Translations under genes and position numbers: made by a program
Shown here: one piece after another, positions 1-64,000 of the stretch
How positions within the stretch are numbered: position 1 is the stretch's first letter
Layout: every line of letters begins with the position of its first letter
The notes under the pieces: model-generated
Seen by the model: the letters and a program-made list of their open reading frames with translations, nothing else
What the model was told of the DNA's origin: nothing
The model's database searches: none
Origin: an uncultured Candidatus Binatia bacterium
GTDB taxonomy: Bacteria > Desulfobacterota > Binatia > Bin18
Assembly (NCBI GenBank): GCA_965242795.1
Contig: OZ251505.1
Span: 3,265,587 to 3,329,586 of the forward strand
Direction: 5' to 3'
DNA length: 64,000 nucleotides

Positions 1-1073
1 TTGCAGACGACGATCGCGTGGCGGGGACGGTGTTCGTCCACGTAGGCCCGAAGCGCCCTGACGTCTCCCGACCGGACGTTGGCGCCGCCTTTCACCTCGA
101 TCGCCACCGCGCCGTCGCGCCCCAGAACGAAGTCGCATTCCAATCCGGACTTGGTGCGCCAGAACCGCACCGGGACGTCCCGCTCGCGATAGGTTCGCCA
201 CGCCAGCAGTTCCATCAGCACCAGATGTTCCAGCGCACGGCCGAACTCCGGTCCCGCGGCCCGTGCGACCCGCCGTCCGATCACGTGTCCGGCGATGCCC
301 ACGTCGAACAGATAGAACTTCGGCGCGCGGGTGATGACCGCCCGGGAGCGGCGGCGGCTGAACGGTTCCACGAACACGCCGAGCAGGGTATCGACGAGAA
401 TCTGAAAGTACTCGCGGACGGTCTTGGAATCCACGCCGCAGTCCCTGGCGATGTTGCTGTAGTTCACCAACTCCCCGTGGCAGAACGCCAGCGCGTCGAA
501 GAACCGCGCGAACGCGGCCACGTTCCGCGTCAGTCCTTCGTCGAACACCTCCTCCTTCAGATAATCCTGGACGTAGCCCGCCAACGCGCGCCGATGCTGT
601 GCCGCATCGTAATGCGCCGGGATCAGCCCCCGGTTCAGCGCCTTCAGCAAATCGAAGGCCGGGATTTCCGGCCACGTCAGCGGATGCAGGCCGAAACGCC
701 ACGCCCGCCCGCCGAGCAGGTTCGCCTGCCCGCGCTTCAACTTCCGGGCGCTCGACCCGCACAGCACGAAGCGCAGGCCGGCGTTTTCGATCAGCCGATG
801 CACCTCGTCCAGAATCGCCGGCGCTTTCTGCACCTCATCGATGACGACGGGATGGGCGCGCGTGGCGGAATCCAACGCCTGCACCCGTTCCCGGAAGACC
901 CACGGCGCCCGGGTCCATTCCAACAACAACCGGGTGTCGAGCAGATCGAAATGCGCGGAACGCGGAAACAGCCGGCGCAGCAACGTCGATTTGCCGGTTT
1001 TGCGCGGCCCCCACAGAAAGGCCGACTGGCCCGCGGGAAGGTCGAGACGAAGCGTGCGGTCATACTCTTCCAT
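1..1073 (-). CDS. AAA+ ATPase, DUF4143/COG1373 family (partial; C-terminus lies beyond the window start)
   Basis: Reverse-strand translation starts MEEYDRTLRLDLPAGQSAFLWGPRKTGKSTLLRRLFP (Walker A GPRKTGKST) and continues through a DUF4143-like C-terminal region (…FWRTKSGLECDFVLG…IEVKGG…). ATG at 1071-1073. The listed + ORF 18..1283 is its antisense artefact. Confidence 0.75.
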   Translation of the reverse strand, partial: MEEYDRTLRLDLPAGQSAFLWGPRKTGKSTLLRRLFPRSAHFDLLDTRLLLEWTRAPWVFRERVQALDSATRAHPVVIDEVQKAPAILDEVHRLIENAGLRFVLCGSSARKLKRGQANLLGGRAWRFGLHPLTWPEIPAFDLLKALNRGLIPAHYDAAQHRRALAGYVQDYLKEEVFDEGLTRNVAAFARFFDALAFCHGELVNYSNIARDCGVDSKTVREYFQILVDTLLGVFVEPFSRRRSRAVITRAPKFYLFDVGIAGHVIGRRVARAAGPEFGRALEHLVLMELLAWRTYRERDVPVRFWRTKSGLECDFVLGRDGAVAIEVKGGANVRSGDVRALRAYVDEHRPRHAIVVC

Positions 1074-1179
1074 TTCGGAATCCATTCCGAGATAGTCGAA
1101 CCAGTTCGGAATATACTCCGAATTGGTTCAGTCAACAACCGACAGGGAGGATTTCAGATTAGGCGGCCCGGGACCCTGA

Positions 1180-1290
1180 GCTTGTCGAAGGGACGAAGGG
1201 CCGGGGGTCGGGGATATGAGGGTCGGGGTGACATCGGGGTTCGTTTCGACAAGCTCAACGAACTTAGGGACCCCGCCCGTTGAGATCGGT
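1180..1290. repeat. Dispersed ~100-150 bp repeat family ('PFDKLR'-encoding element), copy 1 (opposite orientation to copy 2)
   Basis: …gagcttgtcgaagggacgaagggc… and …gtgacatcggggttcgtttcgacaagctcaacgaacttagggacc… is the reverse complement of …aagttcgttgagcttgtcgaaacgaaccccgatgttac… at ~15270-15330. A related copy lies at ~46290-46440. Confidence 0.55.
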
Positions 1291-1493
1291 CCCCGAGCCT
1301 GCGGGACCTCAATCTCGGTTGGTGAGTCTGTCGAACTCTATCGAAAGGTCGAGGGGTGTCGAGACGGGCTCGGGAGCCTCTCGTATGGTTCTCGATGCAA
1401 GCCACGGAAAGTTCCAGGATCATCCCGGATCTTATTCCCGATTGAAACCTCTGCCATACACTGGTTGTTGGGAGTCGGCTTGCCTGTTTTCCC

Positions 1494-3320
1494 ATGCGCT
1501 GCTCTCTGTTGGACGCCATAGGCGGCTGCGCTACAGTCGCCGGCGTGTCCGCTTCCCCCCCATCCGCCGCCCCGAATGCGACGCGGCGGCTGAGTGCGCT
1601 GCTTGGCCGCTTCGCCCGATTGTCGCCGTTCGTCAAGCCGTATTTCGGACGCCTGGGGCTCGTCTTTCTGCTGTCTTCGTTCGGCGCGGTGCTCGGGCTG
1701 CTGTGGCCGCTGTTTACGAAGATCCTCATCGACGACGTCCTGCTGGCGCGCAACCTGCCGCTGCTGTTCGCGTTGAGCGGGCTGATGGTCGGCGCGACGC
1801 TGCTCGGCTATGGCGTGGGCGCAGTCAATCGCTACGTCTATACCCGCGTGACGGCGCGCGTCCTGTTCACCCTGCGCCAACACCTGTTCGCCCACGTCCA
1901 GAAATTGTCGTTGCGCTTCCACACGCGGACGCGCGTCGGCGACGTGCTGACGCGCCTGAACGCCGACATCGCCGACATCCAGGCCGTCCTGACCGACGCG
2001 GCGTTCACGTTTGCGACCAACCTGTTCGTGCTGTGCGCCAGCGTCGGGTTTCTCGTGTGGCTGGAGTGGCGGCTGTTTCTGGTGAGCCTGGCGCTAGTTC
2101 CCCTCCAGATTTACGGCATCCGCAAAGTCCAGCCGCGGCTGGTGGCCGCCACGCGTCGCGTCCGCGAGTTGAACGCCTCGATTTCGTCGTTTCTGGTCGA
2201 GTCGCTGTCGGCCATCAAATTCGTCAAGCAGTTCGGGGCCGAGGCCGTCCAACTCGACCGGCTGGCGCGGCTGGGGCGCGAATTCGTCCCCACCGTCACC
2301 CGCTACGAAATGGTCGGCTACGTCGGCAGCACGACCACCGGCGCGGCGTCGTTTCTGGGTGGGGCGCTGGTCACCGTGTACGGCGGGTATCTGGTCATCG
2401 ACGGCCAACTCAGCATCGGCAGCCTGGTCGCGTTCACGGCCTACCAGTCGCGCGCCCTGGGTCCGATACAGGTGCTGATGGACCTGTATCTGCGCATCGA
2501 ACGGGCGGGGGTGTCGGTCGACCGGGTCTTCGAATTCCTGGACCTGGGCCGCGACTATCGGGAACCGGCCGGCGGCACGCGCCGCCTCGCCGCAGTGCGC
2601 GGGGAAGTGGAATTCCGCGACGTGACGTTCGGCTATCGGGCCGACGAGGCGGTTCTGCGCGGGCTGAGTTTTCGGGTGCCGGCCGGCCAGCGGGTGACGG
2701 TCCTCGGGCCGAGCGGGGTCGGCAAATCCACGCTGGTCGATCTGCTGATCCGGCTGTACGCCCCCGATGCAGGAAGTATCCTTCTGGACGGCCACGACGT
2801 GCGCCACCTCGATACGACTTGGTTGCGGCAACAGGTGGTGGTGCTCGGCCACGAGCCGGTGTTGTTCCACGCGTCGATGTTCGAGAACGTCCGCTACGCC
2901 AGCCCGCAGGCGTCCCGTGGCGAGGTCGCCCGCGCGCTCGAAACGGTCGGCTTGCATGACTACGTCACGAGCCTGCCGGACGGCTCCGACACCCTGCTCG
3001 GAGAACGCGGGGCACGGCTGTCCGCGGGGCAGCGTCAGCGGGTCGCCCTCGCCCGCGCGCTGCTCAAGAATCCGCGCGTGCTGGTGCTGGACGAAGCCGT
3101 CTCCGGCCTCGACGCCGAAAGCGAAGCCGACCTGCGCGCCGCGCTCGCCGCGGTCATGCGCGACCGGACCACGCTGGCCGTGACCCACCGTCTGACCTCG
3201 CTCCGGCCCGATGATGCGGTGCTCGTGCTGACGAACGGTCGCGCCGCGTGGCAGGGGTGCTACCGCGACTTGGCGCAACGCCCCGAACTCCTACGCGGAA
3301 TCCCCGCCGGAGCCATCTGA
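1494..3320 (+). CDS. qhpF: ABC transporter, fused permease/ATP-binding type I exporter (MsbA-like); QhpF-like candidate exporter for the QHNDH gamma subunit
   Basis: Six-TM N-terminal domain. Walker A GPSGVGKST, ABC signature LSAGQRQRVALARAL, Walker B VLVLDEAVSGLD. Lies beside a QhpE-like subtilisin and the qhpADCB genes. The start may be a later in-frame ATG. Confidence 0.8.
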   Translation: MRCSLLDAIGGCATVAGVSASPPSAAPNATRRLSALLGRFARLSPFVKPYFGRLGLVFLLSSFGAVLGLLWPLFTKILIDDVLLARNLPLLFALSGLMVGATLLGYGVGAVNRYVYTRVTARVLFTLRQHLFAHVQKLSLRFHTRTRVGDVLTRLNADIADIQAVLTDAAFTFATNLFVLCASVGFLVWLEWRLFLVSLALVPLQIYGIRKVQPRLVAATRRVRELNASISSFLVESLSAIKFVKQFGAEAVQLDRLARLGREFVPTVTRYEMVGYVGSTTTGAASFLGGALVTVYGGYLVIDGQLSIGSLVAFTAYQSRALGPIQVLMDLYLRIERAGVSVDRVFEFLDLGRDYREPAGGTRRLAAVRGEVEFRDVTFGYRADEAVLRGLSFRVPAGQRVTVLGPSGVGKSTLVDLLIRLYAPDAGSILLDGHDVRHLDTTWLRQQVVVLGHEPVLFHASMFENVRYASPQASRGEVARALETVGLHDYVTSLPDGSDTLLGERGARLSAGQRQRVALARALLKNPRVLVLDEAVSGLDAESEADLRAALAAVMRDRTTLAVTHRLTSLRPDDAVLVLTNGRAAWQGCYRDLAQRPELLRGIPAGAI

Positions 3321-3348
3321 TGCTCGACTCGGCAGGCGAGCCCGCCGG

Positions 3349-3365
3349 CCGGATTCACAATCCGG
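3349..3365. terminator. Candidate bidirectional stem-loop between convergent qhpF-like and qhpE-like genes
   Basis: ccggatt-cac-aatccgg: perfect 7-bp stem with a 3-nt loop. No clear U-tract follows, so support is weak. Confidence 0.25.
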
Positions 3366-3412
3366 AACGACACGTCCCCTTTGTTTCTCGAAGCGAACGT
3401 GGACAAAGCGGA

Positions 3413-4174
3413 TCAGTGCTTATCCGGCTTCCCTGGGAACGTGGGCATCTCGCCCGCCAACGTCTGCAGACACTCGTATGCGCCGCGTGGTCCGAGGTCG
3501 GGGCAACGCTGGACATGTCGTGCCAGAGCCGCAGCCACGTGCGCCGCGGCGAAGCTGTGGCCGTGAAAATTGCGCTGCTGCGCCGGGCCGGGGAGAGGCC
3601 GCGGGTGCGGATGGGCACGAAACGGAACGGGCTGATCCGCCAGCCAGCGGTACTCGTCCCAGCCACACGTCTCGTCCGCGGCCACGCCGATCATCCCCGG
3701 CAGGCAGGCCGGCAACACGTCGGATCGGTCGGGCGGCGACGAGGCGACCAGAATGACGTTTGCCGCGTGAGCACGGGCGACCAATGCTTCCAGCGGGCCA
3801 CGATGCGCCGGATTCACCAGTCCCAGGCTGAGATTGACGACGTGCATCCCTTCGGTGACGGTCCACTTCAGGGCCGCTTCCAGGACCGGAAACGACGTCG
3901 CCAGATGGTCGGTGAACACCTTGACCGCGTACAATTCCGCGTCCGGTGCCTTGCTCCGCAGCACGCCGGCCAGCGCGGTTCCGTGACCGAGTTGGTCGGC
4001 ATAGTCGGGAAGCGGGACCGGCGCGTTGTTTTCGTCCAGCAAGAAATGGATGCCGCCGGCCACACGCCCGACATGGGAATGCTCGGGGTTCACGCCGCTG
4101 TCGATCAGCGCAACCCTGACGTGCGATGCCGTCCGTACCTCCGCCCCGGTTCTGTCGTCGCGAAGGTCAGCCAT
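3413..4174 (-). CDS. qhpE: Small subtilisin-like serine protease (peptidase S8), QhpE-like leader peptidase candidate
   Basis: 253 aa with the catalytic triad in D-H-S order: ALIDSGV (Asp), HGTALAG (His), GHSFAAAHVAAA (Ser, GTSxAAP-like). Only a catalytic domain is present, matching the unusually small QhpE that processes QhpC in Paracoccus. Genomic context is the qhp cluster. Confidence 0.75.
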   Translation of the reverse strand: MADLRDDRTGAEVRTASHVRVALIDSGVNPEHSHVGRVAGGIHFLLDENNAPVPLPDYADQLGHGTALAGVLRSKAPDAELYAVKVFTDHLATSFPVLEAALKWTVTEGMHVVNLSLGLVNPAHRGPLEALVARAHAANVILVASSPPDRSDVLPACLPGMIGVAADETCGWDEYRWLADQPVPFRAHPHPRPLPGPAQQRNFHGHSFAAAHVAAALARHVQRCPDLGPRGAYECLQTLAGEMPTFPGKPDKH

Positions 4175-4355
4175 TCCGCCGGCCTTCCTCCAAGGCTGCC
4201 ACGCTCTTCAGGATATCAGGTTCGTCGGACGTGTCGCTCTTGACGAAAAAAGGGCAGGGCGTCAGTTTGAAAATTCTCCGTTGCGGAGCACTAGCCTCCG
4301 ATTATGGGGCAGACACAGGGGCCTGCCCCTACGTCCGCGCGGTTGAACTGAGGCA

Positions 4356-5657
4356 TTACTGAAAAAAGGTGTTCCTCGGACTCTCGGTACAATGCTGGTT
4401 CGCTACAGGCATCAGATCTCCCCCGAAGCCGGTATAGGCCTGCACGGACAGGTCTCGACAATCCTGGGAAACGCTCGAGACGGAACCCGCCTCGATGAAC
4501 ACTTCGCACGTCGTGCGGACCAGCGCTTCTTTTGCCGTCAGACCCGCGGCAACCAGTGCGGCTTCGAAATCGTCGGCAGCGGCTTGCGAGTCGGTCTTCC
4601 CCGGCCAATACGAAAAGATCGTCTTCGGATTGACGACGACCTCCCACGACACCGGGTCCCGGTCGACCGTCTGGCCGCAGAGAAAAAATACGTTGCACGT
4701 CGGGCGGGTCTCGGCGTCGTCCGCCGCTTCCGACCGGTCCAGCGCGCAGTAGAGATGCACGTACGCTTGTTGCGGGGAGAGATTCATCAAGGTCGCGACC
4801 TTCTCCGCTCTCCGAGGACTCGTCTCGGGCTCGGGGGATTCGTCGGACGGTGCGGGTTCGCCTGGCTCGTTCGACGCCCCAGGCCGAGCAGGCGGCGCAG
4901 GTTCGTTCGGTGCCGCGGGTTCGCCCGGAGGATTCGTCCTAGTCTCGTCGGATGTCGTGGGCGGCCCGGGCTCGTTCGGTGTTCCGGGTGCGCTGGGCGT
5001 CTCGGGCTCGTCACGCTCGACGACCACGGCGACGGGTTCGATACGATTGACGGCCATAGCGACAGGATACCATCCGTGACTCCCCCAAAACGCCCGATCC
5101 TCCAGATCGCGGGTCAGCCGAACCGCAATGTAGTACGTCCCGGGGGTCAAGCGGCGCTTGTAGAAGAACGACGTGCCGCCATGCCGTCTCTCATGGTCGG
5201 AAGCAATGGCCGATCCGTTTGCATCGAGAATGGTCGGCTCCACATAGATCCAGGCCACCCCCGCCGGCTTGCCTCTATAGCCCACCCCGGCAGCACTGAT
5301 GAACACCTCGAAAGAGGATGCGCCCGACAGATCGAATCGGAAGAAGTCGACGTCCGTGGTGCACCCTTCTTCAACGAATCCTGTCGCGGAGTACGGCGCC
5401 GAGCCCGACTGCCCGTTGAATCGGGAGAGAAGTCGATCATACGGTCGGCTCTCGGGCTGTAGCGTGGGCGGGATGGTCTGGAACGTCGAGGCAGCGAGAA
5501 CCGTTGCGTCCGCTTGCGCGTTTCCGTGGTCGTCGTTCGCGCATTGTGCCGCGGCCGGGAACTGCCCGATACGCGCCGCGGCCGGAACCGGTTCGATACC
5601 GAGCCACGCGCCCATCACTCCTGCGACGACGAGTGACCGTAATCTTGTATACTGCAT
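4356..5657 (-). CDS. Secreted protein with a Pro-rich repetitive linker (NEPGPP/NEPAPP units) and a pre-peptidase C-terminal (PPC)-like domain
   Basis: N-terminal signal peptide MQYTRLRSLVVAGVMGAWLG…AAA. PPC-like motif DVDFFRFDLSGASSFEV…LTPGTYYIAVR. Low-complexity PEPT-rich segment. Confidence 0.55.
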   Translation of the reverse strand: MQYTRLRSLVVAGVMGAWLGIEPVPAAARIGQFPAAAQCANDDHGNAQADATVLAASTFQTIPPTLQPESRPYDRLLSRFNGQSGSAPYSATGFVEEGCTTDVDFFRFDLSGASSFEVFISAAGVGYRGKPAGVAWIYVEPTILDANGSAIASDHERRHGGTSFFYKRRLTPGTYYIAVRLTRDLEDRAFWGSHGWYPVAMAVNRIEPVAVVVERDEPETPSAPGTPNEPGPPTTSDETRTNPPGEPAAPNEPAPPARPGASNEPGEPAPSDESPEPETSPRRAEKVATLMNLSPQQAYVHLYCALDRSEAADDAETRPTCNVFFLCGQTVDRDPVSWEVVVNPKTIFSYWPGKTDSQAAADDFEAALVAAGLTAKEALVRTTCEVFIEAGSVSSVSQDCRDLSVQAYTGFGGDLMPVANQHCTESPRNTFFQ

Positions 5658-5749
5658 TGTGACTGCTCCCCCCTTCGTGGAACCCGGATGCTCGTATCAG
5701 TTCTTTCACCTGCCTGCTACCTATCCGAAAGGGTATCCCGACTGCGGTA

Positions 5750-5975
5750 GCGATTGCCCAACGGCGGGCGGCTGTGGTGGCGGTGAGGCCGCTTCGAGGA
5801 GGCGACAGGTATGCGCATTCCTGCGTGCGTTCCATTCATGGCGTTCGTGGCGTTGTGGGCCGGCTCGACGATCTGGCCGAGACCGGCCGGCGCCGAACAA
5901 CCGGCCGTGGCGGCGTCCGAGGCCGCGCTTTCGGCGGGGGAGATTCTGGTGCAGAGATCATCAGGCTGCCGTGCA
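5750..5975. repeat. Direct repeat copy 1 (~225 bp, ~85% identical to 8216-8440) covering the qhpA promoter-proximal region and 5' coding end
   Basis: ttgcccaacggcgggcggctgtggtggcggtgaggccgcttcgaggaggcgacaggtatgcgcattcctgcgtgcgttccattcatggcgttcgtggcg… versus the near-identical stretch at 8216 onward. Confidence 0.7.
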
Positions 5976-6005
5976 CCGGAGGAGGCGGTCGAGCGCTGGA
6001 TGTGA
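5811..6005 (+). pseudogene. Truncated duplicate of the qhpA 5' end (signal peptide plus first CxxCH-like region, then divergence and stop)
   Basis: MRIPACVPFMAFVALWAG…AGEIL.QR.SGC matches the QhpA N-terminus (8273..) for ~55 aa. The ~50 bp upstream, including RBS gaggaggcgacaggtATG, is also duplicated. The reading frame decays after the CSGC motif. Confidence 0.6.
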
Positions 6006-6049
6006 CGCACGCTCGGCGTGCACCCTCCCGCCCACCAGCTTAACTTTGA

Positions 6050-8200
6050 GGCGAGCTACGGCTGGTTAAGTTTGCATAGCAGACGGATGCAGTACACGGA
6101 ACATAGGATGCCCCTCTCTATTTACGGAAAGGAAGATCCACTTCCCAAAGGCGACCTTCATGGGTGTATTGGCCGGATACAATTCGCCTGATGTCGTACG
6201 CTGGAAGTGGGACGACCAATATACACTTGTTGTCAAATGCCATACCGCAGGAAGGGAATTTGAAAACCAAATCGTCAAAGTTGTAGGATCTGTACCGCGA
6301 CGGTAAGGCTGCGTGGTCAGCTGGATAAACATTTAGAAAGAATCCCGGCTTTTTGTCGGATAGGACACACGGTTCCCTAACGTACACTAACGTTCTATTG
6401 TGGAGATAAATATCGAAATGAGAGTGTGCTAAGGGTTTTCTAGAGAGAACTGCCTGGTATATGTTTTGAAAATTGACTGCGTGAAACCGAGCATAGGAAT
6501 TTGCTAAATGCAACAGACCGATACCGCCTACAACGACGAAAAAGGACACAATAAGCTGAGGCGTCCGAACAAAATTCGTCATCTGATAGGTGTGTAGAAA
6601 ATTTAATATTCGCTGCCGAACGCCCGTTAATAAGCATCGACGAATTGAACTCACGATTATTTCGCTGCTTATGGCGGACTGCGGCCCGAGTCGGCGACTT
6701 ATCTTATGTGACGTTGATACTTGAATCCAGAACAGCTCTAGAGAATATAAAAAAAGGAAAAGGGCAAGAAGATATTCGTCCCACTCCTCCAACCTGGCTC
6801 CTTTACGAATCAATTGCCCAATGAATGTGGTTGTTACGAAAAAACCACTCGTTACACAGGCAATGAATAGCTTATGCTTTTTAAAAATCAGCGCAAAGAG
6901 AAAAAGAAGGAGTATGCCTATTTTGTCCGGGGTGAAAAGGAATCTTACCCAGAGAGAAAGTAGGCCAAGACTATCGATCGGATTGTTCTCGTTGATGGCA
7001 ACCCCAGAAAAATTCGCTACCAGAAACCCCAATATTAGGAAAATAGATGGGAGAGGAATTCCGAAGAACGTATTTTTTTTGCCAAAGAAAGCGAGGATGG
7101 TCATGAGAACCATGATCCGCATTCCATCTACTCTGACGAGGGTATGAATTTTATGTAGTACCCTGATATTGTGTAAATTAGTTTCATTCTGGGTATTTAT
7201 GTCCGCCCAAAAATCGGGCATCGGGTAGTTGAGAATACGGTGCCCCCAACTGATTTCTTCTCCGGTGGCATAGAAAAGCGCTATGCCCCCTAAGATGTAG
7301 AGCCGTCGCTGAAAGGGCCTTTGTTCCATTCGGGCGGTGGCGAATAAGAAGATGCTCCCCAGAAACAGCCAGACCGATGTCAGATTTTCGACCCAAGAAT
7401 CTTCTTTGGCTGAATACAGGAAGCAACATGGGTCGCTATATATAAGATAGTGAAAGAGGACAGAATTCAAACACAAGCAAAGGTAAGCGAGTGTAGGGAT
7501 CGTGTTTGCTCGGAGAGTAAAAGCAGAAAATTGGCCATGATCTTTTTCCATCTTTTGACCCTTTGTGGATCTGCTTCGGGTCTTTCAACGTCCGTTTTCT
7601 CGGCCTGAAATTGTCGGAGCCGACCGTCGCCACTATCGGGGGCTACCCTCGTTCCCCGAAGCTACATGTATCGTCTGTGTATGGCAACTGGCGCGGAACC
7701 CCAGGACGGCTCCCAATGTCTGTTGAACCGGCAACCGTCATGCACTACCGGTGCGATTGCCTCGTTCTGAGCGGCTGTGGTCAGGGTCAAGCCACTTTAA
7801 GGAGTCACCGGGCATGCGTATGCTAGTGTGCTTTCCGTTTGTGGTGTCGGAGAAGGGCTAGGCTGATGGTCCGACCGAGACCGTCCCAGAGCCGAAGCAA
7901 CAGGTTATGGCAGCCCGAGTTCGTCTTCCGGGCATCGGAGATTCTGGAGGGAAGATGTTCAGGCTGGTCAAGGCGGGGCTGGCGCGGGTTCTTCTCTCAA
8001 GCGGATGCCGTACGGACCCCGGCTGTGCTATTCTTTTCCTGCTGATAGAGGGAACTCTACTTCTTAGAGACGACCCTCGGAGATGAACTGGTCAGATACG
8101 GTCCACTAATATCGTACTTTGGAAGTGACACAACCGCTACTTAAGCGAACCAAGGCAAACTTCTAGTTCCCTTTCAATGTTCATCAGGCGGCGCCTGCGG
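6050..8200. other. Low-GC (~40%) insertion island between the duplicated qhpA 5' fragments
   Basis: Abrupt compositional shift relative to ~65% GC flanks. Carries one large membrane-protein gene and ~650 bp of non-coding sequence, and is bounded by the 225-bp direct repeats. Confidence 0.6.
6118..7551 (-). CDS. Polytopic integral membrane protein (at least 10 predicted TM helices), function unknown; encoded on the low-GC island
   Basis: 477-aa ORF, AT-rich codon usage, long hydrophobic stretches (…LFLGSIFLFATA…, …ILGFLVANFSGVAI…, …LLALFLFLYSLELFW…). No recognisable catalytic motif. Confidence 0.55.
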   Translation of the reverse strand: MEKDHGQFSAFTLRANTIPTLAYLCLCLNSVLFHYLIYSDPCCFLYSAKEDSWVENLTSVWLFLGSIFLFATARMEQRPFQRRLYILGGIALFYATGEEISWGHRILNYPMPDFWADINTQNETNLHNIRVLHKIHTLVRVDGMRIMVLMTILAFFGKKNTFFGIPLPSIFLILGFLVANFSGVAINENNPIDSLGLLSLWVRFLFTPDKIGILLLFLFALIFKKHKLFIACVTSGFFVTTTFIGQLIRKGARLEEWDEYLLALFLFLYSLELFWIQVSTSHKISRRLGPQSAISSEIIVSSIRRCLLTGVRQRILNFLHTYQMTNFVRTPQLIVSFFVVVGGIGLLHLANSYARFHAVNFQNIYQAVLSRKPLAHSHFDIYLHNRTLVYVREPCVLSDKKPGFFLNVYPADHAALPSRYRSYNFDDLVFKFPSCGMAFDNKCILVVPLPAYDIRRIVSGQYTHEGRLWEVDLPFRK

Positions 8201-8215
8201 GATCATTGGAAGAGG

Positions 8216-8440
8216 TTGCCCAACAGCGGGCGGCTATGGTAGCGGTGAGGCCGCTTTGAGGAGGCGACAGGTATGCGCATTCCAGCGTGCGTTCCATTTA
8301 TGGCGTTCGTGGTGTTGTGGGTCGGCTTGGTGATCCGGCCGGGATCGGCCGGCGCCGAACAACAGGCCGCGACGGCGTCCGATGTCGCGCTTCCGGCGGG
8401 GGAGATTCTGGAGCAGCGCTGTTCGGGCTGCCATGCGTCG
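8216..8440. repeat. Direct repeat copy 2 (functional qhpA upstream region and 5' end)
   Basis: See copy 1 at 5750-5975. Confidence 0.7.
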
Positions 8441-9949
8441 GAACAGGAGGGCGGGCCGCTGGACGCGATTGCGGAACAGCGCAAGACGCCCGAAGGCTGG
8501 AGCATGACGCTCAGCCGTATGGCGCGGACCCACGGCGTGGAGTTGCAGGCAGGCGAGGCGCGCATCCTGGTCAAGTATCTGAGCGACCGCTACGGGCTGG
8601 CGCCCGCGGAGGTCGAGCCCTACCGCTTCATTCTGGAGCAGCGCAACATTCGTACTTCGGAGGAGGTTCCCGCACCGCTGAAAGCCGGCTGCGTACAGTG
8701 CCATACGTACGCGCGAACCGCGTTGCAGTACCGCACCGAAGATGCGTGGCTGCGGCTGGCGGATACCAAAGTCGCCATCATGGCGAATATCGGCAGCGAG
8801 ACGGCTTCGGCCGGGTTGCTGCGCGACTATTGGTACGACGATGCGAAGAACAACGCGTTTCCGTATCTTGCTGAGCATCAACCGTTCGAGACCGAAGCGT
8901 GGACGGCGTGGCAGACCAAGAAGAAGCCGGACTATGCCGGTCGCTGGGTGGTAGTCGGCCACGATCCCGGCCGCGGCGGGGAATACACCGGGACGCTGCG
9001 TCTCGACGCGCTCGGGAACGACCGCTACCGCGGCGAATTTTCGTATGCCTTCGCGGACGGCTCGCAACTGACGGGCACGACGACCGGCACGGTGTACACC
9101 GGCTTTCAGTGGCGTGGGGTGGCGCGGACGGACTCCGATGACGGAGACGACGCCCCACAGCGCGAGATCATGTTCGCGTCGGAAGACGGCGGCACGCTGG
9201 TCGGGCGGCGCTTGCTGACCAATTTCGGCGACCTCGGCATGGACGAGACGTGGTACCGCCGTACAGACCGTGCGCGGCTGCTCGCGGTGAATCCCCGGAG
9301 CGTTCGGACGGGAAGCACCCAGACCGTCAGGCTTTTCGGGACGGGTTTTTCCGAGACGTTGCTGTCGGACGGAGGGCTGACGTTCGGCGATGGGGTCACG
9401 GTGTCGTCCGCGCGGATCGAGGGCGACACCGCGGTCGTCGCCGAGGTGTCGGTCGAGGCCGGCGCGACGGAGGGGCTACGCAAGGTCGGGATCGGCGGCG
9501 CGGACGGGCAAGGCCAAGTCGCAGTGTACGACACGGTGGATTACGTCCGGGTTTTCCCGGAGCGCGGGTTCGCGCGCCCGGGCGGGATTCGGACCCCGAA
9601 GATTTTTCAGCAGTACGAGGCCGTCGGCTACGCCAACGGGCCGGACGATAAGAAAGGAACGGACGACGACGTGCGGCTGGGCCGGATCTCACCGATCCGC
9701 TGGAATCTCGAAGAGTACGTCAAACGCCCGAACGACGACGACGTCCGCTACGTCGGTTCCATCGATCAGCACGGCCTGTTTCTGCCCAACGTGGACGGGC
9801 CGAACGCGAACCGGCATCTGATGGAGGGCAACGTCGGCGACGTGTGGGTCGAGGCGTGGTACGCGCCCGACGGCGCGAAACGGCCGATGGGCGCGCGGGC
9901 GCATCTGCTTGTCATGCCGGCCAAATTCATCTTTCCCCCGATAGAATAG
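8273..9949 (+). CDS. qhpA: Quinohemoprotein amine dehydrogenase alpha subunit (N-terminal di-haem cytochrome c domain plus beta-rich domains)
   Basis: Signal peptide, then two haem c sites CSGCH and CVQCH within the first 150 aa. 558 aa in total. The next gene starts 2 nt after the stop (TAG…ATG). Followed by rSAM/SPASM (qhpD), a small Cys/Trp-rich gamma subunit (qhpC) and a beta-propeller protein (qhpB). Confidence 0.85.
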   Translation: MRIPACVPFMAFVVLWVGLVIRPGSAGAEQQAATASDVALPAGEILEQRCSGCHASEQEGGPLDAIAEQRKTPEGWSMTLSRMARTHGVELQAGEARILVKYLSDRYGLAPAEVEPYRFILEQRNIRTSEEVPAPLKAGCVQCHTYARTALQYRTEDAWLRLADTKVAIMANIGSETASAGLLRDYWYDDAKNNAFPYLAEHQPFETEAWTAWQTKKKPDYAGRWVVVGHDPGRGGEYTGTLRLDALGNDRYRGEFSYAFADGSQLTGTTTGTVYTGFQWRGVARTDSDDGDDAPQREIMFASEDGGTLVGRRLLTNFGDLGMDETWYRRTDRARLLAVNPRSVRTGSTQTVRLFGTGFSETLLSDGGLTFGDGVTVSSARIEGDTAVVAEVSVEAGATEGLRKVGIGGADGQGQVAVYDTVDYVRVFPERGFARPGGIRTPKIFQQYEAVGYANGPDDKKGTDDDVRLGRISPIRWNLEEYVKRPNDDDVRYVGSIDQHGLFLPNVDGPNANRHLMEGNVGDVWVEAWYAPDGAKRPMGARAHLLVMPAKFIFPPIE

Positions 9950-9950
9950 C

Positions 9951-11465
9951 GTGGTATGCGGTACTCGGGCAGAGACGCCGATGGAACTCCACTTCCGCGC
10001 CGAGAACGCGCATACGGTCCCCCAGACCGGCTTGTCGGGGAACGACGCCGCGCCCGACATTCTGGTCGCCGCGAAAAGCATGTCCATGTTCGTCATGGAT
10101 TCCGTCTCGGAAGCCGTTCTCGGCTACATGCGGTCGCATCCGCATTCCAGCGAAGCGGCACTGAGCGAAGCGCTGTCGCCCCGATTCTCGACGGACTCGG
10201 TCAGCGAGACCGTCCGGGAATTGCTCGCCCTGGAAATCCTGCACTCTCACGACCGGCCTGCGTCGCCGGCCCCGCTTCCCACGCTCGACGTCGAGCGCTT
10301 CCCGGTCACGTCACTGGTCGTGAACGTGGCCAATAAATGCAACCTGCACTGCACCTATTGTTACGAGCCGGACGGGGCCAAGTACGGACCGTCGCCGGTG
10401 CAGATGGATTGGACGACGGCGCGCGCCAGCGTCGATTTTCTGTTCGGGAAGTCGGGGCGCAGCAAAGAAGTGAACCTGATCTTCTTCGGCGGGGAGGCGC
10501 TGTTGAATTTTCCGCTCATGCGCCGCGTGGTGGCGTATGCCGAGGACAAGGCGGCGGCCGAAGGCAAGACCGTCGATTTTTCGCTCACCACCAACGGCAC
10601 GCTGTTGACCGACGAGGTGATCGATTTCTTCCAGACCCACCGCTTCGGCGTGACGGTCAGCATCGACGGGCCTAAGGACCTGCACGACAAGCGGCGCGTC
10701 TTCCTGAACGCGCGCGGTGGGCAGGTCGGGTCGTACGAGATGCTGCGGCCGCGGCTGGAACGATTGTTCGAACGCTACACCGCCCGACCGGTGGTGGCGC
10801 GCATCACGGTCGCCAGGGACGCCGTCGACGTGGTCCGCACGTACGAGCATCTGACCGAACTCGGCTTTTTCGAGGTCGGCTTTTCACCGGTCACCGCGCA
10901 GCCCGGAGCCGAGTACGGCTTGGAACCCGCGGATTTGCGCGACCTGTTGGATCAGTTCCGCGCATTGGGCGACGTCTACGTCGAACGCGCGCTCGACGGC
11001 CGCTATACCGGCTTCTCCAACCTGAGCACGCTGCTGACGGACATCCACGTGGGAACGAACAAGCTGTTCCCGTGCGGCGCCGGTCTGGGCCTGCTGGACG
11101 TGGACGGCAACGGCGACGTGTATCTATGCCACCGCTTCCCGGGCACAGACGAGCAGAAATACGGCAGCGTGCAGGACGGTCTGGACTACGACCGCCTCAA
11201 CACGTTCATCAACGGCGCCCATGTCGGGAACAAGCCCGTGTGTCAGACGTGCTGGATTCGCGGACTGTGCGGCGGCGGCTGTTACCACGAAGCCCAGACC
11301 GAGTTCGGCGACGCTACCCTGCCGAACCTGCACTACTGCGACTTCCTGCGCGCCTGGACCGAGTACGGTATCGGCGTGTACATGCAGCTTCAGGCGCGTG
11401 TGCCCGGCTTCATCGAGCGATACGTGGTACGCGGGCGGGGCGACGCGCCGAAGGAACTCACGTAG
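9951..11465 (+). CDS. qhpD: Radical SAM/SPASM-domain peptide maturase, QhpD (thioether Cys-to-Asp/Glu crosslinking enzyme for QhpC)
   Basis: CxxxCxxC radical-SAM motif VANKCNLHCTYCYE. C-terminal SPASM Cys cluster (CQTCWIRGLCGGGCYHE; CDFLRAW). Sits between qhpA and qhpC as in Paracoccus/Pseudomonas qhp operons. Confidence 0.85.
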   Translation: MVCGTRAETPMELHFRAENAHTVPQTGLSGNDAAPDILVAAKSMSMFVMDSVSEAVLGYMRSHPHSSEAALSEALSPRFSTDSVSETVRELLALEILHSHDRPASPAPLPTLDVERFPVTSLVVNVANKCNLHCTYCYEPDGAKYGPSPVQMDWTTARASVDFLFGKSGRSKEVNLIFFGGEALLNFPLMRRVVAYAEDKAAAEGKTVDFSLTTNGTLLTDEVIDFFQTHRFGVTVSIDGPKDLHDKRRVFLNARGGQVGSYEMLRPRLERLFERYTARPVVARITVARDAVDVVRTYEHLTELGFFEVGFSPVTAQPGAEYGLEPADLRDLLDQFRALGDVYVERALDGRYTGFSNLSTLLTDIHVGTNKLFPCGAGLGLLDVDGNGDVYLCHRFPGTDEQKYGSVQDGLDYDRLNTFINGAHVGNKPVCQTCWIRGLCGGGCYHEAQTEFGDATLPNLHYCDFLRAWTEYGIGVYMQLQARVPGFIERYVVRGRGDAPKELT

Positions 11466-11504
11466 ACGAGCGCGGTAAAGGCGCACGGAATCGAGGAGAA
11501 GGCC

Positions 11505-11864
11505 ATGAAACACCTCACAGCAGCCAATCGGAAGGCGCGGGCCGTGAGCGCCGCGGTCGACGCCCAGGAGGAGGGGCGCCCCGCGGCCACGCCGAAGGTG
11601 GTCGAAGACGTCATCGGCATGGCACAGCCCATCGGCTGTACGACCATCTTCAACCCCGGCTGGGAAGCGAACCCGTGGGGCGGCGCGAGCAGCATGTGCG
11701 CACCCATGGAAGCCGACCTGCTGAGTTGCGCCAACCTGTGCTGGTGGCCGGCGCAGGTGCCGGACAGCCTGCAGAACGCCCCGGAGTGGGCCAAGGCGTG
11801 CTCCGGTATGAATCAGGAAGACTGGCGCAACCTGGACGTGGTCTTTCCCAAGCTCGACGATTGA
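11505..11864 (+). CDS. qhpC: QHNDH gamma subunit precursor QhpC (leader peptide plus Cys/Trp-rich core bearing the CTQ cofactor and thioether crosslinks)
   Basis: 119 aa. Basic/Ala-rich leader, then a core with five Cys, Trp and multiple Asp/Glu (…GCTTIFNPGWEANPWGG…MCAPMEADLLSCANLCWWPAQ…). RBS gaggagaaggccATG. Its position between the rSAM gene and the beta-propeller gene is diagnostic. Confidence 0.8.
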   Translation: MKHLTAANRKARAVSAAVDAQEEGRPAATPKVVEDVIGMAQPIGCTTIFNPGWEANPWGGASSMCAPMEADLLSCANLCWWPAQVPDSLQNAPEWAKACSGMNQEDWRNLDVVFPKLDD

Positions 11865-11900
11865 TCCGGGCGCCGCTCGGAATCTCCGCTGGATCCGGCA

Positions 11901-13010
11901 ATGCTGCAATTCGGACACGCCCGGCGCCGTTCGACGCCATGGGCCGGCGGTTTGCTGCTGGCCTGCGCCCTGTTCGCCGTGCCGCGGACGGCCTGGGCGA
12001 AGTGGTATCTGCTCGCCAGCACCCACCCCAACAATCTGGTCGTCGTGGACACCGAGACGGATGCGGTCGTCCAGGACATCGCGTTGGAGGGCCGCGGCCC
12101 GGCGTTGTACATCGCGCCCAATCCCGCGCAGCCGCAGTTCGCGTACGTCGTCAACAACCTGGCCCGAAGCGTGGCGATGGTCGATCTCGACGAGGGCAAG
12201 CAGGTCAGGAGTTTCGACCTGTCGAGCGACGGCCAACTCGTGCGGACGATGGCCATTGACGTGAACACGCAGGGGACGCGGCTGTTCGTCCATGAAATGC
12301 CGATCGCCCAGGACCTCGGTCGTTACGCCGCACAGGAAAACCGCATCCGGGTCATCGACCTGAAGACCAACGAAACGGTCACCACGTTTCCCGCGCCGCG
12401 GCAAGTCATGTCGTTGGCTTCATCTCAGGACGGGGAACGCCTGTACGCGTTCAGCGTCGGCCAGGACATCTTCGTGTACGACGCCGAGACCGGCGCCCCG
12501 CTCGACACCATCCCGCTCGCCAACCGCAACATCAGCGGCATCGCCCGGACCGACGGCCTGCCGCTCGGCGGCACCTACCAGGAGAGCGGCCATCTGGTCT
12601 CGTTCGGCACTTTCACCACGGATTCGATCACCAAACAGATCACGCTGGGAATCGGGTCGCTCGACCTCACGCAGAAAGAGCCGGAGTTGAAGATCGTGGA
12701 ATTGCAACCCTTCGTCGAAGGCGATTATCTGCTCACCGGCACGCTGTCGCCCCACACGGGCAAGGCGTATTTCGGGTACAACAGTTTGTGGCGGGTGGAC
12801 CCCGAAACCCGCCACATCGAAAAGAAGGTGCCCCTGTCGAACACGTACTTCGCGCCGCTGGTGCACCCCGAGGGCAAGAAAATCTACTGCGGCAGCAATT
12901 GGCACGACGTGGCGGTGTTCGACGCCGAGTCGCTCGAACTGCTCACCAAGGTCGAACTCGGCCATTCGCAGACCGGCGGGGTGAGCGTGTTGCGATTCGT
13001 CGACCGCTGA
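11901..13010 (+). CDS. qhpB: QHNDH beta subunit QhpB (seven-bladed beta-propeller), signal peptide present
   Basis: N-terminal signal peptide (…LLLACALFAVPRTAWA), repetitive beta-strand-rich sequence typical of a propeller, ~369 aa. Directly follows qhpC. Confidence 0.75.
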   Translation: MLQFGHARRRSTPWAGGLLLACALFAVPRTAWAKWYLLASTHPNNLVVVDTETDAVVQDIALEGRGPALYIAPNPAQPQFAYVVNNLARSVAMVDLDEGKQVRSFDLSSDGQLVRTMAIDVNTQGTRLFVHEMPIAQDLGRYAAQENRIRVIDLKTNETVTTFPAPRQVMSLASSQDGERLYAFSVGQDIFVYDAETGAPLDTIPLANRNISGIARTDGLPLGGTYQESGHLVSFGTFTTDSITKQITLGIGSLDLTQKEPELKIVELQPFVEGDYLLTGTLSPHTGKAYFGYNSLWRVDPETRHIEKKVPLSNTYFAPLVHPEGKKIYCGSNWHDVAVFDAESLELLTKVELGHSQTGGVSVLRFVDR

Positions 13011-13075
13011 TCTGCCGGCCTCCGTCTTCCATCCCGCACCGCAGGAAGGCCGCGGCGGCTTTCCAACGTCACCTC

Positions 13076-13699
13076 ATGTTTCTCTCGCGGCGCACCGTCT
13101 TACAGGGGCTCGGCTGTGCCGCCCTGCTGAGCCACGCCCGCGACCTCGCGTTCGCGCTGGAGCAGGGCCGGCCTGCGGATTTCGCGTCGGTCGTCGAACG
13201 GCGGCGGATGATCCGCCGCTATACGGATCGTCCCGTTTCGGAGGAAGCCGTCACCACGCTGCTGCGTTACGCGGTGCGCGCACCGAGCGCCGGCAATCTG
13301 CAACCGTGGGAGTTCATCGTGGTGCGCGACCCCGCGGTGCGTGCGGACTTGGCGAAGGCCGCCATGAACCAACGTTCGGTCGCGACCGCGCCGGTGATCG
13401 TCGCCACGTGCGCCGACGTGCAGCGCATGGGCGAAAAGTACGGTACGCGAGGCGCCTTCTACAGCTTGGTGGATACGGCCTTCGCTTCGTTGCTGATTCT
13501 GCTGGGCGCGACCGAGCAGGGCTTGGGTGCGTGTTTCGTCGGCGCCTACGATCCGGCCGCGGTCGCAAAGATTTTCGGCTTACCCGATCACGTGCGCCCG
13601 GTCGGGCTCATCACGCTGGGCCATCCCGCGGAGGAGCCGCGCAAGCCGTCGGGCAAGCGAATCCCGCTCGAACGACTCATCCACGAGAACGTCTGGTAG
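13076..13699 (+). CDS. Nitroreductase-family flavoprotein with a predicted twin-arginine (Tat) signal peptide
   Basis: MFLSRRTVLQGLGCAALLSHARDLAFA (S-R-R-x-V-L motif plus AxA site), then the nitroreductase core (…APSAGNLQPWEFIVV…). The in-frame ATG at 13076 is preferred over the upstream track start at 12788. Confidence 0.7.
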   Translation: MFLSRRTVLQGLGCAALLSHARDLAFALEQGRPADFASVVERRRMIRRYTDRPVSEEAVTTLLRYAVRAPSAGNLQPWEFIVVRDPAVRADLAKAAMNQRSVATAPVIVATCADVQRMGEKYGTRGAFYSLVDTAFASLLILLGATEQGLGACFVGAYDPAAVAKIFGLPDHVRPVGLITLGHPAEEPRKPSGKRIPLERLIHENVW

Positions 13700-13936
13700 G
13701 GGAATTGCATATTTGAGGATCCTTGCCTGTTCTTTCCTTTCCATGACGATGTGGAGGGGCGTGAAATCTTACGCCTCTCCGGCTGACGGGTGACAAAAAG
13801 GCGTCTCAGGATCGTCGAGTAGGGAATCCCCTGTGGTAAGGTCCCTGCCGCCTCTTCGTCACGGTGGGCGAAAACCTCATACGCAATCGGACGGTTCGAC
13901 GGTCGCCGAAGTGGAGACCCTGTCAAGGAAGGAGGC

Positions 13937-14416
13937 ATGGATATGGCCGGAAAGCATTTCGAAGAGTTGCACGTGGGCGACGTGTTTCAGCATCAGCCCG
14001 GACGCACGATTACCGAGACCGACAACCTGTTGTTCTCGACCATGACCCTCAACCCGCAACCGCTGCACCTGGACGCCGAGTTCGCCGGCAAAGCCGAGTT
14101 CGGACAACGTTTGGTGAACAGCATCTTCACGCTGGGGCTGGCGGTCGGCGTGTCGGTCGGCGATACGACGCTGGGCACCACGGTCGGCAACCTCGGCTTC
14201 GAGAACGTCGTATTTCCCAAGCCGGTGTTCATCGGCGACACCCTCTCCGTCGAGTCCGAAGTCGTGGACAAGCGCGAGTCCCGCTCCCGCCCGCAGTGGG
14301 GGATCGTCACCTTCGAGCACCGGGCCAAGAACCAACGCGGCGAGCTCGTCATGCGTTGCCGGCGGGGCGCCATGATGCGAAAGAAGGACGCGCAGATTCC
14401 GGACGGACCGGGATAG
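13937..14416 (+). CDS. MaoC-like (R)-specific enoyl-CoA hydratase / acyl dehydratase (hotdog fold)
   Basis: 159 aa. Hotdog-fold pattern …[26 protein letters not shown]… is typical of MaoC dehydratases. Confidence 0.8.
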
Positions 14417-14498
14417 GGCGGCAACGTTTCCGCCGGATGGTTTGGCGGTGTCGTCCCCCGACCGAGGAGATCCCCTCGCTTCGAGGAAAGGAAAGCGC

Positions 14499-15209
14499 AT
14501 GGCACACGCGCAATCGATCGTTGACGTCATCTGCGAGCGGGCGCTGGAAATGGCGCCGCAGGTCCCGTGGCTGGTCGAACCGTTGACGCCCGGCCGCGGG
14601 CAGGCGTTCATCTTGCAGCACGTTCTGCGCAACCGCTGGTTCAGCGGCGTGATCCGCCCCGCGTGGCTGAGCCGCTGCCCGGATTTGGCCCTGGTCCGCA
14701 AGACCATCGGCCAGATGCGCGAGGAACTGGTCTTCGACGACGAGATTTCACAGCCGCATACCACGCTGCTGTGGGAGATGGGCCGCAACGTCGGGCTGAC
14801 GGACGAGGAGATGGACGCGACGCGCGCCATGCCGCTGGTGGACGTGTCCCTCAACGTGATGGAGAACATCGCACGCACGCGGCACTGGGTGGCCGGCTGG
14901 CTGTCCACGTCTGTGGACGAGTTCATTCTGACGGCCATGCCCGGCCGGCACAATTTCCGGCCCGAAGCGTGGCAGCAGGCGTACGGTCTCAGCGACGCAC
15001 AGGTGTTCTTCTTCAGCTACCACACCCGCGCCGACGACGATCACGCCGGCCGCAAGGTGTGGGAGCCGATTGCGCGCCACGTGACGAGCGAGGCCGACCG
15101 CCGCGAAGTTCTTGAGGGGATGGACCTCGCACTCACCGCAAGCAAGCTCTTCTACCAAGGCGTGTGCGAACTCGGCGACCGGATCGACGCGGAGCGCGCC
15201 GCGGCCTAG
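14499..15209 (+). CDS. Haem-oxygenase-like fold protein (TenA/PqqC/'iron-containing redox enzyme' family)
   Basis: All-alpha composition with conserved acidic/His positions (…EEMDATRAMPLVDVSLNVMENIARTRHW…FFSYHTRADDDHAG…). Start placed at MAHAQSIV, which has an RBS aggaaagcgcATG. Confidence 0.5.
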   Translation: MAHAQSIVDVICERALEMAPQVPWLVEPLTPGRGQAFILQHVLRNRWFSGVIRPAWLSRCPDLALVRKTIGQMREELVFDDEISQPHTTLLWEMGRNVGLTDEEMDATRAMPLVDVSLNVMENIARTRHWVAGWLSTSVDEFILTAMPGRHNFRPEAWQQAYGLSDAQVFFFSYHTRADDDHAGRKVWEPIARHVTSEADRREVLEGMDLALTASKLFYQGVCELGDRIDAERAAA

Positions 15210-15239
15210 TCCCCACGGTTCGTTGCGGAGGGATGGGTT

Positions 15240-15410
15240 CCTTGGTTCTCAGCCAAGGCACCGCAAACCCGGGGACCTTCCCACCCCAAGTTCGTTGAGC
15301 TTGTCGAAACGAACCCCGATGTTACCTCGGCCCTCGCACCCCATCCCTAACCCTTCGCCCTTTGACACCCTTCGGCACCCTCAAGCCACCTCAAACTTAG
15401 GGACCATAGG
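15240..15410. repeat. Dispersed repeat family ('PFDKLR' element), copy 2
   Basis: ggggaccttcccaccccaagttcgttgagcttgtcgaaacgaaccccgatgttacc…cccttcgccctttgacacccttcggcaccctcaagcc…cttagggacc; compare 1180-1290 and 46290-46440. Confidence 0.55.
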
Positions 15411-15522
15411 GATTGCCCCTGCACCCGAATACAGATGTTCTGCGGGAGAAATTCTTCACCCTGATACGCTCCCGAACAATCCGGGACGCCATACGCCGCT
15501 GCACCGAGGAGGTCCGCTATCC

Positions 15523-16659
15523 ATGTCCGAACCCGAACGCCGCTTTGCGATCATCACCGACGAGGCTCTGGATTCGCTCCGCAAACTCATCGGCGTACCC
15601 ATCGAGGACACGCTGGAGCCGTGGTGCTACGAGGCCACGCGAGACAACATCCGCCACTACGCGCACGGCATCGGCGACGACAACCCGCTGTGGTGCGACC
15701 CGGACTACGCGGCGCAAGCGCGCTACGGCACCATCGTCGCGCCGCCGTCCTTCGTTTTTCCGCTCAACCGGGTGCTGAGCGGCTACGTGGGCGGGCTGCC
15801 GGGGATTCACGCCATGTGGGCGGGCGCGGACATCACCTGGCACGCCCCGGTCTTCCGCAACGACAGCTTCACGACCCGCGCCTATCTGAAGGACCTCGTC
15901 GAACACCAGACCCGCTTTGCCGGGCGGGCCATCCAGCAGATCTATCACGTCGATTACTACAACCAGCGTGGCGAACTGGTCATCGAGGGCGAAAGCTGGT
16001 GTTTCCGCACCGAGCGGGATACCGCCCGCGAGCGCGGCACCAAATATACCGCGGTGAAGCAGCAGGCGCCCGTGTCGTACACACGTGAACGGATCGCCGA
16101 GATCTTCGACCGGTACGCGCAAGAGGAAATCCGCGGCGCCACGCCGCGCTACGTCGAGGACGTGCGCGTCGGAGACAAGCTGCCGGGTATGGTCAAGGGG
16201 CCGATGACGGTCACCGGTTTCATCGCCTACGCGCAGGGCTGGGGCGGACTGTACATCCGGGCCAACCGCTTGGCCTGGAAGCAGTTGCAGAAACACCCGG
16301 GGCTCGGCATTCCCGACCGCTTCGGGATTCCCGACGTGCCCGAGCGCGTGCACTGGGACACCGACTTGGCCCAGCGCGTGGGGACGCCCGAAGCCTACGA
16401 CTACGGCCCGGAACGCACTTCGTGGATGACCCATCACCTGACCGACTGGATGGGCGACGCCGGCTTCCTGCGCAACATTTCTGTGAAGATTCGCCGTCAC
16501 AATCCGGTCGGCGACACGCTGTTCATCACCGGCGAAGTTACGAAGATATTCGAGGCCGACGGCCACCCCTGCGTCGAAGTCGAACAGCGCGCCGAAAATC
16601 AGGACGGCGAACTGTCCGTGCTCGGCACGGGTGTGATGCGCCTACCGTCGCGGGGGTAA
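15523..16659 (+). CDS. Double-hotdog MaoC-like acyl dehydratase (FAS1-like dehydratase N-domain plus MaoC C-domain)
   Basis: Start MSEPERRFAIITDEALDSL… with RBS gaggaggtccgctatccATG. ~378 aa with two hotdog halves. The upstream portion of track ORF 15112.. is repeat-derived and was rejected. Confidence 0.75.
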   Translation: MSEPERRFAIITDEALDSLRKLIGVPIEDTLEPWCYEATRDNIRHYAHGIGDDNPLWCDPDYAAQARYGTIVAPPSFVFPLNRVLSGYVGGLPGIHAMWAGADITWHAPVFRNDSFTTRAYLKDLVEHQTRFAGRAIQQIYHVDYYNQRGELVIEGESWCFRTERDTARERGTKYTAVKQQAPVSYTRERIAEIFDRYAQEEIRGATPRYVEDVRVGDKLPGMVKGPMTVTGFIAYAQGWGGLYIRANRLAWKQLQKHPGLGIPDRFGIPDVPERVHWDTDLAQRVGTPEAYDYGPERTSWMTHHLTDWMGDAGFLRNISVKIRRHNPVGDTLFITGEVTKIFEADGHPCVEVEQRAENQDGELSVLGTGVMRLPSRG

Positions 16660-16682
16660 TCTCGACTGAAGGAGCGGAACCC

Positions 16683-17735
16683 ATGCTCGAAAGTGTCCGT
16701 ATACGGAACTTCCGCAACCTGGTTGACCTTCAGATCGGAGGACTCGATCGTGTGAACCTGTTTACCGAGCAGAACAACTCGGGCAAGACGACGCTGCTCG
16801 AGGCATTGTTCTTGTTGGCTGGTGGGGGAAACCCCAGCTTGCTCCTGAGCATAAATTCTTTTCGTGGAATCGACACGACCGGCGGCACAACGACCACAGT
16901 TCGAGAAGTTTTATGGAAGCCCTTGTTCTGCACCCTCGATACGAAGCGAGTCATCAGGATTGAAGCTCACCGTCTCTCTCATGAGTCCTTCTCTCTCAGT
17001 ATCTCGCTCGACCAACCCGACACGATTCGGCTTCCACTCGGCCAGTCAAGTAGATCCCTAGCGGTTGGAGCTTTGAATGAAGATTCTCTTCTGTTTCGCT
17101 TCGATAGTAAGGAAGCAGGACATATAGAGGGTCGGATGTATGTGACCGTCGACGGAATCAAGATTGAGCAACCTACGGAAAATCTCTCGTTTCCGGCTGT
17201 CTTTCTTTCGTCTCGGATCGGGAATCTTCAGGAAGACGCCGTGCGCTTGGGACAGCTTCGGCAACACAAGCAAGCAAGCTCGGTGATGGAAGCTCTGAGA
17301 GTTGTCGAACCAAAACTGCAAAGTGTCGAGGATAATTCCGCAAGTGGAGGTCCCATGATTTGGGAGGATGTCGGTCTTTCCGAACTCGTGCCCTTGCCGG
17401 CTATGGGCGAGGGGATGACGCGGGTTGCCAGGCTGATTCTGGCAATCTCGTCAGCGCCGGGTGGTCTTGTTCTTATTGACGAGATCGAAAACGGACTGCA
17501 CCACTCGATCTTGTCCAAGGTCTGGAAAGCGGTCGATCAGGCGGCAAAGAATTTCGACACGCAGGTGGTTGCGACTACGCACAGTTACGAATGTCTGGAG
17601 GCGGCCCACGAAGCGTTCGGGAAAGACGGGGTTCGTCTTTATCGGCTCGAAGCCGAGAATGACGAAAATCGTTGTGTGACGTATGAACCAGAGGCGATCG
17701 AGGCGGCCATCTATCACAATTTGGAGGTGCGCTAA
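16683..17735 (+). CDS. ABC-type AAA ATPase (AAA_21/AAA_15-like, OLD/AriA-like N-terminal ATPase)
   Basis: MLESVRIRNFRNLVDLQIGG…FTEQNNSGKTTLLEALF (Walker A, SMC/RecF-like N-terminus) … LVLIDEIENGLHH (Walker B / D-loop) … ATTHS (H-loop). ~50% GC versus ~65% flanks. Confidence 0.75.
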   Translation: MLESVRIRNFRNLVDLQIGGLDRVNLFTEQNNSGKTTLLEALFLLAGGGNPSLLLSINSFRGIDTTGGTTTTVREVLWKPLFCTLDTKRVIRIEAHRLSHESFSLSISLDQPDTIRLPLGQSSRSLAVGALNEDSLLFRFDSKEAGHIEGRMYVTVDGIKIEQPTENLSFPAVFLSSRIGNLQEDAVRLGQLRQHKQASSVMEALRVVEPKLQSVEDNSASGGPMIWEDVGLSELVPLPAMGEGMTRVARLILAISSAPGGLVLIDEIENGLHHSILSKVWKAVDQAAKNFDTQVVATTHSYECLEAAHEAFGKDGVRLYRLEAENDENRCVTYEPEAIEAAIYHNLEVR

Positions 17736-17737
17736 GT

Positions 17738-18280
17738 ATGCCTTCGCCTCGACCCATTCAGAAGCTAAAGCAGCTTCTGGTCGAAGGGAAAGATCAACAA
17801 AATTTTTTCGAAGCGTTTCTCGATCATATTCATGATAGAAACGTACAAGTCCAAGATTTTGGCGGGGTTCAAGAGTTGCGCAGATTTTTGCTCGCATTCG
17901 TCAATATGCCAGAATTTGGTACAGTTGAAAGTGTTGGCATTGTGCGCGACGCAGAAGATGATGCAAATGGGGCGTGGCAAAGCGTTCGATCAGCACTCGA
18001 AAACGTGAAGATGCCAGTTCCAGAGCACGCTGGACAACGCAACGTCGGGAAGCCAGGTGTAAGCGTGTTCATTCTGCCCGGTGACAACCAACCGGGCATG
18101 CTAGAAACCCTGTTGAACCAATCATTCGCAGGCGAACCGGTGAACGGCTGCATCATACGTTCTTTCAGTGCGTCGAGGATCTGCCGAACCAGCGGACTCA
18201 GCGACCCGATAAGGCACGCGCGCACGCCTATCTTGTCACCCGGCCAGAACCCCATGTTTCGGTCGGCGTGGCGGCGATGA
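17738..18280 (+). CDS. Small Toprim-like protein (LLVEGKD motif), partner of the upstream ATPase; possible DUF4276/DUF3226-type
   Basis: Starts 2 nt after the ATPase stop. N-terminus …KQLLVEGKDQQNFFEAFL… resembles the Toprim EGxD acidic motif of OLD/Gabija/PARIS effectors. The C-terminal ~45 aa in this frame are Arg-rich low complexity, while the +1 frame reads more protein-like (…HAYLVTRPEPHVSVGVAAMKGYWDLAHSVF…), so a frameshift near ~18135 is possible. Confidence 0.5.
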   Translation: MPSPRPIQKLKQLLVEGKDQQNFFEAFLDHIHDRNVQVQDFGGVQELRRFLLAFVNMPEFGTVESVGIVRDAEDDANGAWQSVRSALENVKMPVPEHAGQRNVGKPGVSVFILPGDNQPGMLETLLNQSFAGEPVNGCIIRSFSASRICRTSGLSDPIRHARTPILSPGQNPMFRSAWRR

Positions 18281-18426
18281 AGGGATACTGGGATCTGGCC
18301 CATTCGGTGTTCGGCCCTCTCCGCTCTTTTTTGACGGAATTGTAAAACCTCTCGCCAGTCCGATAGGCTAGAACACCAATAAATTACATACAACGCGGTC
18401 GTGAAGTCAGGCTTCCCTCATCATAT

Positions 18427-18475
18427 CTGCGCAAGCTGGTATCCATGTCCTGGATTCCCGCTTCCGCGGGAATGA
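18427..18475. repeat. REP-like palindromic element (family gtcattcc-[stem-loop]-ggaatcc), copy 1
   Basis: …ggtatccatgtcctggattcccgcttccgcgggaatgacg… with the perfect inverted repeat ttcccgc-ttcc-gcgggaa. Spurious translations of this element give 'IPAFAGMT'-type peptides. Confidence 0.6.
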
Positions 18476-18533
18476 CGAGCTGACGGGATCGTCAAGCAGG
18501 CCATTCCCAAACATGAGCCGCAGCAGGGTACCG

Positions 18534-19205
18534 CTACACCATACGATATTCTTCGGTGAGCAGCGTTACGATGCTGTCGGGATCGACGAAGTGCGCCGCG
18601 TCGGGTTGGACGGCGTCGCGGTATGCGGGCGACGCCAGAGCATAGTGCAAATCGGCGAGGCTGTCGAACCAGAGTGCGGCTGCGCCATCCCAGGTCGGTG
18701 CGCTCCCATCCGCCGCGGGCACGGCATGGCATTGCACGTAGCGGCGCAACCCCGGCAGTTTGACCGCCAGCGGGCCGTGCACGTCTTTCCAGTAGCGGGA
18801 GAAGGCTTCGCGGCTCATGCCCGGTTTGCGTTTGAGGAACGAGATGCGCTTGAGGAGCGGAGGGGAACTGTCGGGCAGGTCGCCGTCGAGCAGGACTTCG
18901 TCGCGGGCAGTCAGCCGCAACACGTGCATTATGTCCACGAAAGTGAATTCGTCCACGTACGCGCCGTTGCGGTAGGCATGGCTGGCGAAAGCGACTTTGA
19001 GGGCGTTTCGGTCGTCCATCCAGACTTCGACGACCCCGTCGTAGGCTTGGCTGCGGCTCAACACGCTCGGGCTGTGGTTCTGCACGTAGCCGCGCAGGCC
19101 GGGGATGCGCCGCGCCAGCGGAGCGTGCACCTCGCGCCAGTGGCGGGAGAACTCCTCGCGGGACAGGCCGTCCTTGCGTTTGATGGCCATCAACAGGTGG
19201 ATCAT
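18534..19205 (-). CDS. Tandem EthD-domain protein
   Basis: MIHLLMAIKRKDGLSREEFSRHWREVHAPLA… and a second repeat …SFLKRKPGMSREAFSRYWKDVHGPLAV… (two EthD-like halves, 223 aa). The start overlaps the stop of the upstream gene (ATGA). Track ORF 18534..19976 is an over-extended artefact. Confidence 0.7.
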   Translation of the reverse strand: MIHLLMAIKRKDGLSREEFSRHWREVHAPLARRIPGLRGYVQNHSPSVLSRSQAYDGVVEVWMDDRNALKVAFASHAYRNGAYVDEFTFVDIMHVLRLTARDEVLLDGDLPDSSPPLLKRISFLKRKPGMSREAFSRYWKDVHGPLAVKLPGLRRYVQCHAVPAADGSAPTWDGAAALWFDSLADLHYALASPAYRDAVQPDAAHFVDPDSIVTLLTEEYRMV

Positions 19206-20116
19206 GACGAAGTTCCTTCGAAGGCGCCGGACTCCACGTCCCGGATGAAGCGCACGAGGTCGCCGAAGTAGGCGTCCTGGTCGTCGTACATGGCGCAGTG
19301 GCTGCCGTTTTCGCACATGGACAGCCGCGCGTTCGGGATGTCCGCGGCCATGCGTTCCATTTCCGCGGGCCGCATGGTGTCGTGGCGCGCCCCCGCAACC
19401 AGGGTCGGACAGCGGATGCGGCCGAGGTCGGCCCAGCGGTCCCAGTCCTTGAAGGTCCCCGTGATGACGAATTCGTTGGGGCCTTGCATGGTGTGATAGA
19501 CCGGCTTGGCCAAGTGCTTGAACATGCGCACCAGCGGTTCGGGCCACGGATCGACCCGGCAGATGTGTCGGCTGTAGATGTTCGCCAGCAACGTCCGTTC
19601 GTACTCCGGCGCGTCGTAGTCGCCGGCGGCTTCGTATCGTTCGAGAATTCGCAGCACCTCGGCCGGCTGCTTCGCACGCAACTCGTTGACGTGCGCCACG
19701 TAGGCCGGAATGCTGGCCGTCATGTTGGAGATGACGAGCCCCTTGATGTGCGCCTGGTATTTCAGCGCGTATTCGATCCCCAGCAACCCGCCCCAGGAAT
19801 GGCCCAGCAGATAGAAGGCGTCGAGCCCCAAGGCCAAGCGGACCTGTTCGACTTCTTCCCGAAACCGCTCGACCGTCCACAGGCTGGTGTCGTCCGGCTG
19901 GTCGGAATACGCGGATCCGAGCTGATCGTAGTAGATGATCTGGATGTCGTGCTGGGGCAGGAAGTCCTCGAAACACTCGAAATACTCATGCGTGCAGCCG
20001 GGGCCGCCGTGCAGGGTCAGCAGCGGAATCGAGCCCGTGCCGACCCGCTTGGTCCAGACGGTGTAGCCGCCGTCGATCTGTACGAGTTGCACCCCGCCGG
20101 TTTTGACGCTTGGCAT
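19202..20116 (-). CDS. Proline iminopeptidase-family alpha/beta hydrolase
   Basis: Start at MPSVKTGGVQLVQIDGGYTVW…; nucleophile elbow LLGHSWGG; ~304 aa; typical prolyl aminopeptidase architecture. Confidence 0.75.
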   Translation of the reverse strand: MPSVKTGGVQLVQIDGGYTVWTKRVGTGSIPLLTLHGGPGCTHEYFECFEDFLPQHDIQIIYYDQLGSAYSDQPDDTSLWTVERFREEVEQVRLALGLDAFYLLGHSWGGLLGIEYALKYQAHIKGLVISNMTASIPAYVAHVNELRAKQPAEVLRILERYEAAGDYDAPEYERTLLANIYSRHICRVDPWPEPLVRMFKHLAKPVYHTMQGPNEFVITGTFKDWDRWADLGRIRCPTLVAGARHDTMRPAEMERMAADIPNARLSMCENGSHCAMYDDQDAYFGDLVRFIRDVESGAFEGTSS

Positions 20117-20280
20117 GGCTCCACTCCTTACGGTCGTCGGCACGCGGCAAGCAGGGTTCCGTAGAATGCCTGACACACGCGCGCACTTTGCGTGAAGTCG
20201 ATCAAAAACCCCTCTTCGTTCGGGCGTGTCGCCTTCCAGTCACGAAAGTGTTCTTCGGTACAGAAGAACTGTACGCGCGG

Positions 20281-20895
20281 TCAAAACCCGTCGAGCACGT
20301 GGGGGGCGGCGCGGTCCGCTTCGGTGAATACCGGGTCCCATTCGCGCAGCGTGCGGGCGATCGGCGTCGGGCTGACTGCGCCGTCGTCGGTGATCGTCAA
20401 GTCGAACTCGATGTCGGCCTTGCACTGCCCGCATTCGGAAAACACCCTGGCTCGCGTTCCCGGCCCATGCACGATGGGGATGGCAATCGCCCCGCCCGCT
20501 CACATGGCGTATAGCCGCGGCTGTCCGTCAAGCTGGACTCGATGGGGGCAGCGGACGTCCGAGAACGGATAGAACGCGATGACCGTGCCGCTCTCGTATT
20601 TGACGATGTCGCGCGCGTTGAGCCGTTCGAGCGTTCCTTGCGCTTCGGTCAGGGGCAGGCCGGCTCGTTCGGCGACTTCGGTCGCGGTGGGGCCGCGGCC
20701 AAGTATAGAAAAGGAGTCGATGATTGCCAGGCAGACGCGCCGGACCTCCGGCGGCATCGTGTCCTCAAAACGCAGCCGGGCGTCGAGCAGAGGTTGCAGA
20801 TAGGCGGCGAACCCGGGCGGGTAGGCGTGCGGGGACAAACGCATGACGGCCTCCTTATCGCCGGTAGTGTTGCCACACGCCGGAGCGGGCGACAA
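20281..20895 (-). CDS. MerB-like (organomercurial lyase family) protein interrupted by an in-frame TGA at the catalytic-Cys position; selenocysteine candidate or pseudogene
   Basis: Track ORFs 20500..20895 and 20281..20472 are in the same frame, separated by one TGA. N-terminal HTH-like region then …DGQPRLYAM-[TGA]-AGGAIAIPIVHGPGTRARVFSECGQC…, which aligns with MerB …DDRRLYAW-C96[21 protein letters not shown]…. The MerB alignment is from memory. Confidence 0.45.
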
Positions 20896-20947
20896 GCGCG
20901 GCGCTTCCCCCTTGACGGGTCCGCGGCTTCAGGATTAGGGGAGCCGC

Positions 20948-21748
20948 ATGTCTCAACCTCCCGCCACGGCGTCGGGCCAATCGTGGGACCCGGAACGCTA
21001 CGCCCGCAGCGCGCGGTTCGTAGCCGACTTGGGGGCTCCGCTGATCGAGATGCTCGACCCGCGGCCGGGCGACCGCATTCTCGACCTCGGCTGTGGCGAC
21101 GGCGTGCTGACCGAGAAACTGGCCGCGGCTTGTCGAGGAACGGGACCCGCCGCTGTGGGCGGCGTCATCGGAATCGACAGCAGCCCGGCCCAAGTCGAGG
21201 CGGCGCGGAAACGCGGGCTGGACGTGCACGTCGGCGACGGCCAACGCTTGGCCTACACCGATGCATTCGACGCCGTGTTCAGCAACGCCGCGCTGCATTG
21301 GATGCCGGACGGCGACGCGGTCCTGGCCGGGGTCTGGCGGGCGCTCAAGCCGGGCGGTCGTTTCGTGGCCGAGTGTGGTGGCGCCGGCAACGTCACGATC
21401 ATCGTGTCCGCGGTGTCCCGCGTCCTGCGCGATCTCGGGAGAGACCCGGAACCGCTCAACCCGTGGGTGTTTCCGGCGCCCGACGAGTACGCTCGACAAC
21501 TTGCTGCGCACGGCTTCGCGGTTGATTCCATCAAACTGATCCCGCGGCCGACCCGCCTGCCGGGCGACATCGGCGAGTGGCTGGAAATGTTCGCCGCCAG
21601 CTTTCTGGACACCGTCCCTCCCGCAGAGCGGGGCACGTGCATCGCCCGCATCCGAGACCTCCTGCGCCCCGAATTGTGCGACGCGGACGGCGTGTGGACC
21701 GCCGATTACGTGCGCCTGCGCTTTGCTGCCCATAAGCCGCGGCCATGA
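20948..21748 (+). CDS. Class I SAM-dependent methyltransferase (trans-aconitate/Tam-like)
   Basis: Motif I ILDLGCGDGVLT; post-I acidic residue; 266 aa. Confidence 0.8.
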   Translation: MSQPPATASGQSWDPERYARSARFVADLGAPLIEMLDPRPGDRILDLGCGDGVLTEKLAAACRGTGPAAVGGVIGIDSSPAQVEAARKRGLDVHVGDGQRLAYTDAFDAVFSNAALHWMPDGDAVLAGVWRALKPGGRFVAECGGAGNVTIIVSAVSRVLRDLGRDPEPLNPWVFPAPDEYARQLAAHGFAVDSIKLIPRPTRLPGDIGEWLEMFAASFLDTVPPAERGTCIARIRDLLRPELCDADGVWTADYVRLRFAAHKPRP

Positions 21749-21880
21749 GAGAAACGGGGCGGAGCAGGCGCCGCGGTCGGGACGACCTGCATCACGAGAC
21801 CGATCCGATTCCAACGAAAGGGAATGATAGACAAGACGATCCTTCGCCTGTTTCCCCCATCATACCTGTTCTCCCTCGTC

Positions 21881-21937
21881 ATACCTGCGAAAGCAGGTAT
21901 CCATGCCCTCGATTTCCGTTTCCGCGGAAATGACGGT
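21881..21937. repeat. REP-like palindromic element, copy 2
   Basis: cgtcatacctgcgaaagcaggtatccatgccctcgatttccgtttccgcggaaatgacgg with two inverted repeats (acctgc-gaaa-gcaggt; ttccg-tttc-cgcggaa). Lies upstream of the GST gene. Confidence 0.6.
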
Positions 21938-21994
21938 CGGGTGGAATCGTCTCGTCTGTCATTCCCCAACGAAACGACCCAAGGAGGAAACCGC

Positions 21995-22669
21995 ATGATT
22001 ACGCTGTACACGGCCTCGACTCCGAACGGCTGGAAGGCGTCCATTACGCTCGAAGAACTAGGGCTCGACTACACGGTTCGGCCCATCGATCTGACCAAGG
22101 GCCAACAGAAAGAGGACTGGTTCGTCGCCATCTGTCCCAACGGACGCATCCCGGCCATCGTCGATCACGACAACGGCGACTTCGCGGTGTTCGAGACCGG
22201 GGCGATCATGGTCTATCTGGCGGAGAAGACCGGCCGGCTCATGCCCGCGGACGCCAAGGGCCGCTCGCTCGTCATGCAGTGGCTGATGTTCCAGATGGGC
22301 GGCATCGGCCCGATGATGGGGCAGGCCAACGTGTTCTACCGCTACGCGCCGGAGAAGATTCCCTTTGCCATCGACCGCTACCAGCGCGAGGGGCGGCGGC
22401 TGTTCGAGGTGCTCGACGCGCGGCTCAGGGATCACGAATACCTGGCCGGCGCGTACTCGATTGCCGACATCGCCAACTGGAGTTGGGTGCACACCTATAA
22501 ATGGTCCGGCATTCGGGCGGACGGCTTGCCCCATCTCAAACGGTGGCGGGATGCGATTCGCGCCCGTCCCGCGGTGGAGCGCGGTCGGGCCGTGCCGGAA
22601 CCCTTGGAGTTGGAGAACGAGGACAAGAAAGACACGTTCGTCGAGGGTGCCCGGAAGATGCTGTCGTAG
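21995..22669 (+). CDS. Glutathione S-transferase family protein
   Basis: [26 protein letters not shown]…[29 protein letters not shown] (thioredoxin-like N-domain; the I-P-A motif is cis-Pro). RBS aaggaggaaaccgcATG. Confidence 0.8.
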
Positions 22670-22771
22670 GGCGCATGAGAAACGTTTAATCCGCGTCTCA
22701 TCGTCCTCTCACATGGAGTGTGTATATCCTTCGTCGAAGCCCAAGAACGCTGTGCAAGAAGGAGGTACACG

Positions 22772-24322
<1,551 letters not shown>

Positions 24323-24336
24323 ATGTCGGGGCGTGG

Positions 24337-24355
24337 GGCGGGATAACCTCCCGCC
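24337..24355 (+). terminator. Candidate intrinsic terminator after the degP-like gene
   Basis: ggcggga-taacc-tcccgcc: perfect 7-bp GC stem, followed by …tcgtcagatatgtatcggtttgaaatttcc (moderately U-rich). Confidence 0.3.
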
Positions 24356-24406
24356 TCGTCAGATATGTATCGGTTTGAAATTTCCCTGGTTGGCACGTCT
24401 TTTCCC

Positions 24407-24480
24407 CGTCACTCCTGTGCAACTCCCGTCATTCTCTGTGCATTTTTCTCGTCATTCCTGTGAAAACAGGAATCCCAGGG
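24407..24480. repeat. REP-like element cluster (three tandem gtcaytcyytgtg units ending in the palindrome ttcctgtg-aaaa-cacaggaa-like stem), copy 3 of the family
   Basis: cgtcactcctgtgcaactcccgtcattctctgtgcatttttctcgtcattcctgtgaaaacaggaatcccagggg. Same gtcattcc…ggaatccagg architecture as copies 1 and 2, with compensatory stem changes. Confidence 0.5.
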
Positions 24481-24712
24481 GAACGACACTCCCACTTTCG
24501 ACGAACGCCAACCTGTAGGAGATGTTCGCCTTTCCCCTCTCCCCCGGATCGAGTCCGGGGGAGGCTCCAACCCGCTCCCACCAGGGGATGAAAAATGCCG
24601 AGAAGACGCTCTCAGGCTCAGAGATCATATCCCGGCGTTGCCATTCGTTGCGGAAACGTCGTACAGACAAGCGGCGGACAGCACAACGAAGGAAAGAAAA
24701 GGAGTACTCGCT

Positions 24713-25609
24713 ATGCAAACGTCATTCCGGCCTCGCATCACCCCGGAAAACCGGACGAAGCCCCATTCCAAGTCTTTGGCCACATTCTGTGCCGCGTTCG
24801 TCATCGCCCTCCTGACGTTGAATCCAGGTGCGCACGTCAACGCGGATGAGCATGACCCCGCGGTGGATCCGGTCCTGCAGGCCGCTATCAACGGCGACCA
24901 CCGCGCTGCCGAGAACAAGGCGCGCGATGAGTACCGGCATCCGGCCGAAACGCTGACGTGGCTGGGAGTCGAGCCCGACATGACCGTCGTCGAGATCTGG
25001 CCGTCGCGGGGCTGGTACACGGAAATTCTCGCCCCGTATCTCCGCGACAACGGCAAGCTGTACCTGGCCGGCTTCGACCGGACGTCCGACCGGGACTACG
25101 TGAAGAAGACCTTGAAGATTCTGGACGACAAGCTGGCCGCGGCGCCCGAAGTGTACGGCACGCCGGCCATGACGGAACTGTCGCCGCCGGACAAGGTGGA
25201 GATCGCGCCCGCGGGATCGGTCGACATGGTGCTCACGTTCCGCAACGTACACAACTGGATGACCGCCGGCACCGCGGACGCCGTGTTTGCGGCCATGTAC
25301 GCGGCGCTCAAGCCGGGCGGCGTGCTGGGCTTGGTCGAGCACCGCGGGGATCCGGACGTCGAACAGGATCCGCAAGCCGAGTCCGGCTACGTGACCGAGG
25401 CGGCCACCATTCGGATGGCGGAAAAGGCGGGCTTCGCCCTCGTGGACAGCACCGAGATCAACGCCAACCCCAAGGACACGCGCGACCATCCGTCGGGCGT
25501 GTGGACGCTGCCGCCGGTGCTCCGGCTGGGGGATCAAGACCGCGAGAAATATCTGGCGATCGGCGAGAGCGACCGCATGACGCTCAAGTTCCAGAAGCCG
25601 GCGGAGTGA
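24713..25609 (+). CDS. Secreted/periplasmic class I SAM-dependent methyltransferase
   Basis: Signal peptide (…LATFCAAFVIALLTLNPGAHVNA); Rossmann motif …VVEIWPSRGWYTEILAP…; 298 aa from the ATG at 24713 (RBS ggaaagaaaaggag). Confidence 0.65.
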   Translation: MQTSFRPRITPENRTKPHSKSLATFCAAFVIALLTLNPGAHVNADEHDPAVDPVLQAAINGDHRAAENKARDEYRHPAETLTWLGVEPDMTVVEIWPSRGWYTEILAPYLRDNGKLYLAGFDRTSDRDYVKKTLKILDDKLAAAPEVYGTPAMTELSPPDKVEIAPAGSVDMVLTFRNVHNWMTAGTADAVFAAMYAALKPGGVLGLVEHRGDPDVEQDPQAESGYVTEAATIRMAEKAGFALVDSTEINANPKDTRDHPSGVWTLPPVLRLGDQDREKYLAIGESDRMTLKFQKPAE

Positions 25610-25621
25610 TGGAGAGGGGAA

Positions 25622-25894
25622 CTACTCGTTCAGAGCGGCACGCAAGTCTTCGCGGAGCGCGTAGACTTGCGTGCCGCCCAGCGTCAGGGACGGCTGCACG
25701 AAATAGTCCCGATGCTCCAAGAGATAGGTATGGACCGTCTCGGCAGGTAAACCGGAATCCCGGGCAATTCCGCCGGATGTGCGCCACGATGAGCCCGGGT
25801 CGCGAAAGGCTTGTACGATTTTTGCGCCTACGGGGTCTGCAAACGGTCTGTCCATGATCAGCGGTCCTGTGAAGGGGGGTGGTCGATGAGGCAA
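25622..25894 (-). CDS. Hypothetical small protein
   Basis: 90-aa ORF with ordinary composition; no motif recognised. Confidence 0.25.
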   Translation of the reverse strand: MPHRPPPFTGPLIMDRPFADPVGAKIVQAFRDPGSSWRTSGGIARDSGLPAETVHTYLLEHRDYFVQPSLTLGGTQVYALREDLRAALNE

Positions 25895-26211
25895 TCGGCT
25901 CTCACTCGCGCCCTTACCACTTCCTCGATCGTGTCCGAGAATGCGGTACTATTGATGATCTCCTTCAGTTCCGCCACGTCGTGGTAGAGATGACTTGGCC
26001 GCCATATCGTAATGATGGCGACCAGTACGACGACGATTGCAAATAACGTCGCCATTATCAAGAATGCATAGAATTGGTGGGCCGGGGTCATTTCGGAATT
26101 GACGATAACGACACCCAAAACCGCTTCGATGACCAGAAGCGCCAAAGCGAAGAAGATTAGAGGATTCTTGACCTGTGCCAACACCTCGCTCCGGCTTTGC
26201 GTTTCTGACAT
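25858..26211 (-). CDS. Small membrane protein (two TM helices), hypothetical
   Basis: …LIFFALALLVIEAVLGVVIV… and …FLIMATLFAIVVVLVAIITIW…; locally lower GC. Confidence 0.4.
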   Translation of the reverse strand: MSETQSRSEVLAQVKNPLIFFALALLVIEAVLGVVIVNSEMTPAHQFYAFLIMATLFAIVVVLVAIITIWRPSHLYHDVAELKEIINSTAFSDTIEEVVRARVRADCLIDHPPSQDR

Positions 26212-26244
26212 TCGGCTGGCCTCGATGAGCGTGCAGCAAGGTTA

Positions 26245-26724
26245 CTACGAGTGCTCGTCCGCGGTGGCGGCCGCGGCGTCCTGCACCGCGGCGACGATGC
26301 TGGCGTAGCCGGTGCAGCGGCACAGGTTGCCGGCGATGCCGTGCCGGATTTCCGCCTCGCTTGGATTGGGGTTCTCCTCCAGCAAGCGCCGTACCGACAG
26401 CACCATGCCGGGCGTACAGAAGCCGCATTGCAAGGCGTGGCGCGCGACGAACGCCTCCTGAATGGGATGCAGGCCGTCCGGCCCGCTCAGCCCTTCGATC
26501 GTGGTCACGCCCGAATCGGATACGTCCCCGGCCAGGATCGTGCACGATTTGACCGTCAGGCCGTCCAGCACCACGGTACACGCGCCGCAGTTGCCCGTCG
26601 TACAGCCGACGTGCGTACCGGTCAGCCCGAGTTCGTCGCGCAGGAAGTCGGCCAACAGGGTGCGCGCGTCCACCTCGGCCGTACGCGGCTCGTCGTTCAC
26701 GGTCAGTCGGACGGGGATTCGCAT
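26245..26724 (-). CDS. Molybdo-hydroxylase small subunit, (2Fe-2S)-binding (CoxS/XdhC-type)
   Basis: Plant-type cluster motif CTTGNCGACTV and a second cluster …CGFCTPGM…C.C.GY. 159 aa. Confidence 0.9.
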   Translation of the reverse strand: MRIPVRLTVNDEPRTAEVDARTLLADFLRDELGLTGTHVGCTTGNCGACTVVLDGLTVKSCTILAGDVSDSGVTTIEGLSGPDGLHPIQEAFVARHALQCGFCTPGMVLSVRRLLEENPNPSEAEIRHGIAGNLCRCTGYASIVAAVQDAAAATADEHS

Positions 26725-26789
26725 GGACGCGGGTCCTTTCGATTAGTGGGATGGGTTTGGGAGTGAGGCCGAGGACACCGCCAAGTCGC

Positions 26790-27674
26790 TCAGGTTGCTC
26801 GCTTCAGTGCCGCGGCGACCGCCCGGCGGGTGAAGACGCGGATCATCTCGCGTTTGTAATCCGCGGCGGCGTGCAATTCGGCCACCGGGTCGCGCGCCGC
26901 AGCGTAGGCCGCGGAGGCGACTTCGTCCAACCACGCGTCGTCCGGGGTCCGGCCCTGCATTCGGTCCTCGACCGCGCTGACGCGCAACGGGATCGCGGCG
27001 CCGCCGCACAGGCTGATACGCACCGACCGTAGCGTTCCATCCGGGCTCAGTGAGACGGAGGCTGCTACCCCGACGATCGCGAAGCCGCCTTCGACGCGGG
27101 TGAACTTCCGGTACGCCATGCCGCTGCCCGACGCGGGGACGGGCACGCGAACCTCCGTCAACACTTCATCCTCGGCCAAGCTGGTCGTCATGTAGTCGAC
27201 GAAGAAATCTTGCACGGCGACGCTCCTCTCACCGTCCGGGCCGGTCAGACGCATTTCGGCGTCGAGGAGCAACAGCACGGCCGGATAGTCCGCGGCCGGG
27301 TCGCAATGGCCTAGCGATCCGCCCAGCGTGCCCCGGTTGCGGACCTGAACGTCGCCGATACCGGCCGCGGCCTCGGCCAGAATGGGACAGCGCGTTTGGA
27401 CCAGGTCGGACGCGGCCAACTGTGCATGCGTGGTCCGCGCGCCGATGGCCAGCGTCCCTCCATCCGTATCGTGGCGGATGGAGTCGAGGCCGGCGACGTG
27501 ATTGAGGCTCACGATGTGCGCCGGCATCGCCAGTCCCAGGTTGAGCGCGGGCAGCAGCGATTGCCCGCCGGCCAGCAGCTTTGCGTCCTGCCCGCGGCGC
27601 CGGCAGTCGGCCAATACCCGGACGGCTTCGTCAATCGTGCGGGGGGTGTGCAGATCGAACGGCGCCCGGATCAT
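26790..27674 (-). CDS. Molybdo-hydroxylase medium subunit, FAD-binding (CoxM-type)
   Basis: …LLAGGQSLLPALNLGL… FAD-binding PCMH-type fold; 294 aa; overlaps the large-subunit stop by 4 nt. Confidence 0.85.
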   Translation of the reverse strand: MIRAPFDLHTPRTIDEAVRVLADCRRRGQDAKLLAGGQSLLPALNLGLAMPAHIVSLNHVAGLDSIRHDTDGGTLAIGARTTHAQLAASDLVQTRCPILAEAAAGIGDVQVRNRGTLGGSLGHCDPAADYPAVLLLLDAEMRLTGPDGERSVAVQDFFVDYMTTSLAEDEVLTEVRVPVPASGSGMAYRKFTRVEGGFAIVGVAASVSLSPDGTLRSVRISLCGGAAIPLRVSAVEDRMQGRTPDDAWLDEVASAAYAAARDPVAELHAAADYKREMIRVFTRRAVAAALKRAT

Positions 27675-30085
27675 GCGTTCGTCCCCGCGCCGGGCGCGAT
27701 GCCGGCGTCCCGGGCGGTTCGGGCCGCGCGGATCATCCGCCAGACGCGCTGCGGGGTGAGCGGCGTGTCGGAAACCGTGACGCCGAACGGGGCGAGCGCA
27801 TCTTCGACTGCGCCGACCAACGCGCCGAATGGGCCGGAGACGCCCGACTCGCCCGCGCCCTTGGTGCCCAGCGGCGTGAACGGACTCGGAACTTCCTGGT
27901 GGTGCAATTCGACGCGCGGCACTTCGACCGCGGTCGGCAGCGTGTAGTCCATGAACGTGCCGGTCTGCAACTGGCCGTTTTCATCGTACGCCAGTTGCTC
28001 ATACAGCACCCCGCCCAGCCCCTGGGCCACGGCGCCCTGAAATTGCCCCTCGACCAGCAGCGGATTGATGATCGTGCCGCAGTCGTGCACCGCCACGTAG
28101 CGCAGCGGCGTCACCACGCCGGTCTCGACGTCCACCTCGACCACGGCTACGCACGCCGCGTACGGGTACGATGGATAGGTGTTGATGCGTCCCCGGTCGT
28201 CCGGCTCGTGGCGAATGTTGCCCATCCGAAAATAGCGCGTGGCCTCCAGGCCCGGTTCCATGTCCAGGGCGTGTCGGTCGAAGGCGCGTTTGTGGACGTG
28301 TTCGGCCACCTCGGCGAAGGCGACCGTGCGCCCGTCGTCACGGTCGCGCACGCGCAACCGGCCCGCTTCGCAGTCGATGTGCTCGGGCGCGGCGTCGAGC
28401 ATGCTGGCGGCCACGCGCACCATCTTATGGCGCACTTCGCGGGCCGCGTTGAGCGACGCCGAGCCGCCCATGAACAGGCTGCGCGAACTCCAGTTGCCCA
28501 ACCCGAACGGACAGGTCTCGGTATCGCCCTGCACGACGCGCACCGTGTCGAGCGGTACGCCCAACTGGTCGGCCACGATCTGCGCGATACCCGTTTCGTT
28601 GCCGGTGCCGGGCGAGGTAACGCCGGTCAGCACCGTCACCCGCCCGCTCGGACCGACCCGCACCGTGGCGCCCTCGTAGCCGCCGATGAACGAATCCGGG
28701 ATGCAGCCGCCTTCCGGCGTGAGCTCGAAGCCGATGCCGATCCCGAGGAAACGGCCCTGTTGCCGGGCGCGGGCCCGTTCCTCGGCGAAACCTGCATAGC
28801 CGGCGCGGTCCAGCGCGGTGTCCAACGCGCGGGCGTAGTCGCCGCTGTCCGGGGTCGCGCCGGAAATCTGCACGTAGGGGAACTCGTCTTTGGGAATGAA
28901 ATTCTCGAGGCGCACCGCGGCGCGGTCCATGCCAAGATGCTGCGCCACGCGGTCCATGACGCGCTCCATGAGGAACGAGGCCGCCTCCTTGCCGAAGCCG
29001 CGGTAGGCGTTCCACGGCGCCTTGTTGGTGACCACGATCGAGACGTCGACCTCGCAGTGCGGAATCTTGTACGCCCCGGGCACGACGAACGAGCCGACGT
29101 AGCTCATGCCCCAGCCGGCCAGCGCCCCCAGCGCCCCCACATCGCCCAGCACGTGGACCTTCAGGCCCAGCACGCGCCCGTCGGCGTTGAACGCGACCGA
29201 GAACGTCATCGTATGTTCGCGGGCGTGGCCGCCGGCCAGGAGATGTTCGCTGCGTTCCTCGACCCACTTGACCGCGCGGCGCGTGCGCAGCGCCAGCAGG
29301 CAGGCCAGCGGCTCTTCCTGATACGTCGGAATCTTGACGCCGAACGCGCCGCCGACCTGCGGCTGGACGACATGCACCGCGTGTTCGTCCAGCCCCAGCG
29401 TCTGCGCCAGCGTGGTCCGCAGCGGATGCGGCGTCTGCGTCGAAACCCACACCTTCAGGCGCTCGGCCCGGTCGTCGTATTCGGCCAGCACCGCGCGCGG
29501 CTCCAGGGGCGCCGCGGTGTGGCGATGGATGTGCAGGCGCCCGTCCACGCTGTGATCGGCGTCGGCGAACGCCCGTTCGACGTCGCCGCCGGCATAGCGG
29601 CCGTGCAGCATCTCGTTGGTTTCCCATTCCGGGTAGAGCAGTGGTGTGTCGGCCGCCAACCCTGCTTCGCCGTCCGTCACGACCGGCAGTTCCTCGTACT
29701 CGATGTCGATCAGAGTTGCGGCCTCCGCAGCGGCGTGGGGCGTATCGGCGACCAGCGCGGCTACGGGTTCGCCCACGTAGCGGACGCGGTCGGCCGCCAG
29801 ACAATAGACGTCCGCGGTGTGACCACCCAATGCGGCCGGGTTCAGCGTGTGCGGAATAGGGTCGGTCCATTCGCGCACTTCAGTGCCGGTCACTACGCAT
29901 CGCACGCCGGGATGCGCCTGCGCCGCATCCGTATCGATTCGCACGATACGCGCGTGCGCATAAGTGCTGCGCACGACCGCCATGAAGCCCATACCCGGCG
30001 CGCGCAGGTCCGCGGTATAGCGCCCGTTCCCGGCCACGAGCGTGCGGTCCAGCATGCCACTGACCGAACTGCCGACGTATGCCAT
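27671..30085 (-). CDS. Molybdo-hydroxylase large subunit, molybdopterin-binding (xanthine dehydrogenase/aldehyde oxidase/CoxL family)
   Basis: 804 aa; Ald_Xan_dh N-terminal region and MoCo-binding domains (…GGAFG…; …GQ.E…). Form I CODH signature not checked, so the call is generic. Confidence 0.85.
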   Translation of the reverse strand: MAYVGSSVSGMLDRTLVAGNGRYTADLRAPGMGFMAVVRSTYAHARIVRIDTDAAQAHPGVRCVVTGTEVREWTDPIPHTLNPAALGGHTADVYCLAADRVRYVGEPVAALVADTPHAAAEAATLIDIEYEELPVVTDGEAGLAADTPLLYPEWETNEMLHGRYAGGDVERAFADADHSVDGRLHIHRHTAAPLEPRAVLAEYDDRAERLKVWVSTQTPHPLRTTLAQTLGLDEHAVHVVQPQVGGAFGVKIPTYQEEPLACLLALRTRRAVKWVEERSEHLLAGGHAREHTMTFSVAFNADGRVLGLKVHVLGDVGALGALAGWGMSYVGSFVVPGAYKIPHCEVDVSIVVTNKAPWNAYRGFGKEAASFLMERVMDRVAQHLGMDRAAVRLENFIPKDEFPYVQISGATPDSGDYARALDTALDRAGYAGFAEERARARQQGRFLGIGIGFELTPEGGCIPDSFIGGYEGATVRVGPSGRVTVLTGVTSPGTGNETGIAQIVADQLGVPLDTVRVVQGDTETCPFGLGNWSSRSLFMGGSASLNAAREVRHKMVRVAASMLDAAPEHIDCEAGRLRVRDRDDGRTVAFAEVAEHVHKRAFDRHALDMEPGLEATRYFRMGNIRHEPDDRGRINTYPSYPYAACVAVVEVDVETGVVTPLRYVAVHDCGTIINPLLVEGQFQGAVAQGLGGVLYEQLAYDENGQLQTGTFMDYTLPTAVEVPRVELHHQEVPSPFTPLGTKGAGESGVSGPFGALVGAVEDALAPFGVTVSDTPLTPQRVWRMIRAARTARDAGIAPGAGTNA

Positions 30086-30217
30086 GTGCGATCTTCCTCG
30101 ATGTCGGACTCGCCGAATGTGGCCGGACCCTAGCGCCGCGGCGTTTCGAGTGTCAACGCCGCGCGACGCCCACTCGTGGGAGGGTGCAGTTTCGTTTGCG
30201 GGGGCAGGTCTCGCGGC

Positions 30218-30283
30218 GGGGACCCCCCACCGGCTCGACTACGGGCTGACGCCCTTGTCTCGCCGACTCCCCCTCACCCTTCG
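30218..30283. repeat. GC-rich 62-bp element (solo copy) shared with the hsdS-embedded DUF559 cassette terminus (40833-40900, ~95% identical)
   Basis: ggggaccccccaccggctcgactacgggctgacgcccttgtctcgccgactccccctcaccc versus gacgaccccccaccggctcgactgcgggctgcgcccttgtctcgccgactccccctcaagggggg. Confidence 0.65.
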
Positions 30284-30289
30284 ACCATC

Positions 30290-33200
30290 TCAAGACACCG
30301 CCGGCTCGGGGACTCGGGAGGCGACGGCCCAGCCCGCGGACAGGACTTCGGCCTGCTCCAGGACGGTGCGCGTGGCCTGCTCCCGCTTGTCGGGCGGATA
30401 ACCGTGTTTGCGCAGAATGCGCTTGACCAGGACGCGCAACTGCGCGCGCACGTTCTCGCGCAGCGTCCAGTCGATGGTGACGTTGCGGCGCACCGTCTCG
30501 ACCAGTTCGCGCGCAATGGCGCGTAGGGGTTCGTCGCCGAGCACGCGGACCGCGCTGTCGTTGGTCTCCAGCGCGTCGTAGAAGGCGATCTCGTCCTCCG
30601 ACAACCCGAGCGCGGCGCCGCGGGCGTTCGCCGTGCGCAGGTCGCGGGCGAGGTGGATCAACTCTTCGATCACCTGCGCGGCTTCGACGGCGCGGTTCCG
30701 ATAGCGGCGCAAGGTCTGCTCCAACATGGCGCTGAAGGTGCGCGCCTGGACCACGTTCCGGCGCCCGCGGGCGGTGATCTCGCCCTTCAGGAGTTTCTGC
30801 AGCAGATCGACGGCCAGGTTGCGCTGCGGCATGCCCCGAACCTCGGCCAGAAAGTCGTCGGAGAGGACCGATACGTCGGGCTTGTCCAGCCCGGCCGCGG
30901 CGAAGACGTCGGTCACGCCCGCGGACGCGACCGCGCGCGAGATGATCTGCCGGACGGCGCGGTCCATCTCGTCCGCGGGCCGTGCCGCGCCCGGCGCGCG
31001 TTTCGCCAGTACCGCCCGCACCGCCTGGAGGAAGCCCACGTCGTCGCGGATGCGCAGCGCGTCCGCGTGGGGTACCGCCAGCGCGAACGCGTGCGACAAG
31101 GCGTGCACCGCCTGCAGGCAGCGCTCCTTGCCGTCGGGCTGCGCCAGCACGTGTTCCTGCGCCGCGGGCAACAGGCCCAGCCGCTGCGCCGGCGTGCCGG
31201 CCGCCCACGCCGCCCGGTCGAAGCCGTGGAACAGGCCGCAGCAGACCTCGTATTTTTCCAACAGCACCGCGACCGCGTCGGCCTGGTCCAGCGCGGCGCG
31301 CCCGGCGCCACCGCCCTCCGTATAGGTCGCCAGCGCGCGGCGGAGTTCGTGGGCCACGCCCAGATAATCGACCACCAGCCCGCCCGGCTTGTCCCGGAAC
31401 ACGCGGTTGACCCGGGCGATGGCCTGCATCAGCGCGTGGCCGCGCAGCGGTTTGTCCAGATACAGGGTGTGCAGGCTGGGCGCGTCGAAGCCGGTCAGCC
31501 ACATGTCGCGCACCAGCACCATGCGCAGCGGGTCCGCGGGGTCGCGGAAGCGGGCGGCCAGCGCCTCGCGCCGGGGTTTGGTGCGGATGTGCGGCTGCCA
31601 GTCGGGCGGGTCGGCCGCGGCGCCGGTCATGACGATCTTGAGTGCCCCCTGTGCGTCGTCCGGGGCATGCCAGTCCGGGCGCAGGCGCACCAGTTCCCGG
31701 TACAGGGCGATGCAGATGCGCCGGCTCATGCACACGACCATCGCCTTGCCGTCGAGCGCTGTGAGTCGCTGCTCGAAGTGCGTGACCAGGTCGCGGGCCA
31801 CGAGCGCCAGCCGCTGTTCGGCGCCGACCACCGCTTCGAGCTGCGCCCAGCGCGACTTGAGCTTTTCCTTGCGCGCCGTCTCCTCGCCCTCGGTCGCTTC
31901 CTCGAAGTCGGAGTCGATGCTCGGGCGTTCGCGTTCGTCCAGGGCGAGCGCGGCCAGCCGGCTTTCGTAGTAGATCGGGACCGTGGCCCGGTCTTCGACC
32001 GCGCGCTGGACGTCGTAGATGCTGATGTAGTCGCCGAACACGGCGCGCGTGTTGGCGTCGCGCAATTCGACCGGCGTGCCGGTGAAGCCCACGAAGGCGG
32101 CGTGCGGCAGGGCGTCGCGGATGTGGCGTGCGTAGCCGTCGATGAAGTCGTACTGGCTGCGGTGCGCTTCGTCGGCGATCACCACGATGTTGCGGCGCTC
32201 GGACAACGCCGGGGTCGGTGCGGGGTGCGACTCCCGTTCCTCGGACGTATCGGACCGGAGGCGGGCGAGACCCCCGCGTGCCCGGGAGGGAGGCGCGGCC
32301 GGCGCTTCCGGAAAGAATTTCTGGATGGTGGTGAAGATGACGCCGCCGGACGCCACGGCGAGTTTGGCGTGCAGGTCGGCGCGGCTGTCCGCCTGGACCG
32401 GCGGCTGGCGCAACAGGTCCCGGCAGCGCGCGAAGGTGGCGAACAACTGGTCGTCCAGGTCGTTGCGGTCGGTCAGCACCACCACGGTCGGGTTCCGCAG
32501 GGCCGGCTCGCGGACGATGCGCCCGGCGTAGAACGCCATCGTCAGGCTCTTGCCCGACCCCTGCGTGTGCCAGACCACGCCGATGCGGCGGTCGCCGGGT
32601 TCGCCGCCCGGCTTGCGTCCCGCCTCGTAGCGGCCGCCGGCCCCTTCGCCGACGGTGTCGGCCTCCTGTTGCAATTCGGTCGCGCGCAGGGTTTCGGCGA
32701 CCGCGATCTCGACCGCGTGGAACTGGTGGTAGCCCGCCATTTTCTTGACGGGCGCGCCGTCGTCCTCGAAGACGATGAAATCGCGCACCAGCGCCAGAAA
32801 GCGGGCCGGCGCGCACACGCCCTTCAGCAGCACTTCGAGTTCGGGCCGTGCCGGATCGGCCAGCGCGGCGCCGGCAATCGTGCGCCACGGCTTGAACCAC
32901 TCGCGCCCCGCGGTCAGCGTGCCGATGCGCGCCTCCACTCCGTCGGACACGATCAGCGCGGCGTTCAGGGCGAACAGGGCGGGCAACTCGGCCTTGTAGG
33001 TCTGCAACTGGTGCCACGCGGTCCAGACGGTCGCGTCCTCGTCCGCGGGGTTCTTCAACTCGACGATGCCGAGCGGCAGGCCGTTCACGAACAACATCAC
33101 GTCGGGCCGCCGCTCGCGTTGCTGCTCCACCACGGTGAACTGATTGACCGCCAGCCAGTCGTTCTCGTCCGGCTCATCGAAGTCGAGCACGCGCGCCTGC

Positions 33201-33532
33201 GCCCCGCGGACCGCGCCGCCGTCGGGGCGATATTCCACGGTCACACCGTCCACGACCATGCGGTGAAAGGCGCGGTTGCGGGTTTCCAGCGTGACGCCGT
33301 CCGGCCGGGTCAGCCGGCGGACCGCGGCGTCAAGCGCGTCTGCCGGCAGGGCGGGGTTGAGGCGGGCCAGCGCGTCGCGCAGCCGCGGCTCCAGCACGAC
33401 CGCGGCGTAATCGGCGCGCTCCGCCCCGGGCGTTCCCGGTGCGATGTCCGGCCCGGAGGCGACCGACCAGCCCAGGCCGCGCAGCCAGTCGAGCGCCGCG
33501 TCCTCGACGGTGGATTCGGTGAAGTCGGTCAC
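30290..33532 (-). CDS. hsdR: Type I restriction enzyme R subunit (HsdR), ~1080 aa
   Basis: Probable GTG start at [22 protein letters not shown] (classic HsdR N-terminus). Helicase motif I …[11 protein letters not shown]…, DEAH box [10 protein letters not shown], motif VI …QAIARVNR…; C-terminal helical domain. Track ORF 30290..34330 over-extends at the 5' end. Confidence 0.9.
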
Positions 33533-34293
33533 GCGGCCAGATCCTCGCGCGCGGTCTCCCGCCTCGACCACGGCACCGGCCGCACGTCGTAGCGCCGTAT
33601 CGCGTCCGACACGTTCTCCGGGATGGCTCGGTCCGTATCGTTCAGAATGGCGTAGGCGCGGGACTCCGGGGCACGGGTCTCTCTGGTGTCGATCCAGGAG
33701 AAGGCGACCGCCTGTGCGGTGTCGCGGTTCGGTCGGTTGATCGTCCGCAGGACCCGCTCCGGCTGCGCCCGCGACTTCGGAATCACGAAATCGAACCGGT
33801 GATCGTATCCGCTCTTCCCGGTGAACTTCACGTTCGGCGTATAGCGAACCTCGGAAAGGTCGAGCCACGCCACGACGTCCTCGTAGAACAGGCTCTGGAC
33901 CGTGGGCGACGCCAAGGAGAAGAGATCGCCTACGGCGAGCATCGCCTGCACGAGGTTGTGCTTCCGCAGGGGAAAGTTGTCCGACGTCGCTCGAACTTCG
34001 AGTGCCTCCCGGCTGATCTGCACGCCGAACCCGTTGACCGTCGTTTTGAGGAGCGCCTGCCGTTTGGGGCTCCCGAGGGGGCAGCCGGACTGCTCCAGGT
34101 CGCCCAGCACGTACCCGTCGTCCGTCAATACGAATCCGCCATTGGCCCGTTTGACGTAGATTTGGAGGCAGTCGTTGTGCCGGTCCAGGTACGGCGTGGT
34201 GATTTCGATCCAGTCCTCGGTCCGGCGCAGACTCGTCCTGTCCCGTACCCAGGTCGCGTAGCGGTCCACGAGCGCCTGCACGTCTTCGATCAT
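33529..34293 (-). CDS. DUF1828/DUF1829-family protein (commonly associated with type I R-M loci)
   Basis: 254 aa from [16 protein letters not shown]…; ATGA overlap with the hsdR start region. Family assignment is from memory of sequence character, not a computed search. Confidence 0.5.
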
Positions 34294-34739
34294 GTGAACA
34301 ACCCTCGCCGGATGATGGGCGGGTCCACAACGTGACAGAACCGCAGGAAATCTTCGAGAGTTCGCCACGGATCGTTCACGTTCACGAAACGGTCGCCCGG
34401 AACCGGAGCCGCCCACTTGTCGCCGTATCCCTCGCGGTAGAGATGGATGTGCGGCGATCCGATCTCCTCTCCATCCGGGTTGCGGTGCGGTGCCCCGCCG
34501 AAATCGAGCCGGACGAGGACCACGACCTGTCGTCCGCGCTGTTGATAGGTGCCTTTCGCAAGATCGATTCGCGCCCGGGGGATGTCGAGCAGAAACGCCT
34601 CGCGCCGGTCGGTCGAAGCCAACGGAACCGTCACTCGTCCTCCGAAGTCCGGGTAGTCGTACTCGGTCTCGTCGACTCGGCGCTTCTCCATTCTCAGGAG
34701 GGCGTCGGCCTCAGCCTGCGTAAGGTCATGATTCGCCAT
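34290..34739 (-). CDS. Hypothetical protein (149 aa) in the hsd-embedded cargo
   Basis: …[45 protein letters not shown]…; possible His-containing active-site-like motif (PHIHLY). ATGA overlap with the DUF1829 gene. Confidence 0.4.
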
Positions 34740-34754
34740 CGAAGTTGCTCTTTA

Positions 34755-35894
34755 TTACGTGTGCAGGTCCGGGGGGTCCTCACTCGGAATGACGTCGGCA
34801 ATGCGGGCATGCAGCAAGTGCCAGCGCTGGCCGGTGCGCTCCAGGTCGCCTTTTATGACGACCGGCGCCTTGGCGGCGTGGGCGTGAATCGCGCGGTCGT
34901 AGTCGGATTGCGGCAGAACGGCGCTGACGGACTGGATTCGTCCGTCGATGTACGTGCGCAGCGTGATGGCCCCGCCGGTCTCCCGTCCGTCGCGTTGCAG
35001 GCGTTGCACGAGGCCGACCAGTTGCGCGTCCGGTTGCGGTTCGCGCTCGCGGAACGACCGGGCCGCCTCGCGCAGGATCGGCGCGTCGGCCTCGGCGAAA
35101 CGGACGACCGTGCGCACCGTGTCCAGCGGACGGGTGCGCGCCCAGGTCAGGCTGACGTCCAAGGTCGGGAACGGTCCGATCAGGTCGGCGAGCGATTCGC
35201 ACAAGTTGGCGCTCGTCCCGTGGACGACCGCGTTGGAGAAGGCCGCGGCGTCGCCGCCCACCGTTCTTTCCGTTGCCTCGCGGGTAGCGCTCAACGCTTC
35301 GGTCAGACGCCGCGTCATGCGCCGTTCGATCGGGTCGTCGTCGGGGGCCACGTCCAGGGCGAGCAGGGGTTGCGTGGGGGGCGGCACGACCGGAGGCAAC
35401 AAGGTCACGACGTAACTCCCCTGTTCGCTTTGCCCCAAGCGCACGCAGCCGACATAGGCGCTGGCCTCTCGGTTCGCGCCGGCGCGATAGAGCGGTCGCG
35501 GCTCGCGCAACGAGCAGGCCGCGGCCAGCAGCATGTCGTAGGCGCCGCGGAGGAGGCTGACCCCGTCGTTGACGGCTACGGAACCGGTGTCGTCGGGGGC
35601 CACCCGCACCCGGATGACGTCGCGGTCGGCGGTCACCAAGTCGCGGTAGAGCGCGAGTTCGTCCATGTCGGCAACCCGCGCGAAAATGTCGATGAGTTGC
35701 GCAACGACGGCGGCGTAGTCGCCGAGGCGCTGGGTGCGCGGCACGACGATCTCCGGCAGCCCGTCCGCGGCATACACGTCGGAATGATCGCCGTAGGGTT
35801 CGCGCCTGACCCATCCCGCAGCGCGGGCATAGGCCGAGAGGGCCGCAGGGGAAACCGCGGTCAAGGCTTCCGTGTCCCGGATGCTGGCTTTCAT
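34755..35894 (-). CDS. Hypothetical protein (379 aa), translationally coupled to the upstream DUF4365-like gene
   Basis: Start MKASIRDTEALTAVSPAAL… overlaps the stop of the preceding gene (ATGA at 35891-35894). Ordinary globular composition; no known motif recognised. Confidence 0.5.
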   Translation of the reverse strand: MKASIRDTEALTAVSPAALSAYARAAGWVRREPYGDHSDVYAADGLPEIVVPRTQRLGDYAAVVAQLIDIFARVADMDELALYRDLVTADRDVIRVRVAPDDTGSVAVNDGVSLLRGAYDMLLAAACSLREPRPLYRAGANREASAYVGCVRLGQSEQGSYVVTLLPPVVPPPTQPLLALDVAPDDDPIERRMTRRLTEALSATREATERTVGGDAAAFSNAVVHGTSANLCESLADLIGPFPTLDVSLTWARTRPLDTVRTVVRFAEADAPILREAARSFREREPQPDAQLVGLVQRLQRDGRETGGAITLRTYIDGRIQSVSAVLPQSDYDRAIHAHAAKAPVVIKGDLERTGQRWHLLHARIADVIPSEDPPDLHT

Positions 35895-36391
35895 CGGACG
35901 GTCCCTCCTCTCGATTGGTCCATCAATGCGCGCAGACCTTCGACAGTGAACAGATTCCCCGTCGGGATTCGGACGGTGACGGACGATCGATTGTCCGATT
36001 CCTCGGCCCCTTGCAAGTTCAGCCAATAGGCGCTCCGCCGCAGTATGAGCTCGTCCGCGGTGATCGTCATCCAGCGGTGCTCGTCCCTCGGCAGGTCGAG
36101 TACGACGAGCAGGCGCGGCGTCTGGGTCGGCTGACGTAACAGATCGTAGTTTCGACGTTTGAGGGGGAAGTGAAAACGTCCTTCATGCGGTTCGCTCAGA
36201 TTGATCGTTGCCTTCAATTGCAAATCGAGCGCCGGGCGCATCGCCCCGCCGGCTTGAATTCGCAGGTCCACGCCGTCCCGGTCCGGGTCGGGGATGGACG
36301 TGACGTAGCCGGTCCGTGCCGCTACGGCGTACGCATAGGCGCGGGAGAGGGCTTCTTGCCGGTCGGGGGCGGTCAGGAGGGTGTCGGTCAT
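35891..36391 (-). CDS. DUF4365-like PD-(D/E)xK-fold protein
   Basis: 166 aa. …IPDPDRDGVDLRIQAGG…LDLQLKAT… fits a D…(D/E)xK restriction-endonuclease-like core. The family call is tentative. Confidence 0.5.
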   Translation of the reverse strand: MTDTLLTAPDRQEALSRAYAYAVAARTGYVTSIPDPDRDGVDLRIQAGGAMRPALDLQLKATINLSEPHEGRFHFPLKRRNYDLLRQPTQTPRLLVVLDLPRDEHRWMTITADELILRRSAYWLNLQGAEESDNRSSVTVRIPTGNLFTVEGLRALMDQSRGGTVR

Positions 36392-36689
36392 AGGATGCTT
36401 TCACCTGTTTTTCAGGATTGCGGCTCTTGAGAGATTCGATCCGCGGGACGGCGGGTGAGGCAGCCGATTGGGACATTGGGGAGAGTCTCGGGGGCTTGTC
36501 GGCCCGCAGTTGACCGGAAAAGGGGGGCCAGGGCAAGAAGACAGGCTGGCGGTCGTGCATCCGTTTCGGTGGCGCTGCCCGGGAACGTGGGCGTTCCGCC
36601 CGCCTGTGGTGCGGACTGGAAGCCCGCGTTCCCAGGAAGAATAAGGCCAATCGATGCACGCCCGAAGGCTCAAGGCAGCCGGGTTCTTT

Positions 36690-36750
36690 CCTCCGATCAC
36701 CTCCCCCTAGTCCCTGAGATGGTCGAAGGATGAGGGGGAGTGATAGGAAG
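36690..36750. repeat. Near-perfect 12-bp inverted repeat (atcacctccccct…agggggagtgat) in a 410-bp intergenic gap; shares the 'gggggagtgat' motif with 40885 and 40968
   Basis: gatcacctccccctagtccctgagatggtcgaaggatgagggggagtgatagg. Confidence 0.4.
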
Positions 36751-36802
36751 GGCGCCCTACGGGCACGCTAAAGAATGGATATAACGTAGCCGGTCCACGC
36801 AG

Positions 36803-37474
36803 CTACGATGCTGGAACTGTCACATGGACCACAGCCCGTTCGGCAGGAAGTATCGACTCAGCAAAGGAGCCATCCTGCACGGGGAGCCTGTCAGCATATC
36901 GAGCCGACGCGGTGTGGTAGAAATTCCTGAGAATGAAGTCGATAAACCAGAAAGGCGTCATTGGGGCCGTTACCGGGATCCGGCAGTTTTGGTATTGGCC
37001 GAGCGTCAAATGAGACTTAGGATGTGTTAGCTCTCGGTGACGGCCGTCCCGAGCGTCATAGTCAAAACGCACCGGAAACGGAACGATGTTCCTGGAGAGC
37101 ACATCAGCGTAGATTTCGTCGTCTTGGTAGATATCCGGATTGTTCTGGAATTCTTCAAGGTGGGGTGCAGAGAAAAACGCAAGTCGGTGACGTTGCAGCG
37201 TTCCATTGACGAAGGCGTATGTCATCTGAATCAATGCGCCGTCAAGCATCTTTGCGTTGTAGGCACGCTCTTGGACAAGACTTTGGTAAATTTCCTCGTA
37301 TGGACGATCCTTTAACGCTTCTGACACATGTTCAGCTTTGTCAAAAGTGACTTGCACAAGATTATTAGCACCAGACTTTTGGAACGCAAAGCGTTGATCG
37401 TCGACGAGACTCCTCTCAACTAAATACTTGATGATTTCGTTGACTTGCTTTTCAACCTGATTGGAAGTTGGCAC
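36803..37474 (-). CDS. Hypothetical protein (223 aa; possibly DUF2290-like), upstream partner of the NERD-helicase
   Basis: Low-GC codon usage matching the helicase gene. Lies 5 nt upstream of the helicase stop and is presumably co-transcribed. No catalytic motif recognised. Confidence 0.5.
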   Translation of the reverse strand: MPTSNQVEKQVNEIIKYLVERSLVDDQRFAFQKSGANNLVQVTFDKAEHVSEALKDRPYEEIYQSLVQERAYNAKMLDGALIQMTYAFVNGTLQRHRLAFFSAPHLEEFQNNPDIYQDDEIYADVLSRNIVPFPVRFDYDARDGRHRELTHPKSHLTLGQYQNCRIPVTAPMTPFWFIDFILRNFYHTASARYADRLPVQDGSFAESILPAERAVVHVTVPAS

Positions 37475-37479
37475 GATCC

Positions 37480-39642
37480 TTATCCTTTCTCCATCAAGAG
37501 GGTTCGCAGTTTGGCCCGTTTGTTCCCGTCTAGGTCCTCAATATGAACATCACCCGATTCGATGTCTGCAATTAAATTGGCTAGGCTTCTTTCGTGGCTT
37601 TTCAATCGCTTGCGACCCTGCATTGTCATATCTCGATGAATGATCCACAACTTGTTACGTTGTTCTTTCGTAGGGTAGACGAATTGCAACTCGAAATCTT
37701 GTCGTCTTAGCTTCTGGTATTCTTCTTCAAGTTTCTTCATGTTATTACCGACACCGAGAACACGGACCCATGCTTTGCTTCGGGTTACGGCTGTAAAGAG
37801 ACGGTTCCGAATACTCGCTAAGTTCCACGCCGTTGAGTGACAGTCTTGTGCGTTGATGATATAAACCATTCCGGCTTCATTACCTTTAGCGCGATATATT
37901 CCGGTGAATGTCACAGAGGTCGAATCTGGCTGGAAAAAAACGTCTGCGGGGGTGTCGACTCCAGCGAGGTGGGAATCGATGCCCATTTCCAATAAGCGTC
38001 TACGTATTGGCCCAACATTTTGCCGGGTCGTAAGGGGATCAGGGTTGATGACAATTATGTCGTCATGTTTGAGTTCGTCGTTCTGAAGGTTGTTCCTGAT
38101 TTCGTTAGCCAACCATTCAGCCTGGGACTCATCATCGTCGAATTTTTTGAATAGGACAAGGTCGTCAACAGGGGAATGGTTTTCGAGGAATGCTGGGCTT
38201 GAATCTGTCGTCCTGTGAAGAATAATGTGCGACCCTTCCCTTAACTCTCCCGCTTTGTTGTAGTAGCCGACATCTTCCCATAGCTGCGGATGTTCAAACA
38301 TCTGGATGAGACCTGTCTCACTTAAATCTGATGGTTCCCGATATATGCCAAATCCGAGCGCATGTGCTGTTACAAGAACAGGACGTGAGTTACGGTAACA
38401 CTTTTTCAGAATGATATCGCATTGTGGCTCATCGCTTCCCGCATCATTGAATCTCACTTTGGGGGACCCGTCAGCCTTTTTCCCAAAGATTTCTTCCGGT
38501 GAGGATAAGGACTCTCCAGAGAGGCTCTGCAACTCATCGTAAGCATAAACCAGTCTTTTGGGGTATTTTAGCAATTCGTAACAGAGTCGCAGAAACATGG
38601 GGGAAAAGTCCTGTGCCTCGTCTAGGAGAACTGCGTCGTAGAGATGCTTGCTTTGATGGACTTGATTAAGCGCGTGTTCGCATGCCCCGGAAAATTCCTT
38701 TTCCCTACCGAACTTATCTCTCGCCGCTCCGAAATCGAAGTAGTCAATGTCATGTTGGCGACAAAATTCGTAATAAATTCCGTCACGTTCGCTGCTACCA
38801 GGAGCTCCCCACGCGGTGACGATTCGTAGAATATTCCAGTCAGGCTCCTCGCCCGTTTGTTCTATGGAAAATTTATTTATCAGACGACGAAAATGTCCCT
38901 TCAGCGAACGAGTATTGAATGTGACAGCTATACGCCATTCAGGATGTTGTGCGTGGAGATAGGCTGCTTTCAGTGCTAAGATGATAGTCTTACCCGAACC
39001 TGCTAAGCCGCGGATGCGCTGTACTCCTTCGACTGTTTCGATAACCGCCCGGATTTGTCTATTATCGAGCGTAGAGATCGAATTTTCAAGTTCTTTGAGT
39101 CTGTAGCCTCGAGAGTTGTTTTTTGTAGTGGTCCGGCCGAGCTTATTTTTTCTAATCGTAGAAACACTTTCGATTACGGACAGCGATTTCTCGTATATTT
39201 CTTTGCTTGAATTCTCCCATCTCAAATTCTCTAGCTCGTGGATAAGGGAACGAGAATTGGCGAGGGGGTAGCTGCATTCCGAGGATAGATTCAATTTACT
39301 AATTCCCGGCGCAAACGAAATCGTATGGACCGGGATAAGGAGCTTTCTTTGTAGCATTAATTCTCGATGAGTTTTAAGTCGCCCTTCAAGCTTGTTGGCA
39401 GAGTCATCTTGTCGAAATTGGTAATCTCCGGCCTCAGACCCCTCTATCAGGTCAAATAGAACGATTCCTTTGTCTGCAGACACAAAGATCGCGTCAATTA
39501 GATGGCGTCCTTCGGACGTGTTGATGATTGGATATCCGATGAACAACTGGCCCGCTAAAGCAGTCTGAGAGGAAAACATTTCAACCAGAAACTGACTAGA
39601 AGCAGGCTTCTGATTGGTTCCTTGAACTATGTTTATGCTCAT
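37480..39642 (-). CDS. NERD-domain / superfamily-1 (UvrD/Dna2-like) helicase, 720 aa
   Basis: N-terminal NERD-like segment (…GYPIINTSEGRHLIDAIFVSADKGIVLFDLIEG…). Walker A IRGLAGSGKT, motif II VLLDEAQDF, motif VI-like TAVTRSKAW. ~45% GC. Confidence 0.8.
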   Translation of the reverse strand: MSINIVQGTNQKPASSQFLVEMFSSQTALAGQLFIGYPIINTSEGRHLIDAIFVSADKGIVLFDLIEGSEAGDYQFRQDDSANKLEGRLKTHRELMLQRKLLIPVHTISFAPGISKLNLSSECSYPLANSRSLIHELENLRWENSSKEIYEKSLSVIESVSTIRKNKLGRTTTKNNSRGYRLKELENSISTLDNRQIRAVIETVEGVQRIRGLAGSGKTIILALKAAYLHAQHPEWRIAVTFNTRSLKGHFRRLINKFSIEQTGEEPDWNILRIVTAWGAPGSSERDGIYYEFCRQHDIDYFDFGAARDKFGREKEFSGACEHALNQVHQSKHLYDAVLLDEAQDFSPMFLRLCYELLKYPKRLVYAYDELQSLSGESLSSPEEIFGKKADGSPKVRFNDAGSDEPQCDIILKKCYRNSRPVLVTAHALGFGIYREPSDLSETGLIQMFEHPQLWEDVGYYNKAGELREGSHIILHRTTDSSPAFLENHSPVDDLVLFKKFDDDESQAEWLANEIRNNLQNDELKHDDIIVINPDPLTTRQNVGPIRRRLLEMGIDSHLAGVDTPADVFFQPDSTSVTFTGIYRAKGNEAGMVYIINAQDCHSTAWNLASIRNRLFTAVTRSKAWVRVLGVGNNMKKLEEEYQKLRRQDFELQFVYPTKEQRNKLWIIHRDMTMQGRKRLKSHERSLANLIADIESGDVHIEDLDGNKRAKLRTLLMEKG

Positions 39643-39662
39643 AGGCGGCTCCTTTTATTGTC

Positions 39663-41627
39663 CTAGCTTTTATCGCCTGATGGTTCATGGACATCCCTCT
39701 CGAGATTTGAAACTGGATATTCTAACTCATCTGAAATAAGTCTCAGTAGCAACGTATCTCGTACTGAAGTTAATGTGCAAATTTCCTTCTCGTGTAACAA
39801 AATCGTTTTATGGATTGGATGGCTCATCTTCTCAAACCATCTTATTAGATTTGATCCCGGATTCAAAATGGACAAATTACTAAAGGTGGACTTGTTCATA
39901 TTCCCAAATACAGACCCTCCACTTCCTCCCGCTAGGACCTCGGCCGATAAGCCTCTACATGCCCAATACAAATATTTGATCATCCGCCTGTCATTAGGAA
40001 CTATACTGTTGATTTGCTGGTTAGTGTGAGTCTCTCTATGGTTGATGACTACAAGCCCGGGTGTAGCTATGCAACTCATCGACATACTACCTGGGGGCAA
40101 GGCTTTCGTAGGCTGAGATGAAGCGCCTGCGTATGAAAGCATAGTGTGGGTGTGCATTACATATATCCTTTTATGCATATCAGGGATTTTCAAGAATGGG
40201 ACGTCCGCTCCGTAGAAGGCCGGATTGTGTGTATCTGGGGTTTTTCCAGTAACTATTGTTCCAAACTCTTTCAATTTCTTCAAGGCCCATCTTCTTGGGA
40301 TCGGACCGACAGCAGATTTCTCGAACCCATCCGGGAACAGGGCCACAACCTCCGGGTCCATCCCGTCGAGATAGGCACGGGCGCGTTCGACCGTCCACGC
40401 CGTGGTTCCCTTCCTATCATTCCCCCCTTGAGGGGGAGTCGCAGTCGCCAAGCCTTCAGGCGCCGGCGACTGCGGTGGGGGGTCCCCCGCTACCGCCTCG
40501 TACACCCGCTCCAACACCCCGAAACAGTTCTCGAAGACCTCCGTATTCCAGAAGCGGAGCACGCGGTAGCCCCGCGCCCGGAGAAAGGCGTCGCGCTTCT
40601 CGTCCCGGCTCGTCTGTTCCGCATGCTGGCCGCCGTCGAGTTCGATGAGCACCTTGCGGGACAGACAGGCGAAATCGACGATGTACGGACCGATGGGTTG
40701 TTGGCGGCGGAACCGGTAGCTGCCGAGTTGTTTGTTGCGGAGGTAGTGCCAGAGGAGTCCTTCGGCGTCGGTGCGGTTGCGGCGGAGGGCGCGGGCGGCG
40801 GTCAAGGCGCGACGGGAGTAGCCGCGGCGGACGACCCCCCACCGGCTCGACTGCGGGCTGCGCCCTTGTCTCGCCGACTCCCCCTCAAGGGGGGAGTGAT
40901 GAGACGGGGAAACCGGCGGGGAGGAGAGTCTCCCATGGGCCGTGGCCGTTTCGTCTCCTGCTTGCAACGGGGAGTGATGGGATGAGGCACGGCGCTTGAG
41001 GGCGGCTTTGGCGTGGACGGGGTCGAAATCGACGAACCAGGACTTGAACAGCGCCCGCGCCATATCCTCCAGCGTGGCGTTCAGGCGGCGGTTCAGGGCG
41101 ATCTTGTCGTCCAGCGTGCCGAGGACGTGGGCGATGCGGTGTTGCTCCGGGAGCGGCGGCAGCCGGAGTTCCAGCCGCGCGATGTCGTCGGGCCGGATGG
41201 ACGGATAGGCGGAGACGCTGTGCTCGGCGATGGTGTGCAGCCGCTCGACGACATGGCCTTGCGCCAGAAACCAGTAGAGGAAGTCCGTATGTGCCACGCC
41301 GGCCTTGCCCCGGATGACGGCGAAGGCGGTCGAGACCAGCAGATTGTCCGGCGGGTCTTTCAGCAGGCCGAAGTGGCGCTGGTCCGGGCGCACGGTCGAA
41401 TACACGATGTCGCCCGGCTGCACCTTGCGGCGCGCCCGACTCGGAATCTTGTCGGTCCCCGGCACCAGGCGGCGGATGGTACCAACGCGATTGTCGGTGA
41501 CGTTGCCGGTATCGAGATAGTGGATGAACGGCCACGCCTCTTTCGGCGAATACGTGGCGTCGTTGATGACCGCGCAGTCGCCCAGGGTCACGGTGCGCCA
41601 CTGAACCGTATTCGATACGGAAGCCAT
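39663..41627 (-). CDS. hsdS: Type I restriction-modification specificity subunit HsdS with an in-frame ~200-aa DUF559 (Vsr-like endonuclease) insertion in the central conserved region; low-GC TRD2
   Basis: TRD1 plus central conserved helix (…LPPLPEQHRIAHVLGTLDDKIALNRRLNATLEDMARALFKSWFVDFDPV…). Then the insert with a DUF559 core (…LLWHYLRNKQLGSYRFRRQQPIGPYIVDFACLSRKVLIELDGGQHAEQTSRDEKRDAFLRARGYRVLRFWNTEVFEN…). Then resumption (…ARAYLDG…) and TRD2. 654 aa versus ~400-450 typical. Confidence 0.8.
   Translation of the reverse strand: MASVSNTVQWRTVTLGDCAVINDATYSPKEAWPFIHYLDTGNVTDNRVGTIRRLVPGTDKIPSRARRKVQPGDIVYSTVRPDQRHFGLLKDPPDNLLVSTAFAVIRGKAGVAHTDFLYWFLAQGHVVERLHTIAEHSVSAYPSIRPDDIARLELRLPPLPEQHRIAHVLGTLDDKIALNRRLNATLEDMARALFKSWFVDFDPVHAKAALKRRASSHHSPLQAGDETATAHGRLSSPPVSPSHHSPLEGESARQGRSPQSSRWGVVRRGYSRRALTAARALRRNRTDAEGLLWHYLRNKQLGSYRFRRQQPIGPYIVDFACLSRKVLIELDGGQHAEQTSRDEKRDAFLRARGYRVLRFWNTEVFENCFGVLERVYEAVAGDPPPQSPAPEGLATATPPQGGNDRKGTTAWTVERARAYLDGMDPEVVALFPDGFEKSAVGPIPRRWALKKLKEFGTIVTGKTPDTHNPAFYGADVPFLKIPDMHKRIYVMHTHTMLSYAGASSQPTKALPPGSMSMSCIATPGLVVINHRETHTNQQINSIVPNDRRMIKYLYWACRGLSAEVLAGGSGGSVFGNMNKSTFSNLSILNPGSNLIRWFEKMSHPIHKTILLHEKEICTLTSVRDTLLLRLISDELEYPVSNLERDVHEPSGDKS
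40414..40900 (-). mobile_element. Inverted-repeat-bounded DUF559 cassette inserted in-frame into hsdS (miniature selfish element candidate)
   Basis: tccccccttgagggggagt at 40414-40432 and its inverted counterpart gactccccctcaaggggggagtgat at 40868-40892 flank the DUF559-coding segment. The 5' flank carries the 62-bp GC-rich element also found at 30218-30283. The flanks translate as HSPL(Q/E)GE mini-repeats inside HsdS. Confidence 0.4.
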
Positions 41628-41969
41628 GTTGCGAACAATATCAGGGTCGCGGAGCTTTTCCTGGTATCCTTGCTAATGAGAATTACGGAGGGGCGCCAAG
41701 GCGTCCACGCTCTCCCTTTCTTTTCCCTTGGTCCCGAAATGCTCCAGGTGTCGGCCTTGCTAAGCGCGGATTCCTCCACGATTCAGACGCATTTTCACGA
41801 CGCGGAGGCTGGCGACCGTCACGTCGTCGGAGTCCTCTTCGTAGCCAGTGACGACGACGCGCCGGGCGTCCGGATGAGTCTCCAAAGCCCGGAGCAATTC
41901 CCTGACGGTCGTGGCGTTCTCTCCAACGTCCCTAACGCGGCTCCGTTCCGCGAAATCATCGGAAGCCCG

Positions 41970-42275
41970 CGTATCGGTCATCTGTGGCCGGCAAAAGAAT
42001 TTGTCGGCCATTTTTGGCGAAAAGTGGCCGGCAACGCGCGTTGTCGGTCATGGGTGGCCGATAGCGCCGTTCGTCTCGAAAGGGCGCCATCAATCCAGAC
42101 CGCCGGCGGCCGTGGCGTCGCAATCATACCCGTCTTCGCCATCCACGGCTCCGGCTCGATAGAGTTCCTTCCGTATCGGTCATCCATGACCATCAAAGGA
42201 ATTTGCCGGCCATTTTTTGCGGAAAGTGGCCGGCAACGCGCGTTGTCGGTCATGGGTGGCCGATAGCGCCGTTCC
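41970..42275. repeat. Two ~105-bp direct repeats (41970-42072 and 42171-42275), each containing reiterated tcggtcatNNgtggccggcaa sub-motifs; in the fic-hsdS intergenic region
   Basis: cgtatcggtcatctgtggccggcaaaagaatttgtcggccatttttggcgaaaagtggccggcaacgcgcgttgtcggtcatgggtggccgatagcgccgttc repeated with ~90% identity. Confidence 0.7.
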
Positions 42276-43374
42276 CGCCCTCCACGGTCTCGATGAGGTC
42301 GGAGAACGCGAGCACGGTCGTCCGGCGGCCTCTGCCGCGGCCGATGACGCTCAGAATGCCGCCCTCGCACAACGCGTCCACGAGGCGCCGCGCCGTTCTT
42401 GCCGGAATGCCGGCATCGGCAACGAAATGGGAACTGCGGAAGATCGGTCGCTCGAAAATCCAGTCCAATGCGCGGATGGCGTATCGGGAGCGCGTCAGAT
42501 TCGGCACGCGCCGCTTCATGTCGTCGTAGAGGGCGAGAATCCCCTTGGTCTTGACCAAGTTGTCTTCCGCCTGTGCCTGCACCGCTTCGAGGAAGAACCG
42601 ACACCAGCCGGTCCAGTCATCATCGCGTGAGACGCCCAGCAGTTGCTCATAGTAGATGTCCCGGTGCGCCTCGAAATAGGCGCTAATGTAGAACATGGGC
42701 CGTCCGATAATGCCGTGCTGCCACAAGAACAGGGGAATCAGCATCCGCCCGAGGCGGCCGTTACCGTCCAGAAATGGGTGCAGCGCCTCGAACTCGGCGT
42801 GGAGAATGGCGAGTTGCGTCAGCCGGTCGGGGGCGTCCCGGTGAACGTATCGCTCCCATCCGCTCATGGCACGGGTGAGCGTCTCGGCACCGGGAGGGAC
42901 GAATTTGGCTTGGTCGATGTCGCAGCCGGGCGGGCCGATCCAGTTGGGGACGCGCCGGTATCTCCCCGGGGACTTTCCTTTCCCGCGGACGCCGGACAGT
43001 AACACTTTGTGCACGCTGCGGAGGACGCGCTGGGAGAGCGGCAGCTTCTTCAGCATCTGCTCCGCTTGCCGCATGGCGGCCCGGTAATTGAGCACTTCAT
43101 GGATGTCGTCGCGGCGTTCGGGCGATTCCGCTTCCTGTCCGGCTTCGAACTCCATCACCTCGCCCATGGTGGCCTGCGTGCCCTCGATCCGTGAAGAAAG
43201 GACGGCCTCCCTGGTCGTCAGGGGCGCGAGCAGCACGTCGGGGTTCGGGACCGCGGAGAGCATCCCGTCGTACCGCGCGACCGCGCCGGCCGCCGGACCG
43301 ATCAGCGGGATCAGCGTCTGCCAGTCGAGACGCTCGGGCGGGAACTGCCCGGCGTGATAGTGGATGGGCGCCAT
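42250..43374 (-). CDS. fic: Fic/DOC-family protein (class II, N-terminal inhibitory helix) embedded between hsdM and hsdS
   Basis: FIC motif HPFLDGNGRLGR; alpha-inh-like motif SRIEGT near the N-terminus; 374 aa. The start ATG overlaps the hsdM stop (TGATG). Track ORF 42250..44319 is an over-extension. Confidence 0.85.
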   Translation of the reverse strand: MAPIHYHAGQFPPERLDWQTLIPLIGPAAGAVARYDGMLSAVPNPDVLLAPLTTREAVLSSRIEGTQATMGEVMEFEAGQEAESPERRDDIHEVLNYRAAMRQAEQMLKKLPLSQRVLRSVHKVLLSGVRGKGKSPGRYRRVPNWIGPPGCDIDQAKFVPPGAETLTRAMSGWERYVHRDAPDRLTQLAILHAEFEALHPFLDGNGRLGRMLIPLFLWQHGIIGRPMFYISAYFEAHRDIYYEQLLGVSRDDDWTGWCRFFLEAVQAQAEDNLVKTKGILALYDDMKRRVPNLTRSRYAIRALDWIFERPIFRSSHFVADAGIPARTARRLVDALCEGGILSVIGRGRGRRTTVLAFSDLIETVEGGNGAIGHP

Positions 43375-44963
43375 CAGTCCCCTCCGAATCCGAGGCGGCG
43401 CAGATTCTCCGCAATGGCGGCGTCCAGCTTCTTCGCCTCGGCCTGCTGGGCGCGGAGTTGCGCGGTGAGGCGGCGCATCTTGGCCTCGAACGACTCGCCG
43501 TCGTCCCGCGGGGCCGCCGCGCCGACGTAGCGGCCGGGGGTGAGCACGTGACCGTGGGCGCGGATGTCGTCCAGCGTAGTGCTTTTGCAGAAGCCGGGCG
43601 CGTCGACGTCCGTCCCCGTGCGCCACGCATGATAGGTATCGGCGATGCGGCCCACGTCGTCGGCTGCGAGTTCGCGGTGGGTGCGGTCCACCATGCGGCC
43701 CAGCTTGCGGGCGTCGATGAACAGCACGTGGCCGCGCCGCGGGCTGCGCGGGCGGTCGCGGGCGAGGAACCACAGGCAGGCCGGAATCTGGGTCGAGTAG
43801 AAGAGTTGGCCCGGCAGGGCGACGAGGCAGTCCACCACGTCGGCCTCGACCAGGCCGCGGCGGATGCTGCCCTCGCCGGCCTGGGTGGACGACATGGAGC
43901 CGTTGGCCAGCACGAACCCGGCCACGCCGGCGGGCGCCAGATGGTGCACGATGTGCTGTACCCAGGCGAAGTTGGCGTTGCCCTTGGGCGGCACGCCGTA
44001 GCGCCAGCGCGTGTCGTCGGCGAGCCGCTCGCCGCCCCAGTCGGAGACGTTGAAGGGCGGGTTGGCGAGGATGAAGTCGGCCTTGAGGTCGGGGTGGCGG
44101 TCGTCGTGGAAGCTGTCGCCCTGCGCGATCTGGCCGGCGATGCCGCGGATCGCGAGGTTCATCTGTGCGAGCCGCCACGTCGTATAGTTCGACTCCTGGC
44201 CGTAGATGGAGATGTCCGGCTTGGCGCCGCCGGGCATGCGCTCGCCATTGCCGTTGCCGGTCGCGTGCGCGTCGATGAAGGCGACCGACTGGACGAACAT
44301 GCCGGCCGAGCCGCAGCACGGGTCGTACACCCGGCCGCGGTAGGGCCGCAGCATCTCCACCAGGAGGGTGACCACGCAGCGTGGGGTGTAGAACTGGCCG
44401 CCCTTCTTGCCTTCGGCGCTGGCGAACTGCGACAGGAAGTATTCGTACACGCGGCCGAGCACGTCCTTGGACCGGGCGTCGGCGTCGCCCACGCGGACGT
44501 TGCCGACGAGGTCGATCAGCCGGCCGAGCTGCTGTTTGTCGAGGCCGGGGCGCGCGTAGTCCTTGGGCAGCACGTCCGCGAGCGCGGGGTTGTCGCGTTC
44601 GATGGCGGCCATAGCGTCATCCACGCGCCGGCCGACGTCGGGCTGCCGCGCCTGAGCCGCGAGATGCGGCCAGCGCGCCTCGGGCGGCACCCAGAAGACG
44701 TTCTGGGCGCGGTATTCGTCCGGGTCTTCCGGGTCGGCGCCCTCGGCCCGTTCGCCTTCGAGGCGGGCGTGCGTCTCGGCGAACGCGTCGGAGATGTACT
44801 TCAGGAAGATCAGGCCGAGGACGACGTGCTTGTATTCCGCGGCGTCCATACTGCCGCGCAACGCGTCGGCCATGCGCCACAGCTCGGCTTCGTAGCCGGT
44901 CGTGGCGCCGGACGGTGCGGCGTCGGTCTGCGGCGGGGTCTTCTTCGTGCGGGTACGGGCCAT
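43374..44963 (-). CDS. hsdM: Type I restriction-modification N6-adenine DNA methyltransferase subunit (HsdM)
   Basis: N-terminal HsdM_N helical domain (…[18 protein letters not shown]…). SAM motif I …[12 protein letters not shown]…, catalytic NPPF (…ILANPPFNV…). 529 aa. Confidence 0.9.
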
Positions 44964-45046
44964 GCCGTGCTGCTTCCGTGCCGGTTACGCTGCTGCAGGT
45001 CCGCGGCCGTCCGCACACGACGGGAGCGCGGAGGCGGGATGGGCGG

Positions 45047-46258
45047 TCATGTTTTCAGCCATTCCCCGACGGGTTTCAACAGGAAGGTTCCGACATCGAT
45101 CCCGTCGCTACCGACGAGCAGTTTGCGCGTCGGCCGGAACGCCGCGGAAAAGGCCGCCATGCCGGCCCGCGTGTCCGCCGGGCGCCCGCTCTTGACCTCG
45201 ATGGCGATCAGTCGGTTGCCTGCGCGCACCACGAAATCGACCTCGCGGCTGCGTTCGCGCCAGTAATGGACCGTACAATCGCCGGCGACCGCGGCGTTGG
45301 CCAGATGGGCGCCGACCGCGGACTCGACCAGCCGCCCCCAGAACACGCGATCGGCGCGAGCCTCGGCCAGGGTCACCCCCGCCTGCGCGGTGATCAGCGC
45401 GGTGTTGAAGACCTGGAGCTTGGGGCTCGAAGCCCGCCGCCGGACCGCGGCGCCGGCGTATTTTTGCAAGCCGGTCAGCAGCCCGGCCCCGGCCAACAGG
45501 TCGAGATAATGCGCCAAGGTCGTGGTGTTGCCCGCCTCCTGAAGCTGCCCCTGCATCTTGGTGTAGGAGAGAATCTGTCCGGAGTAGGCGCACCCCAACT
45601 CCAGCAGCCGGCGCAGCAAGGCGGGCTTGTCCACGCGCGAGAGCAGTAGCACGTCGCGGGAAACGACGGGTTCGATGAGCGCGTCCCGGACGTAGCGCGC
45701 CCAGCGGGGCGGCTGCCGGATCAGTGGCGCCGCCCCGGGATAGGCCCCGTAGAAGAGATATTGATCCAGTGACCAGTCGAAGGCTTCCCGCATTTCGGCG
45801 AAACTCCAATGGGGCAGCCGCAACACCTCGAACCGCCCGGCCAAGCTCTCGCCCAAGCCGCGCTCGACGAGCAGCGGCGCCGAGCCGAGCAGGACGACTT
45901 TGAGCGGTACGCCGGTGCGCGTGTCCGCGTCCCACAGCCGTTTGACGGTCTCGGACCAGCCCGTCACCTTCTGCACTTCGTCCAGCACCAGCAGCGCGCC
46001 GTTCGCGTCCGCCTCGTGGGTGAGGTTGCGCCCGGCTTCCCACTGTTGTTCGACCCACTCGGTGCCGCGCAAGGTCGGCTCGTCCGCGCTGGCCGTATGC
46101 GTCGGCAGGTCGGACCGCCGTACGGCATCTGCCACCAGGGTGGTCTTGCCGACCTGTCGCGCGCCGGCCACGACGTGAATGAAGCGTCGCGGCTCGGCCA
46201 GCCGATGGACGAGTTCCCGAACTTGAGGACGAGAATAGGACGACGATTTACTCAACAT
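45047..46258 (-). CDS. AAA+ ATPase, DUF4143 family (paralogue of the gene at 1-1073)
   Basis: Walker A GARQVGKTT, Walker B …LLVLDEVQ…, DUF4143-like C-terminus; 403 aa. Confidence 0.8.
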   Translation of the reverse strand: MLSKSSSYSRPQVRELVHRLAEPRRFIHVVAGARQVGKTTLVADAVRRSDLPTHTASADEPTLRGTEWVEQQWEAGRNLTHEADANGALLVLDEVQKVTGWSETVKRLWDADTRTGVPLKVVLLGSAPLLVERGLGESLAGRFEVLRLPHWSFAEMREAFDWSLDQYLFYGAYPGAAPLIRQPPRWARYVRDALIEPVVSRDVLLLSRVDKPALLRRLLELGCAYSGQILSYTKMQGQLQEAGNTTTLAHYLDLLAGAGLLTGLQKYAGAAVRRRASSPKLQVFNTALITAQAGVTLAEARADRVFWGRLVESAVGAHLANAAVAGDCTVHYWRERSREVDFVVRAGNRLIAIEVKSGRPADTRAGMAAFSAAFRPTRKLLVGSDGIDVGTFLLKPVGEWLKT

Positions 46259-46289
46259 AATGAGTAATTTTACTCAATACATTGAGTAA

Positions 46290-46440
46290 AACAACCCAAT
46301 CGGAGAGGGGACTTTGCTCCTTCTCTTTCTCCCCTCGTTCCCTCCGATCACCTTTCTCCCTTCCACCTTTCGACACCCTTCGACAGGCTCAGGGACCGAG
46401 CTCAAGGAACCGCAAGATCAGGGACTACCGAGGGCGGGTT
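46290..46440. repeat. Dispersed repeat family ('PFDKLR' element), copy 3
   Basis: …ctttcgacacccttcgacaggctcagggaccgagctcaaggaaccgcaagatcagggac… related to 15340-15410. Confidence 0.5.
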
Positions 46441-46584
46441 AGAGCCTGCCCCGGACGTGGACCGGGGGAGGGCACCGAGGGATCAAAAGGAAATCCCATA
46501 TTACAGGGGTCCCCGTGCCCGTTACGACATCCTTCCCCAGACATGTCCGCGGGGAACGGACATGCCCGCCGAGACAGTGGCGGG

Positions 46585-47010
46585 CTATTCGGCGAGCGGG
46601 GTGAAGGAGTCGGTCGTGATGCGGCGGGATTTGAACTTCCACTCATCGCCTACTTTGGCGTATTCGTCGTCGTACCAGCCCGACAGGCGCCACGGTTTGC
46701 CGTCACGCCGCAGGCGGACTTCGACGTAGCAGGTGCCCGTCGCCCGGTCGGGGCCGTCGAGTTCGACCACGTGATTGTGGATGAACGGCCGCGGCTGCAT
46801 CGCGTCCAGGCTGTCGGCGATCATGGCGCGCAAGCCGGCGTGGCCCTGTGCCCCGGGCAGGGAGGGATCGGTGGTCGAGAACGTGCCGTCCTCGGTGAAC
46901 AGGTTCACGTAGCCGTCCAGGTCTTTCTGCCAGACGCAGTGGCAGTAGCGGACGGGCAGGGCGCGGATGGCTTCACGGTCGAGAAGTGCTTGGAGTGCGG
47001 GGTCGGGCAT
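46585..47010 (-). CDS. SnoaL-like / NTF2-fold protein
   Basis: 141 aa; …IRALPVRYCHCVWQKDLDGYVNLFTEDGTFS… is a typical NTF2-like cone. Confidence 0.65.
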   Translation of the reverse strand: MPDPALQALLDREAIRALPVRYCHCVWQKDLDGYVNLFTEDGTFSTTDPSLPGAQGHAGLRAMIADSLDAMQPRPFIHNHVVELDGPDRATGTCYVEVRLRRDGKPWRLSGWYDDEYAKVGDEWKFKSRRITTDSFTPLAE

Positions 47011-47172
47011 GGGAGCCTCCGGGGATTGGGGAATTGTGGATTTTTGATTGCGGTGTGCTGAGCCTGTCGAAGCATGGATCGTGGATTTTCGATTGCGATG
47101 CGCTGAGCCTGCGGTGCCTTGAGCGTGTCGAAAGGCCGAAGCGTGGATTGCCGGGGAGCGGAGGAAGGCGGC

Positions 47173-47973
47173 TTACTCGGGGAGGAAGGAGGGGCTGCCG
47201 GTCTTGGCCGTCTGGCCGCCGTCGGCCACGAACGCGGCGCCGGTCACGAAGGACGCCAAGTCGGAGGCGAGGAACAGGATGACGTTCGCCATTTCTTCAG
47301 GCTTGCCCAGCCGGCCCATCGGAATGCCTTGGGCGATCCGGTCGGCGAAACCGGGCAGTTGCAGCGCGGGCGCGATCAGCGGGGTGTCGATCGCCCCGGG
47401 ACAGATGCAGTTGGCGCGGATGCCGTGGCGCGCGTACTCGATGGCGACGACGCGCGTCAGGTTGATGACGCCGGCCTTGGCCGCGTTGTACGCCGCAATG
47501 CCGTAGTCGGCGCGCAGGCCGGAAATCGACGCGGTGTTGACGATGGCGCCGCCGCCGGTTTTGCGCATGACCGGGATGGCCGCCTTCATGGCCTTGAAGA
47601 CCGAGGACAGGCCGAGGTCGATCATGTTGTCCCAGATGCCGTCGTCCAGGTCCGCGGTGCGCGCGGCCACGGCGTTGGTACCTTGCGGAGAGGGCAGGCC
47701 GAACGCGTTGTTGTGCAGAAAGTCGAGCCGGCCGAACGTGTCGGCCGTGTGGGCGATCATCCGCTCGACGTCGGCCTGCTTGGTGACGTCGGCGACGATC
47801 GGCTCGGCTTTGCCGCCCGCGGCCGTGATTTCGGAGACGACCGCCGCGGTGTTCCGTTCGTTGATGTCGGCCACGCCGACCGCGCCCCCGCGGTGCGCGA
47901 ACCCCATGGCGGTCGCCCGCCCGATGCCCGACGCCGCGCCCGTGACCAGTCCGACCTTGCCGTTGAAATCCAT
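47173..47973 (-). CDS. Short-chain dehydrogenase/reductase (SDR)
   Basis: GKVGLVTGAASGIGRATA (TGxxxGxG) and catalytic Y/K context (…AAYNAAKAGV…); 266 aa. Confidence 0.9.
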   Translation of the reverse strand: MDFNGKVGLVTGAASGIGRATAMGFAHRGGAVGVADINERNTAAVVSEITAAGGKAEPIVADVTKQADVERMIAHTADTFGRLDFLHNNAFGLPSPQGTNAVAARTADLDDGIWDNMIDLGLSSVFKAMKAAIPVMRKTGGGAIVNTASISGLRADYGIAAYNAAKAGVINLTRVVAIEYARHGIRANCICPGAIDTPLIAPALQLPGFADRIAQGIPMGRLGKPEEMANVILFLASDLASFVTGAAFVADGGQTAKTGSPSFLPE

Positions 47974-47994
47974 ACCGTGCCCTCCTGTGTGCCG

Positions 47995-49119
47995 TTAGGC
48001 TTCGTCCAACTGGAACAGCCGTGCGGCGTTGTCCCAGAACAGTTTGCGTTTGGACTCCTCCGGGATGGGCTGGTCCAGCATGGCCTTGACCCCCCACGGA
48101 TAGGTGCCGTCCGGGTGCGGATAGTCGGAGTCCCAGGTGAAGTTGTCGTCGCCGACCAGTTCGACCGCGGCGCGCATGGTCGGCTCGTCGCCGCGGAAGC
48201 CCACGCACACGTTGCGTTTGAAGTATGCGGTGGGCGGGCGGGTGAGGTATTCGTGCTCGGCGTTGCCGCTGAAGTTCCAGTGCTGTTCCATGCGTTGCAG
48301 CCAGTACGGGGTCCAGCCGCCGTCGCCCTCGACGTGGATGACCTTGAGGGCGGGGAAGCGTTCGAAGATGCCGAACCAGATCAGGCCGGCCATGGCGGCC
48401 ATGGCCTCGAACGGATGCGACAGGATGTGCCCCGCGGTGTGCGTGTCCATGCGGTCGCCGAACGACGGGACCGACGCCGAGGCCGAGTCGTGGGTCGAGA
48501 TGGGCTTGCCCAGCCGTTCGATGGTGGCCCACAGCGGATGGTAATCCTCATGCCACAAGGTGCGGCCGCCGACCGGGTTGGGCCGCATGTAGAAGCTGAC
48601 GCAGCCCGCGGCCGCGGCGCGTTCGGCCTCGGCCACGGCTTCGTTCGGCTCCTGCATAGGGAGCGCCGCGGCCCAGCGCAGGCGCTTGGGATCTTCGGCC
48701 GTATAGTCCGCGGCCCAGTTGTTGTAGGCGCGGCAGCACGCGGCGAGCAGCTTGGTGTCGCGGAACTCGCGGCCCAGCATCTGGCCGGCGTAGGTCGGGT
48801 ACATGATCTGCACGTCGACGCCCTGTTCGTCCATGTCCATGAGCCGGCTCTCGGCGCTGAAGCCCGTGTCCTTGGCCCGCTGAAAGCGATCCATGGCGGT
48901 CATGGCGGCCTTGAGGAACGCCTTGGCCGCCATGGGGTACTTCCCCTTTTCGCGGGTGAACGACTCGCCCTCGACGAGGAACGCGCGCCGCCCGGAACCG
49001 GGCGCTTCGCCCATGCGCGGCGCCTGCGCCTTGTAGGCGTCTTCCATGTGACGCTCCCACAGCCAGTCCGGCTCCATCATGTGGGAGTCGGTATCGGCGA
49101 TCTTGAATCCGTCCCGCAT
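47995..49119 (-). CDS. Amidohydrolase-2 family metal-dependent hydrolase/decarboxylase (ACMSD-like)
   Basis: N-terminal …IADTDSHMMEP… (metal-binding H-x-H-like start); TIM-barrel amidohydrolase_2 length of 374 aa. Confidence 0.8.
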   Translation of the reverse strand: MRDGFKIADTDSHMMEPDWLWERHMEDAYKAQAPRMGEAPGSGRRAFLVEGESFTREKGKYPMAAKAFLKAAMTAMDRFQRAKDTGFSAESRLMDMDEQGVDVQIMYPTYAGQMLGREFRDTKLLAACCRAYNNWAADYTAEDPKRLRWAAALPMQEPNEAVAEAERAAAAGCVSFYMRPNPVGGRTLWHEDYHPLWATIERLGKPISTHDSASASVPSFGDRMDTHTAGHILSHPFEAMAAMAGLIWFGIFERFPALKVIHVEGDGGWTPYWLQRMEQHWNFSGNAEHEYLTRPPTAYFKRNVCVGFRGDEPTMRAAVELVGDDNFTWDSDYPHPDGTYPWGVKAMLDQPIPEESKRKLFWDNAARLFQLDEA

Positions 49120-49219
49120 CGGTCTTCCCTCCGTAGGCTCGTTCAGAAACGAGGGCCGACTATAGAAGCCGGGGCGTGTGGCTGTAAAGGAAGCCGCAGG
49201 CTCGCGAAGGCCGGGTGGG

Positions 49220-49636
49220 TCAGCGTGTCTCGAAAGGATTGATGACGGAGAGAGGAAACGCGGTGACGTGTCTGACGTTTCGGGTCACGAGCGTCATGCC
49301 GTGTACCTTGGCCGTGGCGGCCAGCAGGCGGTCGGTGGGATGGTGGGCATTCAGGACCGCTAAACGCCCCCACTCGTCGGCAACGAGGTGGTCAATGGGA
49401 AGGAGGCGAGCAGCGTATTCCGTTTGCAGCCGAGTCAATATGCGGTCGAGCGCCGTGGCCCGGTTCCGGTCGGACTGGCGTTTGAGTTCGACGCCCTTCC
49501 GGATTTCACCGAGTGTGACGACGCTCAGGTACAGGTCGTCTTCGTTGCGCTGCGCGTACCAGGCAGCAACGGCGGGGTGCGGTGTGGTTTTGGCAATCTC
49601 GGAAATGACGTTGGTGTCGAGCAGATACGACATCAT
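49220..49636 (-). CDS. vapC: Type II toxin VapC (PIN-domain ribonuclease)
   Basis: MMSYLLDTNVISE… (PIN Asp-4 motif LLDTNV); 138 aa; 4-nt overlap with the upstream antitoxin gene. Confidence 0.85.
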   Translation of the reverse strand: MMSYLLDTNVISEIAKTTPHPAVAAWYAQRNEDDLYLSVVTLGEIRKGVELKRQSDRNRATALDRILTRLQTEYAARLLPIDHLVADEWGRLAVLNAHHPTDRLLAATAKVHGMTLVTRNVRHVTAFPLSVINPFETR

Positions 49637-49884
49637 TCCGTGCCGAGCGAAACGTCTCGGTCCGACGCCTCGTCCCGCTCCAGGTTCAGACCTTCCAGCG
49701 GCAACGACCGAAGAAATTCCTTGAACGGTACGCTCGGTTTACTCGTGCGCTGGTACTCGTCGGCGGCCATGACGACGACGGCTCTGCGATCGTGCCGAGT
49801 GACGTATTGCGGCCCTTCCGTCAGGGCTTCATCGACTAGGAGGCCGAACTTGTTCTTCGCTTCCTGCAACGACCATTCCCGCAT
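49633..49884 (-). CDS. Type II antitoxin, Phd/YefM family (VapB-position partner)
   Basis: MREWSLQEAKNKFGLLVDEALTEGPQYVTRHDRRAVVVMAADEY is a Phd/YefM fold signature. Start chosen at MREW (track ORF starts 12 nt upstream). Confidence 0.75.
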   Translation of the reverse strand: MREWSLQEAKNKFGLLVDEALTEGPQYVTRHDRRAVVVMAADEYQRTSKPSVPFKEFLRSLPLEGLNLERDEASDRDVSLGTE

Positions 49885-49986
49885 ACCACCTCCCAATCTG
49901 ACTGCTGGGAGAACCCTACGAGGGTTCTCCCAGGTTCGTAAAGCGCACGGGCTGAAACTTTTCCTCGTTCTCGCCAGCTTCTCGTT

Positions 49987-50880
49987 TCAGGCGGAGGCCG
50001 GGGCGGACGGCTCGATGGTGAACGGCACGTCGAGGGTGGTGACGCGGCGCAGCTCACGGCGGTGCTGCGTGTCCGGGTAGGGCCGGGCACGGTGCATGGT
50101 GGCGCGGTTGTCGTAGAGGACCAGGTCGCCGACGTGCCACGCGTGGCGGTACACGTACTCCGGTTTGGTGGCGTGCTCGATCAGGTCGAGCAGCAGCAGG
50201 CGCCCCTCCGGCAGCGGCCAGTCCAGAATTTTCGAGACGTGTGCGGCGATGTACAGCGCCTTACGGCCGGTGCGCGGCAAGGTGCGGATCAGCGGTTGGA
50301 CGGCGCCTTTGAGGATGTCCTGTTCTCGTTCCGAGAAGGTGAACCCGAGGATTTCGCGCGAGTGGGCGATCGAGTGATGCGCGCGCAGCCCTTCGAGTTG
50401 CGCCTTCATCTCGTCCGACAGGCTGTCATAGGCAGCGCGCATGTCGGCGTATTCCGTATCCGCACTGACGGGCGGCACCACGCGCGCGAACAGCATGGAG
50501 TAGCGACCGGGCGGGTCCTGGAACGAAGCATCAGTGTGCCACAGCCGGTTGCCGAGGCCGTACATCCGCCGCCGGTCGTCGGCCGGCTGAATGTCGCCCG
50601 TCTCGGTCAGGTTGGACACGTCGGCCAGGGCTTCGTTGCCGAAGCGGCTCTTCTTGAAGGCGCTGATGCCGGTCTTGGTGTGCAGTTCGCCGTCAAGGCG
50701 CCGGGCGAAGGCCAGATGTTCCTCGTCCGTGAAGTGCTGGTCGCGAAAGACGAGCAGGGCGTGTTCGTCCATGCCGGCGCGGATCTCCAACAAGGTCTCC
50801 GTGTCGTGCACGCGGCGCAGGTCCACGGGGCTCGCCTCCGCGGCGAAGTGGGGATTCAGGCGGCGAAACGAGAGTGCCAT
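49987..50880 (-). CDS. TauD/TfdA-family Fe(II)/2-oxoglutarate-dependent dioxygenase
   Basis: Start MALSFRRLNPHFAAE…; …LWHTDASF… (H-x-D facial-triad element) and …ATMHRARPY… (distal His/Arg for 2OG). 297 aa. Confidence 0.8.
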   Translation of the reverse strand: MALSFRRLNPHFAAEASPVDLRRVHDTETLLEIRAGMDEHALLVFRDQHFTDEEHLAFARRLDGELHTKTGISAFKKSRFGNEALADVSNLTETGDIQPADDRRRMYGLGNRLWHTDASFQDPPGRYSMLFARVVPPVSADTEYADMRAAYDSLSDEMKAQLEGLRAHHSIAHSREILGFTFSEREQDILKGAVQPLIRTLPRTGRKALYIAAHVSKILDWPLPEGRLLLLDLIEHATKPEYVYRHAWHVGDLVLYDNRATMHRARPYPDTQHRRELRRVTTLDVPFTIEPSAPASA

Positions 50881-51074
50881 GCGTGGAAGTCCTCCTGTCG
50901 GCGGTGTCCCGCGGCGCGGGATCGGACTGCGTTTCCGACGCCTGCCATACCACATCCGCCCGCGCAAGGACGAGAGAGCCCCGCCTACGAGCCCAACGTT
51001 GACAGCCCGACGACGCCCGGCATAAGGTGCCGCTCGTTTCACAATCCCCGACCGTCGCAGACGAGGAGGACGTC

Positions 51075-51953
51075 ATGGAAATCGGAAAGCTGGGCGTGTG
51101 GTTCTTTCTGGACGGCATGACCGCACCGCAGACCGCGGAATTCGCTCGAACCGTCGAAAAGGCCGGCTACGAAACCCTGTGGATCCCCGAGGCGGTCGGC
51201 CGCGAGCCGTTCGCCCACGCGGCCTATCTGCTCAACAACACCGAAGGCCTGAACATTGCGACCGGCATCGCCAACATCTGGGCGCGCGACGCGTACACCA
51301 TGGCGGCGGCCACGAACACGGTGGCCGAACTGTCCGGCGGCCGGTTCGTGCTGGGCATCGGCGTGAGCCACAAACCGATCGTCGCCAATCTGCGCGGCCA
51401 CGACTACGACAAGCCGTACAGCTACATGAAGGAATACCTGCCCAAGCTGAAGGACGTCTTCTACCAAGCCCCGAAGCCCGCGGAGCCGGCGCCGATCGTC
51501 ATCGCCGCGCTGCATCCCAAGATGCTGGCGCTGTCCGCGGAACAGAGCCGGGGCACGCACACCTACTTCGTCCCGCCCGAACACACGGCCAAGGTCCGCG
51601 AGCAAATCGGCCCCGATCCGTGGATCTGCGCGGCGCAGGCCGTCATCCTGGAAAAGGATGAGACCAAGGCGCGCACGATGGCCCGCCAGTACATGAAAAC
51701 GTACGTCCCGCGGCTCCCCAACTACACCAGGAACCTCAAGAACCTGGGCTGGGGCGACGCGCACTTCGAGAACGGGTGCAGCGACGAACTGGTGGACGCC
51801 ATCGTGGCCTGGGGCAGCGAGGAGCGGATTCGGGACCGCTTCGACGCGCACCTCAAAGCCGGGGCCACGCACGTCTGCTTCCTGCCGATCCGATCGGACG
51901 ACGAATCCCTGCCCGACCTGCGGGCAGTCGAGGCGTTCGGCCCCGGCGCGTAG
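51075..51953 (+). CDS. Luciferase-like monooxygenase (LLM) family, probable F420-dependent oxidoreductase
   Basis: MEIGKLGVWFFLDGMT… (TIGR03620-like N-terminus); RBS gaggaggacgtcATG; 292 aa. Confidence 0.75.
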   Translation: MEIGKLGVWFFLDGMTAPQTAEFARTVEKAGYETLWIPEAVGREPFAHAAYLLNNTEGLNIATGIANIWARDAYTMAAATNTVAELSGGRFVLGIGVSHKPIVANLRGHDYDKPYSYMKEYLPKLKDVFYQAPKPAEPAPIVIAALHPKMLALSAEQSRGTHTYFVPPEHTAKVREQIGPDPWICAAQAVILEKDETKARTMARQYMKTYVPRLPNYTRNLKNLGWGDAHFENGCSDELVDAIVAWGSEERIRDRFDAHLKAGATHVCFLPIRSDDESLPDLRAVEAFGPGA

Positions 51954-52243
51954 CGCGCAGGGGCGATCTGCCGCAATGTTCGAGAGCAGCCGGCTTTCGC
52001 CGGCCGCTCTTTTACGTTCGGGGCCGGGAGCAGTGTCTGCCCCCTCTCCCTTTGGGAGAGGGTCGGGGTGAGGGTTCGTCCGCGGGAGTGACCTGCAACA
52101 TGATCCCACAGGATCTTCCCCAGCTAGTCTATCTCACCCTTCTGGGTTGAAGGCCCTTCGACCTTTCGATCCTTTACTCGTCCCCTTTTCTAGCGGAGCA
52201 GGGAGAGAAAGAAGTGATCTCTCGAACCAACGCTTGGGCGAGT

Positions 52244-53281
52244 CTATTCGCCCGGTTCGTTTACGACCCAGATCCGTTTCAAGGGGAGTTGCGTTTTGAT
52301 CTCTTCATCGAGCTTTTCATAGTTTGTAAGCACTTGGTCTATAATGTCCCCTTGATCCCAAAGACGGACACGGAAAAACTGCGTTGCTTCTTCTCTGTCA
52401 ACGCTGGATTTGAACCCACCCCAAGAGACGAGCAGTCCGTGACCCGCCTGAACATTCTGCATCACCCCGATGAGTTGATCGAGCGTCGGTCTGTCCAGGG
52501 GAGAATCTCCAGACTTGACCTGTACACAAACACGCGGTTGTCCAAAACCCATCGGTTCCGGGGCCGCTAACAGGTCGATGCCTTTGTCGGGTCCCTCCGG
52601 GCTTAAATACGTCGTATATCCCTGTGCACGGAGGACGGCGTCCACGAGCCGCGCCATTCCATGCCCTTTGAAACGAGCGATGATGCGTTTCGTAAGCTGG
52701 TCCCTGGCTGCCTCCTCCAAGTCATTCAATCTTTCGTCGCTCTCCGTGTCTTCGTCCTCTTCTCTTGTGGTCAGAGTAGATATGACACCAGACGGCTTCC
52801 AATTCTTCTCCTCCATTTCGCGGACACGCCGCTCAGCGTCATTCCGGTGTATTCGACAGATAGTCATGATCGCGCCGAAAGAATACAGTAAATCCTGATC
52901 GAAATTGCTCCGCGGGACATCCTGTATGATCCATTCAACGTCTCGATAGTGGTAATAAGGATCCTCTCCGTCTCGATTGAAGACATATTCACCCTTCACC
53001 TTGGCAACATGAATGGCCGATCTCTGCTTGCTTGGAACGATAATCCAATCTCCGAGATGTATTTCTTTACAGAATCTCCATATTTGTCCGACGTTGTTAG
53101 CAATTTTGTGTTTCGATTTATCGGGATAGGTTTTCTCGAACAGGGTGCGAAGCTCCTTCTGGTCTCCCAGCGAGGTCAAATCGTGGGCCAATCCCCTCCA
53201 CGTCAGGTAGATTCTTTTCTCATCCAAGAATTTCTTCTCATGTTCGCCATATCTACCTGTGCGGACTAACCAGAGAGACAT
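52244..53281 (-). CDS. mrr: Mrr-like type IV restriction endonuclease (Mrr_N winged-helix plus Mrr_cat PD-(D/E)xK domain)
   Basis: N-terminal Mrr_N-like region; C-terminal …GIDLLAAPEPMGFGQPRVCVQVK… (D…E/QxK core). ~48% GC island. Confidence 0.75.
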   Translation of the reverse strand: MSLWLVRTGRYGEHEKKFLDEKRIYLTWRGLAHDLTSLGDQKELRTLFEKTYPDKSKHKIANNVGQIWRFCKEIHLGDWIIVPSKQRSAIHVAKVKGEYVFNRDGEDPYYHYRDVEWIIQDVPRSNFDQDLLYSFGAIMTICRIHRNDAERRVREMEEKNWKPSGVISTLTTREEDEDTESDERLNDLEEAARDQLTKRIIARFKGHGMARLVDAVLRAQGYTTYLSPEGPDKGIDLLAAPEPMGFGQPRVCVQVKSGDSPLDRPTLDQLIGVMQNVQAGHGLLVSWGGFKSSVDREEATQFFRVRLWDQGDIIDQVLTNYEKLDEEIKTQLPLKRIWVVNEPGE

Positions 53282-53467
53282 TGGGCATCCTCCTTGCCGC
53301 TTCTCTTTATCTCAATGCCAACTGAGAAACGGGATTCTTTATGCTACTGTTGCCCCGACCGCCCGAATATGGTTCACGTCGGGCTTGAATGCAATAGGCG
53401 TCTCGGGCCGGTATCCTGGGTGGATGTTCCGATGAACGGACGCAATCCCTCCGAGGAGACACATACG

Positions 53468-54742
53468 ATGACCGCACACGGCTACCCCACTTCGGTGGAC
53501 GACATCAACTTATCGGACTGGGAGTTTTGGCGCCGGCCGCTGGCGGAACGCGAGGCCGCGTTCGCGCTGCTGCGCACGCACAAGCCCGTGGCCTTCTACG
53601 AGGAGGGCGAGACGAGCTTCAATATCCCCGGTCCGGGCTATTGGGCGGTCACGCGACATGCCGACGTGGTGTACGCGAGCCTCCACCCGGAGATTTTTTC
53701 GTCCGGGAGCGGGATCACGACCAATGACTTACCGCCGGGCAGTGGCGACGTGTTCGGCTCGATGATCGTGCTGGACGACCCGCGCCACAAACGGCTGCGC
53801 GGGCTGGTCTCGCAGGCGTTCAGTCCCCATCAGTTGCGCAAGGTGAACGAACACGTGGAATCCACTGCGCGGCGAGTCGTGAACGACGTTATCGAACGGG
53901 GGGCATGCGACTTCGTGACGGACGTGGCCGCACCATTCCCCATCCGGATCATCTGTACCATGATGGGCATTCCCGAAAGCGAGCACCAGTTCGTGTTCGA
54001 CAAGACGAACGTCATTTTGGGAGGCGTGGATCCGGAGTACGGCCCACAGGAACTCGCCGAACGGTTCTTCACCGGGGTGACCGCAGCGCGCGAACTGTTC
54101 CAGTTGATGGACGACATGCGCAGGCAGCGGCTCGCGCAGCCGACCGACGATCTGACGTCCGCGCTCGTCCACGCCGAGGTGGAGGGCGACCGGCTGACGG
54201 TGGATGAACTCGGCTCGTTCTTCGTGCTGCTCACCGCGGCGGGCAACGAGACCACGCGTAACGCCATCTCGCACGGCGTGCGCCTGCTGTGCGAACACCC
54301 GGACCAGCGTGCGCTGTGGATGTCGGACTTCGACACATATGCCAAGACCGCGATCGAGGAGATCGTCCGTTACGCCAGCCCGGTCGTGTACATGCGCCGG
54401 ACCACGACTCGTGCGACCGAACTGGGCGGGCAGCCACTCGACGAAAGCGCAAAGGTCCTGCTCTACTACGCCTCGGCCAACCGCGACCCGGATGTATTCG
54501 ACGACCCGGACACGTTCGACATCACGCGGCAGAAGAACGAACACGTGGGCTTCGGCGTCGGCCCGCACTTCTGCCTGGGCGCCAATCTGGCACGGCGCGA
54601 AATGACGGTCATGTTCCGGGAATTATTCCAGCGGATTCCCGACCTGCAGATCGCGGGCGAGCCTGAACGTCTGCTGACCAACTTTCTGAACGCGGTCAAA
54701 CACATGCCGTGCGAGTTCACCCCCGGTCCGGCGGTGAACTGA
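53468..54742 (+). CDS. Cytochrome P450
   Basis: Haem-binding loop FGVGPHFCLGANLARRE, EXXR (…EEIVRYASP…), I-helix …LLTAAGNETT…; 424 aa from the ATG at 53468. Confidence 0.9.
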   Translation: MTAHGYPTSVDDINLSDWEFWRRPLAEREAAFALLRTHKPVAFYEEGETSFNIPGPGYWAVTRHADVVYASLHPEIFSSGSGITTNDLPPGSGDVFGSMIVLDDPRHKRLRGLVSQAFSPHQLRKVNEHVESTARRVVNDVIERGACDFVTDVAAPFPIRIICTMMGIPESEHQFVFDKTNVILGGVDPEYGPQELAERFFTGVTAARELFQLMDDMRRQRLAQPTDDLTSALVHAEVEGDRLTVDELGSFFVLLTAAGNETTRNAISHGVRLLCEHPDQRALWMSDFDTYAKTAIEEIVRYASPVVYMRRTTTRATELGGQPLDESAKVLLYYASANRDPDVFDDPDTFDITRQKNEHVGFGVGPHFCLGANLARREMTVMFRELFQRIPDLQIAGEPERLLTNFLNAVKHMPCEFTPGPAVN

Positions 54743-54793
54743 CGTCCGGCGGCTTCCGCTGTTCGGCGATGCCCGAACCGCGCACCGCGTCCG

Positions 54794-55216
54794 CTACAAC
54801 TCGGGCGGGGCCAGGATCGTGAAGCCGAAGAACGACTCGTCGCCCGTGCGCAGCGAGTGTGGGGCGCCTGCGGGAATCATCAACAGATCGCCTCCGGTGA
54901 GTTCCTGTTCCCGACCCGACACGCGCGCGGTGGCGCTGCCCTCGATGACGTAGATGATCTGGTCGCCCTTGTGGGTGTTCTCCTTGTCGCCGGCGTAGCC
55001 CGCGGGCAGTGTGAACGCGACCGTTTGGGTCAGCGGCGTCTGCTGGAGCTTGGCGAAATCCTTGCCCTTGTGACCGAGCACGTTGTGTACGTCCAAGCCG
55101 TGGCCGGCGCCGTTCGTGCCGAGCGTCCGCATTTCTTCCTCGAACAGCGCGTCCGAAATGAGTCCCTTGCGGTACGCCTTGAGCAACTGCTTCACCTCGA
55201 AGTCCTTGTTCGCCAT
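54794..55216 (-). CDS. Cupin-domain protein
   Basis: …GDQIIYVIEGSATARVSG…LLMIPAGAPHSL… is a two-motif cupin barrel; 140 aa. Confidence 0.75.
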   Translation of the reverse strand: MANKDFEVKQLLKAYRKGLISDALFEEEMRTLGTNGAGHGLDVHNVLGHKGKDFAKLQQTPLTQTVAFTLPAGYAGDKENTHKGDQIIYVIEGSATARVSGREQELTGGDLLMIPAGAPHSLRTGDESFFGFTILAPPEL

Positions 55217-55411
55217 GTGTCCCCGCCCTCCTTTGAGAATGAACCGGTGGATCGTCTGCCTTCGGCCTTACCGACGCGCCATGCGAAAAGCAAGGCTCGA
55301 ATCTCCCGATTCCTGAAGCGGTCGAGTGGCGTTCGTGTTGCGGATACAGGGGCGATCAACGTAGGCTCGCCGGGAGCGAGAGCATTTACCGCCGCACGAG
55401 GGGAACACGTC

Positions 55412-56410
55412 ATGCCGCACGCCATGCAATACACGACGCTGGGCCGTACCGGGCTGAAGGTCAGCGTGGCCGGTCTGGGCTGCGGCGGCCATAGCCGACT
55501 CGGACAGGAGACCGGCAAGACGGAACGCGAGTCCATCGCGTTGGTGCGGCACGCGATCGATCTGGGTATCAACGTCATCGACACGGCCGAAGTGTACCGA
55601 ACCGAGCACATCGTCGGCGAAGCCATCCGCGATGTGGTTCGTGACCGGCTCGTGATTTCCACCAAGAAACTCTGCCCCAAGCCGGACGGCGACGACCCCG
55701 TGGGCGAACTCCGCCACGGCGTGGAACGCAGCCTCCAGCGGCTCCAGACCGACTACGTCGACGTGTTCTATCTGCACGGCGTGCGCGCCAAACAGTACGC
55801 CTACGCCCGCGACACGCTTTATCCCGAGCTGGCCCGCTTGCGGGAGCAGGGGAAGCTGCGTTTCATCGGCGTGACCGAGGCGTTCATCCCCGACCCGCAG
55901 CACGCCATGGCCCGATTGGCGCTGCAGGACAACTGTTGGGACGTAATGATGATCGGTTTCAACGTGTTGAACCAGTCGGCGCGCGACCGGGTCTTTCCGC
56001 TCACGCAGGCCAAGCAGGTTGGCACGATGGGGATGTTCGCCGTCCGTAACGCGTTCAGCCGGCCGGACGACCTGATCCGGATTCTTGCCGAACTCCGCGA
56101 CCGGAATCAGATCGACGTGACGCTGTGCGAGACCGGAAACCCACTCGGCTTTCTGACCGAGAATGGCAAAGCCGCCACGCTGCCCGAAGCGGCCTATCGC
56201 TACTGCCGACACGAGCCGGGCCTGGACCTCGTGCTGACCGGCACCGGCAGTATCGAACATCTCGAAGCCAACGTCGCCGCGCTGCTCAAGGGGCCGCTGC
56301 AGCGAGAGGACCGGACGCATTTGGCCGAGATGTTCGGGCGCGTCGATTCCGCGTCCGGAGACTACGGCGAGTTCTGGGCAACGCGCAGTACCGTTACCGG
56401 CAAACGGTAG
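55412..56410 (+). CDS. Aldo/keto reductase
   Basis: MPHAMQYTTLGRTGLKVSVAGLGCGG…DTAEVY… (AKR catalytic tetrad context); 332 aa from the internal ATG. Upstream part of the track ORF rejected. Confidence 0.85.
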   Translation: MPHAMQYTTLGRTGLKVSVAGLGCGGHSRLGQETGKTERESIALVRHAIDLGINVIDTAEVYRTEHIVGEAIRDVVRDRLVISTKKLCPKPDGDDPVGELRHGVERSLQRLQTDYVDVFYLHGVRAKQYAYARDTLYPELARLREQGKLRFIGVTEAFIPDPQHAMARLALQDNCWDVMMIGFNVLNQSARDRVFPLTQAKQVGTMGMFAVRNAFSRPDDLIRILAELRDRNQIDVTLCETGNPLGFLTENGKAATLPEAAYRYCRHEPGLDLVLTGTGSIEHLEANVAALLKGPLQREDRTHLAEMFGRVDSASGDYGEFWATRSTVTGKR

Positions 56411-56455
56411 CCCGGCCCCGTTTCTTCTCGAAAGAACCGGGTGTTGCCGAACGCC

Positions 56456-57568
56456 TCAATCGGCTCCGATGGAACGCGCCAGCAGTTCCCGATGGAGTGT
56501 AGATGCTCGGTCGAGCAGCTTTCCGTCAAGGTTCAGGTCATCGGCGTCGTAGGCGGTCGGTGTCCGGAATCGGCCCGCGGCGGAGGCCAACTTTCTTGAT
56601 TCTTCAACACCGAGAGCCTCGCCGATTCGCTGCAGGGTAGGGGCCGGGCCGGCGCAGAGCGCATCGTAGCTGACGAGCGCGACGTTACCGTCGAGGCCGG
56701 CAAGTACGTGCGCGTAGGCCGCGCACCAGTACTTGAGCCAGAAGTCGGCGGTCTCTGTCAGCTTCAAGTCTTCCCGGCTCAGCCAACGTCCGAAATCGAT
56801 CGGACGAAGGTTCGCCCCGAAGTCGTAATGGCCGATGTCCTCCATATAGCGCCGGGCGAACGGTTCCACTGCATGGATGTTCAGGAAGTTCCGGTGCTGG
56901 CGCAGCATGGAAGCGGTGTGGTCGAGCGGGTTACGGAACAGGACGAGCACCGCGGCATGAGGAAATAACCGCGTGATTTTCGGAATACGGGACAGATTGG
57001 CGTTGTTTTTCGAGAGGTAACGAACCGTCGCCGGTTCCCGCGCCCCACGCAGGGTAATCAGTTTTGCGATGTGGGTTTTGAGGAAAGGGGCGAACTCTCC
57101 GTGAGTGTCCTCGTCCGACACCGTCCAAGGAACGATACGGTCTCCACGGTATTTGTCGGGCCAGAACGCGCGCCAGAGGACTTCCTCGAAGGCTTCCGGA
57201 CTGTCGTAGCCGACGGTCATGCCGTCGCCGTGCGCTCGGTCGAGCGTGACGTTCGGGACACGAAAGAGGGACGAGACGGCGTTCCACAGCAAAGGAGTCA
57301 GCAGGAACGGCATGTTCCGGTAGGTATGCGAGGCGAACGTATCCAACGAACCGAGGGTCTCCAGCAACAACGTAGTGCCGGCGCGCGGCAGCGCAGTGAT
57401 GAAGACCGGCCGGTCGGTCCTCACGCCGCGAAGGCGACCCGTGTAGAGGCGATCTTCGATGTCGGCCAGCGCCTTCTGAAATTCGACGGTGGAAAAGGCC
57501 AGACGGTGTAGGCTCCGGTCCAGCCTGGAATATCGATCCTGGAATCTCACGAGTTCCTGAGCAGACAA
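56456..57568 (-). CDS. Sulfotransferase-family protein
   Basis: 5'-PSB-like P-loop …ITALPRAGTTLLLETL…; 370 aa. Confidence 0.7.
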   Translation of the reverse strand: MSAQELVRFQDRYSRLDRSLHRLAFSTVEFQKALADIEDRLYTGRLRGVRTDRPVFITALPRAGTTLLLETLGSLDTFASHTYRNMPFLLTPLLWNAVSSLFRVPNVTLDRAHGDGMTVGYDSPEAFEEVLWRAFWPDKYRGDRIVPWTVSDEDTHGEFAPFLKTHIAKLITLRGAREPATVRYLSKNNANLSRIPKITRLFPHAAVLVLFRNPLDHTASMLRQHRNFLNIHAVEPFARRYMEDIGHYDFGANLRPIDFGRWLSREDLKLTETADFWLKYWCAAYAHVLAGLDGNVALVSYDALCAGPAPTLQRIGEALGVEESRKLASAAGRFRTPTAYDADDLNLDGKLLDRASTLHRELLARSIGAD

Positions 57569-57600
57569 CAGGAGAGGACTTCTTCGTGCAAGAAGGCTTC

Positions 57601-57867
57601 TTACACTCCGGGGCCCGCAGCTTTTCCTTGCCCATCAGGATCGTTTTCAGGCGCTGCATGCTCTTTCATGCGCCGAGCCCGTACCTTACGGAGCACCTGC
57701 CTGACAGGATACCAGACGAGGCCGACCACCATCAGGACCGCGGCACCGAGCACGGTCAACAGGGAACCGAAAGCCGCCAGTCCGGCTCCCGGCCCAACGT
57801 AGGCCAGGAATATCCACAGAGGCAGGGCTTCGGAGAAAACGGGTTTCACCAGCAGTTCGACATTCAT
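57601..57867 (-). CDS. Small hydrophobic protein (two TM), hypothetical
   Basis: …LPLWIFLAYVGPGAGLAAFGSLLTVLGAAVLMVVGLVWYP…. Confidence 0.3.
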   Translation of the reverse strand: MNVELLVKPVFSEALPLWIFLAYVGPGAGLAAFGSLLTVLGAAVLMVVGLVWYPVRQVLRKVRARRMKEHAAPENDPDGQGKAAGPGV

Positions 57868-57894
57868 GGATCATCCTCCTCTTGGTTTTTGTTG

Positions 57895-58239
57895 CTATAG
57901 GAAACTGCCGGAAACAGCTTGCTTTGTACCGCCTCGGTCTTTGGTCCCTCGGGGAACGAGTCTCGCTGCAACAATACAGGCATTAGGGGTGCAGCCGCCG
58001 GCCACGGGCGGAAAGATGCTGACCTGATCGGCGTCGGCCAGGGTGTGGCCGAACTCGCGGGTTTGCTCACCATTCACCAAGACCATCTGGGCGAGGTCGG
58101 GCGGGATGTCGAGATAGCGGATCAGGTCGGCCAGCGTTGCGGTGTCGGGCAACTCTATCGTGCCCTTGCCGGCGGGACGGCCCGAGCTTGGCGGAAGTTT
58201 TTTGCGCAGGCTGGCGAATAGTTTGATGGCGACACGCAT
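57895..58239 (-). CDS. MoaD/ThiS-family sulfur-carrier-like protein with ~35-aa extension beyond the Gly-Gly (AorD/E-like accessory of the AOR cluster)
   Basis: MRVAIKLFASLRKKL…TIELPDTATLADLIRYL…VLVNGEQT…DQVSIFPPVAGG is a MoaD beta-grasp ending in GG. The ORF continues …CTPNACIVAARLVPRG… to the stop at 57895. Confidence 0.55.
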   Translation of the reverse strand: MRVAIKLFASLRKKLPPSSGRPAGKGTIELPDTATLADLIRYLDIPPDLAQMVLVNGEQTREFGHTLADADQVSIFPPVAGGCTPNACIVAARLVPRGTKDRGGTKQAVSGSFL

Positions 58240-58243
58240 GGGG

Positions 58244-59680
58244 CTAGGCGCCCTTTTCCAGACCGGGGGTTGGGGGGCGCGGCAATTCGTCGAGTGCGCT
58301 CGGACGGGAGCCGACCAGCGGGGCGTGTGCGGCTTTCTGCCATGCGGCAGGAGTCTTGCCGCCGACCCGATACGCACGGTCCCTGGCAGGTGCGCCGAGG
58401 AGCGTTCGGCCTATCAGGCGTTGGGCGGTGCCGGTTGCGACGTAGGCCCGGCGCAGGTCGGTCGGGGTTTCCCGCACGTAGGCGGCCCAGTTGCCGAGCG
58501 GCTGTTTGGTCTGGATGAGCCCTTTCGCCATGCCGACGTCGTTCAGCATGGTCACGTCGTCGATCGGCCCGACGAACAGCGCGCCGACCATGCGGTCGGC
58601 TTCCCAGACGTATTTGCGGTAGAGCGGCCGGGTGGGATTCCAGACGGTCGTGACCGTGGATCCGTCCGCGGCGTCCGTGTGCCAGTGGCCGAAACTGGCG
58701 CAGTGCAGGCCGATCACGTCGAGCACGTTGAGCAACAGGCTGCCGGGATAGTGAGTTTCCTGCCCGGCCATGTTCGCGCCGGCGATCCGACCGTGGTCCA
58801 CCGCGGTGGGCTGAATGGCATGGACCGCGGGCACGCCGTCCAACAGGTTCGGCCCCGCGGCCACGTCGCCCGCGGCGTAGATGCCCGGGACGTTCGTCTG
58901 CATTCGGTCGTCCACGACGACCCCGCCGTCGATTTGAACGCCGGAGCCGTCCAGAAACGCGAGGTTGGGCCGTATGCCGGTGGCGAGGATGACCAGGTCC
59001 GCGGCGATGTCGGCGCCGTTGCTCAACGTCAGGTCGAGCCCCGTGCCGTTGCGCGTAATCCGTTGAACTTGCGCGCCGGTGTGCACGGCCACATCTCGTT
59101 CGGTCAGCCAGCCTTCGACCGCGGTTGCGCCCTGCGCGTCGAGCATACGCGGCAGCACCTGGGCATCGGCCTCCGCCACCGTCAGGTCCCACCCGAGTTT
59201 GGCCATCGCGTTCAGCACGATGAAACCGATGAAGCCGGCCCCGACCAGGACGGCGCGGGGAGTTCCCTGCGCCCTGGCCATGACCTGCTTGGCGTCGTCG
59301 AGCGTCCAGAACGTGTACACCCCGTCCCGGTCTCCTCCTTCAATCGGCGGACGCTGGGCCGACGAGCCCGTGGCGATCAGCAAGGTGTCGAACGGCTGGG
59401 CCGTGCCGTCGGCAAGGACGAGGGTTCGCGCGTCGGGGTCGATGCGCTCGACCCGCCCGGAGACCGACTGTACGCCAAGACCCGCGAAATAGTCGGCGTC
59501 GCCGGTCAGCACATGGGGCTTGGGGATTTCGCCGGCCAGATAATAAGGCAGAACCATCCGGGCGTAGGCCGGCTCGTCGGAGACGAGGACGATCTGTGCG
59601 GCGTCGCCCGCGATATCGCGGATCGTCTCGGCCGCGGCCACCCCCGCGGGGCCTGCCCCGATGATGACGTGTCGTGCCAT
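58244..59680 (-). CDS. FAD/NAD(P)-binding pyridine-nucleotide-disulfide-family oxidoreductase (AorC-like electron-transfer subunit)
   Basis: MARHVIIGAGPAGVAAAE (GxGxxG); second Rossmann VLVGAGFIGF; 478 aa. Track ORF 58244..61357 is an over-extension. Confidence 0.8.
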   Translation of the reverse strand: MARHVIIGAGPAGVAAAETIRDIAGDAAQIVLVSDEPAYARMVLPYYLAGEIPKPHVLTGDADYFAGLGVQSVSGRVERIDPDARTLVLADGTAQPFDTLLIATGSSAQRPPIEGGDRDGVYTFWTLDDAKQVMARAQGTPRAVLVGAGFIGFIVLNAMAKLGWDLTVAEADAQVLPRMLDAQGATAVEGWLTERDVAVHTGAQVQRITRNGTGLDLTLSNGADIAADLVILATGIRPNLAFLDGSGVQIDGGVVVDDRMQTNVPGIYAAGDVAAGPNLLDGVPAVHAIQPTAVDHGRIAGANMAGQETHYPGSLLLNVLDVIGLHCASFGHWHTDAADGSTVTTVWNPTRPLYRKYVWEADRMVGALFVGPIDDVTMLNDVGMAKGLIQTKQPLGNWAAYVRETPTDLRRAYVATGTAQRLIGRTLLGAPARDRAYRVGGKTPAAWQKAAHAPLVGSRPSALDELPRPPTPGLEKGA

Positions 59681-59730
59681 GACGCGGATTCCTTCGGTGG
59701 TGCGAGCTTCTCGGTCGAGTCGAGCGGCGT

Positions 59731-61590
59731 TCAGGCCAAGCCCAATGCCTTCTTCTTGGCCTCGGAGATTTTGCCGTCCGGTTCCCAGCCGCGCAATTCG
59801 TAGTACTCGGGCAGCATTTCCCCGAGTCGGTTGACTTCTCCCTTGGCCGGGCCGGACGGGATCGGCTCTTCGAGAATGCGCTTGGGCAGGGTGTCGTCCT
59901 TGCCGGTGAAACCGGCCCGCTCGTTCCACAGCCGTTCCAGGTTCCAGATGCGCTCGCCGATGGTCATCAGCCCTTCCAGCGTGAACTCCACGCCGGTCGC
60001 CGCGGCCAATTGCGGCAACATTTCTTCCAGTCCCACGCCGAAGGTGAGGAATTGGCACAACCCGGTGGCGTCCACGGTCGACGTCGCGTCCTGGAACAGT
60101 TTGGTGATCTCGGCCTTCTCTTCGGTCGCGCGCGGGTCCATCTGCCGCGGCATGCCCAGAATCTCGGCCGCGACCGTGTACGCCTTCAGGTGGCACGCCC
60201 CGCGGTTCGAGGTCGCGTAGCCCAGGCCCATGCCCTGAATCGCGCGCGCTTCGTACGCGGCGAACTCCTGGCCGCGCACGCCCATGAAGAACTCGGGCCG
60301 TCCGAGCTGTTCGGTCAGGCGTTTCGAGCCCTCGGCCAGCGCGTCGCCGAAGCCCTGCCGATAGGCCGTTTTTTCGGCCATGGCGAGCAGAGCCTCGCTG
60401 CTGCCGAATTCGAGCGCGACTTCCGTCTCGCTCCGGGTGACCACGCCTTTTTCGTACAGTTCCATGGCCGCGGCCACACTGGCCCCGAAACTGATGGAGT
60501 CCATGCCCAGGTCGTTGCACAGCCAGTTGGCCTTGATGAGCGCGTCCAGATCGCCGACGCCGCACTCCGCGCCCATCGCCCAGGCGGCTTCGTACTCCGG
60601 CCCCTCGCCCGCGATCTTCCAGTTGCGCGGATTGGTGGACACCGCGTATTTGGCCGCGGCGTCGCCCGGCAGCGTACTGACCCGGCCACAGGCGATGGTG
60701 CACGAGAAACAGGCTTTGTTGGCGACCAGCCGGGTGTCGGTCAGCGTTTCGCCGCTGATGTTCTCGGCCTGGTCGAAGACGGTTTTCTGATGGTTGTTGG
60801 TCGGCAGGGCGCCGTGTTCGTTCATCACGTTGACGAGCACCTCGGTGCCGTACGTGGGCAGCCCTTCCGCGGTGACGGGCGACTCGCGCAGCTTCCGCTT
60901 CATTGCCCACTGGCCCTCCAGAAACGCCTGCGGGTCGGCCAGCGCCACGCCGCCCGTGCCGCGCAGGGCGATCGCCTTCAGATTCTTGGAGCCCATGACC
61001 GCGCCCACCCCGGAGCGGCCCGCGGCGCGGTGCAGGTCGTTCATGATGCAGGCGAACCGGACGCGGTTCTCCCCGGCCGGGCCGATGCTGGCGATGACCG
61101 CGTCCGGCACGCCGAGTTCCGCGCGCAACACGTCCTCCGTCTGCCAGACCGTCTTGCCCCACAGGTGGGCGGCATCCCGGATTTCGACCTGGTCGTCGTA
61201 GATCCAGACGTACGACGGGGTTTCCGCCTTGCCCTCCAGAATGAGCAGGTCGTAGCCGGCGAATTTCATCTCCGGCCCCCAGAAGCCGCCCGAGTTGGAG
61301 GTGGTGATGGCGTTGGTGAGCGCGCCCTTGGTGACGACCATGTAGCGCGAGCCGCACGACGCGTTCGTGCCGGTCAGCGGGCCGGTCGCGAAGATCATCT
61401 TGTTGTCCGGGCCGAGCGGGTCGACCGTCGGGTCCAGTTCTTCGGACAGATATTTGACGCCCAGCCCGCGGCCACCGACGTAGTCCCTGGCCCAGTCCGC
61501 GTCGAGCGGCTCCTTGGTGACCGTTCCCGCGGTCAGGTCGATGCGGAGGACGGTGCCGGTCCAGCCGGTCCAGTGCGTTGCGCCACTCAT
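59731..61590 (-). CDS. Tungsten/molybdenum aldehyde:ferredoxin oxidoreductase (AOR family, AorB-like)
   Basis: AFOR_N (…LRIDLTAGTV…DYVGGRGLG…) and AFOR_C domains; 619 aa from MSGATHWTG…; ATGA overlap with the downstream ferredoxin gene. Confidence 0.9.
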   Translation of the reverse strand: MSGATHWTGWTGTVLRIDLTAGTVTKEPLDADWARDYVGGRGLGVKYLSEELDPTVDPLGPDNKMIFATGPLTGTNASCGSRYMVVTKGALTNAITTSNSGGFWGPEMKFAGYDLLILEGKAETPSYVWIYDDQVEIRDAAHLWGKTVWQTEDVLRAELGVPDAVIASIGPAGENRVRFACIMNDLHRAAGRSGVGAVMGSKNLKAIALRGTGGVALADPQAFLEGQWAMKRKLRESPVTAEGLPTYGTEVLVNVMNEHGALPTNNHQKTVFDQAENISGETLTDTRLVANKACFSCTIACGRVSTLPGDAAAKYAVSTNPRNWKIAGEGPEYEAAWAMGAECGVGDLDALIKANWLCNDLGMDSISFGASVAAAMELYEKGVVTRSETEVALEFGSSEALLAMAEKTAYRQGFGDALAEGSKRLTEQLGRPEFFMGVRGQEFAAYEARAIQGMGLGYATSNRGACHLKAYTVAAEILGMPRQMDPRATEEKAEITKLFQDATSTVDATGLCQFLTFGVGLEEMLPQLAAATGVEFTLEGLMTIGERIWNLERLWNERAGFTGKDDTLPKRILEEPIPSGPAKGEVNRLGEMLPEYYELRGWEPDGKISEAKKKALGLA

Positions 61591-62078
61591 GCTTCGCCTC
61601 CCTGCGTGTCGTGCGTTCGCTGAAAGCCGCGGTCCACTTTCTCCGCCCACCCGGCCAGCCAGTCCGGTTGGTCCATGTCCACGTATTCGAGCGCGCCGGT
61701 CGGACACGACTTCACGCATGCCGGGTCGCCGCCGCACAGGTCGCATTTGAACGCCTTGTGGCTGTCCGGGTTGTAGAACATGGTGCCGTACGGGCAGGCG
61801 ACCGTGCACACCGCGCAACCGACGCACACGTCATCCATGACGACCTTGGCTTCGGTCTTCGGGTCAATGGCAATCGCGTTGACCGGACAGGCGGTCAGGC
61901 ACCAGGCTTCGTCGCACTGAAAGCAGGTGTACGGCGCATAGACGGCCTGCTCGTCGAAAATGTGAACACGAATGACGGACCGGGACGGCTGGAACGTCCC
62001 GGTCTGGACGAAGGCGCACGCCAACTCGCATTGCACGCAGCTCGTACACTTCTCGGTGATGACGCGGAGTTGTTTCAT
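61587..62078 (-). CDS. Multi-cluster 4Fe-4S ferredoxin-like electron-transfer subunit (AorA-like)
   Basis: Four CxxCxxCxxxCP-type motifs (CTSCVQCELAC…; CFQCDEAWCLTACP; CVGCAVCTVACP; CDLCGG…CVKSCP); 163 aa. Confidence 0.85.
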   Translation of the reverse strand: MKQLRVITEKCTSCVQCELACAFVQTGTFQPSRSVIRVHIFDEQAVYAPYTCFQCDEAWCLTACPVNAIAIDPKTEAKVVMDDVCVGCAVCTVACPYGTMFYNPDSHKAFKCDLCGGDPACVKSCPTGALEYVDMDQPDWLAGWAEKVDRGFQRTHDTQGGEA

Positions 62079-62270
62079 GGTGCGGCGGCCCTCCTTCCGC
62101 GCCTTCGTTCCTAACAGATTCGTTCCGGGAATGCCAGAAAACCTACTTCGTTCGGCGGTGAGGCACTCCCGCTTCGTCCGCCTGCTCGAATCCAATCGCC
62201 CGCGCCTTGCCCGCTGCGCGTCGAAAGGGCTACGCTCCCAGGCAACACCACATCCAAGGGAGGGCGACGT

Positions 62271-62453
62271 ATGAAGGTCACCTGGGAAGAAGACGTCTGT
62301 ACGCATTCGGCCAACTGCGTCAAGAAACTGCCACAAGTCTTCAAAGTCGAGGGCGGGAACTTCGTCATCGATCCGAGCGCCGCGTCGGAAGACGACGTCC
62401 GCGCCGTCGTTGCGCAGTGTCCATCCGGTGCGCTCAGCGTGCAGGACGAGTAG
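62271..62453 (+). CDS. Small single-cluster ferredoxin-like protein (60 aa)
   Basis: …DVCTHSANCVKKLPQVF…VVAQCPSGAL… is a divergent mono-cluster ferredoxin pattern; RBS aagggagggcgacgtATG. Confidence 0.5.
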   Translation: MKVTWEEDVCTHSANCVKKLPQVFKVEGGNFVIDPSAASEDDVRAVVAQCPSGALSVQDE

Positions 62454-62671
62454 CGCAATCGGGGCGTCGCGGACCCATTCCTCCGCGACGCCCCGACTTG
62501 GTTCGACTGCCAGCCGGGTCCGAGTCGGACCCGGCACAATTTTTCTTGGAGAAGCCATGCGCATCGCCCCCCGAACACGTGTGGACAAGCCGGGTCACGG
62601 CTGATTAGGTGCCCCGGTTGTCCCCCCATCCGAACACCGATCGAACCTTCGTCATATAAAGGAGGAGCTCC

Positions 62672-63457
62672 TTGGCACACTGGACTGCACAGAAGGCGCA
62701 GGTCGCCGATTCTGAACTGACGCTCATCAAGGGCGGAGCGGGGAAACCCCTGCTCATGCTGCACGACGAGCTGGGGTTCCCCGGCTGGATGCCGTGGAAC
62801 GACGCTCTGGCCGAAACCCGTGAATTCGTCATTCCGCTGCAACCCGGCTTCGGCAAAACCCCGCGGCTGGACTGGATTCGCAGCTTCCGCGACCTGGGCG
62901 GCTATTACGGCATGGTCGTCAGAGAGATGGGGCTGGCGCCGGTGGACGTGATCGCGTTTTCGGCCGGCGGGTACGTTGCCGCGGAAATGGTCGCGTCCGA
63001 CCCCGCCGTCTTCAGTCGTATGATCCTGGTCGGGCCGATGGGCCTCAAACCCGTAGTCGGCGAGATCATGGACATCTTCCCGATCACGATCCGCACGCAT
63101 CTGCGCCGGACCGTCGCCGACCAGGAGTCGCCCGGGTTCGGCATGATCTACGGCGGCGAAATGTCGCCCGAGCAGTTCGAGGCGTTCGAGGACGCACGGG
63201 CCGAAAGTGCGCGGCTGGGCTGGGAGCCGTACATGCACAATCCGAGCCTGCCGTTTCTGCTGCGCGGCGTGACGAACGTGCCGACGTTGCTGATTCGCGG
63301 CGCCGAAGACCAGGTCGTGCCGGCCGGCTGCATCGACGCCTACACGACGGCCATTCGCGGCGCGCGGTCCGTGGAGATGGCCGGCGTCGGCCACCGTCCC
63401 GAGGTCGAGAACCCGGATGAGTTCCTGGCCCTCGTCAAGGACTTTCTGGCGGCCTAG
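62672..63457 (+). CDS. Alpha/beta-fold hydrolase
   Basis: …LLMLHDELGFPGW… (HG oxyanion region); nucleophile elbow …AFSAGG…; 261 aa. Confidence 0.75.
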   Translation: MAHWTAQKAQVADSELTLIKGGAGKPLLMLHDELGFPGWMPWNDALAETREFVIPLQPGFGKTPRLDWIRSFRDLGGYYGMVVREMGLAPVDVIAFSAGGYVAAEMVASDPAVFSRMILVGPMGLKPVVGEIMDIFPITIRTHLRRTVADQESPGFGMIYGGEMSPEQFEAFEDARAESARLGWEPYMHNPSLPFLLRGVTNVPTLLIRGAEDQVVPAGCIDAYTTAIRGARSVEMAGVGHRPEVENPDEFLALVKDFLAA

Positions 63458-63484
63458 GGCGATCTCGAAAAAGGAGAACCGCAC

Positions 63485-64000
63485 ATGCAATTTTCGTATT
63501 TCACCGAACGGCCGTACCGGGGAATCGACGAGGACGAGATTCTGAAGAACAAGGCGTACTTCGCGGTCCCTAACTCGTTGTTCGACCGCGAGCAGGCGGC
63601 CAACGACTACAATTACTATCTCGACGAATACTGCTACGCCGAAGAACTCGGCTACGACGCGGTCGCCCTGAACGAGCATCACGGGAACCCGTTCTGCATG
63701 GGCAGCGTGATGAACGTCGAGGCCGCGATCCTGGCGCGGATCACCAAGCAGGCGAAGATCGTCCTGATCGGCAATCCCCTGCCCGTGCTGAAGCATCCGC
63801 TGCGCATGGCCGAGGAGTTGGCGGAGATCGATCTGATCTCGCGCGGGCGACTGGTGACGGGCTGGGTGCGCGGGGCGGGGAGCGAGCAATTCTTCAACAA
63901 CGCGAACCCGGCGTACAATCGGGAGATGTTCAACGAGGCGCACGATTTCATCGTACAGGCGTGGACGAAGCCGGGGCCGTGGCGGTACGAGGGGAAGCAT
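63485..64000 (+). CDS. LLM-class flavin-dependent oxidoreductase (partial; 3' end beyond the window)
   Basis: MQFSYFTERPYRG…YDAVALNEHHGNPF… is a luciferase-like N-terminus; RBS aaaggagaaccgcacATG. Confidence 0.7.
   Translation, partial: MQFSYFTERPYRGIDEDEILKNKAYFAVPNSLFDREQAANDYNYYLDEYCYAEELGYDAVALNEHHGNPFCMGSVMNVEAAILARITKQAKIVLIGNPLPVLKHPLRMAEELAEIDLISRGRLVTGWVRGAGSEQFFNNANPAYNREMFNEAHDFIVQAWTKPGPWRYEGKH

Follow-up and report, generated by a model that had tools for sequence, protein, structure and literature searches.

A MerB-like gene family of Binatia-like bacteria with UGA codons at both metal-ligand positions, predicted to encode double-selenocysteine proteins

In the organomercurial lyase MerB (EC 4.99.1.2), Cys96 and Cys159 jointly bind the mercury atom, and Asp99 acts as the proton relay or general acid that is required for protonolysis of the Hg-C bond. 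SaoL, a MerB-like organometallic lyase (NCBIfam NF040728), is a selenoprotein that occurs at 98% in the Sec form and appears in databases in a version cut short at the UGA (Haft & Gwadz, bioRxiv 10.1101/2022.07.06.499078). Its single Sec is part of a Cys-Sec dipeptide, Cys99 and Asp102 of the Clostridioides difficile protein correspond to the Cys96 and Asp99 positions of MerB, and its gene is one of the nine that make up the SAO operon in strict anaerobes (bioRxiv 10.1101/2022.07.06.499078). MerB-like selenoproteins are known only from SaoL, i.e. with one Sec, in anaerobes and in an SAO operon. A 2026 catalogue covering 119 families and subfamilies of prokaryotic selenoproteins has no MerB-like entry besides SaoL, and aerobes are thought to keep selenoproteins rarely.

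The window, i.e. the whole stretch of 64 kb that was analysed, comes from a genome of the Binatia type with an abundance of O2-dependent enzymes. Two ORFs of its minus strand, 20500..20895 and 20281..20472, lie in a common frame and are separated by a single TGA (20502-20500), as stated in the original prediction, and reading through this codon yields the expected peptide ...DGQPRLYAM-U-AGGAIAIPIVHGPGTRARVFSECGQC.... What had been taken for the stop, the triplet at 20283-20281, turned out to be another in-frame TGA, with 50 more codons and a TAA at 20130-20128 behind it. The ‘shorter C-terminus’ ascribed to the protein was thus an error, as the C-terminus is of full length, and the extent of the feature must be corrected from 20281-20895 to 20128..20844. 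The ATG at 20844-20842, behind AAGGAGG at 20856-20850, is the likely start of the gene. The gene runs in one frame with two internal TGAs, and its orthologues are colinear without frameshifts. Its features are as follows:

20128..20844, minus strand: entire MerB-like gene of 238 sense codons and a TAA stop, in which codons 115 and 188 are the predicted Sec codons
20850..20856, minus strand: Shine-Dalgarno sequence AAGGAGG, 5 nt upstream of the ATG, read from the sequence and kept in locus L001
20500..20502, minus strand: UGA no. 1 (predicted Sec115), at the position of MerB Cys96, TGA in 14/14 related loci
20281..20283, minus strand: UGA no. 2 (predicted Sec188), at the position of MerB Cys159, TGA in 11/11 related loci that extend that far
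20128..20130, minus strand: true stop TAA, with TAA at the equivalent position in L001 and TAG in L002

The predicted Sec peptides are LYAM-U-AGGAIAIPIVHGPGTR around the first UGA and AAPHVLDGF-U-PR around the second.

The assignment of the read-through protein to the MerB family was confirmed by the Pfam profile PF03243, which matches residues 94-228 with positions 1-125 of the 126 in the profile. The score is 41.9 bits (cut-off 27) when both TGAs are written as X, and the gathering score is exceeded over the full domain by 6/6 full-length members of the family. Placing Cys at both sites raises the score by 18 bits, to 59.9 bits, which indicates that the two TGA sites are among the most conserved columns of the MerB family. 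HMMER alignments with the MerB chains of the PDB pair RLYAM-[TGA]-AGGA with RLYAW-C96-ALDT; the first TGA is therefore on the catalytic Cys96, and the Asp99 position holds Gly. The location of the TGA and the lack of Asp99 agree with the original prediction. The tail that follows the second TGA (PRVQFFCTEEHFRDW...) aligns with MerB C160-HVHFFASVPTAEDW, which places this TGA on Cys159. Throughout the family, the Cys96, Asp99 and Cys159 positions are invariably occupied by Sec, Gly and Sec, respectively, if the UGAs are read as Sec. Both columns harbour Cys in MerB, in MerB2 and in the more distant full-length relatives of 23-28% identity, namely P0011, P0016, P0017, P0019 and P0034.

Fourteen related loci were retrieved, one on the chromosome of a Candidatus Binatia genome (L001) and 13 on metagenome contigs (numbered within L002-L015). 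The complete Binatia genome OZ241332.1 carries the MerB-like gene, as do contigs of 800 kb (ERZ25070167 ctg394163), 632 kb (ERZ28669063 ctg81914) and 7.09 Mb. The aligned loci share 48-87% protein identity and range from 48 to 70% GC. The alignment of orthologues that had been suggested as a check gave a clear answer: the first TGA is present in each of the 14 loci, even at 48% protein identity, the second is kept in frame in all 11 loci reaching that position, no frameshift or other stop is present, and distant homologues have Cys in both columns. Between the window and L002 (dS 0.6-1.3), the dN/dS ratio is 0.35 before, 0.52 between and 0.23 after the TGAs. Purifying selection acts on each of the three segments, including those downstream of each UGA.

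With the N-terminal fragment as the query, HMMER was run in full against 1.84 billion representatives and identified seven clusters at 37-83% identity. All seven, with ~69 sequence variants, stop exactly at the residue before the first TGA, and a Cys-codon version of the subfamily was not found among those variants. The ~69 database copies are truncated and are unnamed or annotated as ‘hypothetical protein’; gene callers give a product of 113-126 residues. A word-indexed search with the full read-through protein, U being changed to C, gave no match in a protein collection where the family is represented by N-terminal fragments only.

TGA is the stop codon of 10 of the 16 confident genes of the window, and thus the genetic code is not reassigned. 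The window was also scanned for pairs of ORFs in a common frame with a single TGA between them and a coding signal on either side. Of the five pairs detected, three consist of separate neighbouring genes, and one is antisense to annotated genes; the MerB-like locus is the only real candidate, and the scan revealed no second selenoprotein gene. The in-frame TGA at 11862-11864 was discarded as an ordinary stop between the genes of the gamma and beta subunits of a quinohemoprotein amine dehydrogenase.

Analyses of the genetic environment identified the following genes:

19202..20116, minus strand: alpha/beta hydrolase of the proline iminopeptidase family (TIGR01250, 337 bits, cut-off 168)
18534..19205, minus strand: tandem EthD-domain protein, whose start overlaps the hydrolase stop (ATGA), with conserved synteny
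20948..21748, plus strand: divergent class I SAM-dependent methyltransferase, conserved in L006, L009-L011 and L013-L015
21992-22669: YfcG-like GST, a conserved neighbour after the methyltransferase

A DegP gene completes this set of neighbours. The ATG of the hydrolase gene is found 11 nt past the TAA of the MerB-like gene, a position shared by L006, L009-L013 and L015, and the two genes are probably co-transcribed. A terminator-like hairpin (18538-18519) follows the EthD gene. The gene context differs in L002, L003 and L007. No mer operon genes (merR, merA, merT or merP) were found near the MerB-like gene, and the Pfam annotation of the neighbours in the window and in the related loci revealed neither an SAO-type ABC transporter nor any other Sao gene. 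Our literature searches returned nothing relevant on Sec usage in Binatota/Binatia or on merB in Binatia.

The MerB-like locus almost certainly represents an undescribed family of double-selenocysteine proteins. The gene is intact, and it codes for a relative of MerB outside both the mer and the SAO operons. We consider it probable that this one gene yields a MerB-fold, double-Sec protein whose most likely role is that of a stand-alone lyase or scavenger of an organometal(loid) compound, presumably in the cytosol. By homology with the MerB structures, Sec115 and Sec188 should be adjacent in space, and as they occupy the positions of Cys96 and Cys159, the active site would consist of a selenolate pair. 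Chelation of a soft metal by the two selenolates might favour cleavage of the carbon-metal bond by protonolysis. Since Asp99 is replaced by Gly, the proton would have to come from another group, possibly a selenol or one of the invariant residues of the family, e.g. His182, Asp185, Glu197, Glu198 or His199. The absence of Asp99 and of a mer operon speaks against a firm assignment as an organomercurial lyase.

The same double-Sec, MerB-fold protein might serve instead as a binder, chaperone or sensor of soft metal(loid)s, or as a Se-Se redox protein, with a regulatory N-terminal winged-helix-like domain. This is possible, but we regard it as distinctly less probable than a lyase or scavenger. 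The replacement of Asp99 in every family member is consistent with such a role, as are four more invariant Cys residues, including a CxxC motif, the weak HTH_IclR/TrmB matches at residues 39-92 and the conserved proximity of the YfcG-like GST, a GSH-dependent disulfide oxidoreductase. Moreover, the 2026 catalogue contains metal-binding double selenoproteins, namely MbdU and the UxxU protein. Nevertheless, the whole MerB catalytic domain is kept end to end, and MerB2 (PDB 5c17), in which the active-site stretch reads C-A-I-S in the alignment, is likewise devoid of Asp at that position. The N-terminal domain of MerB has a comparable architecture and is not known to be a regulator.

The original prediction of a GU-containing hairpin downstream of the TGA was correct: the hairpin is conserved and fits the SECIS consensus, and the second UGA is followed by a hairpin as well:

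20464..20478, minus strand: hairpin 1, core CCCAU-CGUGC-AUGGG, whose loop begins 26 nt after UGA no. 1
20250..20269, minus strand: hairpin 2, GUUCUUC-UGUACC-GAAGAAC, a 7-bp stem with a 6-nt loop, the loop beginning 18 nt after UGA no. 2

The loop of hairpin 1 has G at its second position, followed by U, and the core is part of a longer, imperfect stem (~20449-20496). This hairpin is predicted in every homologue and in the RNAalifold consensus, with a stem of 5 bp in the window and 7 bp in L002 and L007; its codons, CCC ATC GTG yAT GGG, are invariant across six genomes of 48-70% GC. In hairpin 2, the stem is invariant in six sequences except for one U-A to U-G change, and the loop varies at position 5 only. 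Counted from the U of UGA, its G23 and U24 match the numbering of the E. coli fdhF SECIS. The bacterial SECIS criteria quoted in PMC13188914 are an apical loop of 3-9 nt, an upper stem of 4-16 bp, G in loop position 1 or 2, a distance of 16-37 nt from the UGA and an MFE <= -7.5 kcal/mol. Both hairpins conform to these criteria, with NGU loops and spacings of 26 and 18 nt. The predicted energy of hairpin 1, with its CGUGY loop, is -4.2 kcal/mol alone and -15 to -19 kcal/mol in a context of 52-60 nt, and that of hairpin 2 is -12 to -13 kcal/mol including the lower stem. Hairpin 1 is weak in the window, where the 63-nt region is no more stable than GC-matched shuffles (z = +1.9); the corresponding z values for hairpin 2 are -1.1 to -1.4. 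Two other pairings were discarded: GUACAG/CUGUAC after UGA no. 2, which is broken in L007 and L003, has a loop without G and is spaced by only 12 nt, and GGCGG.../...YGCC after UGA no. 1, which is spaced by only 8 nt and broken in L003.

Covariation tests of both hairpins gave no statistically supported covariation, because the stems are invariant. Degenerate codon columns in which the amino acid is invariant were compared between the two hairpin windows and the remaining sequence. The codon itself is invariant in 8/16 of these columns in the hairpin windows, versus 0/58 elsewhere (Fisher p = 8.5e-7), which reveals constraint at the nucleotide level, and the frozen codons include some that are rare in the genome (TGT, 22%; CAT/TAT, 23%; GGG, 20%). 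Rfam searches of the window yielded nothing that reached the gathering scores, and those of the locus nothing beyond chance-level matches; as Rfam is not known to include a bacterial SECIS family, this negative result says little. Translation would begin at AUG 20844, and SelB with Sec-tRNA(Sec) would be recruited at each UGA by the hairpin located just downstream within the coding sequence. The CGUGC loop, at 26 nt, and the UGUACC loop, at 18 nt, would thereby guide the insertion of Sec115 and Sec188. The selenoprotein status put forward in the original prediction is thus supported by comparative evidence, with two Sec codons, at Cys96 and Cys159, rather than the single one envisaged.

That the UGAs do not specify Sec appears very unlikely to us. 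Translation would then stop at the first UGA, giving a winged-helix protein of 114 residues, or low-level near-cognate read-through with Trp or Cys might occur, stimulated by the hairpins. The 113-126-residue product called everywhere by gene callers and the thermodynamically unremarkable hairpin 1 are in line with this, and Pfam annotation of ~40 ORFs, together with ARAGORN on the window and 13 loci, revealed no selA, selB, selD or tRNA-Sec gene in the 64 kb of the window or the 14 related loci. In addition, inserting Sec twice within a single small bacterial ORF is expected to be inefficient, which counts against a double-Sec protein. However, both UGAs fall exactly on the metal-ligand Cys columns, which is not expected of random read-through sites, and the segments that follow them are judged at least as constrained as the first (dN/dS 0.52 and 0.23 versus 0.35). 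The spacing and the NGU loop of both hairpins are those of SelB-dependent SECIS elements, and the lack of a Cys-codon form among the ~69 variants is reminiscent of SaoL with its 98% Sec forms. The recent nonsense mutation that the original prediction gave as the alternative has a negligible probability: TGC or TGT becomes TGA by a single-base change and the gene is annotated as truncated fragments only, but the same two TGAs persist across loci with up to half of the residues changed and a GC span of 22 points, frameshifts and other stops being absent, with dN/dS well below 1 after each TGA, and with synonymous sites frozen exactly in the downstream hairpins.

What sets the double-Sec family apart is that Sec invariably takes the place of both metal ligands, that the catalytic Asp has been lost and that its Binatia-like hosts have a clearly aerobic gene content. 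It would provide a clean system to compare Sec with Cys in carbon-metal bond cleavage or soft-metal capture, and a further example of two SECIS elements inside a bacterial ORF, here of 717 nt. Surveys of merB based on predicted proteins would miss such a family. More speculatively, the enzyme might be obligately diselenolate and represent the first family of the MerB fold with Sec as both catalytic nucleophiles, performing mer-independent carbon-metal(loid) cleavage in aerobic soil and sediment bacteria. We find this full proposal rather unlikely; if it were true, hosts such as methylotrophic Binatia would gain a cleavage route independent of the mer operon. The candidate substrates would then be trace methylmercury, or organotin, organolead, organoarsenic or organotellurium compounds, and the family could be one contributor to the environmental demethylation of methylmercury that is so far unexplained.

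Among described proteins, the UxxU protein (NF041115), MbdU (NF045648) and the ArsM fusions (NF041536 and NF041537) similarly have two or three Sec residues and a link to metal(loid)s, but their folds are unrelated, and none of them replaces both catalytic nucleophiles of a MerB-family enzyme. The likeness to SaoL lies in the PF03243 fold and in a UGA-encoded Sec at the position of MerB Cys159. In contrast with SaoL, the MerB-like gene has UGA at both ligand positions, G-[F/M/T]-U instead of the CU dipeptide, and Gly for Asp99; according to Pfam annotation it is not part of an SAO operon, and its host genome is rich in O2-dependent enzymes. The SaoL model NF040728 gives 34.9 bits (cut-off 140) and covers residues 41-149 only. 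The MerB-like family is not SaoL.

With MerB (plasmid R831b; PDB 1S6L, 3F0O and 3F0P), the family shares the same domain end to end and the conserved motifs RLYA[WM]-[C/U] and [C/U]-x-x-x-FF...W, with Sec on the Hg ligands. It differs by its ~23% identity, Sec for both Cys, Gly for Asp99, the lack of mer genes nearby, the family-specific insertions GPGT and REWDP...DR..PH.LDG, and an extra N-terminal motif, YPPGFA.YLQPLLDAR. The scores with the MerB equivalog models NF009710 and NF033555, 56.5 versus a cut-off of 193 and 42.6 versus 200, are far too low for MerB proper, and neither the Cys96/Asp99/Cys159 triad nor the mer operon context is present. MerB2 (PDB 5C17) is the best match of the family profile to a solved structure (E = 8.7e-10, residues 28-220) and a natural variant without Asp at position 99, but both of its Cys residues are kept. 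Lastly, the Cys-form proteins P0011, P0016, P0017, P0019 and P0034, of ~225-250 residues and with an HTH-like domain at the N-terminus, carry Cys in both columns and Asp99 in a C-A-x-D-A-L-G stretch, and are only 23-28% identical to the family. Nevertheless, they have the same architecture and share the YPFS...H.V, AMC and FFC..EH..W motifs, which makes them the closest full-length relatives that we found.

The MerB-like locus includes two minus-strand ORFs (20500..20895 and 20281..20472) in a common frame, separated by a TGA at 20502-20500 (TGA#1), as originally predicted. The end assigned to it at 20283-20281 is in fact another in-frame TGA (TGA#2), followed by 50 further codons and a TAA at 20130-20128, and the 'shorter C-terminus' attributed to the protein was an artefact of halting there. 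Lacking a start codon, the third segment was never listed as an ORF. Read from the sequence, the probable start is the ATG at 20844-20842, with AAGGAGG 5 nt upstream. The genetic code is standard, since TGA is the stop of 10 of the 16 confident genes in the window.

20844..20128, minus strand: MerB-like gene, 238 sense codons, TGA at codons 115 and 188

With Cys at both TGA sites, the translation matches the Pfam MerB profile PF03243 with 59.9 bits over positions 1-125 of 126, and with X at both sites it scores 41.9 bits (cut-off 27 in each case). As the two sites alone contribute 18 bits, they belong to the most conserved MerB columns. All six full-length family members match PF03243. HMMER alignments with PDB sequences pair RLYAM-[TGA]-AGGA with RLYAW-C96-ALDT of MerB, which places TGA#1 at the Cys96 position as proposed, and DGF-[TGA]-PRVQFF with SF-C159-C160-HVHFF. 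The register of TGA#2 is fixed by entry 3f2g (chain sequence SFCSHVHFF), which we take to be the C160S mutant of MerB. In a comparison of the family profile with MerB2 (5c17; E = 8.7e-10), both TGA sites again fall on Cys residues. The same alignments bear out the absence of an Asp99 equivalent, with Gly in its place. MerB and more distant full-length relatives (23-28% identity) have Cys in both TGA columns and retain the C-A-x-D motif including Asp99. The NCBIfam equivalog models for MerB and for SaoL, a known MerB-like selenoprotein, gave matches only far under their cut-offs. Besides the two predicted selenocysteines (Sec), the family has invariant Cys residues at 99 (PFSD..C.H), 138 and 141 (C-x-x-C), 195 (FFC.EEH) and 224, and an N-terminal motif, YPPGFA.YLQPLLDAR, found neither in MerB nor in the Cys-form relatives.

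When the exact N-terminal fragment was run in a full HMMER scan against 1.84 billion representatives, seven clusters (37-83% identity) came up, comprising ~69 variants, labelled 'hypothetical protein' or unnamed. Members of all seven stop one residue before TGA#1 (...YAM, ...WGM, ...HGM, ...YPM or ...DAM), even in copies with other N-terminal gene calls. Three database copies illustrate how gene callers mishandle the locus: P0005 has a frameshift and switches to the alternative frame around TGA#1; P0075, joined to an upstream ORF, and P0080 are wrongly extended at the N-terminus and still end in ...YAM or ...HGM. A genome scan identified an 87% identical copy with both TGAs and an intact frame in the complete Candidatus Binatia chromosome OZ241332.1 (L001), a metagenome scan identified a 55% identical copy with both TGAs (L002), and DNA was fetched for the seven clusters (L003-L015). 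TGA#1 is present in 14/14 related loci and TGA#2 in all 11 that extend far enough, at GC contents from 48% to 70%. No frameshift or further stop was found in the 14 loci.

SECIS-like hairpins follow both UGAs as RNAalifold consensus structures. Hairpin 2, GUUCUUC-UGUACC-GAAGAAC, has a 7-bp stem and a loop starting 18 nt past UGA#2. Counting from the U of UGA, it has G and U at positions 23 and 24, as does the E. coli fdhF SECIS. Hairpin 1, anticipated in the original prediction, is CCCAU-CGUG(C/U)-AUGGG, with a loop starting 26 nt past UGA#1 and a stem of 5 bp in the window and 7 bp in the metagenome contigs L002 and L007, atop a longer imperfect stem. Both lie within the bSECIS constraints quoted in PMC13188914 (loop of 3-9 nt, stem of >=4 bp, G at loop position 1-2, spacing of 16-37 nt, element <= -7.5 kcal/mol). 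Compared with shuffled GC-rich sequence, hairpin 1 gains no stability (z = +1.9); z for hairpin 2 is -1.1 to -1.4. The stems are invariant, with no covariation at either hairpin. Two competing hairpins were rejected, being disrupted in some members and wrongly spaced. Among columns with a degenerate codon and an amino acid invariant in six sequences, codons are invariant at 8/16 in the two hairpin windows versus 0/58 elsewhere in the gene (Fisher p = 8.5e-7). The frozen codons, CCC ATC GTG yAT GGG and TTC TTC TGT .. GAA, include minor codons of the window genome (TGT 22%, CAT/TAT 23%, GGG 20%) and are retained across genomes of 48% to 70% GC. Synonymous-site conservation, rather than fold stability or covariation, is the real evidence for recoding signals.

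The locus is a conserved double-UGA coding sequence of MerB fold in which each UGA is followed by a SECIS-like hairpin. The conserved UGAs, selection downstream of them, hairpins with frozen codons and Cys in relatives support the selenoprotein proposal, and we consider it likely that the product is a MerB-fold protein with two UGA-encoded Sec residues, a putative organometal(loid) lyase. SelB would insert Sec at residues 115 and 188; selA, selB, selC and selD were found neither in the 64-kb window nor in the fetched related loci. In MerB structures Cys96 and Cys159 jointly bind Hg, and by homology the two Sec residues would form a two-selenolate metal site. The most likely function, in which we have moderate confidence, would be organometal(loid) capture and protonolysis of the carbon-metal bond. 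Selenols exist in ionised form at neutral pH, so the Asp99 base is possibly dispensable; candidate proton donors are the invariant His182, Asp185, Glu197, Glu198 or His199. The main functional rival is a non-catalytic protein devoted to soft-metal binding or to Se-Se redox chemistry. That the UGAs are read through without Sec, or that translation terminates there, is improbable: the pattern of conservation has no easy explanation other than Sec decoding. In a segment-by-segment comparison of the window with L002, Nei-Gojobori dN/dS is 0.35 upstream of TGA#1, 0.52 between the two TGAs and 0.23 downstream of TGA#2 (dS 0.6-1.3). Since all three segments are thus translated and selected and the TGAs are conserved across loci, the recent nonsense mutation first envisaged as an alternative, giving a pseudogene, can be set aside as extremely improbable.

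The genome behind the window is of Binatia type: the MerB-like locus shares ~94% nucleotide identity with L001, and its flanking gene order is that of the metagenome contig L009. The neighbourhood is conserved in the window, L006 and L009-L015, with DegP, a YfcG-like GST and a class I SAM methyltransferase on the divergent side and, downstream, a proline-iminopeptidase-family hydrolase (TIGR01250) followed by a tandem EthD protein. The sequence there has signs of translational coupling.

18534-20130, minus strand: downstream region of possible translational coupling; an AAGGAG shares bases with the MerB-like TAA, and the hydrolase ATG (20116) comes 11 nt past that TAA

The hydrolase TGA and the EthD ATG (19205) likewise share bases, as ATGA, and a terminator-like hairpin (18538-18519) follows EthD. 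The methyltransferase/hydrolase/EthD cluster is common to the closer members only. L002 (1-3546) has an MFS transporter and a MOSC protein, L007 (1-5595) has a luciferase-like monooxygenase in addition, and L003 (1-17294) has an enoyl-CoA hydratase, an intradiol dioxygenase and an amidohydrolase. On Pfam annotation of the neighbouring genes, neither a mer nor a SAO operon occurs in the window or the related loci. A stand-alone function fits these data, as the only constant element across neighbourhoods is the gene itself.

Other features of the window are as follows.

8249-13010, plus strand: complete quinohemoprotein amine dehydrogenase operon
8273-9949, plus strand: its alpha subunit
9945-11465, plus strand: its radical-SAM maturase
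11466-11864, plus strand: its gamma subunit
11865-13010, plus strand: its beta-propeller subunit
30290-44984, minus strand: type I restriction-modification system interrupted by inserted genes
30290-34375, minus strand: hsdR
34290-34751, minus strand: DUF6978
37480-39642, minus strand: UvrD-like helicase
39663-41627, minus strand: hsdS fused with a DUF559 endonuclease-like domain
43374-44963, minus strand: hsdM
3-1127 (window edge) and 45047-46273 (adjoining hsdM), minus strand: AAA_14/DUF4143 ATPase paralogue pair
49987-51072: TauD
51003-51953 and 63458-64000: luciferase-like monooxygenases
53270-54742: P450
59731-61830, minus strand: aldehyde:ferredoxin oxidoreductase (AFOR_N and AFOR_C, E = 1e-143)

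The TGA at 11862-11864 was discarded as a Sec codon: it is an ordinary stop between the gamma and beta genes, which lie in the same frame. The 36-43 kb stretch may be an acquired defence island, as it lacks the high-GC3 coding signal seen elsewhere in the window. Aldehyde:ferredoxin oxidoreductases, which contain tungsten, are typically found in anaerobes; apart from this gene, the window is rich in O2-dependent enzymes (TauD, P450 and the luciferase-like monooxygenases).

The closest known system is SaoL, whose single Sec lies in a CU dipeptide at the Cys159 site; its other two catalytic positions are still Cys and Asp, and its gene belongs to a nine-gene operon found in strict anaerobes (bioRxiv 10.1101/2022.07.06.499078). 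The double-UGA family departs from SaoL on every criterion and from MerB proper in equivalog score, Asp99 and operon; its sequence places it in the MerB superfamily only. Given that the sole MerB-like entry among the 119 prokaryotic selenoprotein families of a 2026 review is SaoL, with one Sec, and that NCBIfam release 20 holds no model for the double-UGA family, we rate the latter as new relative to SaoL and MerB, within the known theme of MerB-like selenoproteins.

Follow-up and report, generated by a model that had tools for sequence, protein, structure and literature searches.

The chromosomal hsdM-hsdS-hsdR operon in this DNA very probably acts as a framework that takes up other immunity modules as exchangeable cassettes. 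The window, meaning the whole 64,000-nucleotide stretch analyzed, holds an intact-looking Type I restriction-modification (R-M) operon in which immunity genes are nested, along with a class-II Fic gene, a reading supported by the results below. Five modules, each self-contained, are nested in or beside the operon: PDC-S01 upstream of hsdM, SoFic between hsdM and hsdS, Helicase+DUF2290 after hsdS, PDC-M02 (a DUF4365 nuclease with a putative OB-fold partner), and PDC-M24, directly coupled to hsdR. These modules are most likely independent defence layers. Six related (meta)genomes, five of them including the flanking housekeeping genes, have this operon with other cargo; the comparison below covers seven related loci.

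Gene content and nested modules

The gene map of 30290-44963 bears out the minus-strand order given in an earlier note on this DNA, namely hsdM, Fic, a 620-bp spacer, hsdS, nested genes, and hsdR (Table 1). The seven genes which that note placed between hsdS and hsdR are in fact six, and its order within the pairs needs correction: the helicase precedes DUF2290, and DUF4365 precedes the 379-aa protein. The overlapping junctions it described are present. Stop and start codons overlap at four junctions read in the sequence: hsdM/Fic (TGATG), DUF4365/379-aa (ATGA), DUF6978/DUF1829 (ATGA), and DUF1829/hsdR (GTGA). These short or overlapping junctions suggest that the modules may share hsd transcription and translation. 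DUF2290 and DUF4365 are separated by 410 bp. Since this gap and the 620-bp spacer could hold promoters, co-transcription of the whole operon is uncertain, and a promoter/terminator consensus scan of the operon performed no better than shuffled sequence. A SnoaL-like gene flanks the operon on one side and a xanthine-dehydrogenase-like gene on the other.

Table 1. Features of the nested hsd operon (window positions)
Feature	Position	Strand	Evidence
AAA_14/DUF4143 ATPase (PDC-S01), just upstream of hsdM	45047-46258	-	PADLOC PDLC04791 8.3e-174; Pfam AAA_14 1.1e-21, DUF4143 1.1e-26
hsdM, Type I N6-adenine methyltransferase subunit	43374-44963	-	Pfam N6_Mtase 1.8e-102, HsdM_N 6e-26; PADLOC MTase_I 2e-205
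Fic, SoFic-type class-II AMP-transferase	42250-43374	-	PADLOC SoFic 3.1e-109; Pfam Fic_N, Fic
Fic/hsdS spacer, 620 bp	41628-42249	-	repeat and ORF listing
hsdS, 654 aa	39663-41627	-	Pfam Methylase_S (two stretches), DUF559 1.4e-39
DUF559 (Vsr-like endonuclease) minigene, hairpin-bounded, in frame in hsdS central linker	40394-40975	-	Pfam core 40491-40805
UvrD-like SF1 helicase (gene 1 of Helicase+DUF2290)	37480-39642	-	PADLOC PDLC03002 E=0; Pfam UvrD_C_2, UvrD-helicase
DUF2290 protein (gene 2 of Helicase+DUF2290)	36803-37474	-	Pfam DUF2290 6.8e-51; PADLOC PDLC02999 4e-96
Junction segment between cassette slots 2a/2b, ~240-290 nt	36503-36807	.	blastn homology; I7, D8 repeats
DUF4365 protein (PDC-M02A), PD-(D/E)xK-type nuclease family	35891-36391	-	Pfam DUF4365 1.4e-23; PADLOC PDC-M02A 3e-57
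379-aa protein (PDC-M02B)	34755-35894	-	PADLOC match
DUF6978 protein, 149 aa (PDC-M24A)	34290-34739	-	Pfam DUF6978 2.2e-44; PADLOC PDC-M24A 3.9e-56
DUF1828/DUF1829 protein (PDC-M24B)	33529-34293	-	Pfam DUF1828, DUF1829; PADLOC PDC-M24B 4.9e-103; PHROG 5059 7e-70
hsdR, Type I restriction/translocase subunit	30290-33532	-	Pfam HSDR_N, SWI2_SNF2, ResIII, T1R_D3-like, T1RH-like_C; PADLOC REase_I E=0
Solo 82-nt copy of DUF559 cassette 5' hairpin arm and leader, begins at hsdR stop codon	30212-30292	-	D10, D11 repeats

Pfam and PADLOC searches of the embedded ORFs, proposed in the earlier note, returned defence models. Every nested gene has a PADLOC-DB match, at E-values between 4e-56 and 0, which removes the case for treating two of the pairs as unnamed candidates for undescribed modules. 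The helicase pair belongs to Helicase+DUF2290, an experimentally validated anti-T7 system (Rousset et al. 2022, PMC9122126). The validated example and the present pair are both two-gene modules of an ATP-dependent UvrD-like helicase and DUF2290, matched here at full length (E=0 and 4e-96), with PDLC03002 covering helicase residues 3-717 of 720. The validated system comes from a P4-satellite hotspot of an enterobacterium, whereas in the present high-GC bacterium the pair is nested in an hsd operon, in physical linkage with a TRD2. The NERD domain ascribed to this helicase gave no Pfam match at E<=0.01; only the PADLOC 'NERD+UvrD' model matched, over the helicase core. PDC-M02, PDC-M24, and PDC-S01 have likewise been catalogued already, through the same 'guilt-by-embedding' argument, as candidates defined by their embedding within Type I R-M, BREX, and DISARM operons (10.1101/2024.01.29.577857). 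PDC-M02B has no Pfam domain and is predicted to end in a C-terminal OB fold.

The Fic translation contains the HPFLDGNGRLGR core and an SSRIEG inhibitory motif, and it matches the PDB SoFic structures 3eqx/3zcn at 4.6e-35. Like SoFic (Millman et al. 2022; PMC12249575), it combines Fic_N, a Fic core, and a C-terminal domain; the HPFxDGNGR motif is shared as well, as is an inhibitory (S/T)xxxE(G/N) motif in the N-terminal part. SoFic is published as an AMPylating abortive-infection toxin that protected against phage in experiments (PMC12249575), and in E. coli it requires an antitoxin. Unlike that of the published SoFic, the Fic start here overlaps the hsdM stop, an arrangement that points to translational coupling. 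The 47-aa AS1 antitoxin has no identified homologue here; there is only an unrelated 83-aa ORF downstream, in the spacer (41760-42011). This ORF has no match in Pfam, PADLOC, or PHROG. Its protein is only 71-73% identical in L001 and L084, and L004 holds a counterpart (38% identical) between its hsdM and hsdS. The spacer is repeat-laden, as the earlier note observed: it holds two 103-nt direct repeats (family D2; 41970-42072 and 42172-42274) that are 91% identical and duplicate the 3' end of Fic, into which the 42172-42274 copy extends.

Comparison of neighborhoods showed that the pairs do travel together, and that they are also found nested in the hsd operons of other, unrelated phyla. Upstream of hsdR homologues from such phyla they again occur as pairs, each independent of the others (L006, L009, L010, L041, L047, L052, L056). 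In L006 the gene pair directly upstream of hsdR is Helicase+DUF2290, in L041 an 83%-identical PDC-S01 copy has that position, and DUF6978 co-occurs with DUF1829 in L010, L052, L056, and L091. In the hsdR family examined, hsdM and hsdR stand 2.5 kb or more apart in 38 of 48 loci. PDC-S01 is variable cargo: of the five related loci whose sequence continues upstream of hsdM, L001 has it, and the other four (L002, L084, L085, and L087) lack it at the same site. The ATPase gene lies outside the coordinates covered by the earlier note, which also did not mention the in-frame DUF559 of hsdS.

Slots occupied by these modules also hold PemK, PhdYeFM/PIN (VapBC-like), and HEPN-MNT toxin-antitoxin pairs in relatives, so the slots collect addiction modules as well. 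The nested genes might thus be mainly selfish, toxin-antitoxin-like passengers that pile up where insertions are tolerated and are hard to lose. SoFic is itself a toxin dependent on an antitoxin, an antitoxin-like partner of HipAD contains DUF1829, and the literature searched held no experiment on phage protection by PDC-M02, PDC-M24, or PDC-S01. We consider this explanation unlikely. Helicase+DUF2290 and SoFic are protective in experiments, and prophage-derived PHROG families contain the same pairs, as do the hsd operons of distant phyla. Many toxin-antitoxin pairs also double as abortive-infection defences, and the passenger and defence readings overlap to that extent. The PDC modules are candidate anti-phage systems.

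A DUF559 minigene in frame within hsdS

The 654-aa length of hsdS is explained by a DUF559 minigene sitting in frame in its central linker. The gene runs from TRD1 and CR1 (41013-41627) through the cassette (~40394-40975) and a linker to low-GC TRD2 and CR2 (39663-40300). PADLOC Specificity_I models cover aa 9-223 and 433-638, and the DUF559 domain spans aa 275-379. Terminal inverted repeats (I2) lie at 40875-40922 and 40394-40441. The solo hairpin-arm copy at the end of hsdR is 96-100% identical to 40833-40887, and homology between the window and L085 stops exactly there. Methylase_S and DUF559 share a single protein in 94 of 120 homologues among the matches listed (40-90% identical), and the architecture occurs in more than 90 protein clusters. 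Stand-alone DUF559 genes share end peptides with the hsdS cassette. The cassette is missing from the L086 allele and partially deleted, in frame, in L087.

Rickettsia palindromic elements and homing-endonuclease insertions are selfish in-frame insertions in protein-coding genes. The DUF559 cassette resembles them in its palindromic hairpins translated in frame, its tolerant surface linker, and its polymorphism of presence, absence, and decay. It differs in encoding a Vsr-like nuclease domain, has neither intein nor LAGLIDADG features, and is only putatively mobile.

Such a foreign insert of ~200 aa, modelled by AF2 with low confidence, could mean that DUF559 inactivates hsdS and that the operon is a broken, decaying relic whose hsdR has been parted from hsdMS by an 8-kb insertion. 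Eroded genes are indeed present: a DUF4365 5' fragment (36775-36807), and DUF1829, of which L002, L083, L084, L085, and L086 keep only an in-frame remnant ORF of 52-53 aa. We nevertheless give the relic explanation little credence. Each of the three hsd ORFs is full length and covered by its HMMs from end to end, and the motifs are intact, including NPPF and DPCCGSAG in the hsdM translation. The insert lies in the CR1-TRD2 linker between disordered stretches, while TRD1, CR1, TRD2, and CR2 are predicted at pLDDT 80-94. Both DUF559 deletions in relatives leave hsdS in frame, and most of the listed homologues retain this architecture. The hsd genes are under purifying selection, with dN/dS against relatives of 0.16-0.22 for hsdM, 0.17-0.23 for hsdR, and 0.14-0.29 overall for hsdM, hsdS-TRD1, and hsdR, so the R-M genes are maintained.

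Probable cassette exchange at one chromosomal site

The comparison set comprised L001, L002, L083, L084, L085, L086, and L087, mostly from one metagenome series. SnoaL-like or xanthine-dehydrogenase-like flanks occur in all related loci except the short L086 contig, placing them at the same chromosomal site. Homology with relatives breaks at 40304, the start of TRD2, and returns at 36741-36503, then at 34323-34215, and from 33612 onward. The junction segment is recognizable in all six related loci reaching it (77-90% identical; L087 stops inside hsdS), and in L002, L084, and L085 homology resumes there past non-homologous cassettes. It contains a hairpin motif (36715-36741; fold z = -1.8) and the DUF4365 remnant, which is 33 nt long.

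Low GC in the helicase pair and TRD2, reported earlier, was confirmed: 36803-40300 has 46.4% GC (helicase, 45-47%) vs 70.8% in hsdM, 71.4% in hsdR, and 63.5% in the whole window. Its upper boundary, ~40300, falls at the first codons of TRD2. Slot-2a cassettes have 46%, 50.5%, and 54% GC, all below the 66-71% of the backbone. Judged from composition and cassette polymorphism, this block looks like a foreign acquisition; no donor was found for it.

TRD2 type appears to be linked to the cargo downstream. Type A accompanied Helicase-DUF2290 in 3/3 loci (L001 and L083 among the relatives), type C a KAP NTPase in 2/2, and type B the same 2-kb segment in 2/2, counts that are small because only seven related loci were compared. 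Slot 1, the Fic position, is occupied by an SLFN_AlbA_2/HATPase_c_4 gene in L002, L083, L086, and L087. All six combinations of slot 1 (Fic/SLFN) and TRD2 (A/B/C) occur, which indicates that the cassettes are exchanged by recombination. Cargo swap would proceed by homologous recombination at hsdM, the TRD1-CR1-DUF559 half of hsdS, the 240-nt junction segment, and hsdR.

A discrete transposon or integrative element could instead have delivered TRD2, helicase, and DUF2290. The GC step is sharp at both ends of the block, hairpin motifs of one family and orientation bracket it (40394-40441 and 36715-36741), and L036 carries a RAYT-like transposase ORF between hsdS and hsdR. This origin is nonetheless improbable. 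Neither the block nor its immediate surroundings in the window contain an integrase, transposase, or tRNA gene, and alternative cassettes fill precisely the same interval in relatives. The left boundary falls within a coding sequence and coincides with the conserved LFPD...GW motif, a known TRD recombination site, and the DUF4365 fragment at the right edge implies that the donor was a nested hsd operon itself.

Homologous cassette exchange also fits TRD shuffling in Type I hsdS genes, in which domains are exchanged at the conserved central region. Here too the breakpoint lies in the central conserved region or linker, with TRD1 kept and TRD2 replaced. Unlike classic shuffling, the exchanged unit reaches past hsdS into the next defence gene(s), so specificity and cargo change together.

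Relation to embedded defence systems

Nesting in restriction operons was published in 2024 and all the nested genes are catalogued; the locus is a clear example rather than a new kind of system. Payne, Hughes, Fineran & Jackson 2024 (10.1101/2024.01.29.577857) describe defence systems embedded in operons of the Type I R-M, BREX, DISARM, and Hma kinds. The present locus resembles them in keeping to one strand throughout, with extra immunity genes among hsdM, hsdS, and hsdR, and its nested genes match their candidate models PDC-M02, PDC-M24, and PDC-S01, plus known systems. It differs in stacking five modules in one operon. Together with its relatives it also shows cassette turnover at one chromosomal site and the TRD2-cargo linkage, neither of which is described in the part of that study consulted here. 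A crossover hot spot in the center of hsdS would exchange TRD2, and thereby half of the R-M specificity, along with whichever defence gene(s) directly follow. Our analysis thus adds same-site cargo polymorphism with TRD2 linkage, an in-frame DUF559 in hsdS, and a predicted OB fold in PDC-M02B.

Predicted operon and its nested modules

The locus is a minus-strand gene run at 30290-46258 with thirteen entries, including a 620-bp spacer and a 410-bp gap, and is bordered by two housekeeping genes (first table). The translated HsdM contains an NPPF motif in addition to its methyltransferase domains, and GSGKS and DEAH motifs were read in HsdR. In the AF2 model of HsdS, the first target-recognition domain (TRD1), a CR1 helix, TRD2, and a CR2 helix were all resolved at pLDDT 80-94. 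Judged by these domains, HsdM, HsdS, and HsdR form a predicted Type I restriction-modification (R-M) system. dN/dS values of 0.14-0.29 for hsdM, hsdS-TRD1, and hsdR indicate purifying selection on these genes, and a cluster representative 100% identical to the window HsdS exists, although a look-up of its exact sequence yielded no record.

Features of the hsd operon, its borders, and associated repeats (window coordinates)
Feature	Position	Strand	Matches and remarks
SnoaL-like gene	46585-47010		housekeeping border
AAA_14/DUF4143 ATPase	45047-46258	-	first in transcription order; PADLOC PDC-S01, PDLC04791 (8.3e-174); Pfam AAA_14 + DUF4143
hsdM	43374-44963	-	Pfam N6_Mtase (1.8e-102), HsdM_N (6e-26)
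Fic	42250-43374	-	PADLOC SoFic (3.1e-109, residues 6-364)
Spacer, 620 bp			between Fic and hsdS
hsdS	39663-41627	-	two Pfam Methylase_S stretches; PADLOC Specificity_I models over aa 9-223 and aa 433-638
UvrD-like helicase	37480-39642	-	PADLOC Helicase, PDLC03002 (E=0)
DUF2290	36803-37474	-	PADLOC DUF2290, PDLC02999 (4e-96)
Gap, 410 bp			between DUF2290 and DUF4365
DUF4365	35891-36391	-	PADLOC PDC-M02A (3e-57)
379-aa protein	34755-35894	-	PADLOC PDC-M02B (9.4e-123)
DUF6978	34290-34739	-	PADLOC PDC-M24A (3.9e-56)
DUF1828/DUF1829	33529-34293	-	PADLOC PDC-M24B (4.9e-103)
hsdR	30290-33532	-	last in transcription order; Pfam HSDR_N (2.4e-45), SWI2_SNF2 (1.5e-73), T1RH-like_C (5e-128)
Xanthine-dehydrogenase-family gene	27671-30085		housekeeping border
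103-nt direct repeats	41970-42072; 42172-42274		91% identical
83-aa ORF	41760-42011	-	downstream of SoFic
DUF559 cassette in hsdS	40394-40975		Pfam DUF559/Vsr-like (1.4e-39)
Inverted G/C-rich hairpins of the cassette	40875-40922; 40394-40441		in-frame translation: …SPLEGES… and …TPPQGG…
DUF4365 5' fragment, 33 nt	36775-36807		right edge of type A cassette
Related hairpin motif	36715-36741		between DUF2290 and DUF4365
Solo hairpin-family copy, 82 nt	30212-30292		directly after hsdR stop

The gene map, together with the Pfam and PADLOC matches, bears out the nesting of immunity genes among hsd genes that an earlier note had read from this DNA. The Fic start does overlap the hsdM stop (TGATG), and three further stop/start overlaps of the kind it described were found, at DUF4365/379-aa (ATGA), DUF6978/DUF1829 (ATGA), and DUF1829/hsdR (GTGA). 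The low GC claimed for the helicase pair and TRD2 is also real: GC was 46.4% over 36803-40300 versus 66-71% in the backbone genes, with the step at ~40300, in the first codons of TRD2. Other details needed correction. Six genes, not seven, lie between hsdS and hsdR, and the order within two pairs is the reverse of that proposed, with helicase preceding DUF2290 and DUF4365 preceding the 379-aa protein. Nor was a NERD domain supported at the helicase N-terminus: Pfam NERD (PF08378) gave no match at E<=0.01 and the PADLOC "NERD+UvrD" model C3a187 aligned only to residues 189-392, the helicase core. The DUF559 domain within hsdS and the ATPase upstream of hsdM had gone unmentioned.

The profile searches recommended for the nested ORFs returned a PADLOC-DB model for each nested gene. 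The helicase and DUF2290 genes are 5 nt apart, the adjacency expected of Helicase+DUF2290, which inhibits phage T7 experimentally (Rousset et al. 2022, PMC9122126). PDC-M02A and PDC-M02B are overlapping neighbors, PDC-M24A lies beside PDC-M24B, and PDC-S01 is represented by its single ATPase gene. As described by Payne et al. (bioRxiv 10.1101/2024.01.29.577857), the PDC models are candidates drawn from nesting in Type I R-M, BREX, and DISARM and later placed in PADLOC. By their definition, an embedded system consists of additional same-strand genes amid the core genes of a host system with no core pseudogenes (10.1101/2024.01.29.577857), and this is the arrangement found here: the nested genes lie within the core, on one strand, and the core is free of pseudogenes. 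The suggestion of defense modules nested in an R-M hotspot is thus sound, but it restates a published argument; the modules are already catalogued, and their proposed status as undescribed systems did not hold. By sequence, the locus is a dense case of defense systems nested within a Type I R-M operon, combining two validated systems (SoFic, Helicase+DUF2290) with three candidates from the catalogue (PDC-S01, PDC-M02, PDC-M24).

The Fic protein has Fic_N and Fic core domains and matched SoFic crystal structures in the PDB (4.6e-35). Its translation contains the HPFLDGNGRLGR core and an SSRIEG inhibitory motif, in agreement with the HxFx(D/E)GNGRxxR core and intramolecular (S/T)xxxE(G/N) motif of SoFic, a validated abortive-infection AMP-transferase (PMC12249575). 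E. coli Sofic is reported to require a small downstream antitoxin, AS1 (PMC12249575). An 83-aa ORF lies downstream of SoFic in the window; it matched no family in PADLOC or Pfam, and a 38% identical counterpart occupies the hsdM-hsdS interval of a Dehalococcoidia MAG (L004, 3665-3814). No link between this ORF and AS1 was established. The spacer is repeat-laden, as the earlier note had it: two direct repeats duplicate the last Fic codons and ~80 nt downstream, and the same duplication is present in three related loci (L001, L084, L085).

A promoter and terminator consensus scan of the window performed no better than on shuffled sequence. No tRNA gene and no Rfam family was detected anywhere in the 64 kb, so neither an integrative island targeting a tRNA nor a regulatory RNA of a known kind is indicated. 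Searching the low-GC block against plasmids by blastn returned just distant helicase matches at 66-75% identity, and no donor was found.

Cargo turnover at one chromosomal site

Seven loci with the same operon backbone were reached via HsdS homologues (L001, L002, L083-L087). One or both flanking housekeeping genes were present in six of them; L086 is a short contig covering only the operon. L087 ends within hsdS and is informative only for the region upstream of hsdM and for slot 1, the hsdM-hsdS interval. Alignment by blastn placed the conserved backbone segments at 47053-46579, 44980-43382, 41600-40300, 36790-36503, 34323-34215, and 33612 onward in window coordinates, and the intervals between them are the variable slots.

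Cargo of related loci at the same site, with DUF1829 remnant ORFs (52-53 aa; coordinates of each locus)
Locus	Slot 1 and associated genes	TRD2 type	Cargo between hsdS and hsdR	DUF1829 remnant ORF
L001	identical in kind to window		identical in kind to window	
L083	SLFN_AlbA_2 + PemK pair	A	Helicase-DUF2290; PIN pair	10052-10210
L002	SLFN + PemK	C	KAP NTPase; PIN pair	14971-15132
L084	Fic	C	KAP NTPase; PIN pair	14915-15076
L085	Fic + HEPN	B	451-aa gene; PIN pair	15188-15349
L086	SLFN + PemK	B	segment 81% identical to that of L085; PIN pair	9210-9371

The TRD2 type predicted the gene or genes immediately downstream in all loci compared (A, 3/3; C, 2/2; B, 2/2). All six combinations of slot 1 content and TRD2 type occurred, which argues for recombination between the operon halves with a breakpoint in the center of hsdS. 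The three TRD2-plus-cargo cassettes had GC contents of 46%, 50.5%, and 54%, each below the backbone. Between L083 and the window, the type A cassette was 80-89% identical versus ~92% for the backbone, so the cassettes are either older than the backbone split or were acquired independently of it. At its right edge, the type A cassette carries the DUF4365 5' fragment, which suggests that the donor was an hsd operon with a nested PDC-M02.

Erosion of the candidate pairs left traces in the relatives. The 52-53-aa ORF preceding hsdR joins the first ~25 and the last ~27 DUF1829 codons in frame, and its 4-nt overlap with hsdR was present in 5/5 loci (read as GTGA in L084 and derived from gene coordinates in the others). 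The retained overlap suggests that translational coupling to hsdR was preserved after PDC-M24 loss. L086 also retains a 113-nt DUF4365 fragment. From these remnants, PDC-M02 and PDC-M24 appear ancestral at the site, with intact copies in the window and L001 and erosion elsewhere.

L001 has a fragment of 82 aa between its DUF2290 and DUF4365 genes (15180-15428); it shows AAA_15/AAA_21 N-terminal motifs and is probably what is left of another ATPase-based module. The corresponding ~160 nt are missing from the window.

The DUF559 cassette within hsdS

The window hsdS reaches 654 aa owing to an insert of ~200 aa between the CR1 end (…WFVDFDPVHAK) and the linker preceding TRD2 (…WTVERARAYLDGMDPEVVALFPD). 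This insert holds the DUF559/Vsr-like domain and is flanked by inverted hairpins. Methylase_S and DUF559 were joined in one protein, at the same position, in 94 of the 120 homologues listed (40-90% identical); many of these proteins have an MNT-type nucleotidyltransferase at the N-terminus as well. In a Nitrospirota MAG (L036), the same hsdS site is occupied by a 42%-identical DUF559, and this HsdS has a different TRD1. Among the closer relatives, L086 has one intact hairpin with DUF559 absent and L087 has an independent partial deletion, and both deletions keep the reading frame. DUF559 also occurs on its own, in genes of 167-180 aa (55-70% identical) whose products have the same hairpin-encoded end peptides as the insert. 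In the AF2 model, the insert is a poorly resolved domain (pLDDT 30-65) between disordered linkers. dN/dS of the DUF559 core ranged from 0.2 to 1.95, based on 7-19 substitutions, and is at most a hint of relaxed constraint. We found no description of an in-frame DUF559 insertion in HsdS in the literature searched.

The hairpin family extends beyond the cassette. A related motif lies at the junction of the two cargo slots between hsdS and hsdR, and a solo copy follows hsdR at the point where homology with L085 ends. The 10-mer hairpin core GAGGGGGAGT occurs four times in the 64-kb window, each time within this locus, with 0.16 expected by chance. Integron-like attC sites were considered for these hairpins and ruled out, as there is no integrase and the left breakpoint lies inside a coding motif.

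We read the insert as a discrete minigene cassette that HsdS tolerates in a surface linker. It may be a selfish (homing-like) element, a nuclease appendage with a function, or a hot spot of recombination. A bolder proposal is that the DUF559 minigene is a mobile cassette colonizing the HsdS linker in many lineages, whose palindromic ends mark or create hot spots for swapping TRD2 and defense genes. We consider this proposal unlikely; if true, it would tie R-M specificity change to the turnover of nested immunity genes. In its stronger version, the methyltransferase-tethered nuclease would also act in its own right, by site-directed nicking or by homing into hsdS alleles that are empty.

Several further observations concern hsdS and repeats. 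The MNT-type nucleotidyltransferase is fused in frame to the HsdS N-terminus in L083 (3718-5970), L002 (10001-12241), L085 (10001-12283), and L036 (6968-9082); the window HsdS has no such extension. A HEPN (NTase_sub_bind) gene lies directly upstream of MNT-HsdS in L085 and L036, and the arrangement looks like a HEPN-MNT toxin-antitoxin pair whose putative antitoxin is now part of HsdS. In L036, an IS200/RAYT-like Y1 transposase ORF was identified by eye (9200-9775) between the DUF559-containing hsdS and hsdR. At a shared locus, two closely related contigs encode an hsdS of 477 aa with Methylase_S and DUF559 (L088, 6597-8030) and one of 479 aa with Methylase_S only (L089, 6590-8029), which may be a further presence/absence or replacement polymorphism of the cassette. 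Elsewhere in the window, a 59-nt inverted repeat pair (1211-1269 and 15284-15342, 88% complementary) encloses 14 kb and holds the 13-mer TTCGACAAGCTCA, whose reverse complement is the loop of the 5' hairpin of DUF559 in L001, L002, L084, and L085. A 249-nt direct repeat (5746-5994 and 8208-8456, 85% identical) is spaced by 2.5 kb.

Nested pairs in other phyla and their possible action

A scan of species-representative genomes with HsdR gave 80 loci at 53-76% identity; they come from many phyla and include archaea. Window proteins were compared with these loci by tblastn, and matches upstream of hsdR were recorded. Helicase+DUF2290 was found in a Latescibacterota MAG (L006), DUF4365+M02B in L009 and L056, DUF6978+DUF1829 in L010, L052, and L056, DUF1829 alone in L041 and a Methanoregula MAG (L047), and the AAA_14 ATPase in L041. 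Four further M02B homologues again adjoined DUF4365. Three of these loci are inside hsd operons that also carry SLFN_AlbA_2 and HEPN-MNT modules, with DUF1828/1829 in one; the fourth (L091) has HsdS, and no hsdM or hsdR within the 21 kb read. In total, the PDC-M02 pair was kept in L001, L009, L056, and L088-L091 and the PDC-M24 pair in L001, L010, L052, L056, and L091. The co-occurrence test suggested for the pairs thus came out positive: homologues travel as pairs in hsd operons of other phyla, and the pairs occur independently of each other. The hsdM-hsdR distance was at least 2.5 kb in 38 of the 48 loci with hsdM upstream of hsdR, which makes nesting the rule in this hsd family. PHROG matches placed relatives of the nested genes in (pro)phage genomes as well.

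The literature search returned no paper validating PDC-M02 or PDC-M24, and PDB sequence searches with PDC-M02B, PDC-M24A, and PDC-M24B gave nothing meaningful. PDC-M02A is a member of the DUF4365 family of PD-(D/E)xK nucleases; DUF4365 is described as the nuclease domain in short Argonaute systems of the SPARDA type. PDC-M02B is without a Pfam domain and represents a big, well-conserved family of ~380 aa. For M02B, a Foldseek search of the PDB found just weak OB-fold hits and nothing matching the whole protein. An OB fold adjoining a DUF4365 nuclease, taken from a predicted model, would be a first structural hint for PDC-M02B. In a comparison of the window with L001, M02B diverged the most of all genes, at 75.8% nucleotide identity versus 92-96% for its neighbors and 70% protein identity (34755-35894 versus L001 15935-17068), consistent with either a local divergence hot spot or allelic replacement in a putative sensor subunit. 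Plausibly, M02B would sense single-stranded DNA or a phage protein and control the DUF4365 nuclease. For PDC-M24, the sole analogy we can offer is to HipAD, with which it has DUF1829 in common; there, DUF1829 is implicated in the partner subunit, which is DNA-binding and antitoxin-like.

Our findings leave the general picture of defense islands unchanged. As an example of defense systems inside a Type I R-M operon, the locus is unusually dense and well preserved, and it provides intact, syntenic, and directly clonable copies of PDC-M02 and PDC-M24, both candidates lacking validation. What goes beyond the catalogue is the cassette-exchange pattern linking TRD2 to its neighboring cargo, the erosion series of PDC-M24 and PDC-M02, and the recurrent in-frame DUF559 cassette in HsdS. 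The window and its relatives make up a small natural experiment, with one backbone and six cargo combinations, pointing to the sites where cassettes break and rejoin. Among these loci, a change of R-M specificity through TRD2 is inherited jointly with the neighboring defense gene.

Follow-up and report, generated by a model that had tools for sequence, protein, structure and literature searches.

A translationally coupled pair of a predicted DUF4365 nuclease and a modelled OB-fold partner in a type I restriction-modification operon adds a member to the candidate defence family PDC-M02

The DUF4365 domain is the collateral nuclease of SPARDA, in which a short prokaryotic Argonaute is paired with a DREN-APAZ protein, as in NbaSPARDA and TmuRE-Ago. 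Its catalytic residues are D41, Q60 and K62, and the isolated DREN domain (about 20 kDa) is monomeric and inactive, becoming active on tetramerisation. DUF4365 also forms the N-terminal part of Divona, a single-gene defence from Vibrio chromosomal integrons that has been reported to be anti-phage. A two-gene family has been filed in PADLOC as PDC-M02, a "guilt-by-embedding" candidate drawn from genes embedded in BREX, DISARM and type I restriction-modification (RM) loci (Payne, Hughes, Fineran & Jackson, bioRxiv 10.1101/2024.01.29.577857; Table S8, cassette CAS_00021, FAM_01850>>FAM_00842). With 894 instances in RefSeq v209, PDC-M02 ranks second in abundance among the multi-gene candidates of that catalogue, where it is listed as a candidate without domain analysis, mechanism or experiment (bioRxiv 10.1101/2024.01.29.577857); no experimental test of it was found in the searchable literature. 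Some PADLOC candidates, PDC-M63 and PDC-S04 among them, failed on testing.

The window analysed here, a stretch of 64,000 nucleotides from an uncultured Candidatus Binatia bacterium, contains two adjacent genes that belong to this family. The upstream gene, M02A (35891-36391, minus strand), encodes a protein of 166 aa that matches the PADLOC profile PDC-M02A over residues 6-163 (3e-57), and the downstream gene, M02B (34755-35894, minus strand), encodes a protein of 379 aa that matches PDC-M02B over residues 1-372 (9.4e-123). Both profiles are thus matched by neighbouring genes that share a strand, with A ahead of B, and the locus has in common with PDC-M02 this arrangement and the embedding in a type I RM operon, differing from it in no respect. 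The preliminary description of this DNA, made from the sequence without database searches, had proposed an uncharacterised defence or toxin-immunity module, which proves to be a new member of an already catalogued candidate family.

Both open reading frames and the ATGA overlap reported in that description were confirmed. The plus strand reads 'tcat' at 35891-35894, so that on the minus strand the M02B ATG (35894-35892) overlaps the M02A TGA (35893-35891), coupling translation of the two genes. A Shine-Dalgarno-like GAGGAGGG lies within the 3' end of M02A (35903-35910, minus strand), 8-15 nt ahead of the M02B ATG, where it may serve as the ribosome-binding site of M02B, and an AGGTGA at 36401-36406 on the minus strand, read as a ribosome-binding site, lies ahead of the M02A ATG. 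Among 80 related loci, all 54 intact homologous pairs overlap as well, 45 of them by 4 nt (ATGA type) and nine by 1 nt (TGATG type), indicating that the overlap is not due to chance. M02A and M02B are therefore a real, translationally coupled pair within a type I RM operon.

M02A is predicted to be a full-length, stand-alone DUF4365 (DREN-type) PD-(D/E)xK nuclease whose D42/Q58/K60 site is intact. The assignment to DUF4365, first made from the sequence alone, was upheld by a profile search in which M02A scored 83.9 bits with Pfam PF14280, for which the cut-off is 24.3 (E 1.4e-23), with residues 13-158 covering profile positions 1-137 of 139. A nuclease core is present, as had been suggested, but in place of the D…D-x-K-like arrangement proposed at that stage it reads D42...Q58-x-K60 (LDLQLK), that is, D...QxK. 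This is the Q-variant typical of DUF4365. Residues E13, D37, D42, Q58 and K60 show no variation in sets of 48 and 51 homologues, with E13, D42, Q58 and K60 being the putative catalytic residues; D42, Q58 and K60 correspond to D41, Q60 and K62 of NbaSPARDA, and Q58 and K60 to Q62 and K64 of TmuRE. The AlphaFold2 model of M02A (51 homologues, 68-90% identity) was poor (pLDDT 44.4); the order of its elements (helix 8-27, strands 30-32, 41-47 and 55-62, helix 79-86, strand 93-98) fits the αβββαβ restriction-endonuclease-like fold at this low confidence. Since the model is poor, the nuclease fold is assigned from the Pfam match and the motif only. A PDB sequence search with M02A and a profile search with its alignment returned nothing meaningful.

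The likeness of M02A to the SPARDA effector consists of membership of the same Pfam family, the same D/Q-x-K residues and the reduction to a bare nuclease domain, as in isolated DREN, for which reason M02A probably needs a partner for activation. The description had left the nuclease as a possible "sensor or effector", of which the second role is favoured because SPARDA uses DUF4365 as its effector domain. The differences from SPARDA lie in the absence of an APAZ fusion, as DUF4365 spans nearly all of the 166 aa, in the absence of an adjacent Argonaute (MID-PIWI) gene, the neighbours being PDC-M24, hsdR and DUF2290 genes, and in the proposed sensor, which is an OB fold. M02B was considered as an APAZ- or Argonaute-like partner and rejected, as neither Pfam, PDB sequences nor the top Foldseek matches gave any similarity to APAZ or PIWI, and RNA-guided target recognition is accordingly not expected. 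Divona likewise uses a DUF4365-type nuclease domain outside an Argonaute context, but there the nuclease is fused to a crr6 domain, whereas here it is a separate protein with an OB-fold protein as partner. PrrC of EcoprrI resembles the present pair in that its gene lies within an hsd operon and adds an effector nuclease as a second line of defence to the first; the protein families are unrelated, however, and PrrC is almost exclusively embedded in hsd operons, whereas PDC-M02 is often found elsewhere.

M02B belongs to a previously undescribed family without a Pfam model, which is spread over many phyla and falls into 4325 clusters at 50% identity. The earlier statement that the protein has no recognisable motifs holds for Pfam, for NCBIfam, which gave no matches, and for PDB sequences, against which a diverse M02B alignment was also searched, but it does not extend to the PDC-M02B match (E 9e-123) or to the modelled OB fold. 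The AlphaFold (AF2) model of M02B has a pLDDT of 85.4. Residues 1-285 (35040-35894, minus strand) form a conserved α/β region that was modelled with high confidence and is matched by none of the best Foldseek hits in the PDB. Its conserved residues are W28, P52, D59, D92, R95, E157, S160, R191, G226, N230, C232 and W251, and with D59, D92 and E157 among them this region could itself be an enzyme.

The C-terminal residues 286-368 of M02B (34791-35039, minus strand) are modelled as an OB fold, with the order β1-β2-β3-α-β4-β5 (strands 287-300, 308-316 and 319-327, helix 329-340, strands 345-354 and 357-368), which gives a five-stranded β-barrel in which a helix separates β3 from β4. Almost all of the top 50 PDB Foldseek matches listed are OB-fold proteins, including the single-stranded DNA-binding protein (SSB) 2hql (E 1.7e-3), PriB, RPA, the RecG wedge and AIM2/IFI HIN, with probabilities of about 1.0 to SSB, PriB and RPA, and the BFVD structure matches include phage SSBs. 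M02B itself matches no SSB or OB family in Pfam, and weak Pfam OB matches occur in two or three members of its family (PF01336 in two of 74 relatives, E 0.013). Nucleic acid is a frequent ligand of OB folds; OB domains of the pertussis-toxin B subunit are also among the Foldseek matches, and the modelled fold alone does not prove nucleic-acid binding. The C-terminus is modular, the OB fold being exchangeable for TPR repeats: in cluster P0274 the N-terminal region is kept and TPR repeats stand in place of the OB fold, and in cluster P0262 additional TPR repeats follow it.

The pair was described as cargo of an hsd operon, and it does lie between hsdS and hsdR, with hsdM, hsdS and hsdR all on the same strand. 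In this operon hsdM (43374-44963, minus strand) and hsdS (39663-41627, minus strand), the latter carrying a DUF559 domain in frame between its two target-recognition domains, precede the pair. Downstream, a gene for a DUF6978 protein (PADLOC PDC-M24A; 34290-34739, minus strand) starts 15 nt past the M02B stop and is ATGA-coupled to a gene for a DUF1828/DUF1829 protein (PDC-M24B; 33529-34293, minus strand), whose stop lies 2 nt ahead of the start of hsdR, the type I restriction subunit (30290-33526, minus strand; Pfam HSDR_N, SWI2_SNF2 and T1RH-like_C). The pair is probably co-transcribed with these tightly packed genes, that is, with PDC-M24 and then hsdR. The interval from hsdS to hsdR holds at least three modules recognised by PADLOC, and a Fic-domain gene lies between hsdM and hsdS. 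As the operon also holds the unrelated cassettes Helicase-DUF2290, PDC-M24 and Fic, it looks like a general landing pad.

Upstream of M02A is an intergenic gap of 411 bp (36392-36802, minus strand) with two hairpins, one an inverted repeat with 29-nt arms at 36575-36639 (76% complementary) and the other with 13-nt arms at 36701-36740 (also placed at about 36690-36750), and with one copy of the ACTCCCCCTCA repeat element. Folded as RNA, the gap has a z of -4.0 against shuffles. The gap of 410 bp with a strong inverted repeat that had been pointed out beforehand is thus present, but the repeat does not form part of the module: no sequence similarity to the gap was found upstream of the pair in the 80 related loci, indicating that it belongs to the locus. 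On these grounds the inverted repeat was rejected as a regulatory element of the module. No Rfam match was found in 33000-38000, nor did a scan find a sigma-70-like promoter upstream of M02A, a scan that says little in a genome of ~70% GC.

In other genomes, ranging from MAGs of Nitrospirales and Chloroflexota to a spirochaete plasmid on which the partner is only 22% identical, the two genes stay together and translationally coupled; this agrees with the expectation that the two genes would be conserved together. The pair is present in many phyla at 56-76% identity, suggesting frequent horizontal transfer, and deeply diverged pairs (22-48% identity) on plasmids adjoin toxin-antitoxin, Abi and GmrSD-like genes. 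M02A and M02B co-evolve (Mantel r 0.74, a value reached in 0 of 999 permutations), and two clusters, P0368 and P0366, look like in-frame A-B fusions, although in both a single wrong base in the assembly at the ATGA overlap could give this appearance. The overlap, the Mantel correlation and the apparent fusions support a functional link between the two proteins. No homologue was found by tblastn in a phage genome collection, and a PHROGs search gave only two families, both of unknown function.

Across the 80 loci the pair has no constant neighbour, its flanks differing from locus to locus, and the neighbours that do recur are defence genes. A related hsdR (53-79% identical) lies downstream in about 35 of them, usually with hsdM/hsdS upstream, whereas more than half have no related hsd genes within 10 kb and no hsd genes at all lie within 5-6 kb of the plasmid copies in Gluconobacter and Entomospira. 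The pair therefore looks autonomous. Of the 78 loci where M02A would fit, 24 have a frameshifted or deleted nuclease gene and an intact M02B, an asymmetry that is inflated because the loci were chosen by their match to M02B; this decay fits a toxic, costly effector. At one locus, L002, a gene pair that looks PIN-domain-like, as judged by eye from the translations, occupies the place of M02A.

We consider it somewhat probable (roughly 0.55) that the two genes form a defence module that is autonomous and horizontally mobile, probably of the abortive-infection type, with M02B as sensor and scaffold and M02A as effector. In such a module the N-terminal region of M02B would bind and restrain M02A, and the OB fold would detect a cue of infection; the most plausible cues are single-stranded or otherwise aberrant nucleic acids and phage proteins attached to them. 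On binding the cue M02B would assemble and bring M02A protomers together, which may switch on non-specific cleavage of DNA or RNA, by analogy with the DREN domain of SPARDA, which is inactive alone as a monomer and gains activity as a tetramer. We infer the physical interaction of the two proteins, the ligand, activation through oligomerisation and anti-phage activity alike.

Several of these observations could also be read as those of a toxin-antitoxin or addiction module, with M02A as toxin and M02B as its dedicated protein antitoxin, which would serve mainly to stabilise the hsd island, plasmids or other mobile DNA and not to sense phage. Tight translational coupling of the two genes is in keeping with this, as are the RelE/ParE and HicAB modules that adjoin plasmid pairs, the PIN-domain-like replacement in L002 and the decay of the nuclease with retention of its partner, a pattern also shown by orphan antitoxins. 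Such a module is nevertheless rather unlikely, since M02B, more than twice the size of M02A, carries a modelled OB fold and has relatives with TPR sensor-like domains; type II systems have a small antitoxin with a DNA-binding or neutralising domain, whereas the partner here is of 379 aa and Pfam detected in it no HTH, RHH or AbrB-type domain typical of antitoxins. The homologous DREN domain is moreover inactive in isolation, so that M02A may need activating and not neutralising. The toxin-antitoxin and defence readings are not exclusive, as many abortive-infection systems formally behave as toxin-antitoxin pairs.

The position of the pair between hsdS and hsdR, in the same orientation as these genes and packed tightly with those downstream, together with the related hsdR at about 35 loci and the precedent of PrrC, found almost only embedded in type I RM, would suit an accessory of restriction, either a PrrC-like guard that is kept latent by the Hsd complex and released when a phage anti-restriction protein, a DNA mimic, attacks that complex or an extra nuclease acting with HsdR. 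That dependence is improbable given the majority of loci without related hsd genes nearby, the plasmid copies and the unrelated cassettes that make the operon a general landing pad. It is more improbable still, to the point of being hardly credible, that the pair is a selfish mobile nuclease or a DNA-repair or recombination pair, namely a homing-type endonuclease with an SSB-like helper and no role in immunity: its spread over many phyla and the resemblance of the modelled OB fold to SSB, PriB and RPA would be expected of such elements, but the pair shows no intron, intein or conserved target-site context, its flanks vary, the nuclease gene is frequently lost and the recurrent neighbours are defence genes.

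Returning to the defence module, the link to SPARDA DREN and the exchangeable OB fold turn an anonymous candidate into a concrete model, that of sensor-driven assembly of a collateral nuclease, and the present locus illustrates how a type I RM operon gathers defence cassettes. More tentatively, and with considerable doubt, PDC-M02 may be an Argonaute-independent counterpart of SPARDA, in which an M02B scaffold with an exchangeable receptor (the OB fold for nucleic acid, TPR repeats for protein) would assemble on its cue and drive tetramerisation of the free-standing DREN nuclease, leading to non-specific cleavage of DNA and RNA. If the model is right, it would provide a collateral nuclease triggered by protein or single-stranded DNA without a guide RNA, with a possible use in diagnostics; if PDC-M02 is such a counterpart of SPARDA, activation of DREN by induced oligomerisation would be a general, portable effector principle that can serve unrelated sensors.

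The locus is a well-delimited member of an already catalogued, uncharacterised candidate defence family. Its two genes constitute the PADLOC candidate PDC-M02, which supports the defence-module reading of the preliminary description. PDC-M02 is cassette CAS_00021 (FAM_01850>>FAM_00842), has 894 instances in RefSeq v209, and ranks second in abundance among the multi-gene candidates of a catalogue compiled from genes embedded in type I RM, BREX or DISARM systems. That catalogue includes no domain analysis or test of M02 (Payne et al. 2024, bioRxiv 10.1101/2024.01.29.577857). A full-text literature search found no mention of 'PDC-M02', and among the papers listed for DUF4365 (19 of 21), none seems, judged by title and abstract, to cover such a gene pair. 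From the same catalogue, the candidates PDC-M05, S05 and S70 were protective, and PDC-M63 and S04 gave no protection in one native host.

The small gene, M02A (35891-36391, minus strand), encodes 166 aa and its partner, M02B (34755-35894, minus strand), encodes 379 aa. Both ORFs and their overlap at 35891-35894 were read from the sequence as first described, with tcat on the plus strand giving ATGA on the coding strand, in which the M02B ATG overlaps the M02A TGA. By sequence reading, a Shine-Dalgarno-like GAGGAGGG (35903-35910, minus) lies 8-15 nt before the M02B ATG, and AGGTGA (36401-36406, minus) precedes the M02A ATG.

The gene order of the operon, obtained from Pfam and PADLOC scans, runs on the minus strand throughout. 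An AAA_14/DUF4143 ATPase (45047-46258) lies just upstream of hsdM (43374-44963), followed by a Fic/DOC-domain gene (within 42250-43370), hsdS (39663-41627), the UvrD-like helicase (37480-39642) and DUF2290 (36803-37474) of PADLOC 'Helicase-DUF2290', a gap of 411 bp (36392-36802) and the M02 pair. Downstream, DUF6978 (PDC-M24A, 34290-34739) starts 15 nt past the M02B stop, DUF1828/1829 (PDC-M24B, 33529-34293) is ATGA-coupled to M24A at 34290-34293, and hsdR (30290-33526) starts 2 nt past the M24B stop, so that the genes from M02A to hsdR are spaced as tightly as those of one transcription unit. This order confirms the location of the pair in hsd cargo, between hsdS and hsdR, and makes it one of at least three PADLOC-recognised cassettes there. 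GC content is ~0.69-0.72 in the flanks and hsdR and 0.64-0.70 over M24 and M02, and the helicase, the hsdS 3' half and a portion of DUF2290 reach only 0.43-0.47 (DUF2290 itself ~0.45-0.51); the hsd operon is a mosaic of pieces acquired separately. The low-GC block at ~36800-40300 (helicase, DUF2290 and the hsdS 3' half with the second target-recognition domain; flanks ~0.70) looks like a recent foreign acquisition, in which a new specificity domain arrived with the Helicase-DUF2290 system.

M02A is a predicted DREN-type effector nuclease. The Pfam DUF4365 profile (PF14280) suggested earlier spans the whole protein (E 1.4e-23; score 83.9 bits, cut-off 24.3), and the PADLOC PDC-M02A profile matches at 3e-57. 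The nuclease core proposed for it is present, but as D...QxK and not D...DxK: two alignments, one of 48 homologues taken from the related loci and one of 51 from databases, show no variation at E13, D37, D42, Q58 and K60. SPARDA, an Argonaute-associated defence system, has DUF4365 as its nuclease domain, named 'DREN'; the active-site residues there are Q62 and K64 in TmuRE (PMC10810196) and D41 on β2 and Q60/K62 on β3 in NbaSPARDA (PMC12205087), positions matched by D42, Q58 and K60 of M02A. M02A is essentially a bare DREN domain; when isolated, the SPARDA DREN domain is a 20-kDa monomer with no detectable activity, and it must form a D2 tetramer to become active (PMC12205087). The AlphaFold model of M02A is poor (pLDDT 44), and the nuclease fold therefore rests on profile match and motif, not structure, with a predicted secondary-structure order compatible with αβββαβ. 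The pair itself was ruled out as SPARDA, having no APAZ domain and no Argonaute. Both SPARDA and Divona are DUF4365-based systems reported active; Divona is a single-gene system, whereas PDC-M02 has two genes.

M02B belongs to a family without a Pfam model and has a modelled C-terminal OB fold. The earlier statement that it has no recognisable motifs held for Pfam, NCBIfam and PDB sequence searches, which gave no match, but not for the PADLOC PDC-M02B profile (residues 1-372, 9.4e-123) or for structure. The AlphaFold2 model is confident (pLDDT 85.4, pTM 0.71, 66 sequences) and shows a β1-β2-β3-α-β4-β5 pattern at residues 287-368. Its 50 best Foldseek matches listed from the PDB are almost all OB-fold proteins, aligned over ~80-110 columns, among them the Mycoplasma SSB 2hql (E 1.7e-3, probability 1.0), PriB, RPA, the RecG wedge domain, AIM2/IFI HIN domains and tRNA synthetase anticodon-binding domains. 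In BFVD, the OB region matches phage SSBs, and one full-length relative is found in Leptospira phage LE1 (Q6NE06, E 2.5e-21). An exhaustive profile search places 4325 clusters (50% identity) in the family at E ≤ 0.001 and 1253 at E ≤ 1e-30, nearly all of 370-390 aa. Across diverse aligned relatives, which share 30-58% identity with the window protein, the N-terminal region is conserved at W28, P52, D59, D92, R95, E157, S160, R191, G226, N230, C232 and W251, and the OB fold at R301, G308, Y332 and G349. One family member (P0274) retains residues 1-268 with TPR repeats instead of the OB fold, and another (P0262) adds ~370 aa of TPR repeats past it, architectures that indicate a modular C-terminus. 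A constant core bearing swappable receptor domains at its C-terminus is a typical layout for immune-system sensors.

Relatives of M02B with 56-76% identity were taken from 80 loci on one-genome-per-species contigs, spanning Nitrospirales, Acidobacteriota, Latescibacterota, Chloroflexota, Binatia, Gemmatimonadota, Spirochaetia and Alpha- and Gammaproteobacteria, a spread that implies frequent horizontal transfer. These relatives cover at least nine phyla, nearly all as uncultured metagenome-assembled genomes, and the DUF4365 protein and associated hsdR show similar identity levels across the loci; hsd genes and cargo appear to travel together, as one whole unit, from one distant lineage to another.

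Neighbourhood conservation favours the pair as a unit. Of the 78 loci with enough sequence upstream, 70 have a DUF4365 gene, or what can be recognised of one, whose end coincides exactly with the M02B start. Every one of the 54 intact pairs overlaps (45 by ATGA, nine by TGATG-type), and pairwise identities of the two proteins are correlated (Mantel r = 0.74, 0/999 permutations as high). Two representative clusters (P0368 and P0366) read through from the DUF4365 C-terminal half directly into M02B, which reflects either genuine fusion or a single-base error in the overlap. Plasmid copies of the pair, at 22-48% identity, are still coupled. In Gluconobacter pGS1191_1 the pair adjoins a RelE/ParE toxin gene and the HTH-domain gene paired with it, and a Fic gene is close by; in Entomospira p28 it adjoins an Abi gene, three DUF262 (GmrSD-like) genes and a HicA toxin gene that lies beside an HTH-domain gene.

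Among the 80 loci there is no constant neighbour besides the pair; recurrent ones are hsdR, hsdM, hsdS, the M24 pair, ATPases and a 150-aa protein that, judged by eye, resembles a nucleotidyltransferase partner. In ~35/80 loci, a related hsdR with 53-79% identity lies downstream on the same strand, a lower bound for hsd embedding because the search covered only relatives of the window's Hsd proteins. The PDC-M24 pair (33529-34739, minus), itself a PADLOC candidate, occurs together with the M02 pair in ~10-13 of the 80 loci. Relatives of the AAA_14/DUF4143 ATPase (68-82% identity) adjoin hsdR or lie near the M02 pair in eight (e.g. L001, L002, L021 and L031), with three more loci having 24-31% matches only.

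The upstream gap, earlier put at ~410 bp with an inverted repeat, contains a repeat with 29-nt arms (36575-36639, 76% complementary) and a hairpin with 13-nt arms (36701-36740). Folded as RNA it is stabler than 100/100 shuffles (z = -4.0); it has no Rfam match and no counterpart upstream of the pair in the 80 related loci. One hairpin in the gap is part of a short repeat (core ACTCCCCCTCA), present in only four copies in the 64-kb window (0.76 expected by chance; 0/100 shuffles reached 4): just 3' of hsdR (30266-30276), in the gap (36731-36741) and flanking a DUF559 insertion in hsdS (40429-40439 and 40877-40887). All four lie at cassette borders of the hsd operon, which, with the lack of conservation of the gap, indicates that the repeat reflects locus assembly and not PDC-M02; the copies could be recombination scars or cassette-shuffling sites. 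A 27-nt inverted pair (30266-30292 / 36715-36741, 96% complementary) brackets hsdR, PDC-M24 and PDC-M02, and a ~56-nt direct repeat (30221-30276 / 40833-40887) is ~98% identical.

The hsdS gene is one 654-aa frame. Between its two target-recognition domains, at ~40390-40925, an in-frame insertion carries a complete DUF559 (Vsr-like endonuclease) domain (E 1.4e-39, residues 275-379), and an inverted repeat of 48 nt (40394-40441 / 40875-40922) flanks this insertion. Two Nitrospirales MAG loci (L001 and L002) share the HsdS-DUF559 arrangement at 71-72% identity. After the Fic/DOC gene (region 41970-43370, minus) come two direct repeats of 103 nt (41970-42072 and 42172-42274, 91% identical) containing palindromic TGGCCGGCAA...TTGTCGGTCA motifs.

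M02B is intact in 80/80 loci and M02A is frameshifted, interrupted, truncated, deleted or a remnant in 24/78, an asymmetry inflated partly by ascertainment because loci were picked by match to M02B. M02A is disrupted in L005, L009, L011, L014, L016, L023, L025, L033, L044, L046, L052, L053, L055, L058, L063 and L070, and absent or a remnant in L002, L003, L007, L012, L047, L050, L061 and L066, with only N-terminal fragments left, fused to or beside M02B, in L061 and L066. This 31% loss of a 166-codon gene beside an intact 379-codon gene suggests that the nuclease is costly.

Less favoured readings make the pair a plain toxin-antitoxin pair, a selfish nuclease or, in the manner of PrrC, a guard of the type I enzyme. 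The profile and model results support sharpening the preliminary 'sensor or effector' to a putative DREN-type effector in the small protein and a partner predicted to end in an OB fold in the large one. In the most likely reading, a sensor-effector model, the N-terminal conserved region of M02B would bind M02A, holding it dispersed or occluded, and the OB fold (TPR repeats in some relatives) would bind a ligand specific to infection, which is probably ssDNA, a replication intermediate or a phage protein bound to either. M02B would assemble in response, gathering M02A protomers into a DREN-type tetramer, whose non-specific cleavage of DNA and RNA would abort the infection. The presence of these genes would not surprise a specialist; the link to SPARDA and the modular partner provide a testable mechanistic hypothesis for an abundant system.
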